Virus record (IMG/VR): IMGVR_UViG_3300031857_000028
Location: 32,001-96,000 of that record
Source: a virus
DNA length: 64,000 nt
Reading direction: 5' to 3' (one strand)
Shown: positions 1 through 64,000 of the stretch, in pieces
How the letters are laid out: every line of letters begins with the position of its first letter
Numbering within the stretch: the first letter of the stretch is position 1
Notes under the pieces: model-generated
Databases searched by the model: none
What the model saw: the letters and a program-made list of their open reading frames with translations, nothing else
Told to the model about the DNA's origin: nothing
Made by a program: the position numbers and the translations under genes

Positions 1-908
1 TCAAAGAGTTCCACGCCATACGTTTCATCGGACATGCCATACATAATTTCAAACGTTTTTTGCTTACTTGCTGCATATAGTTCGTCTGTAATATCATTAG
101 TATCAAAATACTTTTTAGCCAATTCCATATGCAGTGAACCCGTGGGAAGTGTAATCTTGTGCTCGTCTGCAACTAATCGCAAATGATATGCTTCAAAATC
201 AAACTGTACGAGTACACCGTCTGTATATCTACTAATAAATACTTCTCTACTTCCATCACTCTTATTTAAGGCAGAGAAATTAATTCCCCCAAATCGGTTA
301 CTAGGCCGTCCCGTTGTGGTGAAAACATTATACTGCGTGTATACCATGTCATGTTTAAAATGTCGTTTCACGCGCTTATCATAATACTGTTCCAACAATT
401 CCGTATTTACCTTGATTCCAGCAGTTTCAATTTCTTTCAATGTATCCGATAATTGTTTAACAAAGATGTATGCTGGTTCATTTATCGTATTATAATACTC
501 TCTTAATACGCCAAGTAGTTGCGTGTGATATTCCCGTAATACGTTGGTCCACACCATAAGCGGTACAATCTTGTTCGTATCCCTAATACCAGAAAATTGT
601 TGATACGTATTTGTTATATATACGGTTAATTGTTTTTGTAGTATTGGTTGATTATTCACATATGCAAGAATTTGAATGTCCGTGTCCGACAATACTTTAC
701 TACCCACAGGAATGTTAAAGGTGGGCGCATCCTCATGTGATATAGAAACAATATAGGTACTATTATCTATAAAAGTAACTCCAGCACATAATAAAGTATT
801 CTCCGTTTCATGATAATATGGGTCACGAAAAATCGGGGTAAGTATACACTCATCCCGATTCATTCGTTCTAATAATTCTGTATATTCTTGGTGTGTTGTT
901 ATAATCAT
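1..908 (-). CDS. Family A (PolA-like) DNA polymerase, 5' part; runs off the left edge of the window and is missing from the ORF track
   Basis: Manual translation from ATG at 908 (MIITTHQEY...) gives TTTGRPSN, INFSALNK, motif A-like VQFDFEAYHLRL and motif B-like SKQKTFEIMYG. Confidence 0.8.
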   Translation of the reverse strand, partial: MIITTHQEYTELLERMNRDECILTPIFRDPYYHETENTLLCAGVTFIDNSTYIVSISHEDAPTFNIPVGSKVLSDTDIQILAYVNNQPILQKQLTVYITNTYQQFSGIRDTNKIVPLMVWTNVLREYHTQLLGVLREYYNTINEPAYIFVKQLSDTLKEIETAGIKVNTELLEQYYDKRVKRHFKHDMVYTQYNVFTTTGRPSNRFGGINFSALNKSDGSREVFISRYTDGVLVQFDFEAYHLRLVADEHKITLPTGSLHMELAKKYFDTNDITDELYAASKQKTFEIMYGMSDETYGVELF

Positions 909-961
909 ATTATGATGTAATCATAGTGTACACCATAATATAAACAGAACAAGGTATCTTG

Positions 962-1795
962 TCAAGATTCAAATTGTGAGTAATTCAATTTTGCTCGTAA
1001 GGTAAATGCAACAGAAGTATACGATGTGGATGCATTAACCGAAACCGTGCCGCCACCAGAAATTGAACCGGTAACTGCGTTTGAATCATGTATGGCGTAC
1101 AATCGGGAGTTCGGGGTGGCAAGACTTCCAGAATACCCAATCAATCTATTAACAAATCCGCCACGTGGCACTTCTGCGGGCGTTAGTGAATTTACTACAT
1201 TTGTTGCACGTTGTAATATCATTATCCAATGGTTTCTGTTATCTGTAAAATCTGTTGGAGACGTGGCCCCAAATTGCATCGTTGAACAATTATTACACGA
1301 CACTGAACCACCTATGTTAATATTGTCCACATTTCTATATACCACGACCGCATTATTTATAGGTGGTCTAGCTGCAAATGATGGAAACGTTTCTGCACTT
1401 GATGATGCAATCTTGGTTGCGAAAATTGTAGAGGGACTTGATGTAGAAGATACCACTACCCAACCGGTTCCCGCCGATAATAATGGAGCTGACGATGCCG
1501 TGGTTTCACCATATAAAATAATAAAATCACCGGTTTGATGGCTTGGAAACGTGGGTGAACCGGATGGATTATGTGCACTACCGATAAACTGTATGTTATA
1601 CGATGGTACTGTGGTGAATTGTCCATTATTATCTAACGTTGACCCTGTAGACCCGCTGGGTCCAACAAATCCCGTTATGAAATCTGCTAATGATGCAGTT
1701 TGTGTAGAAATAACACTTGCAGTTAGTGCATAACTTGCAGTTAGTGCATGTGAACTACTAAACGGTATGCCATACGGAAAAGATTTTATTGTCAT
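962..1795 (-). CDS. Putative virion surface or fibre-associated protein
   Basis: Ser/Thr-rich; N-terminus FPYGIPFSSSHALTASYA resembles that of 19457..20881. Confidence 0.5.
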   Translation of the reverse strand: MTIKSFPYGIPFSSSHALTASYALTASVISTQTASLADFITGFVGPSGSTGSTLDNNGQFTTVPSYNIQFIGSAHNPSGSPTFPSHQTGDFIILYGETTASSAPLLSAGTGWVVVSSTSSPSTIFATKIASSSAETFPSFAARPPINNAVVVYRNVDNINIGGSVSCNNCSTMQFGATSPTDFTDNRNHWIMILQRATNVVNSLTPAEVPRGGFVNRLIGYSGSLATPNSRLYAIHDSNAVTGSISGGGTVSVNASTSYTSVAFTLRAKLNYSQFES

Positions 1796-1802
1796 ATTTA
1801 AC

Positions 1803-2243
1803 TCATACTAACGATTCAGAAAACCAAAATTCTAAATAGTCACTTATATAGGTTTTTAATCCACCAAAATTCAAATCTACGTTTGCAACTTCTATTCTAT
1901 TCATATCACCTATGCCATAAATAGTAATACCCGTTAGTAACGTTCGTGTTTCTTTAACGCCCACAATTTTCCATTTAACCGACGCAGTTATAAACCGTGT
2001 ATTTGATTTTAAGTTTTCATATTGATTTTTATCAATTTCCATAACAACAGTCTTATCATTCACGGGTCGAATGAAATACCGCATAATATATCCCAATGTA
2101 ACATCTTTCTGTGTTACTATCGGACGTATTGATGTTGGATATATGTTTAATAGCTCCTTCAATTTCTGTTCTTTCTTTTTATATAATTCTTCAACCACTC
2201 TGGGTTCTAGCATTGTTTGTTTCTCGTCTAAATTTTTCTGCAA
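1803..2243 (-). CDS. Hypothetical protein in the baseplate region
   Basis: 146-aa ORF collinear with baseplate genes; true start may be the internal MLEPR. Confidence 0.55.
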   Translation of the reverse strand: MQKNLDEKQTMLEPRVVEELYKKKEQKLKELLNIYPTSIRPIVTQKDVTLGYIMRYFIRPVNDKTVVMEIDKNQYENLKSNTRFITASVKWKIVGVKETRTLLTGITIYGIGDMNRIEVANVDLNFGGLKTYISDYLEFWFSESLV

Positions 2244-5200
2244 TAGCAGTCTTCCAATTATTACCTAGAAAATTAAATCGTGCATGAATTTTAGTTTTCC
2301 ACCCAGAAACGTCGATAACATCTTCAATACTTAATATTTGGAATGCGCCGAACACTTTATAAAAAGATGGTAATCTATCTATCCAGAAGAGTTCCCCGAC
2401 GCGTAATCCACTAATTCCAGGTAATATGAGATCGCCGCCGATAGATAACGCTCCAGGACTTGCTCCAAACGCATTTGCAAAATTGCCATTTGCTGTGTCG
2501 GTTATTTCAGCAACCATATATTCAGGGAACATTTCTACATACCTGAATATAGCTTGTAGATGTGGAAAGTCTCTAAGTTTTTTCTCTATTATTTCTTTTA
2601 CTTTTTCTTCTTCTTGCATAATCTGGGTAGTTTGTTTAACCGTTTGTTTTGCACGTTCGCATTTCTTGCACAATTCTTTTCCATTGGCAATGTCAACGTC
2701 CGAGGTCGGACCTAGTGCTAACCCAAAATTATTGGCAATTGAAATATTCAAATATTGCTGGTCAGTGCATCCAGTATTTGCCGGAACTTGGTTATTTGGA
2801 CTGGGTTGAGTGGGTGTCGGTGTAGGCGCAGGTGTAGATGCAGGAACAGGTGTAGGTGTAGGTGCGGGTGTAGGTACCGTGACGCCGCTCAACGTTTGAG
2901 GAGTTATTCCAAATTGAGTGGCTTTTTTATTTGTTACTTGTGTCAAATCTTCTACAGTTATAAACCCATCGCCACCAACATCCAATCCTCTATTTTGTGT
3001 GTAAAAATCCGGACGACTAATTTCATATTCACTGGTCAATACTATGCCGGAAGGAATCGATGGGCTATTAGGTCGCAAATTACTCTGTTTTAGTGGGGTT
3101 TGCAATCTTCCCGGTAAAAAAGTAACCGCATATAATTTTCCTGCACTATCCAATTTCACGCCACGTGGAGTAAATCGTTTGTAATATTGAAACACATAAT
3201 CTAATTGTTGTACTCTAGTCATTCTTCTGAGAGCGTCGGTTGTTGTATTTAACGCAAGTGCGGTCTTCGGCATGAATTGTATCAATCCACTGGCGCCGCC
3301 ATTCTTATTAAGTGCATTTGGTAGTATACCAGATTCATTTGCCATAACCTTCAACATGTCTTCCGGTCTACATCCAAGCTGATTACAAATTTGTACAAGT
3401 TTTTCTTTAAATCCTGGTTCACTGAGGGCATTTTGTAATGCATTCTTGCCTGCTGCCGTAGGACTATATCCAGTGGGGGCAGTAGGAGTTGGTGGTGCAC
3501 ATTGTTCACATTTCTTACACACCTCACCATCCAATAATTTCTGTGCTTGTTCTTTTTCATCGTTCAACTGTTGGGTACGTTTATCTGTGGACGATTCTTC
3601 GGTAGAAATACCAGCTGCTTTACTACCTTGACCAGCAGTTTGTGCAGGCGTCTGTGAGTTTGCTTTTCCACATACACCATTTGCTGCCAATTGTGCAGCA
3701 CGTTGAGTTCTTGGTAAGATTGTCAAGTCCGGGCCCTGAGTACTATCTCCCTTTGGAGATAGTACTGTAATTGCATATAATTCACGTAACGTGTCATTAG
3801 GGTCGGATATCTTTGCAGTTTTTTGATTTGTATAATCGGCGGGGTCATCTGCACTACCGGTAGTAATTCCTACTTTATCCAAATCTTCCGGTTGTACAAG
3901 TCCTAATGTAGCTATTTGTGAAAATAATCGTTTTGGTAACGACAAATCTATATTACATTCTATTAATTCCGATCCTACCAATTGACCGCTTTTAGTATCC
4001 GTTCTAACGTATTTGTTAAATACATGTACTTTATCAATAAATTTAGAAACTGCATCTTGTGAGTTTTCTTTTACGTTGGAATCAATAACAATGTAATTAT
4101 ATGACGGTTGTTTACTACCCAATGGTTCCACGGTGTCTAACGTTAAATCCCAATAATTTAACGTAGCTTGATTCATACGATCTAATAAATTAGTAATTCC
4201 ACGTACTATGGTATCGCCGCCAATCATCGACTCTACCACAGTTTTATGATTCAACCAAACCCCCGTACTTAAAAACGAACGGTCTTTCATCGGTTCTCCT
4301 TTTGAATCCCGTCCTTTATTGTAGTCCGGTGCTGCAGTATCGTACTGTCCAATTGCTTTGAATTTCTCCGATTCATCTGTAGGTTCCAGTAAGTTCCTTC
4401 CTCCTAATGCGGCAGATTTATACTGGTCATTTGCAGCCGCCAATTCTGCCGCTTCTTCGTTTACAATAATCATAATCGACGGGTCAATTGACCGTAAATA
4501 TTTATTGTATCCAGCAAACGGTTCTAACGGATCGTCGATTGCACTATTTGTTGCAACAGGACCATCTCGTTCAGGACCATTTGCATATGGTAACAACATT
4601 CCAATTTTTTCTAAAACATCTTTTTCTACGACGGTAGTAAAAATACGTTTTAAACCAAATTCCGCGTTATTCAATACCACATTTACAAAAAATCGCCACG
4701 TCATGAAATAGGCATCTTCCAAATCTGCAAAGGTATTTTGGTTAACGGTGGGTTTCTTTTTTTCTGCGTCAGGAGCTTTAGGATCACCTTCTTTCACGTT
4801 TCCTTGTGCAAAACGTTGCACGTGACCTTGCCACTCTTTTAATTTACTTCCAGCTTCAACGTCGTCTAATAATGTTTTTAAATTTAGGCCTGTTGCAGTT
4901 TCTGCAAAATACGAGTATACACTATTCGTGTCCGACGCACAGAAAAATTTAGTTGATGCATCTTTTGCAGGAACTACGGTATTTTTTGTTGAGTAGGCCC
5001 ATGAATCCTCTGAGGAGCCAACGATTTTAACTATCGATTGAAAAGACCCATCTGGTAATGTCGTGATTGTAAAGTTTGAAACTCGGCCGAACATCCACAT
5101 GTATTGTCCGCTTGATGGATACACATAGTTCTCTAAAATATCTTGTAGTGAAAAATTATTTTTAGCAATACGAGTTAATATATCTAGTGTTCGATTTTTG

Positions 5201-5817
5201 TCGTGCCATGGGAACATTGCATAGGAAATATCAGGCAATTCCCCGGTCGCATCCATTCCTATAGATTCTAAAGCAAATTGTTGCCCCCATTCCACTATCA
5301 TACCCACACCGGGTATCAAGAACGTTTTTTGTAAACTTTCCAATTGTGCTAATGATGGAATATTGACGGTAAGTTGTGCATGTGCCAGTAATCCATTCTT
5401 GTTTCTGCCAACAGTTAGATTAGTTATACCAGGCGGGGGAATTCTTATAAATTCTTTTGAATTTGTGAATAGTTCTGCACGATAATCGAACACTTGTGAT
5501 GCAATTACGTCTACGTCATTTTTAGCGTAAATACGTCGAGTTTTTCCATTTGCATACGTATAGCCAATTAACGGTGAATCACTTCCCTGCGACGAATATA
5601 TATCTTCATATTTAACGTCTTGGTCAATTGCATGTAATCCTAATGTAAATCCTATACCACCATCTAATAAGGGTACACCGGGACCACCAATTGTCGTAGT
5701 AGCTTTAACGAACGGCATTCCCACCTGTGTCGTGTTATTTAACTTCGAGCGTGCACGTAGTATTGCTTGTATATTTTCGTTTATTACTTTATAGTCAAAA
5801 GAACCGGATGTGTGCAT
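2191..5817 (-). CDS. Baseplate hub-like protein with an inserted lytic transglycosylase (SLT/lysozyme-like) domain
   Basis: KVMANESG...GASGLIQFMP SLT motif; C-terminal hub-like GISGLRVGELFWIDRLP...WKTKI; follows LysM and tube-initiator genes. Confidence 0.7.
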   Translation of the reverse strand: MHTSGSFDYKVINENIQAILRARSKLNNTTQVGMPFVKATTTIGGPGVPLLDGGIGFTLGLHAIDQDVKYEDIYSSQGSDSPLIGYTYANGKTRRIYAKNDVDVIASQVFDYRAELFTNSKEFIRIPPPGITNLTVGRNKNGLLAHAQLTVNIPSLAQLESLQKTFLIPGVGMIVEWGQQFALESIGMDATGELPDISYAMFPWHDKNRTLDILTRIAKNNFSLQDILENYVYPSSGQYMWMFGRVSNFTITTLPDGSFQSIVKIVGSSEDSWAYSTKNTVVPAKDASTKFFCASDTNSVYSYFAETATGLNLKTLLDDVEAGSKLKEWQGHVQRFAQGNVKEGDPKAPDAEKKKPTVNQNTFADLEDAYFMTWRFFVNVVLNNAEFGLKRIFTTVVEKDVLEKIGMLLPYANGPERDGPVATNSAIDDPLEPFAGYNKYLRSIDPSIMIIVNEEAAELAAANDQYKSAALGGRNLLEPTDESEKFKAIGQYDTAAPDYNKGRDSKGEPMKDRSFLSTGVWLNHKTVVESMIGGDTIVRGITNLLDRMNQATLNYWDLTLDTVEPLGSKQPSYNYIVIDSNVKENSQDAVSKFIDKVHVFNKYVRTDTKSGQLVGSELIECNIDLSLPKRLFSQIATLGLVQPEDLDKVGITTGSADDPADYTNQKTAKISDPNDTLRELYAITVLSPKGDSTQGPDLTILPRTQRAAQLAANGVCGKANSQTPAQTAGQGSKAAGISTEESSTDKRTQQLNDEKEQAQKLLDGEVCKKCEQCAPPTPTAPTGYSPTAAGKNALQNALSEPGFKEKLVQICNQLGCRPEDMLKVMANESGILPNALNKNGGASGLIQFMPKTALALNTTTDALRRMTRVQQLDYVFQYYKRFTPRGVKLDSAGKLYAVTFLPGRLQTPLKQSNLRPNSPSIPSGIVLTSEYEISRPDFYTQNRGLDVGGDGFITVEDLTQVTNKKATQFGITPQTLSGVTVPTPAPTPTPVPASTPAPTPTPTQPSPNNQVPANTGCTDQQYLNISIANNFGLALGPTSDVDIANGKELCKKCERAKQTVKQTTQIMQEEEKVKEIIEKKLRDFPHLQAIFRYVEMFPEYMVAEITDTANGNFANAFGASPGALSIGGDLILPGISGLRVGELFWIDRLPSFYKVFGAFQILSIEDVIDVSGWKTKIHARFNFLGNNWKTAIAEKFRRETNNARTQSG

Positions 5818-5819
5818 AA

Positions 5820-6083
5820 TTAATATGTTTGAGGTATTGTAATCAATGTTCCTGGTTTAATAAATATTGAACCATTTAGTCCATCATTAGCATTAGCAAT
5901 GACATACCATAAGGTTGCTGAACCGAGATACTTGTAAGCTAATGTGTCCCATCTATCACCCATCCGTGCTTCGTGTACGTATTCCAACTCATCTTGTTTT
6001 GGGTCTAATGGGATAGCAGAACTATAGTATCGTTTTCCTGCATCGGTTCGATTGATTCCTATATTATTTAAATATCGTGCCAT
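5820..6083 (-). CDS. LysM / tail-X-like baseplate wedge protein
   Basis: GDRWDTLAYKYLGSATLWYVIANAN...PGTLITIP motif. Confidence 0.8.
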   Translation of the reverse strand: MARYLNNIGINRTDAGKRYYSSAIPLDPKQDELEYVHEARMGDRWDTLAYKYLGSATLWYVIANANDGLNGSIFIKPGTLITIPQTY

Positions 6084-6084
6084 A

Positions 6085-8334
6085 TTAGTTTCCACTCATC
6101 CTATTTGCTGCGGCAGTAATTGCCATAGTAGCCCGTCTAAATTCTTCTCGGCGATTAGCCTGTGTAAGTCCAATGTTTTGCACCGTTACTGTATCCCCTC
6201 GGTTATTTGCAGCCACTATTGCCGCGGTATAATCTCTATCTTGCTGGTCAAACCCCTGTAATGTTCGGGTTAGTATGTTATCGGAAATTGGTTGATCATT
6301 CTTGGGTAGTGTATCATCATTAGCACCGGCAGTTGGTATTCGTTCCGAGAATCCGTCCAGTTTCTCCGTTATACCATAGAACGGCGAATCTGCTATTCTT
6401 GACGCCTTCTCAACCAACGTGAAGTTCATAGATACAACCGCAGAAATAGGAACCTGTTTACCGGAATCCAATTCCCATGTTTCCGAGAGTTCCGAAAAAT
6501 TTGTATTTACTGCCGTAATATACGCAGGTTGGTCTACGTATACATTTCCTACCGTCATTCGAACTATGTTGGGTTGGAAGATGCCTTTATTAAATCCATA
6601 CGGATATGCCATACCGGTTAGATAATTTAATCTTCTCCACATTCCATCCAATTCCTCTTTGGAAAATGCAACTAGTCCTAGTTTAAATGAAACATCACGT
6701 TGCACCCCCGTGTAATAAATAAATTGCTCCATTCTACCAATATATTGCAATGGATTGTATTTTGGATTTACCGTTTGTTGCAAATCTCTTATATATGCAC
6801 GAAATCTAACATGTCCATCCTTTCCCATTGCAAACGATACAACGATGGGATCATCAAAATCATTATTTATTCGATTATACGCTTCTTTTGAAACTGCAGA
6901 ATTTTTCGCACCAGTTACTATGTTTGAGTCATCTTTTATGTAAGATATTTTTCTTCGTCTAAAATCACTCCCTAATGCAACGAATTCTGCATTCGTAGAT
7001 ACGCCGTCTTTAATTGCATCAGAATTTGCCAATCGTACAGTACCCTCACCGTATGTAAAATATTTTACATATGATATCGCGTCACCAATCAAATGTGTTG
7101 GAATTTGACCAACAGTTGGTTTTAACGTTTCATTGATATATGCAGCTTGATTACCTTCTAACGCAATAGTTTCTAACGAAGAACTAGATTCATATTTTTC
7201 TTCTAAAACCTTTCTGTCTGGTATTACTTTTGGTCGTATTTCTTTTAATCCTGCTAGGGTGGGTGTTCTTTCATACCGCACCCCCGTTCCATAATCAACA
7301 TACTTGTCTATAGGTATATTTTTTTCTAGGATCGTCTGAGTATTTGATCGTTTATACGTTTCTAACAGATCAACTTTTTTAGCAGCGGCCGTTCTTGATT
7401 GTCGAAAAACGTTTAAAAGTAATTTACCCGAAGAACTTCGGATAGGATATTCTACTGCAGCAATATATAAGTTTCCAGTTTGTCCAACATGTGTCCAAGT
7501 AGACTCTCCATCAGTATTTCTAAGATATGTGACATACGTATCATTTAATTTTGGATAGTAGTTCGGCATGTAATTAGTAACATATTTGTTATCTAATTTA
7601 GAATTTAATATTACTTGATTGGCCATTGCATAGCCACTTTTCGACGTAGTGTTACCACTGAATAATGTGGTTATTGCTCCCCGTAACCCAAGTTTAGACA
7701 GTTCTGGACGAGATTCGTCAAAGTCTTTTATGCCGTCACCAACACTACGTTTTGATTTTACTGCAGAAACTACTTGACCGATGACAGGAATTTTTTTAAT
7801 TAAACTTTTTATACTAATTGCTTGTGTTGCTTTATTATATGTTTCTTCTTGTAACTGTCCAATTTTTCGTAAACTAGCAACATCCTTCTTCTGTGCACCA
7901 GAACCAAGCAATCTGTTAGTCAGTGCATTACTACCCAATAATGCACGAGCAATTCCACGAGCAGTTATTGGAATATCAATCATTCGCTTCGTGTGAATGA
8001 ATGGAACTGCGTTGGATATGTGAAATGCAGGATTTATAATACGTGTAGATTCAAACGTATTGCCTGTCTGTAATAATTGTTGCTTGGCTAAAAATTTCAA
8101 TCCACGGGTACTGGCAGTAAACAACGTCATACGCTTTACATCATTAAACGCACTTGCTACAGGTGTAGAACGACTTTCGGCCGGATTCCAGTATCCGTTT
8201 CCTGGTGCACGGACAATCAATGGATCATCATTGCGACCCGAACTGGGTTTACCGTTATCGAATTTAGTTTTTGCACCTGAGTACAAATCACTTACTTTTT
8301 CATTGAATCGCTGTTCTAGATTCTTTAACGACAT
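6085..8334 (-). CDS. Baseplate or tail-tube initiator-like protein
   Basis: C-terminal FRAYI...YIGRMEQFIYYTGVQRDVSFKL...RLNYL...MTVGNVY tube-initiator-like pattern; lies between the tape measure and LysM genes. Confidence 0.55.
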   Translation of the reverse strand: MSLKNLEQRFNEKVSDLYSGAKTKFDNGKPSSGRNDDPLIVRAPGNGYWNPAESRSTPVASAFNDVKRMTLFTASTRGLKFLAKQQLLQTGNTFESTRIINPAFHISNAVPFIHTKRMIDIPITARGIARALLGSNALTNRLLGSGAQKKDVASLRKIGQLQEETYNKATQAISIKSLIKKIPVIGQVVSAVKSKRSVGDGIKDFDESRPELSKLGLRGAITTLFSGNTTSKSGYAMANQVILNSKLDNKYVTNYMPNYYPKLNDTYVTYLRNTDGESTWTHVGQTGNLYIAAVEYPIRSSSGKLLLNVFRQSRTAAAKKVDLLETYKRSNTQTILEKNIPIDKYVDYGTGVRYERTPTLAGLKEIRPKVIPDRKVLEEKYESSSSLETIALEGNQAAYINETLKPTVGQIPTHLIGDAISYVKYFTYGEGTVRLANSDAIKDGVSTNAEFVALGSDFRRRKISYIKDDSNIVTGAKNSAVSKEAYNRINNDFDDPIVVSFAMGKDGHVRFRAYIRDLQQTVNPKYNPLQYIGRMEQFIYYTGVQRDVSFKLGLVAFSKEELDGMWRRLNYLTGMAYPYGFNKGIFQPNIVRMTVGNVYVDQPAYITAVNTNFSELSETWELDSGKQVPISAVVSMNFTLVEKASRIADSPFYGITEKLDGFSERIPTAGANDDTLPKNDQPISDNILTRTLQGFDQQDRDYTAAIVAANNRGDTVTVQNIGLTQANRREEFRRATMAITAAANRMSGN

Positions 8335-8347
8335 AATGTATTCTCAG

Positions 8348-11300
8348 TTATCTTGATTGTACTCTAAACACCCCTGTGGACGCCGCAATTTCTGCAGTAT
8401 TCACCAATACTTTACCCACTTTATTACCATCCATATTTATTTGAATACCTTGTAGTGCATTAATAAAATTATTTAGTTTTTGTTCTATTCCACTAGTGTC
8501 TACTTTTATTGTCGGTTGTTGTGTAGTTCCTTCACGAGACTGTGGGAACATTCCACCGGCCAACATTGCTGCCAAATTAGGAAGATTTCCAGCCGTCATC
8601 ATTTCAGGAGTAATTTGTGGTACTGTTTGTTTTTTCTTCCCAAACAATCCACCCACAAATTTACCTACCTTTGACCCCATCATAGAACCAATCATTGTAC
8701 CAACACCAGGAATTGGAATTGCACTTCCAAGTGCACCACCAATAAACTTTCCAATCCCACCTTTAGCCAACGAACCTAACGCACCACGTACTCCACCCGT
8801 TTTATAAGCAGAAAATACGTCCATGGCATCTGCTACCATTGGTGCCTTACGAGTAGCCATTCCAACTCCCCGATTAGTAAGATAATCTTTTAGTCCACCC
8901 GTCCCACCTTGTCTATAAGTACCGATTAGATTTGACGCTTCTGGCATATACTTGGAAAAGCCTGGTACTCTACTATTAAGTAGATTCAATCCTTTATCTT
9001 TTGCACCTGTACGAGACATTAATTTAGAAATCGTTCCTATTGGAAGTTTTTTACTTCCCACCAAATCATCTGCATATGTTATTTTACGACCTTTCAGATA
9101 TGCCTCACCAGCTAACGCACTGCCGACGGCTTCTGCTATTACTGCACCAGGACCGGTAGGACTTGCTAAAGTGGCCGCTTGAGCGCCACCGACAGCCGAT
9201 GCTGCATAATATCCGAGTGCTACTTTAATTGATTTTTTGAGATCTTTGGTCGTCTTATATTCATCATTAGCTACCATGATTGCTGATACAACATCCCCGA
9301 GTAAAGGAATCGCATTGGTCGCCATTCTGGCCGTTGCATTACTGATGGCTTTTCCTGCTGCTTTTGCCGCAGTGTCACGAGTAACGGTAACTACCGTATC
9401 CTTTGCCACATCCTTTGCTGATTGTGCAATAGACCCATATGGACGTTTTTCTGTTCCTACTAAATCGTCTGCATAGGCAATAATATTATCTTTATCGTTT
9501 AATGCAATAATACCGGCAGGCGTTACTAATGAACGCTTCCCATAACCAGGTTTGGCAATAACGTCATCGCCCGTTGATACTTTTGGTTTGGCTGCGGCTG
9601 GTTTAGTACTAAACCAGCTGGTGAAGGAATCCCACATTTTACCTACGGAATTACCTGCAGAATCTAGAGCTGTAGAAAATCTTTTCGTGATATTCGTGTT
9701 CACCCACGAAGCCAACTTATCACCTAAAATTGCTCCGCCTAGACCACCTAAAAATCCACCTATAGCTATTCCCCAAGGACCGCCGATTGCACCTAATTTA
9801 GCTCCAAGAAGAGCGCCACCGTATGCACCTCCAAATGCTCCCCCCGTTGAGAGTGCGGCTGCCGTAGCTGCCGTTCCTTTACCAGTTCCTTCGGCACGTT
9901 CTTGCTGGTAAGTTTGATATCCACTGTACAATCCAGCAGCTGCACCAAATAGTCTTCCTCCCAAACGGGTTGCTTTAGATAAAGGAAGTTTTGTACTTGT
10001 ATCAAGTTTAGTTGCTAATTTACTTGCAACTGATGCAAACTTACTTGAACCCACTCTTGTTGCTATTCTACTTGATAGAATTCTCTTACCCAATTTACTG
10101 CGTGAAAAAAACCTTCTAGCAAGTCGGCTTCGTGCACGTAAACGAGTTCCCTTTCCTCTGGGCCCCTGTCCTCTGGATCCAGTATCCACGTCCGGTATAT
10201 TAGTTACATTACCGAATTTAGTGTTTCTTTCAATCAACCTTAATAATATATTTGCTAGTCCTATTCCACTAGCCACTGCCTGCACTGCTTTAACAGTTGC
10301 TTCGGCACGATCAACTGCAGTACTTAACCATTCATTCGTCTTTTTTTGCAGGTCTACGGTATCTTCACCCCCGCCGTCCACCGTCTCTCCACTCATTGCC
10401 AACATATCGCTGATATTTAGACCGAATGCATTTTCCAACGCCAATCGTTCAGACCGACGAAGTTTCGTAATATCTTTTCCGGTGGCCGCTAATTGTGATC
10501 GAAGTTCATCAAATAATGCAGCATCGTCCCCAGTTTCGGCAATTTCTGCCAATCGACTGGAATCAAATCCGAATCCCATTGCTCCCAGTTCGGCTTGACT
10601 TTCTAGGAATCCTTCAAAGTCATTAATCAGATTATCACCGAATTGACTAATCTTACTGAGTTCGACACCTATTTTCTTTGCATCTGCTAATGCACGTATC
10701 ATCTGTGTGGAGAAACGTGCCCCATTTTTTGCTAATAGTTCAGAATTCTTTGCAATTTCTTGCATAGCAACTTTAGACGACAATCCTTTCTTGGCAAATT
10801 CAGAAACAAATTTGTCAGTCTGTTCTTGCGCTTTATTTGCATCACCTCGGGTTTGTGTTAAGAATACACGACGAGCAGTTGCTAATTGCTCCGTAGTTAC
10901 ACCCATCTTTACTGCTTCCTGTGCCATCTTGGTTGCAGCTTCCGATGTGAGTAGTCCACCAAATTGATCTTGGAAGTCTTGCTGCGCTTGTGCAATTTGC
11001 TCCATAGTAACACCGGGACCAGACTTTCCACCCGGTAACAATGCACTTGCAAAACTGTCTACGCTTGATTTTAAATTACTAAAATTTATTTCTGTTGCAC
11101 GAGCGGCAGAAATACCGAACTGTTGTTGGGTTTTTCTAACCGAAGCCACTAATCCTTCAAACGTGTCGGCAACTTTTAAAATACCCTCCGCCATCCGTCC
11201 AAATTTTAAGTTTTTAACTTCTTCGGATTTTAGTTCAATCTGGTTTGTAAATTTATCTACGGCATCCGTAGATTTTTGATACGCCGTGCGAGCTTTTTTT

Positions 11301-11719
11301 TTCGTCTCTGCTAATGTTTCATTATCTTTCAGTAACGTTTTAAGCTCGTCATTTTGTGCTTGAGTTCTTTGAGTACCAAGTTTGTGTAAATCGGTAAGTT
11401 TTTGTTTATTTGCCGCCTTAAAGTCATTATGAGCTTTTTCGGCATCTTTGAAATGTCGTTCGTCTTGTTTTAGTTTTGCCCTTGCATAGTCTAACTGACG
11501 TTGTTTTAATTGAATACTTTTTTCTTTTAATTTGATATCTTCTGTATCGAATCGAATTCCCTGTATTATACCAGCTATACTTTTTGTAACAAAGTCAGCC
11601 TTTCGTGTTAACGTATTCGTAAGTCGTTGCTGTGAGGCCGTCATCGAACGTGTCATTTCACTCGTTCGACGTAATTCTCTTTCAAGTCTCTCCAGTTCTT
11701 CCTTAACTCTATCGGCCAT
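8348..11719 (-). CDS. Tape measure protein
   Basis: 1123 aa; N-terminal coiled coil, Gly/Ala-rich glycine-zipper segments, C-terminal INMDGNKVG; downstream of tail chaperones. Confidence 0.75.
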   Translation of the reverse strand: MADRVKEELERLERELRRTSEMTRSMTASQQRLTNTLTRKADFVTKSIAGIIQGIRFDTEDIKLKEKSIQLKQRQLDYARAKLKQDERHFKDAEKAHNDFKAANKQKLTDLHKLGTQRTQAQNDELKTLLKDNETLAETKKKARTAYQKSTDAVDKFTNQIELKSEEVKNLKFGRMAEGILKVADTFEGLVASVRKTQQQFGISAARATEINFSNLKSSVDSFASALLPGGKSGPGVTMEQIAQAQQDFQDQFGGLLTSEAATKMAQEAVKMGVTTEQLATARRVFLTQTRGDANKAQEQTDKFVSEFAKKGLSSKVAMQEIAKNSELLAKNGARFSTQMIRALADAKKIGVELSKISQFGDNLINDFEGFLESQAELGAMGFGFDSSRLAEIAETGDDAALFDELRSQLAATGKDITKLRRSERLALENAFGLNISDMLAMSGETVDGGGEDTVDLQKKTNEWLSTAVDRAEATVKAVQAVASGIGLANILLRLIERNTKFGNVTNIPDVDTGSRGQGPRGKGTRLRARSRLARRFFSRSKLGKRILSSRIATRVGSSKFASVASKLATKLDTSTKLPLSKATRLGGRLFGAAAGLYSGYQTYQQERAEGTGKGTAATAAALSTGGAFGGAYGGALLGAKLGAIGGPWGIAIGGFLGGLGGAILGDKLASWVNTNITKRFSTALDSAGNSVGKMWDSFTSWFSTKPAAAKPKVSTGDDVIAKPGYGKRSLVTPAGIIALNDKDNIIAYADDLVGTEKRPYGSIAQSAKDVAKDTVVTVTRDTAAKAAGKAISNATARMATNAIPLLGDVVSAIMVANDEYKTTKDLKKSIKVALGYYAASAVGGAQAATLASPTGPGAVIAEAVGSALAGEAYLKGRKITYADDLVGSKKLPIGTISKLMSRTGAKDKGLNLLNSRVPGFSKYMPEASNLIGTYRQGGTGGLKDYLTNRGVGMATRKAPMVADAMDVFSAYKTGGVRGALGSLAKGGIGKFIGGALGSAIPIPGVGTMIGSMMGSKVGKFVGGLFGKKKQTVPQITPEMMTAGNLPNLAAMLAGGMFPQSREGTTQQPTIKVDTSGIEQKLNNFINALQGIQINMDGNKVGKVLVNTAEIAASTGVFRVQSR

Positions 11720-11723
11720 TTAT

Positions 11724-12092
11724 TTACTCAAATAAAACGTGATATGTTGCCGCAAACAACGTCACAATATCACCAGAAGGAACCGTAACTAACGAAGTTC
11801 CCGATGGTGATATTCCTTTATATGACCTATTACCTTGTAGTTTGGCAATGGGAGAGCCAGACACAGCAATCCCCTTAAATATCAAATCACCAACCAATGT
11901 TGCTAATGGTTTACCAGTACGTGTTATTCCTGCATACAGTTTATTTCCTGATATGGTGTATAACGGACTTCCGGATACCGAAGCACCTTTGTATGCACGT
12001 GAATTTACTACCGTAAGAACCGGAGTTCCCGATACCGACATTCCCGCATATGCTTTAGTATTTTCTTCCAAAAGTTTCCGTAATAATATCAT
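11724..12092 (-). CDS. Small protein of five 19-aa repeats with an N-terminal MILLRKLLEE leader
   Basis: Repeats of the form K/R-x-Y-x-G-x-S-x-S-G-x-P. Confidence 0.6.
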   Translation of the reverse strand: MILLRKLLEENTKAYAGMSVSGTPVLTVVNSRAYKGASVSGSPLYTISGNKLYAGITRTGKPLATLVGDLIFKGIAVSGSPIAKLQGNRSYKGISPSGTSLVTVPSGDIVTLFAATYHVLFE

Positions 12093-12295
12093 TTTTTTCT
12101 AGCCTTATCAATTTCTCTATTCTCTTGTTCTTTTAGTTTAACAAACTCTTTGATATAGAAATTTCTCATATAAATTGGCATATGATATAAATCCATAACA
12201 CTAAAAGCACCCTTCGAATAATGAGATATAGTTAACATATTTTTAAATACATCAAGTTTATACTCTGGCGTCAGGCCAAAAAAAGTCGGCGCCAA
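12089..12295 (-). CDS. Tail assembly chaperone, second frame (probably reached by frameshift)
   Basis: Overlaps the upstream gene across a T7 run; MDLYHMPIYMRNFYI chaperone-like motif; TTG start with no SD. Confidence 0.6.
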   Translation of the reverse strand: MAPTFFGLTPEYKLDVFKNMLTISHYSKGAFSVMDLYHMPIYMRNFYIKEFVKLKEQENREIDKARKK

Positions 12296-13031
12296 TCGGC
12301 AACCTCATCGTTTGAATATTTCCGCATGAGCAATCAACTGTTATATTAAAGTTAATATCAGGAACCAAACTTCTATATTTTTCACGAAGATATCGAGCAT
12401 CTCGTACTAGTAAATTGTCAACAAATGACCAGATGGCTCCGGGTGAAGAATCTCCGTCTACTGAGGTAATAATTGCTTTCAGTCGTGTGGTAGTTTCTGC
12501 GTCAACGTCACCGTTGACTTTTTTCAACGACTTAATCTCCTTTTCAACACGCAATTCATCGCCACGAGTCAACAATTTCAACACCACTTGTTTTTTCGAA
12601 ATAGGAAGTACTACACTGAACTCTGGTTTATTTCCATCAGTCGGTTCATTTTCATTTTCCAATTCAGATAAATTTACAGTTTGTTCGACCAATTGACTGC
12701 ATGATGGACATTCTAAAGAAACTTCATAATCCTTACCATACCCCAAAATACGTGAAGCAACCATGACCGCATTTAAATCACCAAGTAACAAGTCTGCCGC
12801 TTTCACCCCCTTTGTGGCAATTAAGGCATCCATTAATTTATCTAATACCAATCCTTTTTGAATTAAATTGGTGGATGTTAAAATATCTTCGTGTTTTGCG
12901 GTCATATAATGTAATTCAATTTGACCACTACGTAACGGACTATTTTCTGGGTAAAACACTCCTTTTGATGGGAGGTCAATTACTTCTGTTGGAAACGTAT
13001 TCTGATTAGTTGTAACTTCTTGGTCTACCAT
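12258..13031 (-). CDS. T4 gp26-like baseplate hub assembly or tail chaperone
   Basis: EVIDLPSKGVFYP, MTAKHEDIL, CPSC and CSCG motifs, ends FFWP. Confidence 0.7.
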   Translation of the reverse strand: MVDQEVTTNQNTFPTEVIDLPSKGVFYPENSPLRSGQIELHYMTAKHEDILTSTNLIQKGLVLDKLMDALIATKGVKAADLLLGDLNAVMVASRILGYGKDYEVSLECPSCSQLVEQTVNLSELENENEPTDGNKPEFSVVLPISKKQVVLKLLTRGDELRVEKEIKSLKKVNGDVDAETTTRLKAIITSVDGDSSPGAIWSFVDNLLVRDARYLREKYRSLVPDINFNITVDCSCGNIQTMRLPIGADFFWPDARV

Positions 13032-13067
13032 AAAACCCTCTTAGTTAAAGTTATACTTTAATAAATA

Positions 13068-14951
13068 TCATTCTTCTGTATTTTCACTATCAAATTCTTC
13101 TCGGTACCCCATATTGATTCGCTTGACGAATTCCTTAAACATGGATTTGTTACGTTGCGGTGTCACTAAGGCACCGTCTACAATCACATCTGCTATATCT
13201 TGTTTTTCTTTCAAGATATCCCGCATATATTCGTCAATCGTTCCTTCACATATCATATAATATGCTTGGACTTGCGATTTCTGTCCAATACGATGCGTAC
13301 GGTCTTCTGCTTGTTCATGTTCTGCTGGTAACCATCCCATGTCGATAAATACTACCGTATCCATCACGTGCTGTAATCCGTCAATACCCATACCTGCCGC
13401 ACGTAAACTGAACAGTCCAACTTTAGCCTGTTTACTCGTTAGTCTATCAATACTTTGTTGGCGGTCGTTTCTACCCATTTCGCCGGTCAATAGCGCCGCT
13501 TTATCCCCATAGTGTTGTAATAGTGCTTTCAACGGTTTAATATAACAACTGAAAATGAGTATCGAACGGTCATTGTCAATAAACTCATCAATCATTTCAA
13601 TCAATCGTGGTAATTTCTTTTCAATTAAAAATCCTTGGAGTTTGGGCATGTGTTGAACGGATGGTTTACCGTCCATCTTCCACTTTCCAAACATTTCACG
13701 CAGTAATTGATTATATTCCTTCTTCTCGTCTTTTGTGAGTTCCACATACAAATCGTTACGTTGTTTCTTTGGCATCTCCGTCAAGACTTGTTCTTTCTTT
13801 CTACGAATAACCAAGTCTTTGGTGCGGTCATGAAGGTCTTGAAGATTCATCGGTGCTGCACCTTTCCATCCACCATACCGTTGGGTAAAATGAAAGAAAT
13901 TATTGAATCTATCTTTATCCAGAAAGTTTAATAATGCAAACGCCTCAATTGGGCGAGACATGACAGGTGTGCCGGTGAGAAAAATGCAATATTTCGTTTT
14001 GATGCCGGGATACTTTCGTCGTTCTTTATACGAACCCAAGATAGACTTTGCACGAATTGTTTGACGGTTTTTGAGATAGGTTGCCTCGTCACACACAAGT
14101 AAATCAAATTGCTGGTCACGAAGCCACTGATGATTTTTAGACACAGCATCGTAATGGCTAATATGAAATTGATTTCCGAGTTTCCCGTCATATCCTTTTG
14201 AATCCCATATGGTACTCTCCTTTCCCGTAAATCGTTTAATTTCACGTTGCCAATTGACGACAACTGATAATGGGCACACGATAATTGTTTTTAAATTATG
14301 TAATTGTGCATAAGCAATTGCTTGCATGGTTTTTCCCAAACCGGGTGCATCGGCGATGAGACAACGCCCACCGGCTCTATCCACGAATTGTACGCCCACT
14401 TTTTGATACGGATAAGGTTCTACTTTCATACCCTTGATTTCAAAATCCGTATCGTCTTTCTGACGAATTTCGTCTAAGTGTTCTCGACGTTCAGTGAGTT
14501 TATTTAATAATTTAATTGCTTGGTCGGAGAACGTTGCTGTCGGGAATATTTTCTGTATTTTTGGTAAGTGAACTGCCGGAAACTCCCAATACTTTTCGTC
14601 ACCGTTCCACTTTCGTCCATCAATTTCATACTTAAACTGTTCCAATAATAGTTTATTATACGGCATATTAATATATGCAGTTTTACTATCTTTTAAGGAT
14701 ATTTCTATTGGACCAGTTTTTTCTTCTTGTTGTACTTGTGGGGTGTGGGATAATTTTGTACGAGGTAAGGATAAATCTGATACATCATCGTCGGTTAATG
14801 CTCGTTTAGCAGCTTCTACCCATGCAGGTGGGATACCTACCGTTGTACTCATCCATTGGAGGTATTGTGGGGCAATGCGTCGAACACTCCCCAACGTATG
14901 CCCCTTATACTTTCCCCACGTAAAAATTACTGCATCTAACGACGGATGCAT
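13068..14951 (-). CDS. SNF2-family helicase, HARP/SMARCAL1-like
   Basis: ADAPGLGKT (Walker A), VCDEAT, LTGTP, QAEDRTHRIGQ; N-terminal WGKYKG...YLQW domain. Confidence 0.9.
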   Translation of the reverse strand: MHPSLDAVIFTWGKYKGHTLGSVRRIAPQYLQWMSTTVGIPPAWVEAAKRALTDDDVSDLSLPRTKLSHTPQVQQEEKTGPIEISLKDSKTAYINMPYNKLLLEQFKYEIDGRKWNGDEKYWEFPAVHLPKIQKIFPTATFSDQAIKLLNKLTERREHLDEIRQKDDTDFEIKGMKVEPYPYQKVGVQFVDRAGGRCLIADAPGLGKTMQAIAYAQLHNLKTIIVCPLSVVVNWQREIKRFTGKESTIWDSKGYDGKLGNQFHISHYDAVSKNHQWLRDQQFDLLVCDEATYLKNRQTIRAKSILGSYKERRKYPGIKTKYCIFLTGTPVMSRPIEAFALLNFLDKDRFNNFFHFTQRYGGWKGAAPMNLQDLHDRTKDLVIRRKKEQVLTEMPKKQRNDLYVELTKDEKKEYNQLLREMFGKWKMDGKPSVQHMPKLQGFLIEKKLPRLIEMIDEFIDNDRSILIFSCYIKPLKALLQHYGDKAALLTGEMGRNDRQQSIDRLTSKQAKVGLFSLRAAGMGIDGLQHVMDTVVFIDMGWLPAEHEQAEDRTHRIGQKSQVQAYYMICEGTIDEYMRDILKEKQDIADVIVDGALVTPQRNKSMFKEFVKRINMGYREEFDSENTEE

Positions 14952-15217
14952 TATTTCTGTCCTTCGTCTCCCACCGCAAACCCATCGGGGTCTGTAACTG
15001 CGGTTGGTTCTGATTGGTCGATACGAACGTATACCATGTTATCCATATCTAACCGCCACCCGTTTCGTGGATCTATTTGCAATATTTGCATCAGTTGTAT
15101 ATTAGCTTGTTGTACTTCTTCCATCAATCGTGATTGATATGATTTTAATAAAGCGTTGTTTGCTTTTATTAAATTTTGTAGTGCTATTGGTACTTCCATA
15201 GTAACTTGATTACTCAT
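14951..15217 (-). CDS. Hypothetical coiled-coil protein
   Basis: GAGGTG SD; translationally coupled to the helicase gene. Confidence 0.6.
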   Translation of the reverse strand: MSNQVTMEVPIALQNLIKANNALLKSYQSRLMEEVQQANIQLMQILQIDPRNGWRLDMDNMVYVRIDQSEPTAVTDPDGFAVGDEGQK

Positions 15218-15234
15218 TATTCACCTCTATAAAT

Positions 15235-16053
15235 TTATAGGAAAATACTAAAATACTCTCTCCACCCACATTTAATTAAATTATACATATGTTTATTTCG
15301 TGTATAAGAAATATCGAAGATTTTTTCATCACTTCCGATATATCCATGTTGAATAGATTCATCTACCGTATCACAAAATTCTTTAGTTAAGAAATCTATT
15401 AAATGCGAAGGAACTATAAATGCTGTTCCTTGAATGTTTCTTATTTGAGACAACGAGTGAAATCTTTTATCTGATACATCAAACGATTCGTTGTGACTGA
15501 AGAATGTGATTTTGTTTAGATCTAAATCATTTATTTTTTGTATATTCGGCCAGGTAATTCCAGAATAATTCTCGATAGCTTCTCGTAATCCTCCTGCATC
15601 GGCCCAAATAACCAGTTCATTGTCAAAATATTTATTCTCAATACAGTCTCGTATCCAAAATATTTTATTGAACATTATAACATTATACAACGGCTTACTC
15701 ATTTCAGGTACGTCTGGAAAGCTGAGTTTGCTTATAAATGATTCGGAACTCATTAATGTTTCCAATTTTTGATTGTACATTTTATACGCGGGAAGCTCTT
15801 CCAATTCCTGCGTGATAATAATAGTATCGATTAAAGTTGGATCATACTTTTTTCTAATAGTTTCTATCCTATCTTTGAATTTCAACTGCGTGTAAATAAC
15901 CAATTTAGTATGCAACGATAATGTTTTTTCCATCCAATGAATGTATCCATCATATGACTGACGAAACTGTTCCCATGTATCTCTTCCGATATCATATAAT
16001 GCAGTAACTACTGTAGTATTCTTTATAAGTGGGTGTGCTAAATCCATTGCCAT
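15235..16053 (-). CDS. HtrL/YibB (WlaTC)-family glycosyltransferase
   Basis: TVVTALYDIGR, YNVIMFNK, IWADAG and GSDEKI motifs. Confidence 0.75.
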   Translation of the reverse strand: MAMDLAHPLIKNTTVVTALYDIGRDTWEQFRQSYDGYIHWMEKTLSLHTKLVIYTQLKFKDRIETIRKKYDPTLIDTIIITQELEELPAYKMYNQKLETLMSSESFISKLSFPDVPEMSKPLYNVIMFNKIFWIRDCIENKYFDNELVIWADAGGLREAIENYSGITWPNIQKINDLDLNKITFFSHNESFDVSDKRFHSLSQIRNIQGTAFIVPSHLIDFLTKEFCDTVDESIQHGYIGSDEKIFDISYTRNKHMYNLIKCGWREYFSIFL

Positions 16054-16793
16054 TTCACCTGTATGTTTTTGTGTTTAATTTCAACTTTGTCCGTATCAAA
16101 AAATTGCGATGTATTATCTGAATTAATTAATGTTGCTAATTTCATTTCATATTTGTTTAGTATGGTTGGTACAAATCCCTCGGAATATCCATAAATCCCT
16201 TCTCTATGAACTTTCAATAGAATTTCCATTGCACGTTTAGAAAACCTAACAATCGGAAAAAATGAACCAAATAATTCAGTAACATCATTTGGTATGATAT
16301 CACCATCACCTGGAAATCTATAAAACCACTGTTCATTTGAATATGTATTGTGGTCTATGTGGGGAATCGTAGGCTGTGATGATACGTCTTTGTGTTTAAA
16401 TATAAAATACGAAATAAAATCACTATTATCGGTATCAACATTAGCAAAAAATGCATTCCAATCACCTACACTTACATCATCATCAAAAAACCAATAATAG
16501 TCATAATTAGGATGTGTTAAATAATAATTCAACATTCTGAAATGTGCATAGAACCAAATAATATTTCGATTGCCGATGCTATTCCAAAAATGCTTCGTAC
16601 TCACTTGACGGTCGAAATTAAGATTTTTTCTAACATCCGATTCAGTATACGTAAAACCAACGTCAAAGGTACTATCTCTTGTCACATCCGCTATAACTGT
16701 TAGATGTTTGTCAGTTTTTCTAAACTCATCCCAGTTTGCCTCAAAATGTGGATACATATCCGGTGTTGTACAAACGCAGTATGCACTATTCAT
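16038..16793 (-). CDS. Putative GT-A glycosyltransferase
   Basis: PNYDYYWFFDDDV (DxD), SFFPIVRFSKRA, SEGFVPT. Confidence 0.65.
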   Translation of the reverse strand: MNSAYCVCTTPDMYPHFEANWDEFRKTDKHLTVIADVTRDSTFDVGFTYTESDVRKNLNFDRQVSTKHFWNSIGNRNIIWFYAHFRMLNYYLTHPNYDYYWFFDDDVSVGDWNAFFANVDTDNSDFISYFIFKHKDVSSQPTIPHIDHNTYSNEQWFYRFPGDGDIIPNDVTELFGSFFPIVRFSKRAMEILLKVHREGIYGYSEGFVPTILNKYEMKLATLINSDNTSQFFDTDKVEIKHKNIQVKWQWI

Positions 16794-17604
16794 ATGAATT
16801 TATTAAAATTTTATGCCAGTGTGGAACTCTATTAAATTGATGTACAATATCATATATTTTTTCGTCCGACGTACATATTCTATCATTGAGTAATTGCGGG
16901 ATTCCATATCTTGTTTCGATTATACCTTTAAATCCCCATGCATCAAAAAAATTAGTCGGGCCTGCTGCGGCACAGTGCATTGCCCAGCCATCAGTTAAAT
17001 TAAAAATTTTAACATTTGGAATTTTTCCATTTGCTAACAATATAATTAGTGCAGCTTGGTCACGGATGTTGTGATTATTAACACCAACTTCACACAACTC
17101 ATGCATTTGTTGTAACATGTGTATTAGTTGTTCACGTTTTCCCGCCATCACGCCCGAACATATTACCTCAAACGACCGACATTTTTCCATTTCTTCTGGA
17201 TAGCATTTATTCAATACATCGGAGTTCCAAGGTTCCTCGTTGACCAGCACTCCTTCTCCGCTAACAAATATATCATATGTATGTAAATCCATTTTCAAAA
17301 ACGGATCTGCCTGAAACACTACATCGAACACATCTGTAACCATGAACAAATCTATATTACTTTGTTTTAAATAGTCAACCGTGTGCTCCAATCGTTTATT
17401 ATTAATGTACCACGTATCTTCTATTTGAACTGGATGGCACGCTATATTCAATTCCTCACACACCTTGATATCATCTTCATTAGTATTTACTGCTAGTAAT
17501 ATAACATCGCCATCGGAAAATTTTCTAAAACTTTCTGCCCAAATTTTAATTTTTGCTTTGTTCTGTACTATATTGTTTGATGTTCCTATTAATGCTTTTT
17601 TCAT
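16786..17604 (-). CDS. Putative GT-A glycosyltransferase
   Basis: TDVFDVVFQADPF, ICSGVMAG, DQAAL, IVHQFNR; likely start MKKALIG at 17604. Confidence 0.7.
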   Translation of the reverse strand: MKKALIGTSNNIVQNKAKIKIWAESFRKFSDGDVILLAVNTNEDDIKVCEELNIACHPVQIEDTWYINNKRLEHTVDYLKQSNIDLFMVTDVFDVVFQADPFLKMDLHTYDIFVSGEGVLVNEEPWNSDVLNKCYPEEMEKCRSFEVICSGVMAGKREQLIHMLQQMHELCEVGVNNHNIRDQAALIILLANGKIPNVKIFNLTDGWAMHCAAAGPTNFFDAWGFKGIIETRYGIPQLLNDRICTSDEKIYDIVHQFNRVPHWHKILINSYE

Positions 17605-17605
17605 A

Positions 17606-18175
17606 TCAACAAGTTCCCGTACCCACAACTAACGTTTCATTAAATCCAAGTATCGTGGGCCACAGATATTCAATCAAGTAGTTAATTTGACTCTTCACTT
17701 CCAATGGAATTGATTTTTTTATTTTTTCATACGACTCTTTACTTCGTTGTAAAATTAATTTTTTAGAAACAATGCATTGTGCCCCACTTATAAATTTTAT
17801 GGGTAGATTATATTCAATGTGTACGTTCTCTGCATACTGCACAGTTTCTTTAACGATAGAATCAACATCTCTGATATACGAGATTCCCAATGGATAAAAT
17901 GACTGAGTTGTGTCAAAATTATTAACATTGTTTATAAAATTTGGACAATGCGTAAACGGGTCGTCTTGACTGAAACATACGAAATCCGGTAAATTATCGT
18001 AATTGTCTATGATGTATGTTAAATATGCGATTGCATCATATCCAACATTAGGTAAATTTTTTTCATATAAATTATTTTTGTCCGGATTTTTGTTATATAC
18101 CACAACGGGATACTTTATTTGTTTAATCCAATCCAAATTTTCTTGAAAATGACAAACAACAACGGTTAGGTTCAT
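17606..18175 (-). CDS. DUF3431-like protein (putative glycosyltransferase)
   Basis: ENLDW, LPNVG...YLTYIIDNYDNLPD...FSQDDPFTH, GAQCIVSK. Confidence 0.75.
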   Translation of the reverse strand: MNLTVVVCHFQENLDWIKQIKYPVVVYNKNPDKNNLYEKNLPNVGYDAIAYLTYIIDNYDNLPDFVCFSQDDPFTHCPNFINNVNNFDTTQSFYPLGISYIRDVDSIVKETVQYAENVHIEYNLPIKFISGAQCIVSKKLILQRSKESYEKIKKSIPLEVKSQINYLIEYLWPTILGFNETLVVGTGTC

Positions 18176-19437
18176 ATAACCACACTCCTTCTATCCAACC
18201 ACCCCTTTGTTTCTGAGTGGGGCCAGAAAATATATTTATACGGTTTTTTAACCGTATTAAATTCTCTCCAAATTTTTATATAAGGGTCATTAGTAGATTT
18301 TAACTGTTGTATCTCGTCTTTTAGTACGTCTTTTCTATACAATTCTGTACCAGTTTCATCTTCAAATGCAACAACCCATACATTATAATCATTTTCGGGA
18401 ACTTGGTCAAGTGGTATATCTAGACAATATTTAAATATTGATACCCAATTTTTTTCATATTGTTCTTCCGACAAATAGATAGGATTTGGTGGAAGATTAT
18501 TTTCAATTGTGTATTGCTGAACTGCTCTCTTCTTAAAGTTTATTCCCGCATATCGTTCATACTGCTGTAATGTTCTTTTTGTTCCGAACCCGTATATCCC
18601 AAAATCAATATCTTGAGCTTCACCATCCATACCAAATAATTTTCTATTTCTTAGATGTGATTTTGAATTTTTTTCCCACCACGTTTTGTCGTCATCCCAC
18701 TGCTTAGTTCTATTCTTTCTAGTGTATTCATGCCAAGCTACAATTTTATGCGGATGAAATATATCATATCCCCACGTATATGCTCGTACCGCAATTGAAA
18801 TTTCTTCGCCGTGAAAATAGTAATTAGGGTCGTGAGGAACTTCTTTACAAAATTGCCCCAACGTGAAGGCAAAATGTGCCGAATAAAATCTCCCAGGTAT
18901 AGGAGATTGTAAATTTTTATAATTGTCAATTCCGGCGGGTATAAAAAATATTGCACCTTCTGGAATGAATCTATCAAAATTCATTTTCCAGGGAATCTGT
19001 ACCCGACCGTCTGGGTCGTTTTCTGGGTCGTATGATGGGATGTAACTTGTCAGTAACGGTTTTTTATATCCATCGTTTTGCAATTGCTCAATCATGTTAA
19101 TACATTCTACGTCCCAATTTTGTACAAATCTATGATGAGAATCTAATTGAAGGGTATATTTTTCATCATTATATAGTTGCTGTATTTTATTTCGTGCCCA
19201 GCACGCACCATTCGATTCTTTATAGGGAATATCTATTATACTAAATCTAGAATCTTCTTTAAATTCATCTAAATTATCCCACACATCTTCTTCAGAATGT
19301 TGCCACGCAATTCCAAATCGTAAATGTTCTGGATGTTTTGCCTTAACTATACAATCTCGTATAGTTGGAACTAACTCAGGGTCACGGTACGATGCAATTT
19401 GTACAAATATAGTATTTTTCATAAACCTTTCCTTCAT
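18172..19437 (-). CDS. GT60-like polypeptide GlcNAc transferase (Skp1-hydroxyproline / mucin-initiating family)
   Basis: IFVQIASYRDPEL, GACWAR, LQLDSHHRFVQNWD, VPHDP, FHGEEISIAVRAYTWGYD, RTLQQYERYAGI. Confidence 0.85.
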   Translation of the reverse strand: MKERFMKNTIFVQIASYRDPELVPTIRDCIVKAKHPEHLRFGIAWQHSEEDVWDNLDEFKEDSRFSIIDIPYKESNGACWARNKIQQLYNDEKYTLQLDSHHRFVQNWDVECINMIEQLQNDGYKKPLLTSYIPSYDPENDPDGRVQIPWKMNFDRFIPEGAIFFIPAGIDNYKNLQSPIPGRFYSAHFAFTLGQFCKEVPHDPNYYFHGEEISIAVRAYTWGYDIFHPHKIVAWHEYTRKNRTKQWDDDKTWWEKNSKSHLRNRKLFGMDGEAQDIDFGIYGFGTKRTLQQYERYAGINFKKRAVQQYTIENNLPPNPIYLSEEQYEKNWVSIFKYCLDIPLDQVPENDYNVWVVAFEDETGTELYRKDVLKDEIQQLKSTNDPYIKIWREFNTVKKPYKYIFWPHSETKGWLDRRSVVI

Positions 19438-19456
19438 ATGTTTTATTTATTAATTA

Positions 19457-20881
19457 TTATAATACACAGACATTCTCTAAACAAGTTAAGCCATTACAAC
19501 ATGATAATGATAAACAACTTTGGCCCTGATCTGCACATGGTTCTGGTGTAGCCGTTGGGTCAGGTACTGGTGTCGCTGTTGGTTCTGGTACTGGTGTCGC
19601 TGTTGGGTCTGGTACTGGTGTCGCTGTTGGTTCTGGTCCCGGTGTAGCCGTTGGGTCCGGTACTGGTGTCGCTGTTGGGTCTGGTACTGGTGTCGCTGTT
19701 GGTGCCGGTGGCCCACCACCCTGACACGTACTGAGGTTACCATCCACTTCAACGCAATCCAATCCATCACAGCAAGTTCCTACTGGAGAGCCACTGACTA
19801 TACATGCATTACCTGACGTAATACACGTTGGTGTAGCGGTCGGTGCTGCTGGTGTAGCAGTTGGTGCTGGTGTAGCAGTTGGTGCCGGTGGTCCACCACC
19901 CTGACACGTACTGAGGTTACCATCTACCTCGGTACACGTTAATCCATCACAGCAAGTTCCTACTGGAGAACCGCTGACTATACATGCGTTACCTGACGTA
20001 ATACACGTTGGTGTAGCAGTTGGTTGTACTGGTGTTGGTGTTGGTGACGGCGGTGCAGCAGTTTGACACGTACTGAGGTTACCATCTACCTCGGTACACG
20101 TTAATCCATCACAGCAAGTTCCTACTGGAGAACCGCTAATTACACACGCATTACCTTCCGTAATACACGACGGCGTAGCCGTTGGTGTTGGTGTAGCCGT
20201 AGGTGGTAATGGTGTCGGTGTAGCAGTTGGTTCTACTGGTTCTGGTGTAGCCGTTGGTGTTGGTGTAGCCGTTGGTGTTGGTGTAGCAGTTGGTGTCGGT
20301 GTAGCAGTTGGTTCTACTGGTCCTGGTGTAGCAGTTGGTGTAGCGGTTGGTTGTACTGGTGTTGGCGTAGCCGTTGGTGGTACTGGTGTAGCCGTAGGTA
20401 CTGGGGTGGCGGTTGGTTGTACTGGTGTTGGCGTAGCCGTTGGTGGTACTGGTGTTGGCGTAGGTGCTGGTGTGGCAGTTGGTGGTACTGGTGTAGCCGT
20501 AGGTACTGGCGTGGCTGTTGGTGGCACTGGTGTAGCAGTTGGTGTCGGTGTAGCAGTCGGTGTAGCGGTTGGTGTTGCTGTAGGTGTTGCTGTAGGTGTT
20601 GGGGTTGGGGTTGGTGTGGCACTTGTTGTTGGTGTAGGTGTTGGTATTGGGGAGTGACACAGAAAATAATTGCGGGGACGATAGGCAATTAAACTGTAAT
20701 TCACTTCCGTGTATCCAGCAGGACATCCTGCTGCAGCCGACCCAGACGGACCTCTATTTCCGAAACTACCCGTAAGTGCATATAAAATACTATATCCAGG
20801 ACTGTTAACGGTAGTAACAATACTGGCAGAAATTGCATATGAACTGGATGCTGGGATAGCAAACGGAAAAAATACGGACAT
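19457..20881 (-). CDS. Mucin-like Pro/Thr-repeat protein carrying four cystine-knot-like modules
   Basis: Long PTATP tracts; three near-identical C-x6-C-x9-CC-x4-C-x9-C modules and a shorter terminal one. Confidence 0.8.
19540..20650. repeat. Coding tandem repeats: PTATP units and three 102-bp knottin copies (19724-19825, 19904-20005, 20066-20167)
   Basis: Direct repeats visible in DNA, e.g. ggtgtagcagttggt and ccatcacagcaagttcctactggag. Confidence 0.9.
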
Positions 20882-20918
20882 TACATTCTCATTCTAAATT
20901 GGATATACACGCAACACC

Positions 20919-21773
20919 TTAAGTTTCTAACGAAAATACGTGAACCGATGCGGTTACACTTTGAGAAGAACCTACTGATGCAAGATTCTCTATCATATAG
21001 TAAATTTCATGTTTTCCCGCAAGTGTGGAAAAACTATTCTTAATAATATTCAAGTCCGTTCCCATATTTTGTATATTTGCTCCAATAATTTTTGGTACAA
21101 AATAGGTAGTCTCACTTCCCGTTAAAATTGCATCTAACAGTAACGTGTTTGTTTGTGTTTCCGATGCATACGGTCTATTTTTTTCGGTAGTATTATTTAA
21201 GATTGGTTGTGTATTATAAAATCGTACTCGTATGGGTGCCGAAGTGTTACTAACTGATGCACTTACAAATAAGTAGGTTCGTGGAATATCAGCATTCGTA
21301 ACTGAACCACTTGCTAATTGTCCTGGTGACAGTGATACTTGTATTGATGGTAATTCTACACGACTATCTGTACTAATTACTGAATCTTCTAATAAGTATC
21401 TACCAAATGTCAATCTAGGTACTGATGGTGCGTTATCTATTTTATAATAGGTTAATTTTGTTGATGGTGTACCAACCACACCATATAGTGCGGGGTCAAT
21501 CGTATATGTGCCCGCAGCCATCGTAAAATCACCTATTAATGAAATCGATGCAGGAATATTTGTATCACCAAATGCACGTGACTGCTCTGTCAAATTATTT
21601 AGACTATCTAAATTGTCATACAAACGCAGTCTACATGACGTATTTGACTGAATTGCATATAACACGTATGCAGAACCTAAATCAACAGATCCTGATCCTG
21701 CTACGTCTGTTAATATTTCGATATTATCCCGTGTTAAACTTGCACCGGCTTGTAAATATTCTTTTAATCCCAT
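20919..21773 (-). CDS. Putative virion structural protein with two similar beta-rich halves
   Basis: CRLRLYDN..SRAF and IRVRFYNT..NRPY internal similarity; first gene after a late-promoter-like motif. Confidence 0.55.
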   Translation of the reverse strand: MGLKEYLQAGASLTRDNIEILTDVAGSGSVDLGSAYVLYAIQSNTSCRLRLYDNLDSLNNLTEQSRAFGDTNIPASISLIGDFTMAAGTYTIDPALYGVVGTPSTKLTYYKIDNAPSVPRLTFGRYLLEDSVISTDSRVELPSIQVSLSPGQLASGSVTNADIPRTYLFVSASVSNTSAPIRVRFYNTQPILNNTTEKNRPYASETQTNTLLLDAILTGSETTYFVPKIIGANIQNMGTDLNIIKNSFSTLAGKHEIYYMIENLASVGSSQSVTASVHVFSLET

Positions 21774-21797
21774 GGAGTTTTATATTTAATGTCTGTA

Positions 21798-21805
21798 TAT
21801 AAATA
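21798..21805 (-). promoter_or_regulatory. Putative late promoter TATTTATA heading the mucin/glycosyltransferase operon
   Basis: 25 nt upstream of the ATG at 21773. Confidence 0.6.
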
Positions 21806-21852
21806 TGTACTCATGTCCATATCCTACAGAATTTACTCATAAATATGTTAAT

Positions 21853-22053
21853 TTAAAATGGCGTAGTTATCCACGCAGTTCCATTCCAATACTTCACAGG
21901 TTTAATTTGCCACGTAGAACCGTCCCATACTTTCATGGGCTTTGCTATCCATTGTGCACCATCCCACACTTTAATTTGTCCCGTGGTTCCAACGACTGCA
22001 CTTTGTAAATCTGCGGCCGCAGGAAGCAGTGGTTGATAAATCCATGTAGACAT
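21853..22053 (-). CDS. Small fibre-associated protein with KVWDG repeats
   Basis: KVWDGAQW / KVWDGSTW / KYWNGTAW. Confidence 0.65.
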   Translation of the reverse strand: MSTWIYQPLLPAAADLQSAVVGTTGQIKVWDGAQWIAKPMKVWDGSTWQIKPVKYWNGTAWITTPF

Positions 22054-22054
22054 A

Positions 22055-22408
22055 CTATGCTACTCTTCGGATTGACCAGAGAACTGTGATAGTTCCTCCT
22101 GCAATCGTGGTTAATGTGACATCCCACCCATGTAATAGTATCAACGAAGGGCTAACCCATGTATCGGTCATGGTTCCCGTAATAAACGATTCGTAAATAA
22201 TACGCTGTGCGTCACCAGCGCCTGTGCATTTTTCATATACACGAATACGTAATTCGTCTCCCGCAACCATATCTGATGTATCTAAAAAGACTTGATACAC
22301 TCCGTCATCTACTTCTGCGTTAATGGCAGAATAGGTTGCGTTATTTGGCGCAGAAAATTCGGTTGCACCAATTGCTGCCGTTCCACTAAATGCTTGCGTT
22401 ATTGCCAT
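22055..22408 (-). CDS. Hypothetical virion protein
   Basis: Beta-rich 117-aa ORF within the fibre cluster. Confidence 0.55.
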   Translation of the reverse strand: MAITQAFSGTAAIGATEFSAPNNATYSAINAEVDDGVYQVFLDTSDMVAGDELRIRVYEKCTGAGDAQRIIYESFITGTMTDTWVSPSLILLHGWDVTLTTIAGGTITVLWSIRRVA

Positions 22409-22411
22409 ATC

Positions 22412-23272
22412 TTACCCTCCAGCCGCAACTACGACGGCATTATAGTTACCTGTTTCGTTGGCACCACTGTTTTGTCCACGTATATAAATATTACTTCCTG
22501 CGGGAACTGGGAATTCACATGCACCTAGTAACGGGATATTATTGAAAGATTCTGCGGTTGCCCCTTGACGTATTGGTACGTCTTTTAAAATAACTCTGGT
22601 TCCCGCCACTGTTCCATCCCCGACGCCTACGTCAACGAGAATCGTAGTGGTTGCAGCATATGAAGTATCACTTGCCGTTCCTTGAACGCCTACTTGCCAC
22701 CACCATAAGTCTCGTATAGTAGACCCTAATAACGTCCATGTTCCATTTGCCGCTGTAACCGATGGGACAAAGTTTGTTCCTTCAAATGTACTTTCACCAA
22801 TAGATTCTGCATACGTAGCAATACGTTGAGCGGATGGGTTCAGTGGTTTATGATAGAATTGAGCAAACACACGAATTGCGGTATTCACCGACCCAAACGC
22901 TTGTGCTCCTACCGCTGACCCCGAGGGGATAAAAATGGGAAAGAAATAGTATTGTGCATTTCCTTCAGTTATGAACGTGGGAGCGCCACCGGCTACTAGA
23001 TTCGGTATTACTGTAGTGAATGTGGTACCACCCGCTAAATCGACGCCAATATTTACCACTGTACGTCTAGATGCGTTGTTCGCACTGTTAGAATTGACAC
23101 CGATTAATATTCCATATGAATCATCTGTCAAGTCTAATCCAACTTGTGCATAGGCACCAAACCCAACCGTACCTGGCGTAACTGATGTTCCTTGTGCGGC
23201 AACGGGTCGAGTTCCCGCCGTTGATGCTGATACGAATCCAAAGACGTTTCCACCACCTGGCACATATAACAT
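22412..23272 (-). CDS. Hypothetical virion protein with two repeated domains
   Basis: FFPIFIPSGS and FPVPAGS, VNIGV and VDVGV internal duplication. Confidence 0.55.
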   Translation of the reverse strand: MLYVPGGGNVFGFVSASTAGTRPVAAQGTSVTPGTVGFGAYAQVGLDLTDDSYGILIGVNSNSANNASRRTVVNIGVDLAGGTTFTTVIPNLVAGGAPTFITEGNAQYYFFPIFIPSGSAVGAQAFGSVNTAIRVFAQFYHKPLNPSAQRIATYAESIGESTFEGTNFVPSVTAANGTWTLLGSTIRDLWWWQVGVQGTASDTSYAATTTILVDVGVGDGTVAGTRVILKDVPIRQGATAESFNNIPLLGACEFPVPAGSNIYIRGQNSGANETGNYNAVVVAAGG

Positions 23273-23541
23273 TACACACTCTCCTTGTTTCGTATATAGG
23301 TAATAAAATCTGCTATTTTATCTACGGTTATAAATCCCAGTACGTCATCACTACTATTCTCAAATATATAGGGAGAATTTGTATTGTCCCACGCACGAAT
23401 TTCTGCGTTGGTGGAATCGTTATATTCTGTTTCAAATTGGTTATCACTCAACGTATTTGGTCCAAATTGTATAGACACTTTCCATCCATTAGAGAATGTC
23501 ATGTCAAAACCACTATAATCTGTTTGATTAATATGTAACAT
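23272..23541 (-). CDS. Hypothetical protein
   Basis: GFDMTFSNGWKVSIQFG...DDVLGF; coupled to neighbouring genes. Confidence 0.55.
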   Translation of the reverse strand: MLHINQTDYSGFDMTFSNGWKVSIQFGPNTLSDNQFETEYNDSTNAEIRAWDNTNSPYIFENSSDDVLGFITVDKIADFITYIRNKESV

Positions 23542-23552
23542 ATAGTATCCTA

Positions 23553-24902
23553 TTAATTAGTATCTACCCACAAATCGTTGATTGCGGGACTTGATGGGGC
23601 CGTGGTACCTACGGTGATGCGTAGTGCTACGGGATTGAATTGTGCAAGTGATCCAGTAAACGACCCCGTGAATGATCCAGTAATCCCAGCGGAAGCACTA
23701 ATACTTCCGTTCACCGATAGTGTGTTACGTAAATTGGTCGTAGTATTAATGCCAACGTTTCCACTGGAGCTAATGAATACTCGTGTTGTTGCCGTGCTGT
23801 CTCGACCACCAGCAAACAATCGAATATTACCAGTTGAAACAGGTGAGGCATTCCCGATATCTAATTCACCCACACTAGAGGTAAAATATACATACCCGTC
23901 CGATGGACCACCAACCAATCCTCCATTATACGTGGTGCTATTAATACCTAAATCAATATAATTACCAGAATCCGTGGTATTATTTGATGATACTACAATG
24001 TCCGAACTTGCATTATTTCCCGCCGAAAAATTGACTACTTCTAATTCAAAAAAGCTATCTGTGCTACCACTGATAATTACTGGACTGTTATTATTTGAAC
24101 TTGACATTAACAATGATCCGCTAATTTCTTGATTCCCGATAATATGGGATGACCCTGTAATCTTCAATGATCCAGAAATGTTTACTTCTCGTCTATTGTT
24201 TACCTTAAACACATCAATACTAGCAGATGTTAATGTAAACAAATCACTAGATGAATCATCCGTAACTTCAAACAATTGCCCATCATTACCAATTATTGTA
24301 AATAATGCAGAACCACTTCCACGTAACACCGTGGAACCAGTTACTCTCAATGCGGGAATTATTCCACTTCCAGAAAGAATTAATGAACCTGAAATTACGG
24401 CGGGAGTTGTTCTTCCATCATACGGGAACGTACTGCCACCCGGACCACCACCGGTACCAACTGATGCAGTCGTAAAGATTTGGTTTGTTGCCGTATTCAA
24501 GACCAATACTTTGTTTGTTGCGGTCGTATCAGCCAAATTATTTAATTGAACATTTGACGAAGTGATATTTCCAATAAATGACCCTGTAAAACTTCCGGTA
24601 TTAATTTGTGCGGAAGAAGATACCACTCCCGATGGAAGTATGTACGTTGATGCAAACGAGGCAGTGGTTGCGAAGGACGCCGTTGTCGCAAACGAAGCGG
24701 TAGTTGGTGTAAATGTAATAGAGGTTGCCGCTGACGCAGTTATTGCATTATTTGCCCAACTACTCGTTCCGAACAACGACCCAGTAAGGCCCCCGTTAGC
24801 AAATTGCGAGGCACCTGAAATAATCAAGGAACCCGAAAGTATCGTGCTCCCAGTGACTTCTAATTGGTTGAAACTACCTGTGTCCGTAAAAAATATTGGC
24901 AT
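23553..24902 (-). CDS. Tail fibre-like protein
   Basis: TGS/SAS repeats, GNVGINTT fibre motif, C-terminal APSSPAINDLWVDT. Confidence 0.7.
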   Translation of the reverse strand: MPIFFTDTGSFNQLEVTGSTILSGSLIISGASQFANGGLTGSLFGTSSWANNAITASAATSITFTPTTASFATTASFATTASFASTYILPSGVVSSSAQINTGSFTGSFIGNITSSNVQLNNLADTTATNKVLVLNTATNQIFTTASVGTGGGPGGSTFPYDGRTTPAVISGSLILSGSGIIPALRVTGSTVLRGSGSALFTIIGNDGQLFEVTDDSSSDLFTLTSASIDVFKVNNRREVNISGSLKITGSSHIIGNQEISGSLLMSSSNNNSPVIISGSTDSFFELEVVNFSAGNNASSDIVVSSNNTTDSGNYIDLGINSTTYNGGLVGGPSDGYVYFTSSVGELDIGNASPVSTGNIRLFAGGRDSTATTRVFISSSGNVGINTTTNLRNTLSVNGSISASAGITGSFTGSFTGSLAQFNPVALRITVGTTAPSSPAINDLWVDTN

Positions 24903-24944
24903 ATCTATATGTTGTATTAAATGTCTATACGATAAATAGTAGTA

Positions 24945-26168
24945 TTATCTGTAACTAATACGAATTAATCCTTGTGCTCCTGCTCCACCTGAACGGTTTG
25001 CTCCGGATACTTTTGCAGCGCCGCCGCCAGCACCACCATAATTTTCTCCTGGATTTCCGTTGACTCCTTGTGTGGATGCAAGTGCAAAGGTACCTCCAGC
25101 CCCACCGAAATCAAACGAGGTACCGGAAATACCATACGAACCAGCTCCAAGTCCACCACGACCCCCTCCTTGTCCCGAAGGAATACCCGTACTACCGGCT
25201 TCTCCGTTTTGATCAAATCCTGAAAACACCACATCACCAATTCCTCCATTTATAGAACCTGTGGGTACGTTTTCAGTTATATCAGAACTGTTGGCTGGAC
25301 CTCCAGTTCCTCCTTTTGCCACCACAACATTCGTATCCCACGTTGTATCATTACCAGTTGCCCCATTTCCAGTAGTTCCTGCAACCGATGCTGCCACAGA
25401 ATATGAAATAGATTGCTGTGCAGACCCGTATGTTATCGTTTTTCTAGCGTATTGACCTCCCGCACCCCCGTGCCCCGCCTGATTATTAAGCGTTGCACCG
25501 CCACCAGCACCGCCACCACCCCAACATTCCACGATAACTTCCGTAACTCCCAACGGTTTGGTCCAACTTCCAGCACCTGGTGTGGTGAACGTTTGTACTG
25601 TATATGCACGAGTTTCTATTGGTGTCCCGATTATACCTACCACTTGAGCCGAATATAATTGATTTATAGGCGTTAAAGTTGCTGGATCTGAAAAATTTTC
25701 TGGACCCAAGATAAGCCAATATGCATAAAATCCATTAATAATAGTTGGTTGCCACGTTGATGGTGAACTGATAAATATATCTACCTTACCCGAAGGTGGA
25801 TATGCATCTGCTGATAACTTGGCTGGTGTAGAACGTATATCCCAATTAACTCCGTTGTAAAAATACGTTGTTAATTGACGAGGTGAAAAAAAATCATCTG
25901 AAAGGTTATTCGTGAATGTAAATTGTATTGTTTGTACCCTTGCATTAAAACCTAATATATTATATTGTCCATTCAAATAAGTATTATCAAATGAAATTCC
26001 ATCTGATGGAAACGTCCCTGTGTTTGGTGGAGACAAGTTTACAGTATTATATGTTTGTAGCGTAGAATACGCATAGGTAAAATTTGTTGGAGCTATCGGT
26101 ATATTTGAAAAATCACATATAACAGATTTATTAGAAATTTTAACTCCTTTAGATAATCGTATACCCAT
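24945..26168 (-). CDS. Glycine-rich fibre or adhesin protein
   Basis: WTKPLGVTEVIVECWGGGGAGG ... GGAGAQGLIRISY glycine-rich domain. Confidence 0.7.
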   Translation of the reverse strand: MGIRLSKGVKISNKSVICDFSNIPIAPTNFTYAYSTLQTYNTVNLSPPNTGTFPSDGISFDNTYLNGQYNILGFNARVQTIQFTFTNNLSDDFFSPRQLTTYFYNGVNWDIRSTPAKLSADAYPPSGKVDIFISSPSTWQPTIINGFYAYWLILGPENFSDPATLTPINQLYSAQVVGIIGTPIETRAYTVQTFTTPGAGSWTKPLGVTEVIVECWGGGGAGGGATLNNQAGHGGAGGQYARKTITYGSAQQSISYSVAASVAGTTGNGATGNDTTWDTNVVVAKGGTGGPANSSDITENVPTGSINGGIGDVVFSGFDQNGEAGSTGIPSGQGGGRGGLGAGSYGISGTSFDFGGAGGTFALASTQGVNGNPGENYGGAGGGAAKVSGANRSGGAGAQGLIRISYR

Positions 26169-26171
26169 ATG

Positions 26172-29100
26172 TTAATTTTCTCCGTATGCGGTTGCAATCC
26201 AATACGTAGTACCAGCTAACCCAGTGTTACTATTTGCATTAATTACGAAACTTCCCGCAAGTTTACTTTCAATCGTCCATGACCGTGCATCTTCTCCAGT
26301 AACCGTGATTGCGTAATTTGTATTCGGAAACGCCGTGGTAAACGTCACCGTTGCTTTTCGTGGGTTGCCGGCAAACGAGGTATTTGTCACATTTCCTGCT
26401 TTGGAGCGTAAGACATTTGATGCAAATGATGAGGTAGTAGCAAATGAACTACTACCTAACAACGAACCGGAGAAAGACCCAGTAAACGACCCCGTACTGA
26501 TTTGTAACGAACTTGATACCGTGCCTACTGGCAAGAATGCAATTACTTGAGCAGAACTACTAACAATATTAGCTGGAATATTTTGGAGTTGCGTGTAACT
26601 AATTTGTGTTGAAGAAGATACCACCCCCTCGGTATTTAATTCCTTTTTCACACCGTCTAGGAAATGAACTGAACTTGTATCCAGTGTAATAGTTCCTGTA
26701 GAGTTGATAGTACCGCCTGTCAATCCATTACCTGCCACTATTGATGTAACTCCACCAATACTCGGAGCCCATGACGCCGATGTGGCAAATGACGAACTTA
26801 CAGAATTACTTGCCCAACTTGCCGTGGCAATTAATGAACCAGTAACGGTTAATCCATTAGTAAAATTACCACTACCCGAGACATCTAATGTGTACTGTGG
26901 AGTGGGAGTTAATATACCTACTTTTGCTTGTGCGGATAAACTGGATGTTACCGTTGTTGGCGAATTAACAAAATCACTGGAGCTGTGGATACCTGTTGCA
27001 AATAATAATCCGCCCAAATTCATGAAATTTGTAGAATTATTGGGTACTGCTATTCCATTTCCAATAACAATAGTATTACTACCCGTTAAAATTGATGACG
27101 TTGGTTGTCCGGCGGAAACTCCAATATTAATTGAAAATGGAGTACTGGCATTTTTCCCCGCCCCATGACCAATATTTGTGGAATAATTTATTGATTTACT
27201 GTTATTGGTGGCATTACCAGTAAACCTTCCAGCGTCACGGCCAATATTTATTGAACCAGCAGATGAACTGACCCCCAATCCTGCAAGGGTGCCAATATTT
27301 ACGGAATATTCCGACAGATCTGTATATGCTCCCGCATATTCACCTATTGCAATTCTTCGTGAACCACTATTACCGAATTCGCCTGCATAATATCCTATAT
27401 TAATTGCATAAGTGGCACGTTGTACATTACTACCGGCGTACTCTCCTATAGAGATAGCATAATCTACATATTTTGAAAATACACCCGGTCGTGAACCGAT
27501 TGATACTGTGTTTCCTGAACCCGTGGTATTTGCGTTTGCCGACAAGCCTATTGCAACCACCTGACCGGCGCCAACGTTTGAGTTGGCACTTGCGAGTGGT
27601 CCAATTATAACGTCACTAAAAAATGTACCTCCCCGAGCTGCAGTCCCTGCACCAATATATACTCCAGAATTGGTACTGTTTGTAAGGGAAGATGAAAATA
27701 ACGAATGTGAACCTATAACAATAATGCCGTTGGGGTTGTTAGTCAACAAGCCTGCCGCATTGGCACCAAGTATTACTGAGCCCGTTGGGATAACGCCCGA
27801 CCTGCTAACTTCAAAAGATACTAATGAACTATTTACTACCTGTAGTGGATATGATGACGATACTGCATTTGTTGTAAATGATGACGATATACTAAAACTT
27901 GATGTAACTGCTCTACTTGAACTTGTAGCAAACGATGCCGATATTGTTAGACTTGATGTTGGCGCAAAGGATGCAGTTGCTGGAGTAAAGGTGATGGAGT
28001 TGGCCGCACTTGCCGTAATTGCATTAACTGCATTAGTTGCCCAACTTGCCGTCCCAAACATCGTACCAACATTTGTAATATCATTTCCACCCAACGACAG
28101 AGTTCCTGCCATTGCACGAGCACCGTTGACCAACAAATATTGTGTGTGGTCATCGGCATCTAATCCTAAGAGATTTCCGTGAACAGATGAAGCATTTACA
28201 CCGGTTGCTCTAAATCCAATTATTGGACGGATATCTTGAATTTGAGTAATATTTGCCGAACCGGATTGTACATACACTGCGGCCAACGGTACCACCCCAT
28301 CATTAAAATACGATGGAATAGATGGTAAGTTTGCATTTTCCGCTTCAACAAGGGTAGAATATTGATTACTATTTAATATCAAGAAATATTTTTCATCAGC
28401 ACCATCACCCACCAAGTAGACTGTATGCTTCGTATAAGCAGATGCGGACATTGCAACTAGGGCACTACTTGATGCATATACATTATTTGGAACGATTGAT
28501 GACGTATATCGTGCCCATGCCGATGCACTTGGATAATATTGCGTAAGATTTATAGAGGATGTTCCTATCGGAGTAAACTCGTTTTCCGAGAAGAAATACG
28601 TTCCTTGTGTAACATCTAATTTAAATGGGGTTACGTTTTGTGTTACTGTTGATCCTGCGGCAAATACTGGTCCCAAGGCTTTTCTATTGAACGTAGAAAG
28701 CTTGTTAGCCATGTGTTCACCGTTATACAACGTTTGGTCAATAAATTCTACCTTTGTATCGTTGGTGACAACTCTTCCAAGAATAATATTCGTTTCATTA
28801 TCTGGAATTGTACCCGCAGATGTTAATGTTCCAGCATCCGTAATGTAAATATAGTTATTGGAATTTGCCGTTAATGTAAGAGTACCATCCACCCAATCCA
28901 ATCTCTTGTATACATCTGTATCTATGGTATCTTGTAAGTATCCGAATCCACTTGCCGCAGTAATACCAAATCCACTTCCAGTAGTAATAGTCCCACCTTG
29001 CATGACACCCATTGGTGAACCCTTAAAGATAAGGGTTGTTGCGTCCGTATGCGTACCATCAGCAAAGGTGACGGATAACTTACGAGTTACGTCATTTTCA

Positions 29101-31499
29101 CCGTCTTCATCGTCTAAGAAGTTCCAGTAAAAGTTTTCACTATTATTATTAATTTTTGTGTGATTGGATACACCTTGATATCGTCCACGAGTTGATGAAT
29201 TTTGAACATCAAAATCATAGGTGCCCGTATCGTGAATCATACCACCAACAATTCTAAATTCTGGTCCATTTCCTCCTGCTGGAATAACTAGTCCATAGTC
29301 AGGATTTTGAATGTCTACTGCGGCGGCTTCTAATACCGCCCCATTTTCCATTCGTATCGCCGTGGAATTTGCTGTACCGTCACCTTGGTACTTTGCCGCA
29401 TATAAACTTAAACTTGCACTTGGTCCCGCTATATAATTACCAATAACAGCACTTGCCGATGGGAACAAGTAGTAGTTTTCCATATTGGCATCAACTACGG
29501 TACCGTTACTTGACGATACATACGTACCGTAACTGAATGTTCCATTCATATCGACATATTCACCGAAGAATGATGTTGCTGCTGTATTACCAATTACTTT
29601 AACACCGTAATCACAATCATAAATGGATATTTTGTGAACCAGTGCAAATCCATCCAAATCAGTTGCATCAAACGCCGCACATCCAACACCGGAACCTCGC
29701 AGTGTCATAAATGATACTTCACTCGTATTACCGAGTTTGAAGATGTTATGATTGCTTCCAGAGGCAATTACTTCTGTGGCTTGAATGTCCGACCCGAATA
29801 TACTGACATATGGTTTATTAGTTAAATCAATTTCACTTTCAGTAAATTGACCAGGACCAACTTCAATGATATATCTATTATTTTCAGATGAGTCGGTGAT
29901 ATATGCTACGGATGCACTGATAGAGGTGAAGTCTCCACCTTTCTTTGCAACGGTAATCTTTCGTGGGTCTTGTCCGACTTCGTATAGTGGAGCATTTAAG
30001 GCAATTTGTGTCTTTAAGAAATTGTCCGTACCTTGTACTTTACCCAACGACCCCGTATGTTCAATTGCTACGTCTGTCGTACAATTTTCAAAGTTTAAGG
30101 CAATTGCGTCAATACTTGGCGCAGAACCAGTCTGTGGTGCCCAAATACCCCGTATCCAACGTTGGAAGTTGACGCCTGTTAGTCGAAGTTGTCCACCATT
30201 ATATACTTTAAACCCCGTTCCTCGTGCCGCACCTGTTGCACGGGTTAACAAACATCCATTAACAATGAACGTACAGCCTGGTGCATCAGCAAGAGCAAAG
30301 ATTTGGTCATTGTCAGTTCCTGCAACACCACCGTTGGTAGACGTAACGTTACGTAATTGCATACGTCCGATACCACCATCGGACCCAGATGTCACGTAGA
30401 AACCAACATCAAATGATTTACTTCCCGAAGTGAACCCACCGTACTTGACGTTGGAACATTGGAGGATACAATTTCCACTACTTCCACTACCCACAACTTT
30501 TGCGTTTGTATAGTTGGTGCCAAATCGAACGTTTTCTACATACGCAATAGCGTTCGTTTGTGGTGTTGTTGGTGAAGAATATACGACAGCGGAGGTATTT
30601 GCAGCAGTAGACCCTTGTATCTGCATGTCAATGACCATTGTTTGGTCAGCCATGACGAAGATGGTATTTGCAGGGTTTGATGCAGAGACAACTGTGGAAA
30701 TAGACGAATCACCCTTAATTGCAATATACGGTTTTAACGTAATCGTATCTTCAATGTACACGCCGGGATATACACGCACCGTGTACGTATTTGCTGCAGA
30801 AGCGTCTGTAATGCTATCAACCGCTGCTTTGATTGATGTATAATTCGTGTTACTACCGGCAAGTCCCACCGTTACATAATTGTCAATAAATGATGGCGGT
30901 GTGTATGACGCAGAAGTTGCAAATGATGCACTTATTACATTACTTGCCCAACTGCTCGTACCAATCAATGTACCTGTGAATGAGCCGCTAAAACTACCAG
31001 TATTTATTTGTAATGACGATGATACCAATCCACTCGGTAATGTTAGCGGGGCAAAGGATGCAGAGGTAGCAAACGATGCCGTAGCAGGAGTAAAGGTAAT
31101 AGAGGTCGCCGCACTTGCCGTGGTAGCAAATGATGCCGTTCCTATCAATGAACCACTGAATGCACTTGCTGACACCACCCCTTGTACTTGCAACGGTGTA
31201 GTTGGTCGAGCCATACCAATACCAACACGACTTCCGGTCACCACCAACGTATTTTGGTTCAATGTTCCCATCACCACTCTATCATCACTAAATACTTCAA
31301 GAATGGGTAATCCTGAAATATCATTGACGCTCATGAGTGAGCCAGAGAGTTGATCAGTAATAGAGAATAATGACCCGCTGTTGCCGTAGAAAGCTACACC
31401 ACCGGACGCTTCTACTTGGAGACGAATCGTATCGTTATTTGCTGACCCACTAAATTGTATACTGGCGGCACCAGGTGTGATAAGAATATTATTTGGCAT
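26172..31499 (-). CDS. Large tail fibre or spike protein (beta-helix and YadA-like repeats)
   Basis: 1775 aa; two YTSIKAAV/FTSISASV...V.PG pectin-lyase-type starts; periodic xIG repeats; TASFA linkers. Confidence 0.75.
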   Translation of the reverse strand: MPNNILITPGAASIQFSGSANNDTIRLQVEASGGVAFYGNSGSLFSITDQLSGSLMSVNDISGLPILEVFSDDRVVMGTLNQNTLVVTGSRVGIGMARPTTPLQVQGVVSASAFSGSLIGTASFATTASAATSITFTPATASFATSASFAPLTLPSGLVSSSLQINTGSFSGSFTGTLIGTSSWASNVISASFATSASYTPPSFIDNYVTVGLAGSNTNYTSIKAAVDSITDASAANTYTVRVYPGVYIEDTITLKPYIAIKGDSSISTVVSASNPANTIFVMADQTMVIDMQIQGSTAANTSAVVYSSPTTPQTNAIAYVENVRFGTNYTNAKVVGSGSSGNCILQCSNVKYGGFTSGSKSFDVGFYVTSGSDGGIGRMQLRNVTSTNGGVAGTDNDQIFALADAPGCTFIVNGCLLTRATGAARGTGFKVYNGGQLRLTGVNFQRWIRGIWAPQTGSAPSIDAIALNFENCTTDVAIEHTGSLGKVQGTDNFLKTQIALNAPLYEVGQDPRKITVAKKGGDFTSISASVAYITDSSENNRYIIEVGPGQFTESEIDLTNKPYVSIFGSDIQATEVIASGSNHNIFKLGNTSEVSFMTLRGSGVGCAAFDATDLDGFALVHKISIYDCDYGVKVIGNTAATSFFGEYVDMNGTFSYGTYVSSSNGTVVDANMENYYLFPSASAVIGNYIAGPSASLSLYAAKYQGDGTANSTAIRMENGAVLEAAAVDIQNPDYGLVIPAGGNGPEFRIVGGMIHDTGTYDFDVQNSSTRGRYQGVSNHTKINNNSENFYWNFLDDEDGENDVTRKLSVTFADGTHTDATTLIFKGSPMGVMQGGTITTGSGFGITAASGFGYLQDTIDTDVYKRLDWVDGTLTLTANSNNYIYITDAGTLTSAGTIPDNETNIILGRVVTNDTKVEFIDQTLYNGEHMANKLSTFNRKALGPVFAAGSTVTQNVTPFKLDVTQGTYFFSENEFTPIGTSSINLTQYYPSASAWARYTSSIVPNNVYASSSALVAMSASAYTKHTVYLVGDGADEKYFLILNSNQYSTLVEAENANLPSIPSYFNDGVVPLAAVYVQSGSANITQIQDIRPIIGFRATGVNASSVHGNLLGLDADDHTQYLLVNGARAMAGTLSLGGNDITNVGTMFGTASWATNAVNAITASAANSITFTPATASFAPTSSLTISASFATSSSRAVTSSFSISSSFTTNAVSSSYPLQVVNSSLVSFEVSRSGVIPTGSVILGANAAGLLTNNPNGIIVIGSHSLFSSSLTNSTNSGVYIGAGTAARGGTFFSDVIIGPLASANSNVGAGQVVAIGLSANANTTGSGNTVSIGSRPGVFSKYVDYAISIGEYAGSNVQRATYAINIGYYAGEFGNSGSRRIAIGEYAGAYTDLSEYSVNIGTLAGLGVSSSAGSINIGRDAGRFTGNATNNSKSINYSTNIGHGAGKNASTPFSINIGVSAGQPTSSILTGSNTIVIGNGIAVPNNSTNFMNLGGLLFATGIHSSSDFVNSPTTVTSSLSAQAKVGILTPTPQYTLDVSGSGNFTNGLTVTGSLIATASWASNSVSSSFATSASWAPSIGGVTSIVAGNGLTGGTINSTGTITLDTSSVHFLDGVKKELNTEGVVSSSTQISYTQLQNIPANIVSSSAQVIAFLPVGTVSSSLQISTGSFTGSFSGSLLGSSSFATTSSFASNVLRSKAGNVTNTSFAGNPRKATVTFTTAFPNTNYAITVTGEDARSWTIESKLAGSFVINANSNTGLAGTTYWIATAYGEN

Positions 31500-31521
31500 A
31501 GTGTTTCTTAAAAGTTACCTA

Positions 31522-31529
31522 TATAAATA
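31522..31529 (-). promoter_or_regulatory. Putative late promoter TATTTATA
   Basis: 23 nt upstream of the ATG at 31499. Confidence 0.6.
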
Positions 31530-31532
31530 GTT

Positions 31533-32285
31533 TTAAGTATTGAAACGTGACCGTAATGCATTGTAGTTTTGTAGAATTTCTAATGCGGATAATACTCTAT
31601 TGTATATTTTAATACTTGCTATATTGCCTGCAAACGGAAATTGCGTAGTTCCAACATCATATCCAGAACCAATTCGAAGTGATGTGTCGGGTGTAGAAAT
31701 TGTTCCAGCTATACTAGTGGAATGTTTGAATTGTCCATCGTAATATAATTCTATTCTACTTTGTGCAATATCTGTAATTCCAACTATTTGATGCCATGCG
31801 TTGTCACCGTTCGTTATCCCAAGTGATTCTTTCGACCATGTAAAATACGGGGTAGTTCCGTTCGATGTAGCATATATCAATACCATTTGGTCCGTTCCAG
31901 ACGAATTCCATGTTCTTACGACCTGTCTATCATCTAAATAGAATGCAAAGTTTGTTAATGAATCACTATTATTTCTATTTGTCATAATAGCATTAAATGT
32001 TCCATTGATATTTCCAGCACGTATCCACAATTCTACAGTTTTACTTGTTGTATTATTGAAACTAGATGAATTTGCAATTATTACTTGATCATCAATTCCG
32101 TCAAATGCAATATTGCCAAGATTTGATGAATTAAAGGTAGAACCACTCACCAATGAAGCGGAAATCGTACTTCCTAATAAATCACGCCAAACAGTACCAC
32201 TTCCTGGATATGACTTTCTACTTCCTGCATCAAACGTAAGTACCAATCCATCTTCTACAATATTCGGTCCACCACTGACAGCCAT
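31533..32285 (-). CDS. LamG / concanavalin A-like lectin domain protein
   Basis: DGLVLTFDAG..SYPGSG..W, WHQIV, LYYDG, IYNRVLSALEILQNY. Confidence 0.85.
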   Translation of the reverse strand: MAVSGGPNIVEDGLVLTFDAGSRKSYPGSGTVWRDLLGSTISASLVSGSTFNSSNLGNIAFDGIDDQVIIANSSSFNNTTSKTVELWIRAGNINGTFNAIMTNRNNSDSLTNFAFYLDDRQVVRTWNSSGTDQMVLIYATSNGTTPYFTWSKESLGITNGDNAWHQIVGITDIAQSRIELYYDGQFKHSTSIAGTISTPDTSLRIGSGYDVGTTQFPFAGNIASIKIYNRVLSALEILQNYNALRSRFNT

Positions 32286-32287
32286 AA

Positions 32288-33943
32288 TTATACTCCGAAA
32301 CGACCACGGGTGGCATTAAAGTTTTGAAGAATTTCTGCGGCAGTCAATGCTCTATTATAAATTTGTACAAACCCAATATTTCCAGCATAAAATAAATCAT
32401 TAATACGTCTGCCTATCTGTAGATTCGTTGTTTCAGCCGCATATACTTGGCCCGAATTTGATTGAGCGGCTTGGTTTAACTCACCATCAATATAAATTTG
32501 AGCACCATTATTTGCCCCCACAGTCGTACTGGTTGTAAATTGTACCACTACTTGATGCCATTTATTATCATTAACCGTAGTATTTGATCTTCTAGTGAAC
32601 GTGGTAAATCCAGCAGAATTCTTAGATGCACATCCAACAAATCCACTGTCAATTGATACCGTCCAACCACCCACGATATATCCCTTAGTTAAAAATAAAC
32701 CCGACGTAGCTGATGTCTGTAACCATGTAACTATGGTAAATGTAGTATCTACGAAATTAAAATTTGCTTGGTTTGCCACATCTACATACTGGGTACTTCC
32801 ATTGAAGGAAATACTTCCTCCATTTGCAGAACTGAACGTGGGTCCATTAGTTAATGTCCCCGTATTACTATTACCCGTTAAATCATTCCATGTCGTACCA
32901 GTACTAGGATACGATTTTCTATTTCCCGCATCTAAGGCTAATATTAACCCGTCGTTTATAATTTTAGGACCATACTTTGCATTATATATTGTCTGGGTAG
33001 AGACGTTTGGTTGGGTTGGTCCAATACTCCACAAAGTTCCACGAGACTTTCCATCAAAGTCATCAGAAAATGCACCCGTGGCACTCGTACTTAAATTTGT
33101 CCCAAATCCTAATGCGGCTGTGTCCAGTGTAGATAGATGAAAATTTAAACTTGCGCTGTCTACAAATCTAAATGTTTGACTTGTTCTATTATTTACACCT
33201 GGAGCAGTTGCACTCGTTGTTGCGTTGTTTGTTGAAAATGTGGTATTGAATCCACTACCACTGAATCCAGGTCCGGTTCCAGTTGCCGCGATGCAATTTC
33301 TAACCACAGTGGGGTCTGCTGAAGACGGTCTAAATCCATTTCTAAGTCCTATTGTAAAAGCAAGACAATTATCATAATCAACGTTTGAATTATCGTGTTG
33401 AAACACCCCTTGATCAGATCGTCCATTTCCATCTATCATTATTCCTACACAATTCTGCAATCGAGGGCGTGGCGTACCACTCCCTTGAGCAAAAAATGCT
33501 CTACCGACATCTCCATTATTTCCGCTACGCATTATCGTATTTCTAATCAATACTCCGGTAAGACCACCGCTGCCCACAAAAATTGCATTATTATTTGCAT
33601 TGTTCGTTGTATGATGTACGTAAATACCGTCTACTTGTGTATAGGATTGTTGTATCGACAACATCGTTCCTGGACTACCGGATTGTAGTACATATTGCGA
33701 ACCATCTGTTTTTGGTGGTAGTGTTGCTTTTGCCGATGGATGTGCTCGTATAATAATATAATTATTGACACCAGTAGTCCATCCAGATATGGTTGTCAGT
33801 GTGGTATCCACAAATCCATAACATTCTGCAACAGCAATTTCATCTGCCGTCACTAAGTTTCTTTGTTGTGCAGCTTCCCATGCAGATAATGATGAATAAT
33901 CTCCGCCGGATGATTTAATCGTATGAACAACAGTCGTAGGCAT
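32288..33943 (-). CDS. Beta-helix plus LamG domain virion protein
   Basis: N-terminal GDYSSLSAWEA beta-helix-like region; C-terminal LamG paralogous to 31533..32285. Confidence 0.8.
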   Translation of the reverse strand: MPTTVVHTIKSSGGDYSSLSAWEAAQQRNLVTADEIAVAECYGFVDTTLTTISGWTTGVNNYIIIRAHPSAKATLPPKTDGSQYVLQSGSPGTMLSIQQSYTQVDGIYVHHTTNNANNNAIFVGSGGLTGVLIRNTIMRSGNNGDVGRAFFAQGSGTPRPRLQNCVGIMIDGNGRSDQGVFQHDNSNVDYDNCLAFTIGLRNGFRPSSADPTVVRNCIAATGTGPGFSGSGFNTTFSTNNATTSATAPGVNNRTSQTFRFVDSASLNFHLSTLDTAALGFGTNLSTSATGAFSDDFDGKSRGTLWSIGPTQPNVSTQTIYNAKYGPKIINDGLILALDAGNRKSYPSTGTTWNDLTGNSNTGTLTNGPTFSSANGGSISFNGSTQYVDVANQANFNFVDTTFTIVTWLQTSATSGLFLTKGYIVGGWTVSIDSGFVGCASKNSAGFTTFTRRSNTTVNDNKWHQVVVQFTTSTTVGANNGAQIYIDGELNQAAQSNSGQVYAAETTNLQIGRRINDLFYAGNIGFVQIYNRALTAAEILQNFNATRGRFGV

Positions 33944-34341
33944 TAATTAATACTCAAGAATTCGTTCGTAATTTTATTTTTCACACATTCACACAATCTT
34001 TCTGAGGTTACTGTTAATACCCCCGTGGATAGTAATGTATTTTCTTCTTCCGTCAATAAACTAACATCAAGTTTCCAGATGCGCTGTAATAATACGATTG
34101 GTGTTTCCCCATCATATTCTACATATTGTGATGAGAGAACTTCTAATTGTTCAAATAAGACAAGGGGGACACTGACTATCCAAAATTTTGGATTTGACGC
34201 CGTGAAGGGATGTTCTTCTCTCCCCCATTCATGGACATCAGATTTAACAACAATAATATCCCCTTGTTTATAACAATCACGTTCATTGATAATTGGGTCA
34301 TCATGAACGTTATCTTGATTAAAAATTAATAACTGTGCCAT
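33943..34341 (-). CDS. Hypothetical protein
   Basis: Coupled ORF in the fibre cluster. Confidence 0.55.
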   Translation of the reverse strand: MAQLLIFNQDNVHDDPIINERDCYKQGDIIVVKSDVHEWGREEHPFTASNPKFWIVSVPLVLFEQLEVLSSQYVEYDGETPIVLLQRIWKLDVSLLTEEENTLLSTGVLTVTSERLCECVKNKITNEFLSIN

Positions 34342-34342
34342 A

Positions 34343-37300
34343 CTACTCCACCGTAATTAAGTTCGGTACGTCCTTACGAGTTGCGTGAACGAGATAGAAA
34401 CAGTCAATTGCCGAACGTGACTTAATTGTTATCATATTGTTTTCTATTTTGTCCACGTATGCTTCTTGTGGGCCGCTAATTGGCGTTAATTGTACGGTAA
34501 TACTTGCTGCATCTACTAACCATTCCCATTCTTCTGGAAGTTGGATGAATGCCGTACCAGTAAACGTACTGGTTGTTCTGCCTCGTGCATACACCGCATG
34601 TTCTGGACCTTCCAACACACCGTAGATTAAACTCTTACCAGCCAATCGTTGGTGGTCGATTCTGAAACTCTTGGTTGTTGCTTGGAATGCTCCAAGAACT
34701 GTCGTTGAGCCAGTGACGAACAATCCTTGTGTCGTACTGCCGGAAATAATTAATGAACCACTGATTACCGCAGGAGTTGTTCTTCCGTCATATGGGAATG
34801 GTGTACTTGATGCTGCATTTAGTGCCCAACTTGCCGTTCCGAAGAAGCCTACTGCATTACTAATTGAACTGGTATATGATGAAGCTGATACATTTCCTTG
34901 CACATGCAATCTACTTCCGCGAGGTACTGCTCCACCTACGCCTACATCACCACTAGTACTAACAAAAAATACAATTTTACTTGCTATTGTTGGAGAATTG
35001 CTATAAAATTCAAAATCATTTACAACATTTGATGAACCAAAACTGATTGTATTTGTATTGGTAGATTGACCGATTAACCAGTTATTATTTGCTCTATATG
35101 CTGCACCGCCTTGCGGGATAGTGATTGATCCACTAACTTCCAATTTTTGGGTAGGAGTTAATGTTGATATACCAACATTGCCCGTACCAGCTATAAACAT
35201 CGGGGTATTACTTGGCGTAGATGCTGCTAGACTATTAAAATAGATATCACTTGTAACATTATCTGCACCAATTGAAATTGCATTTGTTACAGAAGACTTA
35301 CCTATTAACCACGTATCATTTATTCTGTATGCTGTCCCCAGTGGTATCGTTACCGACCCACTCACCGTCAACCGTTGTGTTGCTGACGTAGTACCTATAC
35401 CAATATTATTAGTACTCTGGAATATATTACTAGATGATTGCGCCGTAGCACTGGTCCACAATGGAATATAATTTGTAGTTCCGCCTGTTAGTCCACCTGC
35501 AGCAGAATTCAACGCATATGATGCCGTTGTTGCAAACGATGCAGTTGCAGGCGTAAAGGTAATAGAATTTGCTGCACTTGCAGACGTTGCAAATGAACTT
35601 GATACCGAATTACTTGCCCAACTTGATGTACCAAATAATGAACCCGTAAAGGAACTAGCCGATACGTTACCTTGAACGTGTAATAATGTTCCCGGAGTTA
35701 TTGTTCCAATACCAACGCCTGTCGTATTAGAGTAGATAGTTTGACCACTACTTCCCAGTTTAATAGCACCAACGGTACTATCTTGTTGTCCGTGAATACC
35801 TAATGTATTTGCTGTATTTACGTCATATAGTGCCGCATCATCGCCACCTTGAAAGAATTTTGCTCCATTAGTACTAATTGCTAATACTGTTCCATCGTAT
35901 GTGAGGGTGGATTCTGCATTTATTCCCCCCGCACCCGTTGATGTTATTACACGATTATCGGTTGCATTTGTGTACGAGGAAACGGCAGAAGCTGCTGCTT
36001 GTAAGTTGGTTCCCGCTGCTCCGGAGCCGGAAGTCATGTCTACGAAGAATCCACGAGCACTACCACCTTGTTCAAAAAATCGTAATTTATTTTGAAAAAT
36101 GTCAATCGTTACACCAGTTCCAGCTATTGTACTATTAGTTTGTGGTTTTGCTAATAGAATTTCTCCACCTTCGTCGCCGGAAGAGTTATTGGATATAAGA
36201 TTTGTGCCAGCAATTATGTTTCCAGAGGCACTGACTGTTTGATTCAGTATGTTGAGAAACGAAGCAGTTTGTGCAAATGATGCTGTCGTAGGTGTGAACG
36301 TGATAGACGTTGCTGCACTTGCTGACACCGAATTACTTGCCCAACTACTCGTACCAATAAGTGTGCCGGTGAATGAACCACTGAAACTTCCCGTATTAAT
36401 TTGTGTTGAACTTGATACCAATCCGTTCGGTAATATCGTTGGTGCAAATGATGCAGAAATAGCAAATGATGATGTTAAGTTATTAATAACGTTTGGTAAT
36501 ACGTTTATACTTCCGGTAACATTTAATGAACCGGATAATACGTGTTGGTTATTTGATTCCAAAATAAGTTTCGTATTTGCTTCTGCATCTTCGCCACCCA
36601 CGAAAAACATAATATGTTCATCGGGAGTGGTGTTACCAATATGTAACATACGACCAGTAGAATACAAATACGCATCATTTGGACCACCCACCGCATTTAG
36701 TACAGCATAATCACTACTATTAATTCCCATGTTAATGAAATTTGTAGTTTCTGTACCATTATTTGCCGTTGCTACGAAGTCAGCGGATGCTTGGTCTCCT
36801 GCACTCTGATTTGTTAAATTAACCTGACTGTAATTATTTACATTACTAACTGCCGTAATAAGATTGATTGATGACGTATTTAACGCACCAACGTACAATG
36901 ATTCTGGATCACCGGTTGTAATACTATTGGTATTGATACCCACAGTTCCACCGGCATCAACATACACACGTGCATTATTATCAGCATCACCCGGTCCAGA
37001 GAACAAAATAATACGTGAATCTGGTCCTAATGTACCTATTAATAAATCACTACCGGTTGAAAATAGATACGCATCAAGTGGACCACCGATTTGATCAAGA
37101 CGAGCATACGTACTTGAATTAATGCCCATTTCTATAAATCCACCAATATCATTCCCCGTATCGGCAGTTGCTTTATAGTTTGTGGACGCAGATACTCCAC
37201 TACTAATATTTCGAATATTTACTCTATAATCACTATCAATTGTACCGTGTGCATAGATAACATTTCTAACACCGGTTTCACCTGAGTGTACCGCCAATGT

Positions 37301-37684
37301 TTCCCCTTCTGGGGAATGTACGTGTGGTGTAGTATCATATCCAATAAAAATACCTTTTGGTAATTGATAGATTACACTTGACGTTAATTCGTTATTAGAA
37401 GAACCTGTCCATAATGGAATATAATTTGCGGTACCGCCAGTGATACGGGATGTTACTGAGGCCGACGTGACGTTATTTGCCCAACTACTGGTACCGATAA
37501 CGTTTCCAGTAAATGAACCGCTGAAACTGCCGGTATTAACCTGTGCCGACGATGACACAAATCCAGAAATAATTCCAGACAATAATACAGACCGAGTAAC
37601 TGCACCATCAAAGTTTTGTATAGATTCCGTTGGTATCGTATTTGCCCGTATTTGTTGTCCGGAAATTTTTGTAAAATCAGCCAT
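34343..37684 (-). CDS. Tail fibre protein with a C-terminal chaperone-like domain
   Basis: GIGTT..P...L.V.G fibre repeats; C-terminal KSFRIDH...LEGPEHAVYARG...IQLPEEW...VQLTPI. Confidence 0.75.
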   Translation of the reverse strand: MADFTKISGQQIRANTIPTESIQNFDGAVTRSVLLSGIISGFVSSSAQVNTGSFSGSFTGNVIGTSSWANNVTSASVTSRITGGTANYIPLWTGSSNNELTSSVIYQLPKGIFIGYDTTPHVHSPEGETLAVHSGETGVRNVIYAHGTIDSDYRVNIRNISSGVSASTNYKATADTGNDIGGFIEMGINSSTYARLDQIGGPLDAYLFSTGSDLLIGTLGPDSRIILFSGPGDADNNARVYVDAGGTVGINTNSITTGDPESLYVGALNTSSINLITAVSNVNNYSQVNLTNQSAGDQASADFVATANNGTETTNFINMGINSSDYAVLNAVGGPNDAYLYSTGRMLHIGNTTPDEHIMFFVGGEDAEANTKLILESNNQHVLSGSLNVTGSINVLPNVINNLTSSFAISASFAPTILPNGLVSSSTQINTGSFSGSFTGTLIGTSSWASNSVSASAATSITFTPTTASFAQTASFLNILNQTVSASGNIIAGTNLISNNSSGDEGGEILLAKPQTNSTIAGTGVTIDIFQNKLRFFEQGGSARGFFVDMTSGSGAAGTNLQAAASAVSSYTNATDNRVITSTGAGGINAESTLTYDGTVLAISTNGAKFFQGGDDAALYDVNTANTLGIHGQQDSTVGAIKLGSSGQTIYSNTTGVGIGTITPGTLLHVQGNVSASSFTGSLFGTSSWASNSVSSSFATSASAANSITFTPATASFATTASYALNSAAGGLTGGTTNYIPLWTSATAQSSSNIFQSTNNIGIGTTSATQRLTVSGSVTIPLGTAYRINDTWLIGKSSVTNAISIGADNVTSDIYFNSLAASTPSNTPMFIAGTGNVGISTLTPTQKLEVSGSITIPQGGAAYRANNNWLIGQSTNTNTISFGSSNVVNDFEFYSNSPTIASKIVFFVSTSGDVGVGGAVPRGSRLHVQGNVSASSYTSSISNAVGFFGTASWALNAASSTPFPYDGRTTPAVISGSLIISGSTTQGLFVTGSTTVLGAFQATTKSFRIDHQRLAGKSLIYGVLEGPEHAVYARGRTTSTFTGTAFIQLPEEWEWLVDAASITVQLTPISGPQEAYVDKIENNMITIKSRSAIDCFYLVHATRKDVPNLITVE

Positions 37685-37880
37685 TCTGTTCTTCTGTTGT
37701 TAATGGTATTCCAAAAAATATTTTGGCATCGTCTTCGGTATCAAACCAGTACCATCCGTCTACTGGGTATGTATAAATATCTTTCTGACCACTTAATAGT
37801 TCAAAGGTAGGCCCATACACAAATGCTGGACCATGAAATAATTCATTATCTTGAAATTTATAAAAGCCTGATGTGTTCAT
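37677..37880 (-). CDS. Hypothetical protein
   Basis: SGFYK...YTYPVDGWYWFD; coupled ORF. Confidence 0.6.
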   Translation of the reverse strand: MNTSGFYKFQDNELFHGPAFVYGPTFELLSGQKDIYTYPVDGWYWFDTEDDAKIFFGIPLTTEEQNG

Positions 37881-37883
37881 ATA

Positions 37884-40079
37884 TTACCCCGCAATTGTCC
37901 AGCCCTTTCCAGTTGCTATTGCTCTATCTCCTGCACTTAAACTTGCCGACCCGTAATTTCCAGTAATCGTAATTATTTGCGAACCTGCTGCAGTTCCTAG
38001 AAAAGTGAAAATTTCTCGTAAACTTCCCGATGATAATCTGCAGTTTGCATAACTAATTGCTCGTGTTGACCCACTCGCTAATGCACCACTGGCAAGTGAA
38101 TTACATCCACTAAATGCCAATGTGTTATTACTGGATGCAGAAAAAATTAACATCGGCACTTCTCGTAACGACACACAATCTTGAAATATACTATTAAATG
38201 CGCTACATCGTTGCGTATTTAACTGCGGAAGTGTTTGTAGTGATGTACAAGCTCTAAACATACTAGATGCGTCGAGAACGTTACTGGTGTTATACGGTGG
38301 AACAGTTATTAAATTGGCACATTCAAAAAACATATTACTACAATTTGTTGCAGAATTTAAACTCAACGACGGTGCCGTTTGAAACATTGCTCCTCTAAAC
38401 ATACTAAGGAAACTACTACCACTAACTGTATTCAATGTTGGAACAATTTTCAGTGACGAACAATTATTAAACATGCCACCAAAATCCGTTCCCCTTGATA
38501 CGTCCCACGACGGTGCTTTATATAAAGCAAAGCAATTTGAAAATGCAGAATTAAAATTAGAACCACTTGCTGTATTATACTCCGGTGCAACTAGTAATGA
38601 TTGACATCCATTAAACATATTGGAAAAATTTGTACCTCTACGTGTATCAATATTTGGAGCTTTGACTAGGCTATTACAACCACCAAACATACCTGAAAAA
38701 TTTGTACAATTTCTTGTGTCAAAATCGGGTACGGTTTTTAATCTACTGCACCCCGAAAAAGTTGAAGAAAATGCTGTTACATTTGCTGTGTTATATAGAG
38801 GAACTTTTTCTAAACTAGCACAGTTTTGAAACGTAGCAAGAAGACTTGTTGCACTAATTGTATTTACAAATGGCGCAATTCGTAAACTTGAACACCCATT
38901 AAACATTTGTGTGAAGTCGGTTACAAGTCTTGTATTTAACGAAGGTACTTCTATTAAGCGAGCACAATTTTGAAACATAGAAGACACGATTGTTGCTCTA
39001 GACAAATTTATGGGAGGAATGCGTTCAATTGCACTAGCCCCATTAAACATAGCTGTAAAATTTGTACCATTTTCTGTGTTTAATAATGGAATTTCTTTTA
39101 ATGAAATGCAACTAGCAAACATACTTGTAAAATTTGTACCGCTTGTTGTGTTTAACAATGGAATTGTTTGTAACGTATTACATCCATTAAACATGGAAGA
39201 AAAATCTGTTACTCTTGATGTATCCAGTAATGGAATAGTTTGTAGTGCTCTGCAACCATTAAACATATTGGTCATGTTAACTACATTCGATGTGTTATAT
39301 ATCGGAACGTTGATTAATGAACGACAGTTACGAAATACATTAGTAAATGCAAAAGATCCTGAACAATTTGTCGTATTTATGAATGGCGCAGATTGTAATG
39401 AAAAACAGTCCGAAAATCCAAAAGTAAATGTATTAAGTGGTTGAGACGAATTAAATGTTACAGATTGTAATTGATAAAACTCTCTAAACATAAATGATGC
39501 ATCGGTTACATTACTCGATGTTATATTAACTCGTTCAACCATTCCGTTCGATAGCACTTTTGTGAAAAACGTCTGTGATGTGGTGGATAAATTCAGTCGT
39601 GATGCGGATGGCATAGAAATATTCATATCTAACCAACCAGTATCATACACCACAGAAGACCCGGTTAGAAAGTTGTGTCGTTCTTGTAAACTTAATAACG
39701 TAAAAATCTGGCCACCTTGCGGGATTACGCTGACAACTACTTGTTTATATCCACGACTACTTGTTGTACTATTTGATATACTATTATAATCATAATAATG
39801 TTGCGCTCGTACACCCGATGACATACTTTCTATAATACCATCTCCCCAATCTATTATGTAACTTCCAGATACCGTAAGTGCTACATAATTATCGGTTCTG
39901 TCAGGTATTGCCATTAATCCAACAAAACGTTGTTCTGATGGTGATAATTCTGGTAAACTTAGCCAATCCGATGGACGGACCCATGATTGCGTTTCTGGTA
40001 TATCTGGTGATATTGGGTACACCCATTGTACCACATTTTTATTTGTGACCGTAGACGAATTTAGATTAATACTTGACAT
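37884..40079 (-). CDS. BspA/DUF285-type leucine-rich-repeat surface protein
   Basis: Many ~24-aa repeats of the form T.F..MF.GC.SL..IP.LNT. Confidence 0.85.
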   Translation of the reverse strand: MSSINLNSSTVTNKNVVQWVYPISPDIPETQSWVRPSDWLSLPELSPSEQRFVGLMAIPDRTDNYVALTVSGSYIIDWGDGIIESMSSGVRAQHYYDYNSISNSTTSSRGYKQVVVSVIPQGGQIFTLLSLQERHNFLTGSSVVYDTGWLDMNISMPSASRLNLSTTSQTFFTKVLSNGMVERVNITSSNVTDASFMFREFYQLQSVTFNSSQPLNTFTFGFSDCFSLQSAPFINTTNCSGSFAFTNVFRNCRSLINVPIYNTSNVVNMTNMFNGCRALQTIPLLDTSRVTDFSSMFNGCNTLQTIPLLNTTSGTNFTSMFASCISLKEIPLLNTENGTNFTAMFNGASAIERIPPINLSRATIVSSMFQNCARLIEVPSLNTRLVTDFTQMFNGCSSLRIAPFVNTISATSLLATFQNCASLEKVPLYNTANVTAFSSTFSGCSRLKTVPDFDTRNCTNFSGMFGGCNSLVKAPNIDTRRGTNFSNMFNGCQSLLVAPEYNTASGSNFNSAFSNCFALYKAPSWDVSRGTDFGGMFNNCSSLKIVPTLNTVSGSSFLSMFRGAMFQTAPSLSLNSATNCSNMFFECANLITVPPYNTSNVLDASSMFRACTSLQTLPQLNTQRCSAFNSIFQDCVSLREVPMLIFSASSNNTLAFSGCNSLASGALASGSTRAISYANCRLSSGSLREIFTFLGTAAGSQIITITGNYGSASLSAGDRAIATGKGWTIAG

Positions 40080-40082
40080 ATC

Positions 40083-40400
40083 TTATATTTCCGTACCAAA
40101 TAAATTAAAGGCAAGACCGTTGGACCCTGCAAACACTGAAACGACATCCGACCCACTAAGGGTCATGCCAATTGTCAATAATACCGTATCATTTCCATTA
40201 ACTGTCGTATCATACGATACATAATGTTTATTTGCAATACTCTCTGCTCCCGGACGCACGGCCATGCGAAATGTTGCAACACTACTTGAAACGTTACACA
40301 CGGCCAGTGTCGAAATTACTGCTTCTCGTGGAGCAGTATATAATGTTTGTAAAGATCCAGAGGTAGGATTCAATTGTCCTAATACTCTATATGTTGGCAT
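40083..40400 (-). CDS. Hypothetical virion protein
   Basis: YRVLGQ..P...TLYT...ISTLAVCN...FNLFGTEI small beta-sandwich-like pattern. Confidence 0.6.
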   Translation of the reverse strand: MPTYRVLGQLNPTSGSLQTLYTAPREAVISTLAVCNVSSSVATFRMAVRPGAESIANKHYVSYDTTVNGNDTVLLTIGMTLSGSDVVSVFAGSNGLAFNLFGTEI

Positions 40401-40404
40401 AGTA

Positions 40405-40938
40405 TTACAACCCCGCTAATAAAAATGGATGAAAAGATTCGCCACTTCCTTGAGTTCCGCCGGCGGCATTTAGTGCATAACTGGCGGTTACTGCATAACT
40501 TGCCGATGTAATGGTTCCCAGAAACGAACCGGTAAAAGTTCCAATGGCATTACTCGTTGCATTTAATAGTGCTCGGACAATAATGTTGGATTGTGATGGC
40601 GGTGCATAAGTAAATGATAACGTGGTACCGCTTAATGAATAATCTACAGTTTTTGTTTGTGTTAGACCGCCAACAACTACCGTCAATGAATCGATATTAT
40701 AGGTGTCAGACAACGTGTATTGTGTTGTAACACCATTTCCTTCAAAAATATCTTCGTCGATATTTACGGCAACGCCAGTTAATACAACCGGTGCCCAACT
40801 TGCAGATATTGCATTGTTTGCCCAACTACTCGTACCAAATAAAGAGCCAGTAATTCCTCTGGTTACGTTGAGAGAACCAGTAATTAATGTACTCCCAGAA
40901 ACTATTAGGCCTTTTCTTGCAACAAATTCATTTGCCAT
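40405..40938 (-). CDS. Fibre-associated protein with MANEF N-terminus
   Basis: FEGNGVTTQYTL...V.VGGLTQ...DY domain; N-terminus shared with 41082..43175. Confidence 0.65.
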   Translation of the reverse strand: MANEFVARKGLIVSGSTLITGSLNVTRGITGSLFGTSSWANNAISASWAPVVLTGVAVNIDEDIFEGNGVTTQYTLSDTYNIDSLTVVVGGLTQTKTVDYSLSGTTLSFTYAPPSQSNIIVRALLNATSNAIGTFTGSFLGTITSASYAVTASYALNAAGGTQGSGESFHPFLLAGL

Positions 40939-40950
40939 TACACACTCTCA

Positions 40951-41070
40951 TATAAAAGGACACTTCCAAATATGTGAAAACCACACACTTGGAAGTGAGA
41001 AGATGTTGTATCGTAAATTATATTATTTTTGATACACCATCCTCTTCACTGTCCAAGGGGTGTGTTACTA
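40951..41070 (-). promoter_or_regulatory. Structured 5' leader with two mutually exclusive hairpins (attenuator-like)
   Basis: Hairpin A at 40961-40997 (16 bp, with G-U pairs only on the minus strand) and hairpin B at 40982-41064 share 40982-40997. Confidence 0.6.
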
Positions 41071-41081
41071 CTATAAGTATC

Positions 41082-43175
41082 TTAAATCATACGCACAGAC
41101 GTTTTTACCGTCCATGTACTACTGTCACCTGAGAGTTTCAGTCGAACATTTGCATTTAAGATATCTACCGTAAATACTTCGTTTAATGTGTCACCAATAT
41201 CATTCGTAGAAGTGTCGGTAAATTCCACTGTAGATGTGCCTGCTTGCCACACAGCAAATACCGTTCCCGTTCGAAGATTTGTTCCACTCTTAAGTACATA
41301 ATCAAAATGTGCCGCATCATAACTGCTTGTTGCAAGAGATACGACGACAGAATTTAATGGACTTGGTATGGTTGCACTTCCAGAGGCATACAATATTCCT
41401 TGAATAATTGCGCCACCTTGCAGTGTTACTGTGTCGGCAGTAGTTGCTCCATACGGAGTAATGTTTTGTAAACCGTATGCATACGAACCACCAATATTGA
41501 GGTCTACGCCATTGAAATTAATGGGTTTAGTACTTACTGAGCCGTCAGTTACCGTGAAATTTGAACTCGTGAATGATGCAACACCACGTGCAGTCGTTGT
41601 TGCATTACTTCCACTGAGTATTACTGTTTGTCCACTGACCGTTGCTGCTATACCATTTCCGCCTGCAACTGTTAATCCCTGTGTCTTAAGATTAATTGAC
41701 CCCTGACCACCCTGTGAGCCTGTTACACTTAACGTACTAACAACGCCGGTAAGATTACTACCATCGCCACTGAATGCTGATGCACTTACTGAACCGGTAA
41801 CAGTTAGTCCGGCTTCAATATGTGTCAATCGTGATGGGAAATCTATGCGAATTGAACTTGAATCTGGTCTACTGTCTATATGGTCCGTTCCAGAAGCAAC
41901 TGGAACTCTACCTGCCGTCAATCCAACTTCATTACCTAATGTACTAGTGTTTACTGGTCCGGCAATAAACATAGCACTGTTGTACGGTGCACCGCTTATG
42001 TTTTCATAAATAAAATGATGATTTAAACTGTCCCAGTAAATAGATGCAGTTGCTACACTGGAGCCCGAGTCTCTAACCGACAATCCACCAAATCGTGTTA
42101 TATCATCAGTGTTTACTATAATTTTATTATCGCCAACCACATATTGTGAGGAAGTAACATACTGCGTACTCATTGTTGCGGCAGTTACTATTCCCGTTAC
42201 CGTTAATGAACCGGAAATGTTCACATCTTTGGCAATACCCACCCCACCTTGAACAATTAACGCACCATTATTGAAAGCTGTACTATTTGTGGTGTCACTG
42301 ATTGTCTGTACACCCGTGAAGGTATTTGAACCGGTGGTGGCAAGTGTGGCAATTCCCGTAGTGTTACGGACATCTACTTGCGTTGAACTACTAATAGTTC
42401 CGGCTGGAATTGATACCGTAATAGTTTGACCAGATGCATTTGTTGTAACACCGTTGGCGCCATTAATAGTTAATGTCTGCGTCTGTAGGTTTATCGTGCC
42501 AGTTCCAGTAGTTCCAGCAGTACTAAGTGTACTTGCAACTCCTGTTAATCCACTGCCATCGCCTTTAAACGAACCGGTAAACGAGCCAGTAAATGGTGTA
42601 GTGGTACTATTAAATTGGAGTGAACTACTAAAGACACCTTCTGTATTCAGTTCTTTCTTAACACCATCTAAAAAGTGTACCGATGAAGTGTCTAATGTAA
42701 GTGTACGTGTTGAGGTAATGTCACCACCGCCACTTAAACCAGAACCCGCTGTAATAGATACTGTGCTATGGTCAATATGTTGATTTGCTACATAATTTGT
42801 AGTAAGATTATGATCAATTTGTCCTGAAGAGGAAACTAATGATGGTTTATTGACTACATTTGCATATTCTACATATGAAGCCGTTGCCGAACTTCCAACC
42901 GTAATTGTTACTGGAAAGGTTGAGCCATCACCCTTCGTAAACGTAATAGTGCTACCAGCACCACTTGCAGTTACAACACTATTTGTAGCTAATGAGGCAG
43001 TGGTTGCATACGACGAACTAATAACACCGGTGACATTTTGACCATTGCCATAAAATGCCGTTGCTTTAATGTTTCCAGACGAAGTTACGTCTGTACTAAA
43101 TCTACTAGATCCAGTTATCTCTATCCCAGACGCAAGTACTTTTAGTCCGTTGCGTGCTATAAATTCATTTGCCAT
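41082..43175 (-). CDS. Tail fibre or virion structural protein with MANEF N-terminus
   Basis: Ser/Thr/Gly-rich; GALIVQGGVGIAKD; C-terminal domain shared with 43208..44152. Confidence 0.7.
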   Translation of the reverse strand: MANEFIARNGLKVLASGIEITGSSRFSTDVTSSGNIKATAFYGNGQNVTGVISSSYATTASLATNSVVTASGAGSTITFTKGDGSTFPVTITVGSSATASYVEYANVVNKPSLVSSSGQIDHNLTTNYVANQHIDHSTVSITAGSGLSGGGDITSTRTLTLDTSSVHFLDGVKKELNTEGVFSSSLQFNSTTTPFTGSFTGSFKGDGSGLTGVASTLSTAGTTGTGTINLQTQTLTINGANGVTTNASGQTITVSIPAGTISSSTQVDVRNTTGIATLATTGSNTFTGVQTISDTTNSTAFNNGALIVQGGVGIAKDVNISGSLTVTGIVTAATMSTQYVTSSQYVVGDNKIIVNTDDITRFGGLSVRDSGSSVATASIYWDSLNHHFIYENISGAPYNSAMFIAGPVNTSTLGNEVGLTAGRVPVASGTDHIDSRPDSSSIRIDFPSRLTHIEAGLTVTGSVSASAFSGDGSNLTGVVSTLSVTGSQGGQGSINLKTQGLTVAGGNGIAATVSGQTVILSGSNATTTARGVASFTSSNFTVTDGSVSTKPINFNGVDLNIGGSYAYGLQNITPYGATTADTVTLQGGAIIQGILYASGSATIPSPLNSVVVSLATSSYDAAHFDYVLKSGTNLRTGTVFAVWQAGTSTVEFTDTSTNDIGDTLNEVFTVDILNANVRLKLSGDSSTWTVKTSVRMI

Positions 43176-43199
43176 GCACTATCTCCAAAATAGTTTATA

Positions 43200-43207
43200 T
43201 ATAAATA
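43200..43207 (-). promoter_or_regulatory. Putative late promoter TATTTATA
   Basis: 25 nt upstream of the ATG at 43175. Confidence 0.6.
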
Positions 43208-44152
43208 TCAGGTTACATTGGAAAACATTTTAAATAAACATTGTATAGTCCATGCACCAGATCCTAATCCCGCACTATATGCTCTTAGTAATATATTATT
43301 TCCCACTCGTATGAAATTAAACGATAAATCACTTGTATCCCCCACACCAGTATTCGATACATCAGTGTATGATATACTACTTCCACTCCAAGTAGCATAT
43401 AATGCTCCGGCTCGCAATGCCCCAGTTCGTTGTGCCACATATTCAACTGATACACCACTGTGTTGAATTGAGGAGAACGGAGGATCTATGATTTCTGTTG
43501 CCGCAAATACACCAGATTTTACCGAAGATGATATTATTGTTGCAGTTGTCGGCGTATTTGTTAATACTGATAACTGTGATGTTTCGACTGTCCCTCGTAC
43601 TTTACTTGCAAATGATGCAGACTCAACAGTCCATCCTGCCGCCTGCGTGGAAGACGACACCAGTCCCGGTGGCTTATTTGTGAGAGTGTCCCACGAGCTA
43701 ACGGAACCACTAACATAAGATGCAGTTAACGCATAGGAAGCACTTACGGCATTCTGTGCATATGATGCAGATGCAATTAATGTGGGTTTATTCTGTATAT
43801 CCGTGTAGTTAACTTGCGTAGAACTGGATATAATTCCCACAGGAATATTTTGTAGTTGTGTATAATTTACTTGCGTCGAAGAGGAAATTAATCCTTCAGG
43901 TTTTCCTAATAACCCATCCCAAGAATTACTAGCACCAGATACGTAACTTGCCGTAACGGCAAAATCTGCAACTCTGTAGAATGAGTCAGCTTGTGTAGAA
44001 ACAATTGTACTCGGTAAATCTAAGTTTACCACATACGTGTCGCCTGCCGTTATAGATACTGCATATTGGTCAGGTGGTTGTAGATTTACACTTAAATTAT
44101 CTCCTGTGTCTATCACTACCAAAATATCACTAGTATCCAATGAACCTGACAT
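43208..44152 (-). CDS. Virion structural protein
   Basis: W..L..KP.GL.SSSTQ repeats; C-terminal RAG.L.A.W...YTD domain. Confidence 0.6.
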   Translation of the reverse strand: MSGSLDTSDILVVIDTGDNLSVNLQPPDQYAVSITAGDTYVVNLDLPSTIVSTQADSFYRVADFAVTASYVSGASNSWDGLLGKPEGLISSSTQVNYTQLQNIPVGIISSSTQVNYTDIQNKPTLIASASYAQNAVSASYALTASYVSGSVSSWDTLTNKPPGLVSSSTQAAGWTVESASFASKVRGTVETSQLSVLTNTPTTATIISSSVKSGVFAATEIIDPPFSSIQHSGVSVEYVAQRTGALRAGALYATWSGSSISYTDVSNTGVGDTSDLSFNFIRVGNNILLRAYSAGLGSGAWTIQCLFKMFSNVT

Positions 44153-44155
44153 ATA

Positions 44156-44506
44156 TTATCTCGTTACCGCAGGTCTTACTATAATCATACCTTCTAATAT
44201 TCTCCGTGTAACGGATACCGGTGAAGTGGAAGTGGCGTATATGTCATACACATATTGCCGCTGTGTTAAGTTTATTGTGTCTGACGGTGTTAATTCTACA
44301 AAAACACTTCCAGAGGAATATGGTAGATTTTTTGAAAATGTAAATGTTGCTGCAACTTCTTCAGTAGTATAATTTTCACGTACCTGTCCGGCAAACGTGT
44401 AATTAGTAATATCAATTGGCGTGTTATTTTGATTTTGGTTTTTTAATCGAACGTGTATTTTAAACGTTTCACCTTGGCCAATTTCAAATTTTGTAGGTTC
44501 TGCCAT
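44156..44506 (-). CDS. BppU-N-like adaptor protein
   Basis: IGQGETF, PIDITNY, QVRE, YVYDI, RILEG.I.V.P.VT. Confidence 0.7.
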   Translation of the reverse strand: MAEPTKFEIGQGETFKIHVRLKNQNQNNTPIDITNYTFAGQVRENYTTEEVAATFTFSKNLPYSSGSVFVELTPSDTINLTQRQYVYDIYATSTSPVSVTRRILEGMIIVRPAVTR

Positions 44507-44535
44507 ATTTATCTCTCAATATAAGGCCCGTCTTG

Positions 44536-44543
44536 TATAAATA
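44536..44543 (-). promoter_or_regulatory. Putative late promoter TATTTATA
   Basis: Between the tube terminator and the next gene start. Confidence 0.65.
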
Positions 44544-44583
44544 TCAAATTTATAGGTAATATGATGATTTTATTAGGGTTATA

Positions 44584-44621
44584 ATATAAAACTCCCCCGT
44601 GACATTATACCACGGAGGAGT
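44584..44621 (-). terminator. Intrinsic terminator after the tail tube gene
   Basis: ACTCCTCCGTG-loop-CACGGGGGAGT followed by T-rich tail on the minus strand. Confidence 0.75.
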
Positions 44622-44643
44622 ATTATATGTTGATAACAAATAA

Positions 44644-45132
44644 TTAGAAATTGAGTACGCAGTAATCTGGTTGGACAGTGAGCGTGAAGGACATTACTTC
44701 GTCCGTACTCCAATCCAAATCACCGAAATTTACTTCAGTAATCTGTGCTCCTTTGATAATCCATTCTTCAACCTTGTCACCGACAGGTCCAAGGATATTT
44801 AATGTTAAATCCTTCTTATAGAATTCAAGATATCCATCACGACCCGTGACAGATTCGTGGTGAAGACGCACCCACTCCATAACTGCTTGAGCACCGGAAG
44901 GTACGATTGGATCATAAAGTTCTAACTGCATTGCACCCCATGTGGTTTTGCCTTTGACGTATCGTTGAACATTGATGTGGTCAATTGGCTTTGAATCTTG
45001 CTTTATTGAAGGACGTGCAACTTTTTTCACAATGTATGAAGGAATTCCATCCACATAAAGGATGAAACGATTCTTCATCTTTGGTTCAAATGCTGTGAAA
45101 AACAGCTCTTGTTCACTTACTAGGTTTGCCAT
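44644..45132 (-). CDS. gp19: Tail tube protein (T4 gp19-like)
   Basis: FEPKMKNRF, LYDPIVPSGAQAVMEW, YKKDLTL..LGPVGDKVEEW; follows the sheath gene. Confidence 0.9.
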   Translation of the reverse strand: MANLVSEQELFFTAFEPKMKNRFILYVDGIPSYIVKKVARPSIKQDSKPIDHINVQRYVKGKTTWGAMQLELYDPIVPSGAQAVMEWVRLHHESVTGRDGYLEFYKKDLTLNILGPVGDKVEEWIIKGAQITEVNFGDLDWSTDEVMSFTLTVQPDYCVLNF

Positions 45133-45158
45133 GTATAATCTCCGAAAGGATTCTTAAT

Positions 45159-45166
45159 TATAAATA
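45159..45166 (-). promoter_or_regulatory. Putative late promoter TATTTATA
   Basis: Between the sheath terminator and the tube gene start. Confidence 0.65.
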
Positions 45167-45176
45167 TAAGATATTA

Positions 45177-45210
45177 TAAAAATGTGGGGGAGGGATTAAT
45201 CTCCCCCACA
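45177..45210 (-). terminator. Intrinsic terminator after the sheath gene
   Basis: TGTGGGGGAG/CTCCCCCACA 10-bp stem followed by a T run. Confidence 0.8.
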
Positions 45211-45218
45211 GATTCATA

Positions 45219-47864
45219 TTATGCAGTTGGGAATGTTGCACCAGTTGGGAGAACATTGAAATCAAGGATAATGAATTCAGCTGTTCTTGTTGGCTGGAGA
45301 TAGAGTTGTCCGTAGAGGATATTTCTATCAATGATATCCGGTGTATTGTTGGTTTCATCCATAATTACCCGGAATGCAAACAATCCACTGCGTTCTTGTA
45401 CACTTGCCAAATATGGATTGACAATATTTAAGAAACGATTTCGTGTGGCTTCAACGTTTTGTTCGAACACAAGGTAACGTGAAACACTGGCGATATATTT
45501 CTTAACTGCAATTAATAGACGGCGAACGTTTACACGGTCAAGTGCCGAAGCACGACGTTGAAGTGTCTTCTGACCCCACACACAGATACCTTGTCCAGGG
45601 AACTGTGCAATTGGGTTGACCTTTCCTTCATACAACGTGTCTCTACTTGTTTGTGGAAGTCGTACCTTCACACCCACTGCACTTGCAATACCACCACGGT
45701 TCAAACCTGCTGGTGCAAACCATTCTGCGGCAATATTGTCATTGTATGCGTAGATTTCTGGAAGAATAACTGAAGGTGGTACCCAAATCAACTTATTGGT
45801 ATTGGTATCAATTACTCTCAACCACGGATAATAAGTTGCTGCATAGTTACTATCAATTTCTCCTGCCTTAGCAGTTGCACTTGCAATTGTTGCGTTTAAT
45901 CCAGTAGTATCCATGATATAGAAGCAATCACCGCGGTCTTCGCAGAGACTTAGTGCAGTATCAGCTACATACGAGTGGAAGTCGTAGATAACGCCGGGCA
46001 ATATCAAGAGATTGAAATCCCATTGATCTTGATTACTCAATGCTTGTAATGCTTTCTTATAAGCCTTTGAGCCCGGTGATGCTGCATTTGCAAGATTAAA
46101 TCCTTGTGAATTGGTTGGAACGATGTCACCACCCATCTTAATATCACGTGCTGGATTTAATCCATCAAATCCGCCTTGGAATGGTACCGAGAACTTACGG
46201 TATGCCAAGCTATCGTTGTCCAATGAAATTGATGCAGAGAATTGTAATGAAGAGCCACTTGGTACTTCATACAATGTCTCCAATGTAAACGATGAATTTG
46301 GAACATCTACTGTATTTTCTGGGTCTGGGATTGCCCCGAGATACGATGGATTTGTTCCTTCGTTATCTGCAAAGTTCCACCCATAGTAGAAACGCTTATC
46401 AACCGATTCTGTTGTATATCCTTGCACACTTCCGTTTCTCCAACGTGATGTTACCAACGATGGACTCGTTAATTGTGTATTAAGAACCGTAACAGTCGAT
46501 TCCACTGACCCAAACCCAAACGGTAGTGCAGTTGCTGGAATTACTGCATCCGACATTTGTACATACACGTACTGTGAACGATTTGGGAAATCGCCTTGAT
46601 AGTAACGTTCTGCGGTATTTGGGTCATCGTATGGAGCGCTATCACCAATTACACGTGCAATAAATTGCGGACTATCTGGATCTAACGTGAGGTTATCATA
46701 CTGTTCTAAGACTTCAATACGTGCATCAGTATCATCATAACGACGAATTAACATGGAGAACGTTCCCCATGGATTATCTACGTCATCACTCTTCTTCATA
46801 TTTAAGAACGATGCCTTAATTTCCTTATTTGCAAAATTACCATCACTTAATGTGTGAAGTTTGAACAAATCAATCTTTGCACCAGCAATTGTCTGTGATT
46901 GAATCCATGGCGTGTGCGCATTTGCAAATCCAACGTCTGTGAAATTCAATGCTGCACTGGATGTTTCTGCGTACATCGTTACTGCTGCAGTTTGTCCTGC
47001 ACTTGTCAATTGGTAAGTTACTGTATTTAACGTTCCACTGTTACTTGAACTTACGATGAATACCACGTTCGTTGATGAAACGGCTGTATATTGAGGAAGT
47101 AAGAGTGTTCCGAAATTAATTCCAGAGCCACTGACAGTTGCTTGACTTAATTTTGTTGTGTCAATATTTGTTAATGATGCAACAGGAACTACATACTTGG
47201 TAAGACTTCCCGTAGACACTCCCGTAGGAACATCTCCAGTAGCTAATGATTGTGATGCTACAGTCAATCCTGAAACTGTTTGTCCACCCGCAGTTGCTTC
47301 TGTAACGGATTCTGGGAAGATTGCATATACAAATGAATTCTTCGTGGTTACTGGATTTGTGCCCAACAAATCGCCGAAATATGCTGTAGACGTTTCAAGG
47401 GTTGTTAGTCCACTTTGACTTACTGCCGTTCCGCCATCTGCCACGATATTAACAGAAAAACTACCACCAGTTCCCGACACTGCAATTGATTCAATTGTAT
47501 TGCCGATACTACTTGGGTGAACTACCGCAAACAATTTCTTGCCCGATGAACCCGATACATAAATTAAGCCGGGGACCGTTGTATCGTTATTGTATCCTTC
47601 CGTTCCTAATACACGAACAATAGTTGCTACGCCTGATTCACGTAAATAATTTTTTACTGTAAGCCCAGTATAGTGATTCGCGTCGGCTTCACCAAAAAGG
47701 GTAACATATTCCTGCTGACTTCTTACAATTGTTGGGATAAACGCTGGACCTTTGGGTGTCGGTCCAATAAATGCGCCCCCAATTTCACTAATACCCTGGG
47801 TTAAGAAACTTAAGTCTCTTTCCCGTGTGAAAACTCCAGGGGAAACAATTCTTTCATTTGCCAT
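45219..47864 (-). CDS. gp18: Tail sheath protein (T4 gp18-like)
   Basis: SPGVFTRERD, WFAPAGLNRG, WGQKTLQ, DRVNVRRL, FEQN, PTRTAEFI. Confidence 0.95.
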   Translation of the reverse strand: MANERIVSPGVFTRERDLSFLTQGISEIGGAFIGPTPKGPAFIPTIVRSQQEYVTLFGEADANHYTGLTVKNYLRESGVATIVRVLGTEGYNNDTTVPGLIYVSGSSGKKLFAVVHPSSIGNTIESIAVSGTGGSFSVNIVADGGTAVSQSGLTTLETSTAYFGDLLGTNPVTTKNSFVYAIFPESVTEATAGGQTVSGLTVASQSLATGDVPTGVSTGSLTKYVVPVASLTNIDTTKLSQATVSGSGINFGTLLLPQYTAVSSTNVVFIVSSSNSGTLNTVTYQLTSAGQTAAVTMYAETSSAALNFTDVGFANAHTPWIQSQTIAGAKIDLFKLHTLSDGNFANKEIKASFLNMKKSDDVDNPWGTFSMLIRRYDDTDARIEVLEQYDNLTLDPDSPQFIARVIGDSAPYDDPNTAERYYQGDFPNRSQYVYVQMSDAVIPATALPFGFGSVESTVTVLNTQLTSPSLVTSRWRNGSVQGYTTESVDKRFYYGWNFADNEGTNPSYLGAIPDPENTVDVPNSSFTLETLYEVPSGSSLQFSASISLDNDSLAYRKFSVPFQGGFDGLNPARDIKMGGDIVPTNSQGFNLANAASPGSKAYKKALQALSNQDQWDFNLLILPGVIYDFHSYVADTALSLCEDRGDCFYIMDTTGLNATIASATAKAGEIDSNYAATYYPWLRVIDTNTNKLIWVPPSVILPEIYAYNDNIAAEWFAPAGLNRGGIASAVGVKVRLPQTSRDTLYEGKVNPIAQFPGQGICVWGQKTLQRRASALDRVNVRRLLIAVKKYIASVSRYLVFEQNVEATRNRFLNIVNPYLASVQERSGLFAFRVIMDETNNTPDIIDRNILYGQLYLQPTRTAEFIILDFNVLPTGATFPTA

Positions 47865-47887
47865 ACGAATCCTCCTAATGGGTTATA

Positions 47888-48148
47888 TTATTCTGTTATT
47901 TCACCAGTTTCTATGTTTATTGTACCGGTTCCATAAGTTTGCTGCAGTTTTTCAAATAAAACCCTTTCTTTTTCTTGAAATTCTTCAAATGCCTTTTCCT
48001 GCGATTCCAATTGTTGATGTGCTTCGTCAATTTGACGTTCTAACATTTTTTTACTTAGGTGCAATTCACCAATGGATGTTAGGACGGTAAATAACGATTC
48101 TTTAAGATTTTGAATCTCTGCAAAATCTTCTTCAGCAATTTTTTTCAT
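47888..48148 (-). CDS. Small coiled-coil protein
   Basis: Heptad pattern; ends YGTGTINIETGEI. Confidence 0.65.
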   Translation of the reverse strand: MKKIAEEDFAEIQNLKESLFTVLTSIGELHLSKKMLERQIDEAHQQLESQEKAFEEFQEKERVLFEKLQQTYGTGTINIETGEITE

Positions 48149-48206
48149 ATAAACCTCTTTTTAAAGTAGTATACATATCATAAATATATAAAAAATATTC
48201 AAAACA

Positions 48207-49001
48207 TCACTTATTATTTGAGCTTACCAAAGATTCCGTGTCGAATACCACTTTTTTGGGTGAATATGCCAATCGACTTGTAAGTTGACGATTTCCGTTT
48301 TTATCCAACGCACTCTGAGGTAGTACATATGCCTTAACGTCTATAGTAAACTTACTACGGACCAATCTTGCCGCATTTGCAGGTAGATCAGTTATTTGTT
48401 CGAATTGATTAATCTTTGCTTTGAATTTAAAATTATTATCATTACCCCAGTATTCGTTACTTTCAAACGAAATATTTTCAACTACCTTATTCATTTGTTC
48501 CATAAATTCTGTCCAGATTAAACCTTCATAGGTTATATCGTAATAATCTGGAATTGATGTGACTTGATATCGTTCACTCGGTCGTACGCCATTTATTACG
48601 GCAAATCGGTCATACACGTTACGAGAATTCCAGCCCGTTTTAAACAAATATGTTTGATATTTGTTGGTTGGATTGTTTATGGCATTCTCCTTCATTCCCG
48701 TTCTACGAATCATCATAATTGGTAATTGAATCATTCCATTTGCATCACGTAATGCGCCATCAATTTGCGCACTTTTCCAACGCTCTGGATTACCATACAT
48801 TACTGGTACTTGAATTTGTTTTTTGTTCTGTGTTACAATTGGTTTTACTTTTGTTTGTAGGTATTTTATGATTGCCGTGTCAATTGTCTCCAAACCTATT
48901 GAAACAGGCGTACTATCTCCCTCATCAGATTTGGTATCATACCCTCTGTTTTGTCGTTGTGGGAGTATTATATTATTTCTATTAAAATTAGGAGCGGTCA
49001 T
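48207..49001 (-). CDS. Tail terminator / sheath stabiliser (T4 gp15-like)
   Basis: VPVMYGNPERW, LPIMMIRR, PDYYDITY; position between neck and sheath genes. Confidence 0.7.
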   Translation of the reverse strand: MTAPNFNRNNIILPQRQNRGYDTKSDEGDSTPVSIGLETIDTAIIKYLQTKVKPIVTQNKKQIQVPVMYGNPERWKSAQIDGALRDANGMIQLPIMMIRRTGMKENAINNPTNKYQTYLFKTGWNSRNVYDRFAVINGVRPSERYQVTSIPDYYDITYEGLIWTEFMEQMNKVVENISFESNEYWGNDNNFKFKAKINQFEQITDLPANAARLVRSKFTIDVKAYVLPQSALDKNGNRQLTSRLAYSPKKVVFDTESLVSSNNK

Positions 49002-49459
49002 ATGTGTGTTTCCTCAATATTAAACTCGGTTTTGCGAGTCAAGTGACATTCACACAATACAGTTTGATTATATTCGGGTCTAGATGCAATCAATTGCGCT
49101 TCATTTACGTTATTTATACCATAAAAATTATTATTATATTTTATAACGTCACCCACTTCTGGGTACACATCAACGTCGGCTAACAATTTTTTTACAAATC
49201 TAAATTCTACATCGGCCTGTTTTATGTTGTATCCAAAACCATCTTCGGTTTCTGCCGTTTTTTTCGGATACTTGATTAATGCATTTAAACTAATTCCTTT
49301 GTACGTTGGTTTTTCCGATGACTCTCCGTAAATATTTACTTTAACGATGTCATTGATAATTTTGTATAAAATGACTTCAACGTCAATCAAGTCAACGATA
49401 ATTTCCCTATTTATATGTTGAAAAAAGTCAAAGTCTCTCGTAGAAACAAAAATTGGCAT
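48998..49459 (-). CDS. Neck / head-closure protein (T4 gp14-like)
   Basis: NIYGES, YPEVGDVI; position after the gp13-like gene. Confidence 0.65.
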   Translation of the reverse strand: MPIFVSTRDFDFFQHINREIIVDLIDVEVILYKIINDIVKVNIYGESSEKPTYKGISLNALIKYPKKTAETEDGFGYNIKQADVEFRFVKKLLADVDVYPEVGDVIKYNNNFYGINNVNEAQLIASRPEYNQTVLCECHLTRKTEFNIEETHI

Positions 49460-49469
49460 AAACTATCTC

Positions 49470-50636
49470 TTATAAGATGTATATTGGAACAGGAACGTGT
49501 TGGAATATCTTATTCATTGACTCTACGCTTTCTAATTGCTTTTTCAACTGCATTTGATATCCCGTCTGTTCTAATGTTTCACGGATTTCATCGATTAACA
49601 ACTTTTTTTCTTGTTCGGCTTCACGGCGCAGAGTTTCTCCATCCAGACGAATTTGAGCTTCTGGGATTGGGATGTGTTCGTATTTTGACCGAATAAGTCC
49701 CAACAATTCTTTTGCTAATGCCAATGTGTAACGATAAATCCACAAACGTCCCATCTGATTAATGTTTCCATACTGAATATTATCATACGGGATATTTGAA
49801 AAGTCGGATACTACACTATTTTCTGAGCCCGACTGTAATACTCCTGCTCCAGACATTTTATCGTCCACCACCATATAATCAAACCAGACGATTGTATCTT
49901 TCGTAAAGATTGGCGAAAATCTAACGATATTGTTTGCTATACTAAAACTATACTGACTCTTACGAATCATATCGTTGATTTCAATTGCTTGAATACGAAG
50001 AAGGTCTTCGTATGCTGGCATCATTACGAAGGTTACCGGTGGTGAGTACCCATCAAATCCAAATTCACTCATAAGATTGGTTAACCCAAGACCCGTTGTT
50101 GCAAATGGGTCATAGTACCGAGCAATCGCAGGTGGCATATTATGATATATTTTTCTGATTTCAATTGTCTTTCCACTTTCACTTACATCTGCCCACAATG
50201 TTTTTAAATCATATGCCTGTTGATAGGCAGTTGCTTTAATATATCCTTTTTTCATAGAAACGTTTCCACCACTCTCAGCTTCTGTACCATAGTGTGCCGA
50301 CAATTTTACAAGTTGTGGAAGTGGACTACTTACAATATTACGTTGTGTTATATTTTGAGAGGTACTCATTCCTTGTACTGCCAGCATATATTCACGTGCA
50401 TTAAACTGATTCACTTGATTACTATATGTGGTAATGGCTTCTTCAAAACAAGCGTAAATTTGTTTATGTGTAAGTTCTACGTCAACCACAGGATATCCCA
50501 ATCTACGTGCCACAAATGTGGCCAATTGTGGTCCTTCCGTTTGGAATTCTACATCGTTATCATAAAATCCAAATGGTGTGAGATTATACGGATTTACTGG
50601 GTTTTCTTCAAAAACAATCGGTTCACGGTTTTGCAT
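49470..50636 (-). CDS. Neck / head-tail adaptor protein (T4 gp13-like)
   Basis: RRLGYPVVDVEL, YTLALAKELLG.IRSKY..IPIP...LDG. Confidence 0.8.
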   Translation of the reverse strand: MQNREPIVFEENPVNPYNLTPFGFYDNDVEFQTEGPQLATFVARRLGYPVVDVELTHKQIYACFEEAITTYSNQVNQFNAREYMLAVQGMSTSQNITQRNIVSSPLPQLVKLSAHYGTEAESGGNVSMKKGYIKATAYQQAYDLKTLWADVSESGKTIEIRKIYHNMPPAIARYYDPFATTGLGLTNLMSEFGFDGYSPPVTFVMMPAYEDLLRIQAIEINDMIRKSQYSFSIANNIVRFSPIFTKDTIVWFDYMVVDDKMSGAGVLQSGSENSVVSDFSNIPYDNIQYGNINQMGRLWIYRYTLALAKELLGLIRSKYEHIPIPEAQIRLDGETLRREAEQEKKLLIDEIRETLEQTGYQMQLKKQLESVESMNKIFQHVPVPIYIL

Positions 50637-50659
50637 AAAAGCCCTCTATTAGAGACATA

Positions 50660-50667
50660 TATAAATA
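50660..50667 (-). promoter_or_regulatory. Putative late promoter TATTTATA
   Basis: Between the capsid terminator and the neck gene start. Confidence 0.65.
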
Positions 50668-50685
50668 TCAAATTATTTACTATAA

Positions 50686-50714
50686 AAATAAAAAGGGTGA
50701 CCCGAAGGTCACCC
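50686..50714 (-). terminator. UUCG-loop intrinsic terminator after the major capsid gene
   Basis: GGGTGACC-TTCG-GGTCACCC-TTTTT on the minus strand. Confidence 0.9.
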
Positions 50715-50745
50715 AATTTATTTTTTACGTTACGAAAAAATCGTA

Positions 50746-52356
50746 TTAGACGAGTGCAAGCTTGTCGATGTAGATCTTTGCGAAGAATTCCGGACGGACA
50801 ATCTTCTTGGCATAACGTGTCATCACGCCACGGCGTGGTGTGAAGTTTGCTGGGTCGTACACAAGTGGTGTCATGATTAATGGAATGTATGGGGCATAGA
50901 CTGCACCAGTTTCCAAGAACTGATTGCCACGGAAGCCCATGAGCATTACGTTTTCCGTCATGTATGGGTTCTTGTATACGGTGAAGCGGTTCTGGAATGA
51001 ACCAATCTTCGTGATACCGGCTGCAAATTCCATCTTGTCACCATCTGTTCCGGCTGCAAAGCCAGGGATGGTTTCAAGAATTGTTGCAACTGTTGGTGAA
51101 ACAACTGCAAAGTTTGCACCACCACGCATTGTAAGTTGGTGAATACGGTTTGACACCTTTTGCATCTTCTGACCAAGTGTTTGGTACCAGGTCATGTTTG
51201 TCCATGCTGTTCCCGTGAAGGATGAAGCTTGGAAGTTTGAACCGTTCCATACTGAACCAATTTCTGCTGACCAGAAATCAACCGTTGGTGCTGCGTTGAT
51301 TAACATGTCAAGGATTTCAAGGTCAATTTCCATTGCAACATAGTCTGACAACATACTTGTCAATTCTGCTTCTGCATCAACTGAGTGGTATGCGTTCAAG
51401 TCTTGTGCAAGTTCTGGTGACCATACTGCCTTCAACTTACGTGTCTTGGCAACGATGGTTTCACTCTTGAGTTCCAAATCAATTTCTGGAATGTTGAGGT
51501 CTGTACCGTCATCCAATCCCGTACCTGCTGCCGAACCACGAATTGGGTCACGATCTTCGAAGTCACCACGAGCTGTGTCAACCGGTTGCTTACTGAATTG
51601 TACACTCGTAAGTGTCTTGCCTGACGCCACTGCCGTGTTAACGACGAATGTGATGTTTGTTCCATCATACTTGGTGAATTCAGGTAATACTAATGATGCA
51701 AAATCAACTCCTGAACCACTTGGTACGAATGAACGAATTGCCAAGTAGTCTGGGTTTGCAAATGCAGTCTTTGCAACAACGAACTTGGAAAGACTTCCAG
51801 TTGCTACGAATGCATCATTATAGTTAACATCGGCAAATGATGCAGATGCTGCTGATACTGATACCGTATTTGACGTTGCATTGTTGATGGTATAACCAAA
51901 ACGACCTGCACCATACAAACCACCCGTGTTCGTGTTACCGAATCCGCCCCATGTTGAAGCAGCTGCAGTACCATAAAGTGATTCGTTTGCTACCTGTCCG
52001 TTACGTGTACTTCCGTACTTGAAGTCCATGTAGAAAACCAACCCTGCTGGGAGGTTCATTGGTTGTACTGAAACGAAGTTCTTTGCTGCAATTGAACCGA
52101 AGACCTTACGAACTAATGGAAGTGCTACACCGGCCCATTGTTCGCCGGTTGCACCGGCTTGGTTGGTCTTACTGTTTTCTTGGAGAAGTTGTGTTGCTTG
52201 GTTTTCAAGCATCACAGCCATACCCTGCTTTTCATATCCCTTCAAGCCTTCCAAAAGGCCTGAACGTTCCCACTTACCTGCCAATTTACGGGTTTGGTCA
52301 ATCACATGCTTGTGAGCTGTTCCCGCTTCGTTAATAAAATCTTGTACATCTGACAT
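50746..52356 (-). CDS. gp23: Major capsid protein (T4 gp23-like)
   Basis: VSVQPMNLPAGLVFY, AKTRKLKAVWSPELAQDLNAYHSVDAEAEL, YAPYIPL, FTPRRGVMTRY. Confidence 0.97.
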   Translation of the reverse strand: MSDVQDFINEAGTAHKHVIDQTRKLAGKWERSGLLEGLKGYEKQGMAVMLENQATQLLQENSKTNQAGATGEQWAGVALPLVRKVFGSIAAKNFVSVQPMNLPAGLVFYMDFKYGSTRNGQVANESLYGTAAASTWGGFGNTNTGGLYGAGRFGYTINNATSNTVSVSAASASFADVNYNDAFVATGSLSKFVVAKTAFANPDYLAIRSFVPSGSGVDFASLVLPEFTKYDGTNITFVVNTAVASGKTLTSVQFSKQPVDTARGDFEDRDPIRGSAAGTGLDDGTDLNIPEIDLELKSETIVAKTRKLKAVWSPELAQDLNAYHSVDAEAELTSMLSDYVAMEIDLEILDMLINAAPTVDFWSAEIGSVWNGSNFQASSFTGTAWTNMTWYQTLGQKMQKVSNRIHQLTMRGGANFAVVSPTVATILETIPGFAAGTDGDKMEFAAGITKIGSFQNRFTVYKNPYMTENVMLMGFRGNQFLETGAVYAPYIPLIMTPLVYDPANFTPRRGVMTRYAKKIVRPEFFAKIYIDKLALV

Positions 52357-52375
52357 AATTTATATCTCCTGTATA

Positions 52376-53536
52376 TTAGATAATTCCTGCGAGTTCTTGT
52401 AGACGACGAGCTACCGTGTTTTCAACGATAACTTCTTTCTTTGGTGCTGTACTTGGGGTTACTTTTGAAGCAAACCCTTCAGTAACAACTTTCTTACGTG
52501 ATGATGCAAATGTCTTAGCTGCAGTTGAAAGATTTTCAACAAGTGCCGCATAAACAAGTTTCACTTCACGAACATTTGTTGCACGGTCAAATGATTCAAC
52601 AATACGAATCTTTTGTTCGTTAGTTAGACCTTCCTTACGGAAAATCTTGTTTGTGAAGAGTAACTTTGAGTTTAATAAGTTAACTTCTTGTAGGCGTTCA
52701 CGTAGGGTATTAATGACCGAACGATGTTGTGCCAATTCTTTCTTGAGTTCCGCAAGTTTAGCAGCCATTTCGGTTGATTTGTTCATGTCTTTAGCATGTC
52801 CCATGCCAGCGGCATGTTGTTCTTCATCATCGGCTTCAAGTTCTGCAAGAATTTCTTCAAGATCAATCTCTTGTTCATCATCCGCCATTTCTTCGCCAGA
52901 TTCCTCTGTTGTAGGAGCCTTTCCGAATTTTGAAACGTCGGATTCTTTCTTTCCATAACCTTCAGTTTTTGCTGGTACCTTAGGTGCGGCCGGTGCTTCT
53001 TCTTCACCTTCTTCCTCACCCTCTTCCTCACCTTCTTCTTCACCTGCATGTTCGGCTTCTGCAAGACGAGCAATATCTTCTTCTAATTCTTTGATAACTT
53101 CGTCAAGGTCGAAATCACTTTCTGACCAGTCATCATACCAGTCAGTATGGCTATCATCGACGTTTTCACCTCCATCACCGATAGCTGAAGTGTCAAATGA
53201 ATCATCTGACGGTTCCTTGTTGTCACCCGTTCCAACCGTTGATGAATCTGCTGGGAAGTCACTACCACCCTTTGCTTCTGCATCCTGGAATGGGAGTTCC
53301 TTTGCGGCTTCATCAGTTGGTTCTTCTGCACCAAATGATTCCTTCTTGATATCATCCGTTTCTTCTTTTTCTTCGCCTTCCATTGCTTCCACACGAAGAC
53401 GGCGCGCAATCATTTCACGAATTTGTGGGGTAATTGCTTCTTCTAATACGAGCTTTGCATTTGCGACAGCCGTTTCACGAACTGCTTCTGCGTCTGCAAT
53501 GGCTTGTTTTAAAAGATTGTTGGTAATCTTTGCCAT
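52376..53536 (-). CDS. Prohead scaffold / core protein
   Basis: Very acidic with a coiled-coil C-terminus, many L/I-x-E sites, ends RLQELAGI; directly upstream of the capsid gene. Confidence 0.8.
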   Translation of the reverse strand: MAKITNNLLKQAIADAEAVRETAVANAKLVLEEAITPQIREMIARRLRVEAMEGEEKEETDDIKKESFGAEEPTDEAAKELPFQDAEAKGGSDFPADSSTVGTGDNKEPSDDSFDTSAIGDGGENVDDSHTDWYDDWSESDFDLDEVIKELEEDIARLAEAEHAGEEEGEEEGEEEGEEEAPAAPKVPAKTEGYGKKESDVSKFGKAPTTEESGEEMADDEQEIDLEEILAELEADDEEQHAAGMGHAKDMNKSTEMAAKLAELKKELAQHRSVINTLRERLQEVNLLNSKLLFTNKIFRKEGLTNEQKIRIVESFDRATNVREVKLVYAALVENLSTAAKTFASSRKKVVTEGFASKVTPSTAPKKEVIVENTVARRLQELAGII

Positions 53537-53660
53537 ATTGTAATACTCCTGTAAGGAATGAAACAGATATTCTCATCTGTTATTTTGGATATAAAAATTC
53601 CCACCAATATTGAACATTAGTGTTTCACTATAATAAATATATTACTAATTCTCAAAAATA

Positions 53661-53876
53661 TCAATTATCGTAATGTTTTTGTCGTGCGGCTCTACGTTCT
53701 TCACGTTTTCTACGACGAAGTGCCTCTTGACTCTTAAATTTTTTCTTTTTTGATGGTTTTAAGAAATGTTCTCTGTTTTTTAACTCCTGCATAATTTCAG
53801 ATTTCTTAACCATCTTGGTGAATTGTTTTAATGCTTTATTCAATTCATCCTTGCCATCGTTAACTTTAATAAACAT
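53661..53876 (-). CDS. rpsU: Ribosomal protein bS21
   Basis: IKV...ELNKALKQF.K......E...REHFLKPSKKKK, 71 aa, basic. Confidence 0.85.
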   Translation of the reverse strand: MFIKVNDGKDELNKALKQFTKMVKKSEIMQELKNREHFLKPSKKKKFKSQEALRRRKREERRAARQKHYDN

Positions 53877-54575
53877 TTAATTGCCTTCCTTTGGTTTTGG
53901 TAATAAACGACCGTTTTGAACAGTGTGTGTGACAGTTCCATTCTTTCCATATCGACCAAATTTATAATCCTCTAGCCCCATCTGTTTTGCTTGAATTGCA
54001 ATCTGTGAGTCTGTGTTGTTGTCTGCGGGATTATTATCTGGTGACGTTGGAGTTGTATCTTTTTCTTCAGGATGTTCTTTTGCCTGATGAACAAGTAATT
54101 TTACTTCTGGGTATTTTTTACGAAGTCCTTCTACTGCTGCTACATTTTTAGGTGAGTCATCAACAAATGCAACGCGAGTAAATCCAGATTGTATATGTTT
54201 TTCTATATAATTTGCTTTTCTCTGCGGGTCAGAACTTCCTATAGCGGCAATACTCACACCGGAAGTAATTCCCATCATTTGTAAGAATTGTGCAACGGGC
54301 TTAGTATGGCCACGGGCAGTTAATATAGCAATTTTGTCAACTCGTTTATCTGCTATTGCTCTTTTTAAGAGCTGTACAAATCTACGAATTGGTCTTGGAT
54401 TTTTTAATTTCTCAAATTCAGAAAAATCAAACTTATCGCCTGGTTCTGGTGTGTAGACAGCATAATCAGGCGGGTCCATTTCCACAACCTCACCTGACGC
54501 TTTTGTGATGATAATCTTTGCATCCGTCTGTGCTAATGTGTCATCAAAGTCACTAACAAATAAAGTTTTAGACAT
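53877..54575 (-). CDS. HAD-superfamily phosphatase-like protein
   Basis: DFDDTL (motif I), ILTARG (motif II), K, FVDDSPKN (motif IV). Confidence 0.8.
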   Translation of the reverse strand: MSKTLFVSDFDDTLAQTDAKIIITKASGEVVEMDPPDYAVYTPEPGDKFDFSEFEKLKNPRPIRRFVQLLKRAIADKRVDKIAILTARGHTKPVAQFLQMMGITSGVSIAAIGSSDPQRKANYIEKHIQSGFTRVAFVDDSPKNVAAVEGLRKKYPEVKLLVHQAKEHPEEKDTTPTSPDNNPADNNTDSQIAIQAKQMGLEDYKFGRYGKNGTVTHTVQNGRLLPKPKEGN

Positions 54576-54578
54576 ATG

Positions 54579-54971
54579 TTAATGCGTTAGTATTTTATAA
54601 GAAAATGCCACCATTTCATTCAAAGTATGTTGAAAAAAAACACGTTGGTTATCTTCATTTAACTTATTCACTACCGTCATAATCATGTGTGCAGTAAATA
54701 TGTCAATTAATTGACCTTTTACATAATTTGGTGTGTTGGTGTTTATAATTTCATTCAATGTCATTTTTACATACATTGGATTATTAAAAATCTCATGTAG
54801 TTTTTTTACATTGACCGTTGCACCAGTGGCATATTTTTTTGCGTCTTGTGGGGAAATGGTATTTGCAATCTTTTTAATTTTGGAGTTTACTTTATCAGGA
54901 GAAATTTTTCCCATTTGATATGCATAAACTATTTTAAATAATTGCTGTTGTTTTTTACTAACCGATGGCAT
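54579..54971 (-). CDS. Hypothetical protein with a DUF3008-like basic N-terminus
   Basis: MPSVSKKQQQLF...KKIANTIS..DAKKYA. Confidence 0.55.
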   Translation of the reverse strand: MPSVSKKQQQLFKIVYAYQMGKISPDKVNSKIKKIANTISPQDAKKYATGATVNVKKLHEIFNNPMYVKMTLNEIINTNTPNYVKGQLIDIFTAHMIMTVVNKLNEDNQRVFFQHTLNEMVAFSYKILTH

Positions 54972-54976
54972 GATTC

Positions 54977-55228
54977 TTATACTTTAGATACTTTACCGGG
55001 AACCGGTATAGGTGCGCATGTACCAAATCCTTGTTCATTAATATCCACGCATAATAATCCAGGGCAACATCCCGACGTTTCTGTACAGGTGTCACCTAAT
55101 TTGGCACACGTTGGTGTCGGAATTGGATCTGGATTTGGTGTGATGTCTTCTGTTTTAGATTTTTTTGTATTGTTGACTATAATCCAACCAATAGTTGCCA
55201 TTGCAACTACCGCAAGTAATAATAGCAT
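54977..55228 (-). CDS. Membrane-anchored cystine-knot (knottin-like) small protein
   Basis: Hydrophobic N-terminus, PTPT linker, C-x6-C-x5-CC-x4-C-x10-C; AAGGAG SD. Confidence 0.7.
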   Translation of the reverse strand: MLLLLAVVAMATIGWIIVNNTKKSKTEDITPNPDPIPTPTCAKLGDTCTETSGCCPGLLCVDINEQGFGTCAPIPVPGKVSKV

Positions 55229-55239
55229 AATAATCTCCT

Positions 55240-55824
55240 TTATTTTACTTCGCTTAAGAAATCATGAACCAACTTATCAATTGTGTCATACGGTGTTATA
55301 ATATTACTGCTTACATTTTCATTGATGAATGCACCAAACGTTGATGGATTGGAAACAATGTCAAAACAAATCAAAGAAAAATCCTCTTGTACTTCTACCG
55401 TATTTTCTCCCATTTGACGAACCGACCCCATTCCACGGGATGATACCCCGAGACGAATATTATTCTTGATTAGTTCACGAACAATATTTCCTGTTGGAGT
55501 GGTGAGAATTTCAATATCTCCACGAACATCATCACCGTCAGGCCACAACCCAACGACATTACAACATACATTTTTAAGATTTACAACCGGTGATTCTGGA
55601 TGATCTAATTCACCAAGTGCTCTTCGTTGACTAACGAAATTTTGCTTGTATACTGCTGCTTCTCGCATGAGAATTTCTTTCGGATACACTCGACCGTTTT
55701 GATTTTTGGCGTTTGCACGTTGTAATACGACATTGCGAAGAATGAATGGTTTGTTACCGTCAATGGATTCCATTAACATATTTCTGTCGTAATGCAGTTC
55801 GGTATATTCACAGAGTAATGCCAT
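55240..55824 (-). CDS. gp21: Prohead protease (T4 gp21-like)
   Basis: NQNGRVYP, ALGELDHP, LGVSSRGMGS, DIVSNPST..AF; likely start MALLCE. Confidence 0.95.
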   Translation of the reverse strand: MALLCEYTELHYDRNMLMESIDGNKPFILRNVVLQRANAKNQNGRVYPKEILMREAAVYKQNFVSQRRALGELDHPESPVVNLKNVCCNVVGLWPDGDDVRGDIEILTTPTGNIVRELIKNNIRLGVSSRGMGSVRQMGENTVEVQEDFSLICFDIVSNPSTFGAFINENVSSNIITPYDTIDKLVHDFLSEVK

Positions 55825-55825
55825 A

Positions 55826-56395
55826 TTATTTACTACCATCTCTAAAGGTATACAGTTTAGTTTTTGGGCTATAATCTAATCCACGATTAAAGTCAATTGA
55901 AACCGATCGAGTTGCCTCTGGATTCTCTGGGTCTAGACTGTAGGACGCTACTTTAAATGCTTTTTCTGGAACGCCCGTGAGCTGTTTCAGTTGGTCACCA
56001 GTGAGTCCACCACCTTGCTTCATAGCACTTTGTACCGCAGATGATTTTAATGCAGTAGTTAGTTTCTGTCGAACTGCCAAACCAACTTTATCTTTCATAT
56101 CTGCTGGGTCGGATAACTTTGCTGGTCCACCTTGATCGATTCCACGATTAAGTGGCATGGTAGCTGGATTTCGATTTTTTGGTTGTGTTCGTTTGAACTG
56201 TGTGTCAACTGTTTGTAATCGGCCGTCCACGGTTTTTGCCACATATTCACCGTTTGCGTTTGCCCAACGACCAAAACCAATACTGTGAAGCCCTTGTTGT
56301 TTTGCTTGCTGTGCGGCGGCATTCATTTTTCCAGGCAAATAATCACCAATTTTTTCGTCAACCATCTCTTGAATTAACTCTTTAAAAATTATCAT
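55826..56395 (-). CDS. Hypothetical protein, putative internal head protein
   Basis: MIIFKELIQE leader; AKQQGL...FGRW module. Confidence 0.55.
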   Translation of the reverse strand: MIIFKELIQEMVDEKIGDYLPGKMNAAAQQAKQQGLHSIGFGRWANANGEYVAKTVDGRLQTVDTQFKRTQPKNRNPATMPLNRGIDQGGPAKLSDPADMKDKVGLAVRQKLTTALKSSAVQSAMKQGGGLTGDQLKQLTGVPEKAFKVASYSLDPENPEATRSVSIDFNRGLDYSPKTKLYTFRDGSK

Positions 56396-56397
56396 AG

Positions 56398-56904
56398 TTA
56401 TCCTCGTAATTCACGCAGTCTACGTGCAATTTCAATCAATCGGCCTTCCAATTTTGTCATTTGATTTTGTGTACGTTTCCATAAACTTTCGTTACTAATA
56501 CCATACTCATTCTTCAAACGACTGTTGTAATTTAAAACTTTCTCAACCATCTTTAACTGCTTATTAATTTCAGAAATGGCTTTTCCAATTTTTTGATGAG
56601 GAAGTGCTGTCTGGTCATTTCTATATTGATAATAATTTTCAGTCAGTTGATTTAATTCTGTTCTTAGGACATGCGCATGTTCTTTAAGATTATCAACTTT
56701 TTTAGAATCTTCATTTCCACGGTGTGTTAACGTATAGCCAATCTGCTTTGCCATAGCTTTTACACGACTAGCATTCATTTGACCAGAACCAGAAAATGCT
56801 TTAGGTGATAAATACCCAGCAACATTAGCTGTAGTTGAGATTTCATCTAGTCTGTCTTCGATATGCTTACGGATAAGTTCTCTCAATCGTTCTTCATTCA
56901 TCAT
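56398..56904 (-). CDS. Hypothetical prohead-associated protein
   Basis: LDE|ISTTANVAGYLSPKAF followed by a coiled coil. Confidence 0.6.
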   Translation of the reverse strand: MMNEERLRELIRKHIEDRLDEISTTANVAGYLSPKAFSGSGQMNASRVKAMAKQIGYTLTHRGNEDSKKVDNLKEHAHVLRTELNQLTENYYQYRNDQTALPHQKIGKAISEINKQLKMVEKVLNYNSRLKNEYGISNESLWKRTQNQMTKLEGRLIEIARRLRELRG

Positions 56905-56907
56905 AAA

Positions 56908-57786
56908 TTAACTCAACGAATCCAATTCGTGTGAAATTTCATATGCAATTAATAATGCAGTAATATAATTATCTTTTATTGTTGACTTATGTTGTATGTG
57001 TTGCAACTGTGATATTACTTCATTAATTTTAATCTTAGTAACGTCATTTTTAATTTTATGAGAATTCCTCTGTATCTGCCGTGTCAATGCTTTAGCTTCT
57101 TCTGCAACATAATTTTTAAACTTCTCAAGGTCCGTCCCGTTATTAATGTATTCACGTAATAAAGTTTTTTGTTTGTCACTGAAGTTACTATACTTTTCAT
57201 TGAATCGTTCTAATAAAAATTTATATGACAAGTATCTAATTTCTTCCGGCTGCTTCTTCAAAACTTCGGAGTATGTACTTTCTTTAATTATTTTTTCTTC
57301 TTTAAGTTCACCCTTTAGGTGCTCTACAACAACAAACCGTGCAGAAACCATTTCATCAATCTGCATAAACATTGAGGAATCTGTTTCTGAACGGTTGGTT
57401 GTTTCGAACAATTTATAGACCGATGCATACACTTTGTACGACGGGACTCTACCTGCCATAAATTGTTTCAAGTCACACTGTTGTTTTATTTCTTTAATAA
57501 GTAAGAATTTTTGTGCATTTAATAATTTTTCATTGAGCGTTTTACGTCTCTGCAAAATTATATTGAGCATATCCAAAGCTTTATTTTCAGACAACTTGGT
57601 CGTATTGAAAAACGTACGATATAGTTGTAATTCTTTTCCTAGTTCGGATTTAGAATGAAAATGTTCTCTCATAAGCTTTACCGCAAAACTATCGGACTTT
57701 CCATCCAATACGTCTGCAGCTACTTTTCTTACAAGTAGTTCGAACAAAATGCCGGTGTTACGTAATTTATTGTGTTTGATGTTCAT
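56908..57786 (-). CDS. Head-module protein of unknown function
   Basis: IKHNKLRNTGILFELL; helical; lies between portal and protease. Confidence 0.65.
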   Translation of the reverse strand: MNIKHNKLRNTGILFELLVRKVAADVLDGKSDSFAVKLMREHFHSKSELGKELQLYRTFFNTTKLSENKALDMLNIILQRRKTLNEKLLNAQKFLLIKEIKQQCDLKQFMAGRVPSYKVYASVYKLFETTNRSETDSSMFMQIDEMVSARFVVVEHLKGELKEEKIIKESTYSEVLKKQPEEIRYLSYKFLLERFNEKYSNFSDKQKTLLREYINNGTDLEKFKNYVAEEAKALTRQIQRNSHKIKNDVTKIKINEVISQLQHIQHKSTIKDNYITALLIAYEISHELDSLS

Positions 57787-57847
57787 ATGTTATCCGTATT
57801 AGACGAGTAAACAACCACCATATATAAGTAAATATCTAGAAACATTA

Positions 57848-59725
57848 TTAACCTTCTGTTTTTTCATCAGTTAGCGAACTTTCACTTATAATTTGTCTGT
57901 ATTTGCTAGCTCCTTTTCGTTGCAAACTATTCAAGAACGTTTTTGTTTCTGTAGACAGTGTTCTTTTTACTGCTTTCTTATTTTCCTTGTGCCCAAACGG
58001 ATCACGACCAAGTGGGTGTCTGTCAGTACCAAACTTCAATCCTTCATAAGGCCGTCCGCCTTTATTTTTGGCCAAAGCTTCTTCAAGTTCAGGATTTTCT
58101 TCATCTTCATTGATGTCTTCTAAACTAGCAAGAATCTGGTCTACATCATCAATTTGTTGTTCTTCAGGAACTTCCTCCCCTTCAGGTGGCTGTTCTGCCG
58201 GAACCCCACCCTCAGGCGGCGCTGCTCCGTCCATCGGAGGTTGCTGTTGTTGCATCGGGTCCGGTGGTTGTAGTGCAGTTTGTTGCTCCTGCTGACGTTT
58301 TAAGTCTTCCATAATCTTTTCACGCTCTTTTGCAATTTCTTCGTCAGACATTTCTAAAATATTATTATATACCCAATCTTGAGAAAATAATACGGTTTGT
58401 CCGCCGGTCATTTGCTGAGCAAGTGCAAACTTTTCTTTCCAGATATTAATTTTTTCTTGTTCGTATAACGTGGAAGGATTTGTTAGTGAAAGTTCAAAGT
58501 TGATAAGATTTTCATCCGTAAACCCCTGTACATACAAATGAATAATTGCAATCTTCGTTAATTCCGAAATCATAATACGTTGAATGCGTTCAATCGTGCG
58601 TGCAAATCGAACGTCTTGTGCAGCCAACGTTGCCTTTCCATTTACATCTTCATCATATCCTATGAAAGATTTCGGTACTTTAAATGCCGCAAGAAGTTTC
58701 TTACGAAGATATTCAATGTCTTCAATAGCATTAAATTGTAATCCTTGCATGGTTTCAATATCCGTACCACTATCCTTCCCACGCACTGGGAGATAAAAGT
58801 CTTCTGTAATATTCTGCATATTATACCGAAGATTATAATCACCCGTTTTTTGATCAACCAATGGAACTTTTTTCATTCGGTCGATAATTCGTTGCATGTA
58901 CGTTTCTACTTCGGCGGGTGGAATATTTCCAATGTCAATTCTAAACTTACGTTTATCTGGTGCTCGCATAATACGATGAATTAACATTGCATCTTCCATT
59001 AACTGCAATTGTTTCCAAACACGGCGGCCGTTTTCAATCATTGCTTTGCCATACGGTAAGAAGTTGGTATCGGCCAGCAATCGAAAATGTGCAATTTCGT
59101 AATTATCGAACTCTGTTTTACCTAATGCCAAAAAGTCGTTCTGAATACTAAATCGTACAGAAAATGGGTTTCCAGGTTCTTCACCTTCCACACGGATGGT
59201 TTCATATACGGAAAGCGGTATGGCATTGACAATGCCATACTCATCGTGAATATCTAAATATAAAAAGAAATCTCCGTATTTTGCCATGTTACGAATCCAC
59301 GGCCAGAGATTAAATTCCACATTTAAAATATCATAAAACAAATTATGTAAAATTTCTTGAATACGAGTATCGTCGGTTTTAATAGTTAAAATACGATTAA
59401 ATTCGTCCTTAACCGTAGATTCATCTGCATAAATATCTAATATAGAAGAAACAATAGGGTCATTGTCCATCATATCATAATCACGGAATAGTTGCAGTCT
59501 TGCACCTTGAAATGCTGCAGCAGCCTCGTAACGGCCGTGGTGTGACCCGTATCCACCCGTCCCTGACTGATAAACCCGGTGGTATCGGTCAACCCCTCGA
59601 CGGTTTACGAATGACTGAATTTGGTCCGTGTCTGCAATTCTTAGTTTTTTGCCACCGACATTTCGTACAATTGTGTTAGTAGAAAAAAGTTTTTTTAATC
59701 TACTAAAAATACTCGTATCTGCCAT
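57848..59725 (-). CDS. gp20: Portal protein (T4 gp20-like)
   Basis: LMEDAMLIHRIMRAPDKR.F.IDIGNIPP, EDFYLPVRG, DIEYLRKKL, QDVRFARTIERIQ. Confidence 0.95.
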   Translation of the reverse strand: MADTSIFSRLKKLFSTNTIVRNVGGKKLRIADTDQIQSFVNRRGVDRYHRVYQSGTGGYGSHHGRYEAAAAFQGARLQLFRDYDMMDNDPIVSSILDIYADESTVKDEFNRILTIKTDDTRIQEILHNLFYDILNVEFNLWPWIRNMAKYGDFFLYLDIHDEYGIVNAIPLSVYETIRVEGEEPGNPFSVRFSIQNDFLALGKTEFDNYEIAHFRLLADTNFLPYGKAMIENGRRVWKQLQLMEDAMLIHRIMRAPDKRKFRIDIGNIPPAEVETYMQRIIDRMKKVPLVDQKTGDYNLRYNMQNITEDFYLPVRGKDSGTDIETMQGLQFNAIEDIEYLRKKLLAAFKVPKSFIGYDEDVNGKATLAAQDVRFARTIERIQRIMISELTKIAIIHLYVQGFTDENLINFELSLTNPSTLYEQEKINIWKEKFALAQQMTGGQTVLFSQDWVYNNILEMSDEEIAKEREKIMEDLKRQQEQQTALQPPDPMQQQQPPMDGAAPPEGGVPAEQPPEGEEVPEEQQIDDVDQILASLEDINEDEENPELEEALAKNKGGRPYEGLKFGTDRHPLGRDPFGHKENKKAVKRTLSTETKTFLNSLQRKGASKYRQIISESSLTDEKTEG

Positions 59726-59735
59726 ATAACCTCAC

Positions 59736-60071
59736 TTAGTATGTTAATACTTCATCTAATGCTTTAACTACTGTAGTGCAATCTATTTTTTTATTTTCAC
59801 ATACGCTGACCACTTCTTCTTTTAGTTCATTTACTTTTGTCTTGAATGCAGTGACCAAAAGTTTCCATTCAACTAAAGCAGTTTCCGTTCTAATGTACGG
59901 AATTGTGTTTAATTGAGAAGCCATCATGTGCATCTCTGTGCACAATTCCATCAACTTTTTACTTTGTTCACCGGTTAATTCTGGATAGAGTTTTTCCATA
60001 ATGGTTTGAATTTTCATCAAATTGATGCGGTTTTCTGCATTCTCTACCAATAAATCTGTTAAACGAATCAT
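59736..60071 (-). CDS. Hypothetical protein with MIRLTDLLVE leader
   Basis: Helical ORF with a capsid-targeting-like N-terminus. Confidence 0.6.
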   Translation of the reverse strand: MIRLTDLLVENAENRINLMKIQTIMEKLYPELTGEQSKKLMELCTEMHMMASQLNTIPYIRTETALVEWKLLVTAFKTKVNELKEEVVSVCENKKIDCTTVVKALDEVLTY

Positions 60072-60484
60072 TGATCTTTCTCCTTATTGAGATGCTTCCG
60101 CATCTTTTTGACATCTTTGGGTTTTGGTGCTCCATTAATATAACCGCCGGGAAGACTTAATCCAATTCCTCCCGTGGGGGCCCCATCTTCTTTGGTGACT
60201 TTTTTAGATTCCACATACTGCTTTAATTTTGTATAATAATCTGGAACTTCCCGAAGATGTGCAGCAGCAATCATTGCAGTTTTTACTAAACTTCCGTCCG
60301 TGACATCTTGGTGTTCTAATTCCGTATTCATGCCCAAAACAAATTGGTTGAAGTCAAAATCATATCCCATATAATCATAGATACGTTTTGCTTCTTCCTT
60401 ACTAATATAAGTATCTCCGCTGACATACGGAGTGTCTTTTTTCGTGTCGGTTTCGGTCAATAAATCACGGAGACGTATCACCAC
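60068..60484 (-). CDS. DUF5661-like protein with IRLRDLLTE leader
   Basis: GMNTELEH...IAAAHLRE.PDYYTKL. Confidence 0.65.
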   Translation of the reverse strand: MVIRLRDLLTETDTKKDTPYVSGDTYISKEEAKRIYDYMGYDFDFNQFVLGMNTELEHQDVTDGSLVKTAMIAAAHLREVPDYYTKLKQYVESKKVTKEDGAPTGGIGLSLPGGYINGAPKPKDVKKMRKHLNKEKDQ

Positions 60485-60894
60485 TTACGGCAACTCCAAT
60501 ACCGTGCTTTAGTTCTTGGGCCAGGATTTGCACAGTTGTGACGTGCTCTAAATGACTTACGGCGACCAGGAATATTCTTCTTGATACGCATCTTTTTGTC
60601 ACCGAAGTTTACTTTCTTGATATTACCAGTTTTTGGGTCTTTAACATATACTTTGAATTTTCCAACATCGCCGCGCATTGGTTTTCCAAGGGGAACTTTG
60701 CGACCTTGATATTCTGCTTCTTCCAACATATCCTTACGTTCTAAGATATATTTAGCTAAACATGCTGGACAAAACTCACCATCATAAATGTCATTTTCGT
60801 TGATAGGAACGCAGTTGGGAACCATCTTACCACCTTTATCCTTCATACCAACTTGTCTATATCCTTCCCAACAAGCTTCAGTAATATTATCCAT
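60478..60894 (-). CDS. Modular basic protein (CWxGY...VPNCVP peptide plus DUF6321-like domain)
   Basis: EACWEGYRQVGMK...VPNCVP; KVNFGD...RRKSFRARHNC...ARYWSC; likely start MDNITE. Confidence 0.65.
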   Translation of the reverse strand: MDNITEACWEGYRQVGMKDKGGKMVPNCVPINENDIYDGEFCPACLAKYILERKDMLEEAEYQGRKVPLGKPMRGDVGKFKVYVKDPKTGNIKKVNFGDKKMRIKKNIPGRRKSFRARHNCANPGPRTKARYWSCRKW

Positions 60895-60895
60895 A

Positions 60896-61222
60896 TTAAT
60901 TATCCTTTTTGAACGTTGACACCATCGTAGGTTTACCACCAGGATTTCCTGCTTTACGTTTCCGAGTAACTGCTGACCGTTTTTCACCTTTACTCATTGC
61001 TGCTGCAGAACGGGCAGGACGACATTTTGGATATTTAGCAGAGCCACCTTTTCGTTCTTTTTTTCCAGCAGATGCCCCACATGGTGGATGCTTTCCACTT
61101 TTATCTTTTCGTGAAATATCCACCCATTTTTGACGAAGCCATTTTCCCAAATTACCTTTGGTCTTATACTTTTCGTCTAGTTCATCAACGACTTCTTCCA
61201 AAATATCCGAAAGACTTATCAT
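60896..61222 (-). CDS. Basic protein with MISLSDILEE leader
   Basis: LGKWLRQKWVDI...CG...YPKCRP. Confidence 0.6.
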   Translation of the reverse strand: MISLSDILEEVVDELDEKYKTKGNLGKWLRQKWVDISRKDKSGKHPPCGASAGKKERKGGSAKYPKCRPARSAAAMSKGEKRSAVTRKRKAGNPGGKPTMVSTFKKDN

Positions 61223-61554
61223 TTTTTACCCTTCTTCCATCCACCGCCCATACTCTTATATTTCTTTGCAGCCCACAAATTTGCATAAGCAGAAGGATAC
61301 ACATCAAATTTTGCACGTGCGGCTGCTTTTGCTTTTGCCCACTTGTCGGGACTCGTGGGTGTATTTTTTTCAAGTAAAGCAGAAAATTCTTCTAACTTTT
61401 TCTTTTTATGTGGGTCATTATTATACGTTGAATATGTGTCAAAGTCAGGTTGCGGCGCAGAAAACGTATCCCCCGTGTATTCGTTGGTAGTTTCTTCACA
61501 CCCGCATCCTTCATCACATCGACAAATATTTTCGTAAAAATCAATGTATTTCAT
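61219..61554 (-). CDS. Small protein with a basic C-terminal module
   Basis: LLE|KNTPT...AKFDVYPSAYAN.WAAKKYKSMGGGW. Confidence 0.6.
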   Translation of the reverse strand: MKYIDFYENICRCDEGCGCEETTNEYTGDTFSAPQPDFDTYSTYNNDPHKKKKLEEFSALLEKNTPTSPDKWAKAKAAARAKFDVYPSAYANLWAAKKYKSMGGGWKKGKK

Positions 61555-61555
61555 A

Positions 61556-61918
61556 TTACTTTAAAAATTTTAATTTATAAATAGTTGAACTAATTAAACC
61601 AGAAATTTCATCCACGGTGTTGTTGAGTTCTCCGTCTTGAGGTAATTGTGTGCGAATTTCATCAACAAACTTCTGCAATCCTGCAAAATATTTTAACACC
61701 GAATCATCTTCAAAAATCTGATTCGACATAACATATCCGCGAATAATTCCATATCGACCTTGGGCCATTTCTGCGTAGGAATCAATTAAATCAACAATCT
61801 CATCATAATATTCATTCAATGCTTTATGTGCGGCAAATGACGGTGTTTGTAAATGAAACACATGTGCTTGCGTTCTACTGGACATCAATGTTCCTAAAAA
61901 CTTTGCAATCGGTTCCAT
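61556..61918 (-). CDS. Ferritin/Dps-like protein (DUF5856-like)
   Basis: QAHVFHLQT..FAAHKALNEYYDEI...D..AE four-helix-bundle metal ligands. Confidence 0.75.
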   Translation of the reverse strand: MEPIAKFLGTLMSSRTQAHVFHLQTPSFAAHKALNEYYDEIVDLIDSYAEMAQGRYGIIRGYVMSNQIFEDDSVLKYFAGLQKFVDEIRTQLPQDGELNNTVDEISGLISSTIYKLKFLK

Positions 61919-61919
61919 G

Positions 61920-62588
61920 TTACTTGTCCTTTTTATGTGATTTATATCCCTTGGACTTCATGTAATAAGCAAGCGCCCACGGATTGTCAATTTTCTTATA
62001 TTTCTTCATTGCTTTGACGGTACCTTCCCATCCTTCAGGAGCAACTTCATCCATACAATCTGCACCTTCACAAATACTTTCATGAGCTAGGTGTGGATCT
62101 TTGTGTGGATCTTTGTGGTCTTTGGATGGGTTTAAATGCGTACCTTCTGGCATCATACCATCGGTGGCATCTGCAGGTGTTCCTTCCCCATCACCCAATG
62201 AACCTGGTTTATTCTTCTCATAATTCATGTTGTTATATACTGCATTCATGTATTCCGCTGCCTTGGTGATTTTTGACTGAACCCATCCCTCTAGTTCTTC
62301 ATCGTCACCCAACATGTTATAAATTTCTTTTGAATGCTTATTAATTGCCATCAAATCTGCTTTTGCCATCTGACCTTCGTGGTCATCAACAACGTCTGGA
62401 TTGTCTGGATTTTCTTCGTTCAAATTTTCTTTCTTAGTCCGTAGTTTTGCTAAATCTTCGCCTTCAATTTTCCCATCTTTATCAACGTCTAATTTTTTTT
62501 GATTGCCGGTAAGGTCTTCTTCGATAGTACGTGAACCAACCGGGGCTCCGATTCCACGTAGGTCTACTAATCCCATCATTCTAATCAT
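61920..62588 (-). CDS. Modular hypothetical protein including an EF-hand-like loop
   Basis: LDVDKDGKIEGEDL; DHEGQMAK...WVQSKITKAAEY; GWEGTVKAMKK...NPWALA. Confidence 0.6.
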   Translation of the reverse strand: MIRMMGLVDLRGIGAPVGSRTIEEDLTGNQKKLDVDKDGKIEGEDLAKLRTKKENLNEENPDNPDVVDDHEGQMAKADLMAINKHSKEIYNMLGDDEELEGWVQSKITKAAEYMNAVYNNMNYEKNKPGSLGDGEGTPADATDGMMPEGTHLNPSKDHKDPHKDPHLAHESICEGADCMDEVAPEGWEGTVKAMKKYKKIDNPWALAYYMKSKGYKSHKKDK

Positions 62589-62636
62589 TGTTGTACTCCC
62601 GTTGGTTTAAGCTTTTTAACTATTCTATGTAATATT

Positions 62637-62963
62637 TTATTCATCATCAGATGAACCGTCTTTCTTTTTAAATCCGCCGCCGAGTGCTATACTAGACGCT
62701 GAGGCCCACAGGTAATCTTCCCATTCGTCACCGTAGTTTTTCTTAAATCGTGCCACCGTTTTAGAATTACCTTTCATCTTTTTACCAATCTCGTCTCTCT
62801 TTGCAATCTGTGCAGGTGACATCCGACGACGATTTTTACGCGTTTCTTTAGTGTACGGAGGAACAGTTTTTTCATCCAACGATTCATCGCGCATGAATCG
62901 AATTTCATTTATTATTTTATAAATTTCTTCTTTAATAATTTCTTCCAGTTCACTACGTTTCAT
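62637..62963 (-). CDS. Hypothetical protein, putative internal head protein
   Basis: MKRSELEEIIKEEI leader followed by a basic domain. Confidence 0.6.
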   Translation of the reverse strand: MKRSELEEIIKEEIYKIINEIRFMRDESLDEKTVPPYTKETRKNRRRMSPAQIAKRDEIGKKMKGNSKTVARFKKNYGDEWEDYLWASASSIALGGGFKKKDGSSDDE

Positions 62964-62999
62964 AAAAAGTCTCCGCGGAGAATATAAAGTACATCACTA

Positions 63000-63007
63000 T
63001 ATAAATA
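63000..63007 (-). promoter_or_regulatory. Putative late promoter TATTTATA
   Basis: Recurrent intergenic motif, 37 nt upstream of the ATG at 62963. Confidence 0.6.
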
Positions 63008-63032
63008 TAACTAAATTTATATTAAAACGTTT

Positions 63033-64000
63033 CTATCCTATAAGCCAACGAATATCTTCGCTCTGATTGTTACCAATTTTCATTTCATATGGATTATGAT
63101 CAAGACCACCTTGCTTGATTGCAAGAGGAATACTATTGTATGACGTTTTATCTAATGCCATTTTTGTTAATTCGATTCCTTCCTGTCGTAGACGAAGTGC
63201 TGTATCACGGACCCATAATCCAATACACAGTGCCAATACCAAGTCGTCATTATATCCTTGCAATGCCTCTGGACGACCGTTCTTCCAAATAAACGTTTCT
63301 AATTCTGCCATCATACGACCAGACCGAATCGTAAACGAATTATCTAACATATACTCTTTGAGTCGTGCAATGATGAGTGGACGAGTGCGTTGGGAAATCA
63401 TAAAGCCTGGAACCATGTTTCGTTCATCCCGATAATGTCTATTTGTTATTTGATGTTCGACATCAACGTATTGTAAATCTCTTGACATATAAAAGAGATT
63501 TCGATATCCACGGTCAATAATTTGTTGAATGCAATTCCATCCGATAGAACTGTTATCGGGAATTAATAGTGCATCGTTGTATTCGGTGGCAATAGACACT
63601 AACATATTACCAAATTGTTTTGTCTCCACCTTACCTTTATATTCTGCAACTTGCATAGATTTTTCTACATCAATGACATGGAAGGTAGAATAATCTTCAC
63701 CATCGCCTCGGGCAACGTCAGCACAAACAACATAAGATTTACCTGCTACAGGGTATTCCCATACCCACAAATTTCCATCAAATCCTTGCTTAGAAATAGG
63801 TTCTTGTACATACGTCTTTTTATAAAATTCAATAATATCTGGTGGGACCACGGTATTACCAGAAAAGATAAATGAGGCATCGTGTTCCTGTGATGCTTGC
63901 ATTTCACCCATGAGTTCTGTCTGACGGTCACGCCAAGCTTGATCACGTTCTGGGTGTACTCGCCAGTCTAAGAGAATGGGATTGAATCCGTTTTCCTTAT
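63033..64000 (-). CDS. gp17: Terminase large subunit, C-terminal nuclease part; 5' end lies beyond the window
   Basis: Frame stays open to the edge (W.VHPERD..W); ADVARGDGEDYS and GYNDDLVLAL nuclease motifs. Confidence 0.92.
   Translation of the reverse strand, partial: KENGFNPILLDWRVHPERDQAWRDRQTELMGEMQASQEHDASFIFSGNTVVPPDIIEFYKKTYVQEPISKQGFDGNLWVWEYPVAGKSYVVCADVARGDGEDYSTFHVIDVEKSMQVAEYKGKVETKQFGNMLVSIATEYNDALLIPDNSSIGWNCIQQIIDRGYRNLFYMSRDLQYVDVEHQITNRHYRDERNMVPGFMISQRTRPLIIARLKEYMLDNSFTIRSGRMMAELETFIWKNGRPEALQGYNDDLVLALCIGLWVRDTALRLRQEGIELTKMALDKTSYNSIPLAIKQGGLDHNPYEMKIGNNQSEDIRWLIG

What the first reader, a model, noticed from the sequence alone, without database searches (positions are those of the whole stretch)
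15235..21805. Candidate phage mucin system: Pro/Thr stalk with cystine knots co-transcribed with a GT60 O-glycosylation cassette
Seen: one late-promoter-like motif (21798) precedes a structural-looking gene, then a 474-aa protein of long PTATP tracts with four knottin-like modules, then five tightly coupled GT-type genes (GT60-like, DUF3431-like, two GT-A/DxD, HtrL/YibB-like). Known: GT60 enzymes are polypeptide GlcNAc transferases (Dictyostelium Skp1 Gnt1; trypanosomatid enzymes that start mucin O-glycans on Thr), and some actinobacteriophages glycosylate their virions with their own GTs. Inference: the phage builds a mucin-like glycoprotein appendage, where GT60 primes Thr residues, the other GTs extend the glycan, and the stiffened stalk presents disulfide-knotted domains for adhesion or shielding. 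I know of no characterised phage system with this architecture.
Basis: partly seen in the sequence, partly recalled or inferred. Interest (0 to 1): 0.88.

Follow-up and report, generated by a model that had tools for sequence, protein, structure and literature searches.

The report
Phage Pro-Thr stalk protein with sugar-transferase cassette
An uncultured freshwater T4-like phage encodes, in its tail-gene block, a protein made of long proline-threonine tracts and four tiny disulfide-knot domains. The next gene is an enzyme of the family that starts mucin-type sugar chains in protists, so the phage probably sugar-coats its own appendage, though no sugar has been measured.

Summary
On the minus strand lie a promoter-like motif, a jelly-roll structural gene (g284), a 474-aa Pro/Thr protein with four 6-Cys knottin-like modules, a solid GT60 gene (PF11397, 253 bits) and four tightly coupled genes.

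Of those four, only one (g251) looks like a GT-A glycosyltransferase. HtrL_YibB and DUF3431 are families of unknown function. g280 has only weak hints.

All eleven distinct related phages examined have the stalk protein, and the eight whose contig reaches far enough all have GT60 within about 10 kb. The enzymes after GT60 differ between close relatives (fucose, galactofuranose, methylation genes).

Across 88 viral GT60 loci, Pro/Thr-tract genes pile up next to the cassette. In the reverse test, 9 of 120 loci picked only for a (PT)6 run carry GT60.

Jumbo phage XacN1 carries a GT60 homolog, and its virions are reported to contain PAS-stained glycoprotein bands.

My best reading (about 0.58) is that GT60 starts O-glycans on the stalk of a tail-associated appendage in the host cytoplasm. 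This is inference from synteny; nothing was measured.

I found no published description. This scan has already noted the same GT60/Pro-Thr pairing on several other genomes. New here are the knottin heads, the swapped cassette and the XacN1 link.

The parts
21798..21806 (-). Recurrent promoter-like motif ATATTTATA, 25 nt upstream of the g284 start codon
   Evidence: 9 matches against 2.5 expected, 8 of them on the minus strand; the motif lies in intergenic gaps upstream of structural genes. No further copy occurs until a variant ahead of the baseplate gene at about 13060.
20919..21773 (-). g284, a conserved structural-type protein of two jelly-roll beta-sandwich domains and a core gene of this phage lineage
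   Evidence: 154 homologs at 46-85% identity. AF2 model with pLDDT 70; best BFVD matches are cyanophage tail-fibre-like proteins (E 1e-7 over about 136 aa). PDB matches are generic (Z up to 7.4).
20648..20881 (-). PT474 residues 1-78: conserved N-terminal domain with the motif FFPF(G/A)IPxxSSYAxxAS and a Cys53/Cys75 pair
   Evidence: 8 lineage members aligned, 17 invariant columns; the same N-terminal motif heads a 277-aa protein at 962-1795 and small ORFs in relatives.
20174..20647 (-). PT474 residues 79-236: first Pro/Thr stalk (60 Thr and 56 Pro in 158 residues)
   Evidence: imperfect tandem repeats at the DNA level.
19700..20176 (-). PT474 residues 236-394: three 6-Cys knottin-like modules separated by short Pro/Thr linkers
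   Evidence: AF2 pLDDT 91 for module 1; the best PDB matches are ICK toxins and fungal CBM1 (TM 0.65-0.74, E 0.1-1). Toxin_7 at E 2e-4, below its cut-off.
19550..19699 (-). PT474 residues 395-444: last stalk segment of acidic (D/E)PTATPVP repeats
   Evidence: period-24 repeat, 6.9 copies.
19457..19549 (-). PT474 residues 445-474 and stop codon: fourth, shorter 6-Cys module at the C-terminus
18172..19437 (-). GT60-family glycosyltransferase, soluble, with DSH at residues 99-101
   Evidence: PF11397, 253 bits; phrog_24687, E 2e-180; no hydrophobic segment; DSH motif.
17606..18175 (-). DUF3431-like protein, function unknown
   Evidence: E 3e-16, best stretch covers profile positions 6-72 of 219; no functional literature; found in only 2 of 88 GT60 loci.
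16786..17628 (-). g280, a possible nucleotide-sugar transferase on weak evidence
   Evidence: GT_PLOD at E 0.003, below its cut-off; nearest Atlas clusters are viral, and PF03407 is carried by only 10% of one cluster. The Atlas record starts at residue 9, suggesting a later start near 17604.
16038..16793 (-). g251, probable GT-A-fold glycosyltransferase
   Evidence: the Atlas model (pTM 0.82) matches DUF707/DUF3405 models at TM 0.73-0.75 and a Branch (beta-1,6-GlcNAc-transferase) model at TM 0.61. No Pfam hit.
15235..16053 (-). HtrL/YibB-family protein, the commonest companion of phage GT60
   Evidence: 87.8 bits, cut-off 24.1; below the NCBIfam equivalog cut-offs; an HtrL-like domain occurs in 54 of 88 GT60 loci.
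2803..2877 (-). Short Pro/Thr linker inside the baseplate-hub/lysozyme protein (2191-5817), a possible second acceptor
   Evidence: tract near residues 981-1005. (SLT domain, baseplate hub).

Best explanation
PT474 is a tail- or baseplate-associated appendage of a T4-like freshwater myovirus. It has a conserved 78-residue N-terminal docking domain, an extended Pro/Thr stalk and four disulfide-knotted head modules.

The soluble GT60 enzyme encoded 19 nt downstream starts O-glycans on stalk threonines in the host cytoplasm during late infection. By family precedent the first sugar is alpha-GlcNAc.

The following genes (g251, a GT-A-like protein; HtrL-like; DUF3431-like; g280) extend or decorate the glycan. 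The result would be a stiff, protease-resistant, mucin-like stalk that presents variable heads. The cystine knots would oxidise only after lysis.

The enzyme set after GT60 is swapped between close relatives, which suggests the glycan is an exposed surface under diversifying selection.

Shown here: gene order, family assignments, the fold of the module, conservation, and co-occurrence statistics.

Inferred: the enzyme-substrate relation, the sugar, the roles of the four downstream genes, the virion location and the function of the heads.
For: 1. GT60 membership is solid. The characterised members of the family that I could confirm are polypeptide alpha-GlcNAc-transferases acting on Thr/Ser-rich mucin domains or on Skp1 hydroxyproline (PMC8724618; PMC6939170).

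2. Neither the cassette proteins nor PT474 has a membrane segment or a signal peptide. Enzyme and candidate substrate therefore share the cytoplasm.

3. Lineage survey through g284. All eleven distinct relatives examined have a homolog of the stalk protein. All eight whose contig extends far enough also have GT60, either directly downstream of the stalk gene (L095, L096/L097, L011, and L093 as a 1260-aa fusion) or 6-9 kb upstream of g284 (L098, L100, L101, L102). Three contigs end inside the stalk gene.

4. In 88 IMG/VR GT60 loci, Pro/Thr-tract ORFs sit at position -1 in 16 loci. Beyond +/-6 genes the share is 0-5% per position. Counted by homology cluster of the non-PT parts, 6 of 34 clusters have modal position -1 (P = 5e-3) and 24 of 34 flank the cassette (P = 1e-4). 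The neighbours are unrelated proteins, with lectin-like, P-domain-like or RCC1-like parts.

5. Reverse test: 9 of 120 viral loci chosen only for a (PT)6 coding run carry GT60. In GenBank phages only 4 of 50,697 records do.

6. The cassette varies between close relatives. L004 has GT25, GT11, an FkbM methyltransferase and an epimerase/dehydratase. L093 has an O-FucT fused to two GT60 domains. L011 has UDP-galactopyranose mutase and a methyltransferase.

7. The locus lies inside the tail module: tape measure, baseplate hubs and fibre-like proteins.

8. XacN1 ORF334 is a GT60 homolog at 51% identity. XacN1 virions show at least two Schiff-stained glycoprotein bands (PMC5852040). XacN1 and Xoo-sp13 encode many Thr-Pro tracts.
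Against: No glycan, glycopeptide or virion proteome exists for this phage.

Fifty-five of the 88 GT60 loci have no Pro/Thr-tract ORF within +/-6 genes, so adjacency is not universal.

The positional enrichment may partly reflect GT60 cassettes and Pro/Thr-linked fibre proteins sharing the tail module, rather than an enzyme-substrate tie. The loci are also related to one another.

No lineage member lacks either partner, so there is no informative loss pattern.

The baseline GT60 frequency was not measured within IMG/VR itself.

Cystine knots cannot form in the reducing cytoplasm.

The glycoprotein bands of XacN1 were not identified, and the XacN1 paper ties them to its GT genes only by suggestion.

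The GT nature of three of the four downstream genes is unproven.
Confidence: 0.58

Rival explanations
1. The cassette glycosylates phage proteins, but PT474 is not the main target. The acceptors would be other virion proteins (capsid, sheath, fibres, the baseplate hub with its short Pro/Thr linker, or the 325-aa Cys/Pro-Thr protein elsewhere in the genome). PT474 would sit next to the cassette only because both belong to the tail module.
For: The genome has two other Pro/Thr-tract proteins. In Xoo-sp13 and XacN1 the Thr-Pro-tract genes are scattered far from GT60. In 55 of 88 loci no Pro/Thr ORF is adjacent.
Against: PT474 has by far the longest tracts in the genome. Its homolog stays within about 10 kb of GT60 in every relative whose contig reaches far enough, even where the cassette has moved. 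Unrelated Pro/Thr proteins take position -1 in other lineages.
Confidence: 0.15
2. The cassette acts on host envelope glycans (LPS core, O-antigen or capsule precursors) during infection, for example to block superinfection or alter the cell surface. It would have no protein substrate.
For: HtrL/YibB sits in the E. coli LPS-core gene cluster (my own knowledge). Relatives carry GT25 'LPS biosynthesis', GT11 and sugar-nucleotide enzymes typical of polysaccharide loci. Soluble GTs can act on lipid-linked precursors at the inner face of the membrane.
Against: The characterised GT60 enzymes that I could confirm act on polypeptides. The genes sit in a tail-gene block behind a motif shared with structural genes. 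There is no flippase, polymerase or membrane protein in the cassette. This reading does not explain the piling-up of Pro/Thr ORFs around GT60.
Confidence: 0.12
3. The cassette glycosylates phage DNA (hypermodified bases) to evade restriction.
For: Phage GTs commonly do this (review statements quoted in PMC12619734).
Against: No thymidylate-synthase-type hydroxymethylase is found in the 146-kb record, although that record is only 76% complete. GT60 has no known DNA activity. The cassette lies among tail genes, not replication genes.
Confidence: 0.03
4. PT474 is glycosylated or not, but is not a virion part. It would be released at lysis as a free Pro/Thr-knottin protein, for example a decoy, a matrix binder or an inhibitor of a host or competitor protein.
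For: Knottin folds are typical of secreted inhibitors and binders. Module relatives in the 1.8-billion-protein library are secreted eukaryote-type Cys-repeat proteins. No virion data exist.
Against: The N-terminal motif is shared with fibre-like paralogs, and the gene lies in the tail module directly after a conserved jelly-roll structural gene. There is no signal peptide.
Confidence: 0.1

Closest known systems
CAZy GT60 / Pfam PF11397 polypeptide alpha-GlcNAc-transferases of protists (Dictyostelium and Toxoplasma Gnt1 acting on Skp1 hydroxyproline; Dictyostelium and Trypanosoma cruzi mucin-type pp-alphaGlcNAcTs)
   Same: Clear sequence membership (253 bits). A DSH metal-binding-type motif. 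Soluble like Gnt1. The candidate acceptor is a Thr/Pro-rich tract like protist mucin domains.
   Different: It is encoded by a bacteriophage and would act in a bacterial cytoplasm. It carries a C-terminal extension of about 120 residues outside the Pfam domain. Acceptor and donor sugar are untested. It travels with HtrL-like and other genes not known from the protist pathways.
Virion glycosylation of mycobacteriophages (Freeman et al. 2023, as cited in PMC12619734) and of chloroviruses (virus-encoded GTs acting on the PBCV-1 capsid protein, as cited in PMC5852040)
   Same: Virus-encoded cytoplasmic GTs would modify the virus's own structural proteins, independently of the host's secretory glycosylation.
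   Different: In those systems the targets are C-termini of capsid and tail-tube subunits, or the major capsid protein, and I know of no GT60 in them. Here the candidate target is a dedicated Pro/Thr stalk protein with knottin heads, and the initiating enzyme is GT60.
Xanthomonas jumbo phage XacN1 (ORF334 and the PAS-positive virion bands; PMC5852040)
   Same: A GT60 homolog at 51% identity with an HtrL-like companion (ORF330), many Thr-Pro tracts, and virions experimentally positive for glycoprotein.
   Different: It belongs to a different phage group (a 385-kb jumbo phage of a gammaproteobacterium). Its cassette contains a carbamoyltransferase. The Thr-Pro-tract genes are not adjacent to GT60. 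The glycoproteins were not identified and no link to Thr-Pro tracts was drawn.
Fungal cellulases: CBM1 modules on O-glycosylated Pro/Thr/Ser linkers
   Same: Small disulfide-rich modules of about 35 residues with the same overall fold (TM 0.70-0.74 to 1cbh and 7yhf), carried on Pro/Thr-rich linkers that are O-glycosylated in the fungal proteins.
   Different: The phage modules have 6 Cys in the ICK pattern and no aromatic residue, so they lack the flat aromatic cellulose-binding face. There is no catalytic domain. They are not members of CBM1.
Inhibitor cystine knot (knottin) peptides such as spider toxins (Pfam Toxin_7) and tachystatins
   Same: The cysteine framework C-C-CC-C-C, a three-stranded sheet, and best structural matches to agelenin, psalmotoxin and tachystatin.
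   Different: The Pfam score is below the cut-off (21.9 against 27). The modules are repeated four times inside a phage protein rather than released as a secreted peptide. Disulfide connectivity was not verified.

Membership tests
GT60 (Pfam PF11397 GlcNAc) | Profile match above the curated cut-off over the catalytic domain | tested here: met
   252.9 bits against a cut-off of 21. Residues 63-302 match profile positions 97-351, and the N-terminal stretch matches separately; 210.7 bits in the genome search.
GT60 (Pfam PF11397 GlcNAc) | DxH-type metal-binding motif of the GT27/GT60 GT-A enzymes (feature recalled from memory) | tested here: met
   DSH at residues 99-101; the consensus of 8 phage homologs reads LDSHHRF.
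GT60 (Pfam PF11397 GlcNAc) | Transfer of alpha-GlcNAc from UDP-GlcNAc to a polypeptide Thr/Ser/Hyp | not testable with these tools
   This needs an enzyme assay or glycoproteomics. The only support here is synteny.
Inhibitor cystine knot (knottin) fold | Six Cys in the C-C-CC-C-C framework with ICK-compatible loop lengths | tested here: met
   four modules; the Cys columns are invariant across 7 aligned modules.
Inhibitor cystine knot (knottin) fold | Knotted fold with I-IV, II-V and III-VI disulfides | tested here: inconclusive
   The AF2 model has pLDDT 91. The best PDB matches are all ICK or CBM1 (TM 0.65-0.74), but Foldseek E is 0.13-1 because the domain is tiny. Connectivity was not checked.
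Pfam Toxin_7 (spider ICK toxins) | Score above the gathering cut-off | tested here: not met
   21.9 bits against a cut-off of 27. I call the modules 'knottin-like', not members of Toxin_7.
CBM1 (fungal cellulose-binding module) | Flat face of three aromatic residues | tested here: not met
   modules 1-4 contain no Tyr, Trp or Phe.
HtrL_YibB (PF09612 / TIGR02192) | Family-level profile match; equivalog-level match to E. coli YibB | tested here: inconclusive
   The Pfam match is met (87.8 against 24.1). The NCBIfam equivalog cut-offs are not met (105.9 against 264.9; 104.2 against 342). It is a family member, not a YibB ortholog, and the family's function is unknown.
DUF3431 (PF11913) | Profile match over the domain | tested here: inconclusive
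   60.4 bits against a cut-off of 25, but the best stretch covers only profile positions 6-72 of 219. No function is known.
Mucin-like glycoprotein | Long Pro/Thr/Ser domain | tested here: met
   105 Thr and 105 Pro in 474 residues.
Mucin-like glycoprotein | Dense O-glycosylation of that domain | not testable with these tools
   No mass-spectrometry or staining data exist for this phage. The only indirect precedent is the PAS-positive bands of XacN1.
Phage tail fibre or appendage | Presence in the virion, attached to the tail or baseplate | not testable with these tools
   The context supports it, but there is no virion proteome. The planned complex prediction never ran.

The most novel reading that the evidence does not exclude
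Large environmental phages run a self-contained, cytoplasmic mucin-type O-glycosylation pathway. GT60 primes dedicated Pro/Thr stalk proteins. A swappable set of downstream enzymes writes lineage-specific glycans, a virion 'glyco-serotype' comparable to bacterial O-antigen diversity. The glycosylated stalk displays hypervariable cystine-knot heads that act as host- or matrix-binding adhesins. If so, mucin-type protein glycosylation would be widespread in the virosphere, and GT60 would be an ancient prokaryote/virus family rather than a protist speciality.
Probability: 0.35. Interest if true: 0.82.

Novelty: new variant of a known kind. Interest (0 to 1): 0.64.

Why it matters
Glycosylated phage particles are known from only a few systems, and none that I found uses a mucin-type initiator.

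If the reading holds, many large aquatic and soil phages coat tail appendages with self-made O-glycans. That would affect adsorption, stability, grazing and protease resistance, and immune recognition of therapeutic phages.

It would also supply a soluble bacterial-cytoplasm enzyme with a natural acceptor tag for glyco-engineering.

The hypothesis is directly testable in phages that can already be grown (XacN1, Xoo-sp13, CM1, RAS14). XacN1 particles are already reported to stain for glycoprotein.

Tried and rejected
- tblastn of the whole PT474 against GenBank phages found nothing. The low-complexity filter probably masks most of it.
- The search of 5.8 billion proteins with PT474 returned mostly low-complexity Pro/Thr matches (SprB-repeat proteins and others). 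Only P0002 was a true homolog.
- Sigma-70 promoter and terminator scans were no better than shuffled sequence.
- PDB sequence searches with GT60, g280, g251, the HtrL-like and the DUF3431-like proteins found nothing significant.
- PHROGs and NCBIfam gave nothing for g251, g280, g284 or PT474.
- The PDB fold search for g284 gave only generic jelly-roll matches (Z up to 7.4).
- Literature searches for GT60 or PF11397 in phages, and for glycosylated Pro/Thr phage fibres, found no description. DUF3431 has no functional literature.
- The Freeman et al. paper is not held. I cite it only through PMC12619734.
- Sequencing runs: no RNA holder is listed. The DNA holders are freshwater, lake and 'fungus metagenome' runs. 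No reads were laid.
- Complex prediction for g284 with the PT474 N-terminal domain was sent six times and the machine was unreachable each time. No result exists.
- I considered and rejected the T4 late promoter reading, because the orientation is wrong.
- I considered and rejected CBM1 membership, because the modules have no aromatic residues.

Full report
**What the window is.** The window is part of a 145.7-kb IMG/VR viral record estimated to be 76% complete. Almost all genes lie on the minus strand. It encodes:
- a gp23-type major capsid protein, a tail sheath and a ribosomal protein bS21;
- a tape-measure-like protein and two baseplate-hub-type proteins, one of them with an SLT lysozyme domain;
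- several very large fibre-like proteins full of [ST]AS[FY]A repeats.

It is therefore a distant T4-like myovirus. Near-identical DNA occurs in freshwater and lake metagenome runs. No cultured relative is close; the best helicase match is Rhodothermus phage RM378 at 29% identity.

**Checking the observation.** Reading the minus strand, the order is:
- the motif at 21798-21806;
- g284 (284 aa);
- a 37-nt gap, then PT474 (474 aa);
- a 19-nt gap, then GT60 (421 aa);
- four genes that overlap their neighbours by 4-23 nt: DUF3431-like (189 aa), g280, g251 and HtrL/YibB-like (272 aa);
- an 88-aa gene, an SNF2 helicase and the next baseplate gene.

GT60 is unambiguous: PF11397 at 253 bits against a cut-off of 21, and phrog_24687 at E 2e-180. 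The HtrL_YibB and DUF3431 hits pass their Pfam cut-offs, but both families have unknown function. g251 has no Pfam hit. Its Atlas model resembles DUF707/DUF3405 and Branch-type transferase models at TM 0.61-0.75, so a GT-A fold is likely. g280 has only a sub-threshold GT_PLOD hit and a weak Atlas lead. 'Five GT-type genes' should therefore read: one certain GT, one probable GT, and three genes of unknown function that travel with them.

**The promoter-like motif.** On the coding strand the motif reads ATATTTATA. It occurs 9 times in the window against 2.5 expected, and 8 of the 9 are on the coding strand. Exact or near-exact copies sit in intergenic gaps ahead of structural genes. The motif is still a good candidate for this phage's own promoter element. 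No further copy occurs until a variant just ahead of the baseplate gene near 13060. A single transcription unit from g284 to the helicase is therefore plausible, but it is not shown. Generic sigma-70 and terminator scans are uninformative.

**Anatomy of PT474.**
- Residues 1-78 form a conserved domain that starts with FFPF(A/G)IPxxSSYAxxAS and holds a conserved Cys pair.
- Residues 79-236 contain 60 Thr and 56 Pro.
- Three nearly identical 6-Cys modules follow, separated by Pro/Thr linkers. Then comes an acidic (D/E)PTATPVP repeat and a fourth, shorter module at the C-terminus.
- The protein has no Lys, no signal peptide and no hydrophobic segment.
- The reading frame is confirmed by homologs that share the N-terminal domain and have Cys-rich modules in the same frame.

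A module folded with a 7-sequence alignment gave pLDDT 91. Its best PDB matches are all inhibitor-cystine-knot peptides (agelenin, psalmotoxin, asteropsin, tachystatins) and fungal CBM1 modules, at TM 0.65-0.74 and rmsd 1.6-2.7 A. The E-values are only 0.13-1, as expected for 39 residues. Pfam Toxin_7 scores below its cut-off. An exhaustive phmmer search of 1.8 billion representatives found 15 proteins at E below 1e-3. The nine I inspected are mostly eukaryote-type Cys-repeat proteins, several with signal peptides, and one also has Thr/Pro linkers. 'Knottin-like' is therefore justified, while membership of a named toxin family or of CBM1 is not. The modules contain no aromatic residue, so they lack the cellulose-binding face of CBM1.

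**Is PT474 a virion part?** This is inferred, not shown.
- The gene lies within the tail block.
- The gene before it, g284, is a core gene of the lineage with 154 homologs. It models as two jelly-roll sandwiches, and its best viral matches are cyanophage tail-fibre-like proteins at E 1e-7. PDB matches are generic.
- The N-terminal motif of PT474 also heads a 277-aa protein at 962-1795. In relatives it heads two small ORFs (about 80 and 60 aa) that lie between g284 and the stalk gene.
- A shared N-terminal motif on otherwise different proteins suggests a common docking site. I tried to test g284 against the N-terminal domain by complex prediction, but the machine could not be reached.

(a) Within the lineage, sampled through g284 and through P0002:
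- Eleven distinct relatives were examined, and every one has a stalk-protein homolog. In three of them it starts at GTG, and my first ATG-only gene call missed it.
- All eight whose contig extends far enough also have GT60.
- In L095, L096/L097 and L011, GT60 directly follows the stalk gene, as in the window. In L093 it is part of a 1260-aa fusion.
- In L098, L100, L101 and L102, two GT60 genes lie 6-9 kb upstream of g284.
- Three contigs end inside the stalk gene, so they say nothing about what follows.
- No member lacks either partner, so there is no informative loss.

(b) Across 88 IMG/VR loci with GT60 at 58-74% identity:
- Pro/Thr-tract ORFs sit at position -1 in 16 loci, and at -2, -3, +4 or +5 in 26 more cases. 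Beyond +/-6 genes the share is 0-5% per position.
- After masking the tracts, the 62 proteins fall into 34 homology clusters. Six have modal position -1 (P = 5e-3) and 24 flank the cassette (P = 1e-4).
- Their globular parts are unrelated: lectin-like, P-domain-like or RCC1-like.

(c) Reverse test: of 120 viral loci fetched only because they encode (PT)6, 9 contain a GT60 homolog within about 10 kb. In 50,697 GenBank phage records, GT60 occurs in only four.

Caveats:
- 55 of the 88 loci show no adjacent Pro/Thr ORF.
- The loci are not independent of one another.
- Both gene types may simply prefer tail modules.
- The IMG/VR baseline frequency was not measured.

**The cassette is swapped between close relatives.** The flanks are conserved: g284 at 57%, the 88-aa gene at 50% and the helicase at 82% identity to L004. 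The enzymes after GT60 differ:
- this window: DUF3431-like, g280, g251 and HtrL-like;
- L004 and L095: a second GT60-like gene, DUF5672, GT25, an FkbM methyltransferase, GT11 and an epimerase/GDP-mannose-dehydratase-type enzyme;
- L093: an O-FucT-family domain fused to two GT60 domains, a GT1-like protein and DUF6065;
- L011: a methyltransferase and UDP-galactopyranose mutase.

The stalk composition (PT, SP or TITPS-type) and the Cys-rich heads also change. A constant initiator with variable extenders and a variable head is the pattern expected for an exposed, diversifying glycoconjugate. The only widespread companion of GT60 is an HtrL-like domain, present in 54 of the 88 loci.

**Experimental precedent found.** XacN1 ORF334, annotated only as 'glycosyltransferase family protein', is a GT60 homolog at 51% identity over 98% of the query. 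The XacN1 paper reports at least two Schiff-stained glycoprotein bands in purified virions and suggests that the phage's own GTs make them (PMC5852040). It does not identify the bands, and it does not mention Thr-Pro tracts.

XacN1 and Xoo-sp13 each encode many Thr-Pro runs: 36 against 0 control hits, and 69 against 3. These include a Xoo-sp13 protein annotated 'mucin-16-like' and a run inside the 3313-aa XacN1 ORF325, which lies next to the baseplate wedge genes. These phages are the obvious test bed.

**Mechanism and rivals.**

Best reading (0.58): soluble GT60 primes stalk threonines of PT474 in the cytoplasm, the companion enzymes extend the glycan, and the product is a tail-associated mucin-like appendage with knottin heads that oxidise after lysis.

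Rivals:
- the cassette glycosylates other virion proteins (0.15);
- it remodels host envelope glycans (0.12);
- PT474 is a released, non-virion factor (0.10);
- it glycosylates DNA (0.03). No hydroxymethylase gene is found in the record.

**Comparison with what is known.** GT60 enzymes of protists start mucin-type O-GlcNAc glycans or modify Skp1. Phage-encoded glycosylation of virions is known for mycobacteriophage capsid and tail-tube C-termini, as cited in PMC12619734. I found no paper that describes GT60 in phages or a Pro/Thr-stalk substrate. I therefore class this as a new variant of a known kind.

This scan has already reported the same GT60/Pro-Thr pairing on at least eight other genomes. 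I repeated the key statistics independently. New here are the knottin heads, the lineage-wide synteny with cassette swapping, the reverse test and the XacN1 link.

Noticed in passing
window 21798, 22483, 37772, 43200, 44536, 45159, 50660 and 63000 (minus strand): The strand-specific motif ATATTTATA recurs, mostly in intergenic gaps ahead of structural genes. It is a likely phage promoter element and is the reverse complement of the T4 late consensus.
   Followed up: partly
window 13068-14951: An SNF2-type helicase with an ExoX-like C-terminal motif at its N-terminus sits inside the tail/baseplate block, between the sugar cassette and a baseplate-hub gene. This placement is conserved in relatives (L004, L011, L102).
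   Followed up: no
genome G000:C1:125137-126114 (outside the window): A second small-Cys-module plus Pro/Thr-tract protein (325 aa, 10 Cys). It may be another acceptor of the same pathway.
   Followed up: no
window 962-1795; L004:6556-6996: Unrelated proteins, including 60-80-aa mini-ORFs in relatives, begin with the same F-x-P-x-G-x-P-x-x-S-S-x-A motif as PT474. This suggests a shared N-terminal docking tag. The mini-ORFs are absent from this window.
   Followed up: partly
L093:13509-17288: A 1260-aa fusion protein in a close relative joins a GDP-fucose O-fucosyltransferase-family domain to two GT60 domains, directly after a Ser/Pro-rich stalk protein with 20 Cys.
   Followed up: partly
window 23553-24902, 26172-31499, 34343-37684 and 41082-43175: A family of very large fibre-like proteins is built from [ST]AS[FY]A(x)[ST]AS repeats. 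Most have no PHROG or Pfam match.
   Followed up: no
window 21853-22053: A 66-aa ORF with three W-x-x-K-P-x-K-V/Y-W-D/N-G repeats lies between two structural genes. It has no family match.
   Followed up: no
window 53661-53876: A phage-encoded ribosomal protein bS21 (PF01165, E 1e-12) lies in the head-gene block, upstream of the gp23-type capsid gene.
   Followed up: partly
MN047793.1 108649-111639 (L119:19250-22240): The cultured Xanthomonas phage Xoo-sp13 has a protein annotated 'mucin-16-like' that is full of Thr-Pro runs, 115 kb away from its GT60 gene.
   Followed up: partly
window 37884-40079: A 731-aa protein with seven DUF285 (BspA-type) repeats lies among the fibre genes.
   Followed up: no

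Follow-up and report, generated by a model that had tools for sequence, protein, structure and literature searches.

A capsid insertion domain copied into the tail sheath protein of freshwater T4-like phages and patchily retained

Introduction

How does a segment of the major capsid protein come to recur inside the tail sheath protein of the same phage? The question arises in a 64-kb window (the whole stretch of DNA analysed here), which forms part of a 145,753-bp (∼146-kb) phage record in IMG/VR. The source is an uncultured T4-like freshwater phage, and the distant named kin of the record are Flavobacterium phage immuto, Microcystis phage Mel-JY01, and RM378. A sequence-only reading of the window had paired two 56-residue stretches, one from each protein, and proposed that a surface domain had moved between head and tail genes. 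The coordinates and peptides that it quoted are accurate; both segments are encoded on the minus strand. The analysis below supports such a move and sharpens it to one old copy from capsid to sheath. The literature searched does not mention a sheath domain derived from a capsid protein.

Results

The tail sheath gene and its extra domain

The tail sheath gene (gp18-like, 881 aa) occupies positions 45219..47864 on the minus strand. Its product carries the Pfam domains Phage_sheath_1 and Phage_sheath_1C (PF04984, E = 3.5e-13, 50.2 bits, curated cut-off 31.4; PF17482, E = 1.7e-09, 38.1 bits, curated cut-off 26.9) and matches PHROG 23, tail sheath, at E = 3.5e-73. T4 gp18 structures matched aa 6-114 weakly, and aa 668-879 aligned to T4 gp18 aa 441-652 with an E value of 1e-39. 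With both Pfam domains and a T4-alignable C-terminal core, the protein is a gp18-like phage tail sheath protein.

The sheath insert, a 97-aa copy of the capsid I domain, spans aa 193-289 (46998..47288, minus strand), and the translated 56-aa core within it spans aa 216-271 (47052..47219, minus strand). Compared with sheaths of ∼780 aa that are ∼90% identical on both flanks, the insert is a clean indel. Similar heptapeptides, TAGGQTV and TSAGQTA, flank the insert in the window and leave 7 aa of play in the placing of its boundary. We rejected these as direct repeats mediating deletion: in the window they agree at only 12 of 21 nt, and they are absent from the other long sheaths. On either side of the insert lie the sole two blocks alignable with the T4 gp18 core (sheath aa 6-114 and 668-879), and by this position it counts as an additional (non-core) sheath domain as defined by Evseev et al., 2022 (PMC9230969). 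The sequence-only reading had placed it at a variable surface insertion, and it does fall in the region of the exposed domains, where the sheath and the conserved T4 core cannot be aligned. By analogy with T4 and the published surveys, the insert probably faces outward on the sheath, and it would be dispensable for contraction.

The capsid gene and its segment at the I-domain position

The major capsid protein gene (gp23-like, 536 aa) occupies positions 50746..52356, minus strand. Its product matches Pfam Gp23 (PF07068, E = 1e-73, 249 bits, cut-off 24.4), and T4 gp23 structures (8gmo, 6uzc, 5vf3) aligned to aa 72-127 and 279-517 at E ∼1e-29. It is a Gp23-type HK97-fold major capsid protein. 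The two T4-aligning blocks bracket the site of the T4 I domain and its linkers (layout in PMC9546572). The globular segment that served as donor of the sheath insert (aa 158-263, the range aligned by hhalign; 51568..51885, minus strand) falls between them, inside the T4-unaligned aa 128-278, and its translated 56-aa core is aa 184-239 (51640..51807, minus strand). The segment thus occupies the T4-type I-domain position, which is E-loop-equivalent and has the conserved N-terminal strand block on one side and the block running into the spine helix on the other. Ahead of the segment comes a Gly-rich stretch (aa 128-157; 51886..51975, minus strand), outside the hhalign range and without a copy in the sheath. 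This stretch is probably the positional equivalent of T4 I-domain linker 1, which in T4 comprises aa 132-160 (PMC9546572).

The capsid segment is the most variable part of the protein. It is found at the equal position in the capsid proteins of immuto, Mel-JY01, LR756508, and RM378, and since all relatives have it, we regard it as ancestral in the capsid protein.

Homology of the two segments

Our recount of the pair of 56-residue cores reproduced the 23 of 56 identities counted earlier by hand. Composition-adjusted BLASTP of the whole sheath protein against the whole capsid protein gave 26 of 71 identities with an E value of 9e-11. The Smith-Waterman score of the segments was 133 vs. 32 ± 5.8 for shuffled sequences (z = 17; 2000 shuffles, top shuffled score 67), and that of the whole proteins was 137 vs. 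47 ± 7 (z = 13), so that the similarity is significant in the shuffle statistics proposed as a check. Profile alignment by hhalign of seven sheath inserts against ten capsid segments reached a probability of 98.9% and an E value of 3.7e-17 over 99 columns, and extended the match from 56 aa to sheath aa 193-291 and capsid aa 158-263. The 9-10 capsid proteins of the group all match every long sheath at 30-46% identity, sheath inserts reach 48-56% identity with some capsid proteins, and one capsid protein (P0249) was matched at E = 1e-11 against 5.8e9 proteins. Sheath and capsid copies are now ∼36% identical, with 21 columns conserved in both families, among them the polar or glycine positions D, K, D, S-G-S, T, N, and Y.

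We rejected concerted evolution or recent gene conversion as the source of the likeness. The sheath and capsid copies from any one genome do not make up its best-matching pair, and DNA-level similarity is negligible, with a best run of 27 nt.

Distribution and history of the sheath copy

Of 121 sheath cluster representatives, 12 have the insert, and these are spread across the sheath tree. No phage with the insert is in culture, and candidate hosts would be Bacteroidota of the lakes sampled in JGI 3300006484 or 3300032116. Homologues lacking it, a search for which had been suggested by the sequence-only reading, make up the other 109, and some of them, such as the P0007-type sheath, are ∼90% identical to the window sheath on both flanks. 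It was also looked for in the sheaths of the named relatives immuto, Mel-JY01, and RM378 and is absent from all three; the immuto sheath has an unrelated insertion at the site.

In the segment tree, the 12 sheath inserts are monophyletic (support 0.998). Their clade groups with 120 freshwater capsid segments (0.81), while the capsids of immuto, Mel-JY01, LR756508, and RM378 fall outside; it is sister to the sampled freshwater segments, not nested among them. The capsid proteins closest to this clade so far are of the P0247 and P0249 type. Because of this sister position, and because the 0.81 support comes from ∼100 columns, the copying event can be timed only roughly. On the sheath core tree, the presence and absence of the insert require at least eight state changes. 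Homing-endonuclease genes lie nearby and might mark points of exchange. The 12 diverged copies contain no stops and no frameshifts. Mean pairwise identity is 61.6% for the insert, 64.5% for other exposed sheath parts, and 57.6% for the capsid I domain. The two segments are homologous, the transfer ran from capsid to sheath, and the sheath copies have a single origin, have been patchily retained, and are under constraint.

Predicted folds

Sheath and capsid segments were modelled in isolation and from separate alignments. AlphaFold gave a pLDDT of 83 and a pTM of 0.74 for the sheath insert; the capsid segment was modelled with low confidence (pLDDT 63.7). The order of strands and helices matches between the two models, within the low confidence of the capsid one. 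Their top-50 PDB lists from VIA have 22 entries in common, all weak small-beta-barrel matches, and the best BFVD (viral) match is identical for both. The two segments thus appear to share one fold.

With 76-103 residues aligned, VIA-align gave best Z scores of 4.4-4.5 (sheath copy) and 5.4-6.1 (capsid copy); these are under the level that the tool calls meaningful, and identities are 2-15%. The best matches of both models are the six-stranded beta-barrels of ZneB (3lnn), EmrA (4tko), and CusB (3ne5), Upf1 1B, and FAD-binding barrels. The likeness to the membrane-fusion, Upf1, and FAD barrels is one of general arrangement and carries no evidence of kinship or function. Among the weaker VIA matches (Z 3.8-4.0) are a carbohydrate-binding module and tailspike or receptor-binding domains of phages. 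Foldseek returned nothing from the PDB at E ≤ 0.001, and one Ig domain appeared among its matches at E = 2.3. T4 gp23, gp24, and gp18 are not among the VIA-align matches of either model, and gp23 and gp24 are not among the Foldseek matches, the capsid model being of low confidence. With gp23 and gp24 missing from the structural matches, the equivalence of the capsid segment to the T4 I domain is one of position.

Discussion

We consider it quite probable that the sheath insert goes back to a single old copy of the capsid I domain, patchily kept since, and that it forms a small, barrel-like, outer, and dispensable domain. A single in-frame duplication, in an ancestor within the freshwater T4-like phage group, would have placed the globular part of a gp23-type I domain, without its linkers, in the variable outer part of the sheath gene. 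The copy may now be a self-contained small beta-barrel-like domain of ∼97 residues, and many later losses or swaps would have left it in about one sheath lineage in 10.

In T4, the I domains of gp23 and gp24 (Fang et al., 2022, PMC9546572; gp24 crystal structure 1YUE) are flanked by the same conserved blocks as the window capsid segment, which also shares a preceding Gly-rich, linker-like stretch. However, the sequences of the window segment and the T4 I domain show no detectable similarity, the window region is ∼60 aa longer, and T4 gp18 has no I-domain copy. Like the extra sheath domains surveyed by Evseev et al., 2022 (PMC9230969), including T4 gp18 domains I and II, the insert lies between N- and C-terminal core parts, is beta-rich with short helices, and is variable and dispensable among close relatives. 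The extra sheath domains described so far are mostly Ig-like sandwiches of unknown source (PMC9230969), whereas the insert looks like a small closed barrel, and its donor can be identified as the phage's own capsid protein. There is also a likeness to the promiscuous Ig-like, FN3, and Big_2 domains (T4 Hoc, PMC10385173), in that a small beta domain occurs on head and tail proteins, has been added without disturbing the protein core, and is patchily distributed. Unlike those, it has no Ig-like Pfam match and is found in two protein families of one phage group, and its capsid copy is integral to the major capsid protein and not part of a decoration protein.

As to function, our tentative preference is that the domain contacts a neighbouring subunit and, by adding lattice contacts, cements the extended sheath. 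The T4 capsid I domain rests on the neighbouring subunit and adds lattice contacts in this manner, as a clamp (PMC9546572). A simple reuse of the clamp interface is disfavoured, since its partner surface would differ between sheath and capsid subunits. A near-neutral passenger is rather unlikely, and weak adhesion to surfaces and a common docking site, taken jointly, are somewhat better placed and still doubtful. The repeated loss of the insert indicates that a working tail does not need it, and as most phages have the capsid copy alone, the sheath copy is unnecessary for the role of the capsid copy.

The sequence-only reading had suggested that head and tail might display the same docking site or modification target. 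In this alternative the common origin stands, and the purpose of the copy is a binding surface shown on both structures, the partner being a decoration protein, a fibre, a modifying enzyme, or an environmental or host glycan, comparable to the Hoc and Ig-like adhesion domains. The polar and glycine positions kept in both families despite the low overall identity are consistent with it, as are the adhesion role proposed for extra sheath domains (PMC9230969) and the weak fold matches to carbohydrate-binding and tailspike or receptor-binding domains. However, the conserved polar residues occupy turn-like motifs and might have a purely structural role, neither Pfam nor PHROG nor structure comparison gave a significant match to lectin, CBM, or Ig families, ∼90% of related phages manage without the sheath copy, and the analysis turned up no partner gene. 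We therefore regard a shared binding surface as unlikely, if worth keeping in mind. With similar reserve, the I domain might be a portable, self-folding module for lattice contacts or binding, with the same role on two unrelated assemblies. If so, the sheath copy would bridge sheath subunits as the capsid copy bridges capsid subunits, or the tail would show a binding surface that the head presents 900-odd times, with one common partner. Presence and absence of the domain among co-occurring phages would then reflect selection on virion stability or adsorption.

Other origins for the sheath copy fare less well than duplication from the capsid gene. Both genes could have taken one mobile module from a third source, neither being the donor, and the sister position of the sheath clade would fit such a history. 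Phage structural proteins are well known to trade small beta domains (Fraser et al., 2006, as cited in PMC9230969). The search for further carriers speaks against a third source, which we judge improbable. We found no third copy by tblastn of the window or in the whole 145,753-bp record, and a region search covering 5.8e9 proteins (484-1542 aa long) revealed no third family beyond sheaths and Gp23 capsids. When the sheath insert was run through exhaustive phmmer against 1.84e9 representatives, it gave four matches, one of which (P0126) is a true capsid fragment. We treated the other three (an Ig V-set concatemer, a PPC-rich repeat protein, and a fibre-like repeat protein) as spurious, because their scores sum many weak repeats around an SGSG..F..L-like motif. 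At E ≤ 10, no Pfam family matched the sheath segment and only a chance-level match was obtained for the capsid segment; the ESM Atlas search gave no usable match. In these searches the domain thus occurs in just two protein families of a single phage group and does not behave as a general mobile module. In addition, the positional conservation of the capsid segment out to RM378 implies that it is old and vertical there, and the sheath copies sit nearer to freshwater capsid copies than to the capsid copies of more distant relatives.

A transfer in the opposite direction, from sheath to capsid protein, would be suggested by the symmetry of the pairwise match alone, and is most improbable: every capsid examined has the segment, even where the phage's sheath lacks it, and the sheath copy is limited to 12 of the 121 representatives. 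Chance or compositional similarity of Ser/Thr/Gly/Val-rich beta segments, or an assembly chimera, can practically be dismissed, for although S, T, G, and V abound in both segments and the sheath segment summed weak matches to repeat proteins such as the Ig V-set concatemer, the z scores of 13-17 and the BLASTP and profile E values contradict it, and the match recurs in 12 sheath and >120 capsid sequences from independent JGI, ENA, and Logan assemblies.

The extra outer sheath domains of large phages are of largely unknown source and role, and here the donor of one can be named. A copied capsid domain is one route by which tail sheaths gain such domains, and an insertion domain integral to a capsid protein is able to fold and endure in an assembly of quite another kind. 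The finding leaves the understanding of contraction and of capsid assembly unchanged. A compact, graft-tolerant domain of 97 residues is of interest for phage display and engineering. Its natural presence and absence among ∼90% identical sheaths offers matched variants for testing the role of an extra domain, and insert-bearing and insert-less sheath forms were both found in one sample, JGI 3300006484.

Sheath and capsid genes and the homology between their segments

The tail sheath gene (45219-47864, minus strand; gp18-type, 881 aa; Pfam Phage_sheath_1 and Phage_sheath_1C; PHROG 23) and the major capsid gene (50746-52356, minus strand; gp23-type, 536 aa; Pfam Gp23 at 1e-73) lie in a part of the window where every gene is encoded on the minus strand. 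Gp13-, gp14- and gp15-like genes are found between them, and the sheath gene is followed by that for the tube, an order repeated in related contigs. The source IMG/VR virus record is 145,753 bp long (completeness estimate 76%; the window is its bases 32001-96000). The closest named phages, Flavobacterium phage vB_FspM_immuto (53% identity between capsid proteins), Microcystis phage Mel-JY01, uncultured phage LR756508 and Rhodothermus phage RM378, are all distant. Much closer relatives number in the hundreds in metagenomes, many of them freshwater.

The sequence-only reading had aligned a sheath peptide (47052-47219, aa 216-271) with a capsid peptide (51640-51807, aa 184-239). Both peptides are exact translations from the minus strand, and its hand count of 23 identical residues in 56 positions was confirmed. 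In the shuffle check that it had proposed, the segment score of 133 was 17 SD above the mean of 2000 shuffles (best shuffle 67), and whole-protein shuffles gave a z of 13 for the sheath-capsid local score. BLASTP of the full proteins with composition adjustment returned a single significant match (sheath 216-284 vs. capsid 184-254, 26/71 identical, E 9e-11). A profile of 7 sheath inserts and one of 10 capsid segments, each built on its own, aligned over 99 columns with 98.9% probability (E 3.7e-17). We concluded from the BLASTP, shuffle and profile statistics that the two segments are true homologs. The homology runs from aa 193 to 291 in the sheath and from aa 158 to 263 in the capsid protein, approximately twice the length first proposed. 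Both families conserve 21 columns, among them D-V, T-x-S-L-x-K, D, S-G-S, F, L, T, N and F-I-V. A third copy was absent from both the window and the whole 145,753-bp record.

The sheath insert was modeled from sheath sequences only (7 rows; mean pLDDT 83, pTM 0.74); the model shows, in order, five main strands, a number of short helices and a helix at the C-terminus. The capsid segment, modeled from capsid sequences only (10 rows), gave a weaker model (pLDDT 63.7). Mapped through the sequence alignment, the strands and short helices of both match almost one-to-one. A Foldseek search of the models against the PDB gave no match at E<=0.001, and with best VIA-align Z scores of 4.5 (sheath) and 6.1 (capsid) neither model has a convincing PDB match. 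The two VIA-align top-50 lists have 22 entries in common, most of them barrels of six strands (ZneB, EmrA, CusB and BesA, which are membrane-fusion proteins, the barrel of Upf1 and FAD-binding barrels). In a viral model library, UPI000018F68D (523 aa) was the first match for both (probability 1.00 and 0.99, TM about 0.53). Different predicted folds had been named as evidence against a common domain; based on the element order, the common VIA-align entries and the same first viral match, the folds agree within the reach of the tools used. The RM378 capsid protein has the same length as UPI000018F68D, 523 aa.

Location of the segments in the two proteins

Solved T4 gp23 aligns to capsid aa 72-127 and 279-517, leaving the intervening residues unaligned. 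In T4 gp23 the gap between these blocks holds the I domain, which makes surface protrusions and rests on the neighboring subunit in the same capsomer, and its two long linkers (PMC9546572); the gap is ∼60 aa shorter than in the window capsid. A Gly-rich stretch (aa 128-157) opens the gap and lies outside the segment common with the sheath. By position alone, the segment would be the globular I domain without linkers. The immuto, Mel-JY01, LR756508 and RM378 capsid proteins all have it at the equivalent position, with recognizable motifs P-E-Y/F-T and G-T-x-I/V-T-F-V/I-V, so it is an old part of the capsid gene that was passed down vertically. It is also the most diverged part of the capsid protein across these relatives.

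Sheath proteins fall into two length classes, ∼880 aa (12 of 121 cluster representatives) and ∼780 aa (109), separated by one clean indel between the motifs ..IFPEAVT.A and ..VTM.AETSS. The indel defines a 97-residue insert (aa 193-289, window 46998-47288, minus strand). In the proposed check of sheath homologs in relatives, it was absent from these 109 representatives and from the Mel-JY01 and RM378 sheaths. At this site the immuto sheath (295-2424 of its fetched locus, L002) carries an unrelated insertion (about aa 150-260); the site is apparently a hot spot for domain gain. T4 gp18 could be aligned only to sheath aa 6-114 (weakly) and 668-879, blocks that correspond to the conserved core. 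Exposed, non-essential domains of T4 and other phage sheaths fall outside the core (PMC9230969), and since only the core blocks align to T4 gp18, the insert is likely located in this exposed region. In LR756508.1 (202511-207202, 484-kb uncultured phage), the sheath match covers ∼3.5 kb in two pieces and the longest open frame is only 808 aa. This gene may therefore contain a very large insertion, carry an intron or intein, or be frameshifted.

Direction and age of the copying

Each capsid protein of the group shows 30-46% identity to each long sheath, regardless of whether its own genome carries the insert. The sheath and capsid copies of one genome are not each other's best match, and DNA-level similarity of the segments is negligible, so recent gene conversion or concerted evolution was rejected. 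A segment tree (about 117 columns) was made from the 12 sheath inserts, 120 freshwater capsid segments and those of immuto, Mel-JY01, LR756508 and RM378. The sheath inserts formed one clade (support 0.998), which joined the freshwater capsid segments (0.81) with the four named phages outside. Some capsid representatives lie nearer to the sheath inserts than does the capsid protein of the window (P0247, 53-56% identity; P0249, P0209 and P0187, 48-51%), with E down to 1e-11 in a region search of 5.8 billion proteins. Neither this search nor an exhaustive phmmer search (1.84 billion representatives) found the domain outside these sheaths and Gp23 capsids. The few other matches were repeat proteins scoring by the sum of weak repeats, such as P0125 and P0128 (an Ig V-set concatemer and a PPC-rich protein, made of 13-14 repeats), which matched via an S-G-S-G-x-x-F-x-L-like motif and were judged not to be homologous. 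Most simply, these sequences point to a single in-frame copying event, with a capsid gene belonging to this group as donor and the sheath gene as recipient, later than the divergence from the named relatives. The proposed domain movement between head and tail genes is supported, in the direction of capsid to sheath.

Patchy retention and constraint

The 12 long forms are scattered on the sheath tree (739 columns, insert region left out), requiring at least 8 state changes (shuffled labels: mean 11.6, minimum 9). On both insert flanks the window sheath is 89-92% identical to the insert-less representatives P0007, P0008, P0012 and P0013 vs. only 77-86% to other long forms. Long and short forms occur in one sample (contigs L010 and L015, both JGI 3300006484). 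Divergence of the insert follows that of the remaining sheath (r 0.71), which fits descent that was mostly vertical and punctuated by repeated, precise losses. Swapping of the insert by homologous recombination between co-infecting relatives is also possible. GIY-YIG and NUMOD3 homing-endonuclease-type genes are variably inserted in relatives, at places following the prohead protease, in the capsid-gp13 interval and in the sheath-tube interval (L011:2052-2723; L012:2068-2739; L012:13298-14200; L014:12411-13187; L017:6555-7181); the window carries none at these places. It is a speculation that homing endonucleases could drive local gene conversion, including exchange of the sheath insert.

None of the 12 sheath copies contains a stop or frameshift. 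In seven genomes that carry both copies, pairwise identity averaged 61.6% for the insert, 64.5% for other non-core sheath regions and 78.7% for the rest of the sheath as a whole (capsid: 57.6% for the I domain, 89.5% for the rest). By these identities, the insert is under constraint like any exposed structural domain.

Possible function and novelty

We tentatively prefer a role as a lattice clamp, in which the copy would add contacts between neighboring sheath subunits. This is based on the T4 I domain, which lays onto the neighboring subunit and locks the capsomer (PMC9546572), and on proposals in the literature that the tail is cemented by additional sheath domains, together with a contact in phage 812 (PMC9230969). 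However, the partner surface on the sheath would differ and most relatives are without the domain. A somewhat less probable function is a binding surface for glycan adhesion or a docking site common to head and tail. It would be compatible with the polar positions that are conserved and with the presence of the insert in some co-occurring phages but not in others. A near-neutral passenger domain is less likely still.

It is already known that sheaths gain outer domains and that small beta domains are common to phage head and tail proteins. Our literature search found no description of a sheath domain that originated from the integral insertion domain of a phage's own major capsid protein; here the capsid-to-sheath event is well documented at the sequence level.

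Two small genes were also observed near the sheath and capsid genes. An 86-aa ORF without a Pfam family (47888-48148, minus strand) lies directly upstream of the sheath gene, its position and length kept in all related contigs. In the head module, a 71-aa bS21 ribosomal protein homolog (53661-53876, minus strand; Pfam PF01165) is encoded with the scaffold and capsid genes immediately downstream of it, and 9/9 related contigs fetched have this gene in the corresponding position.
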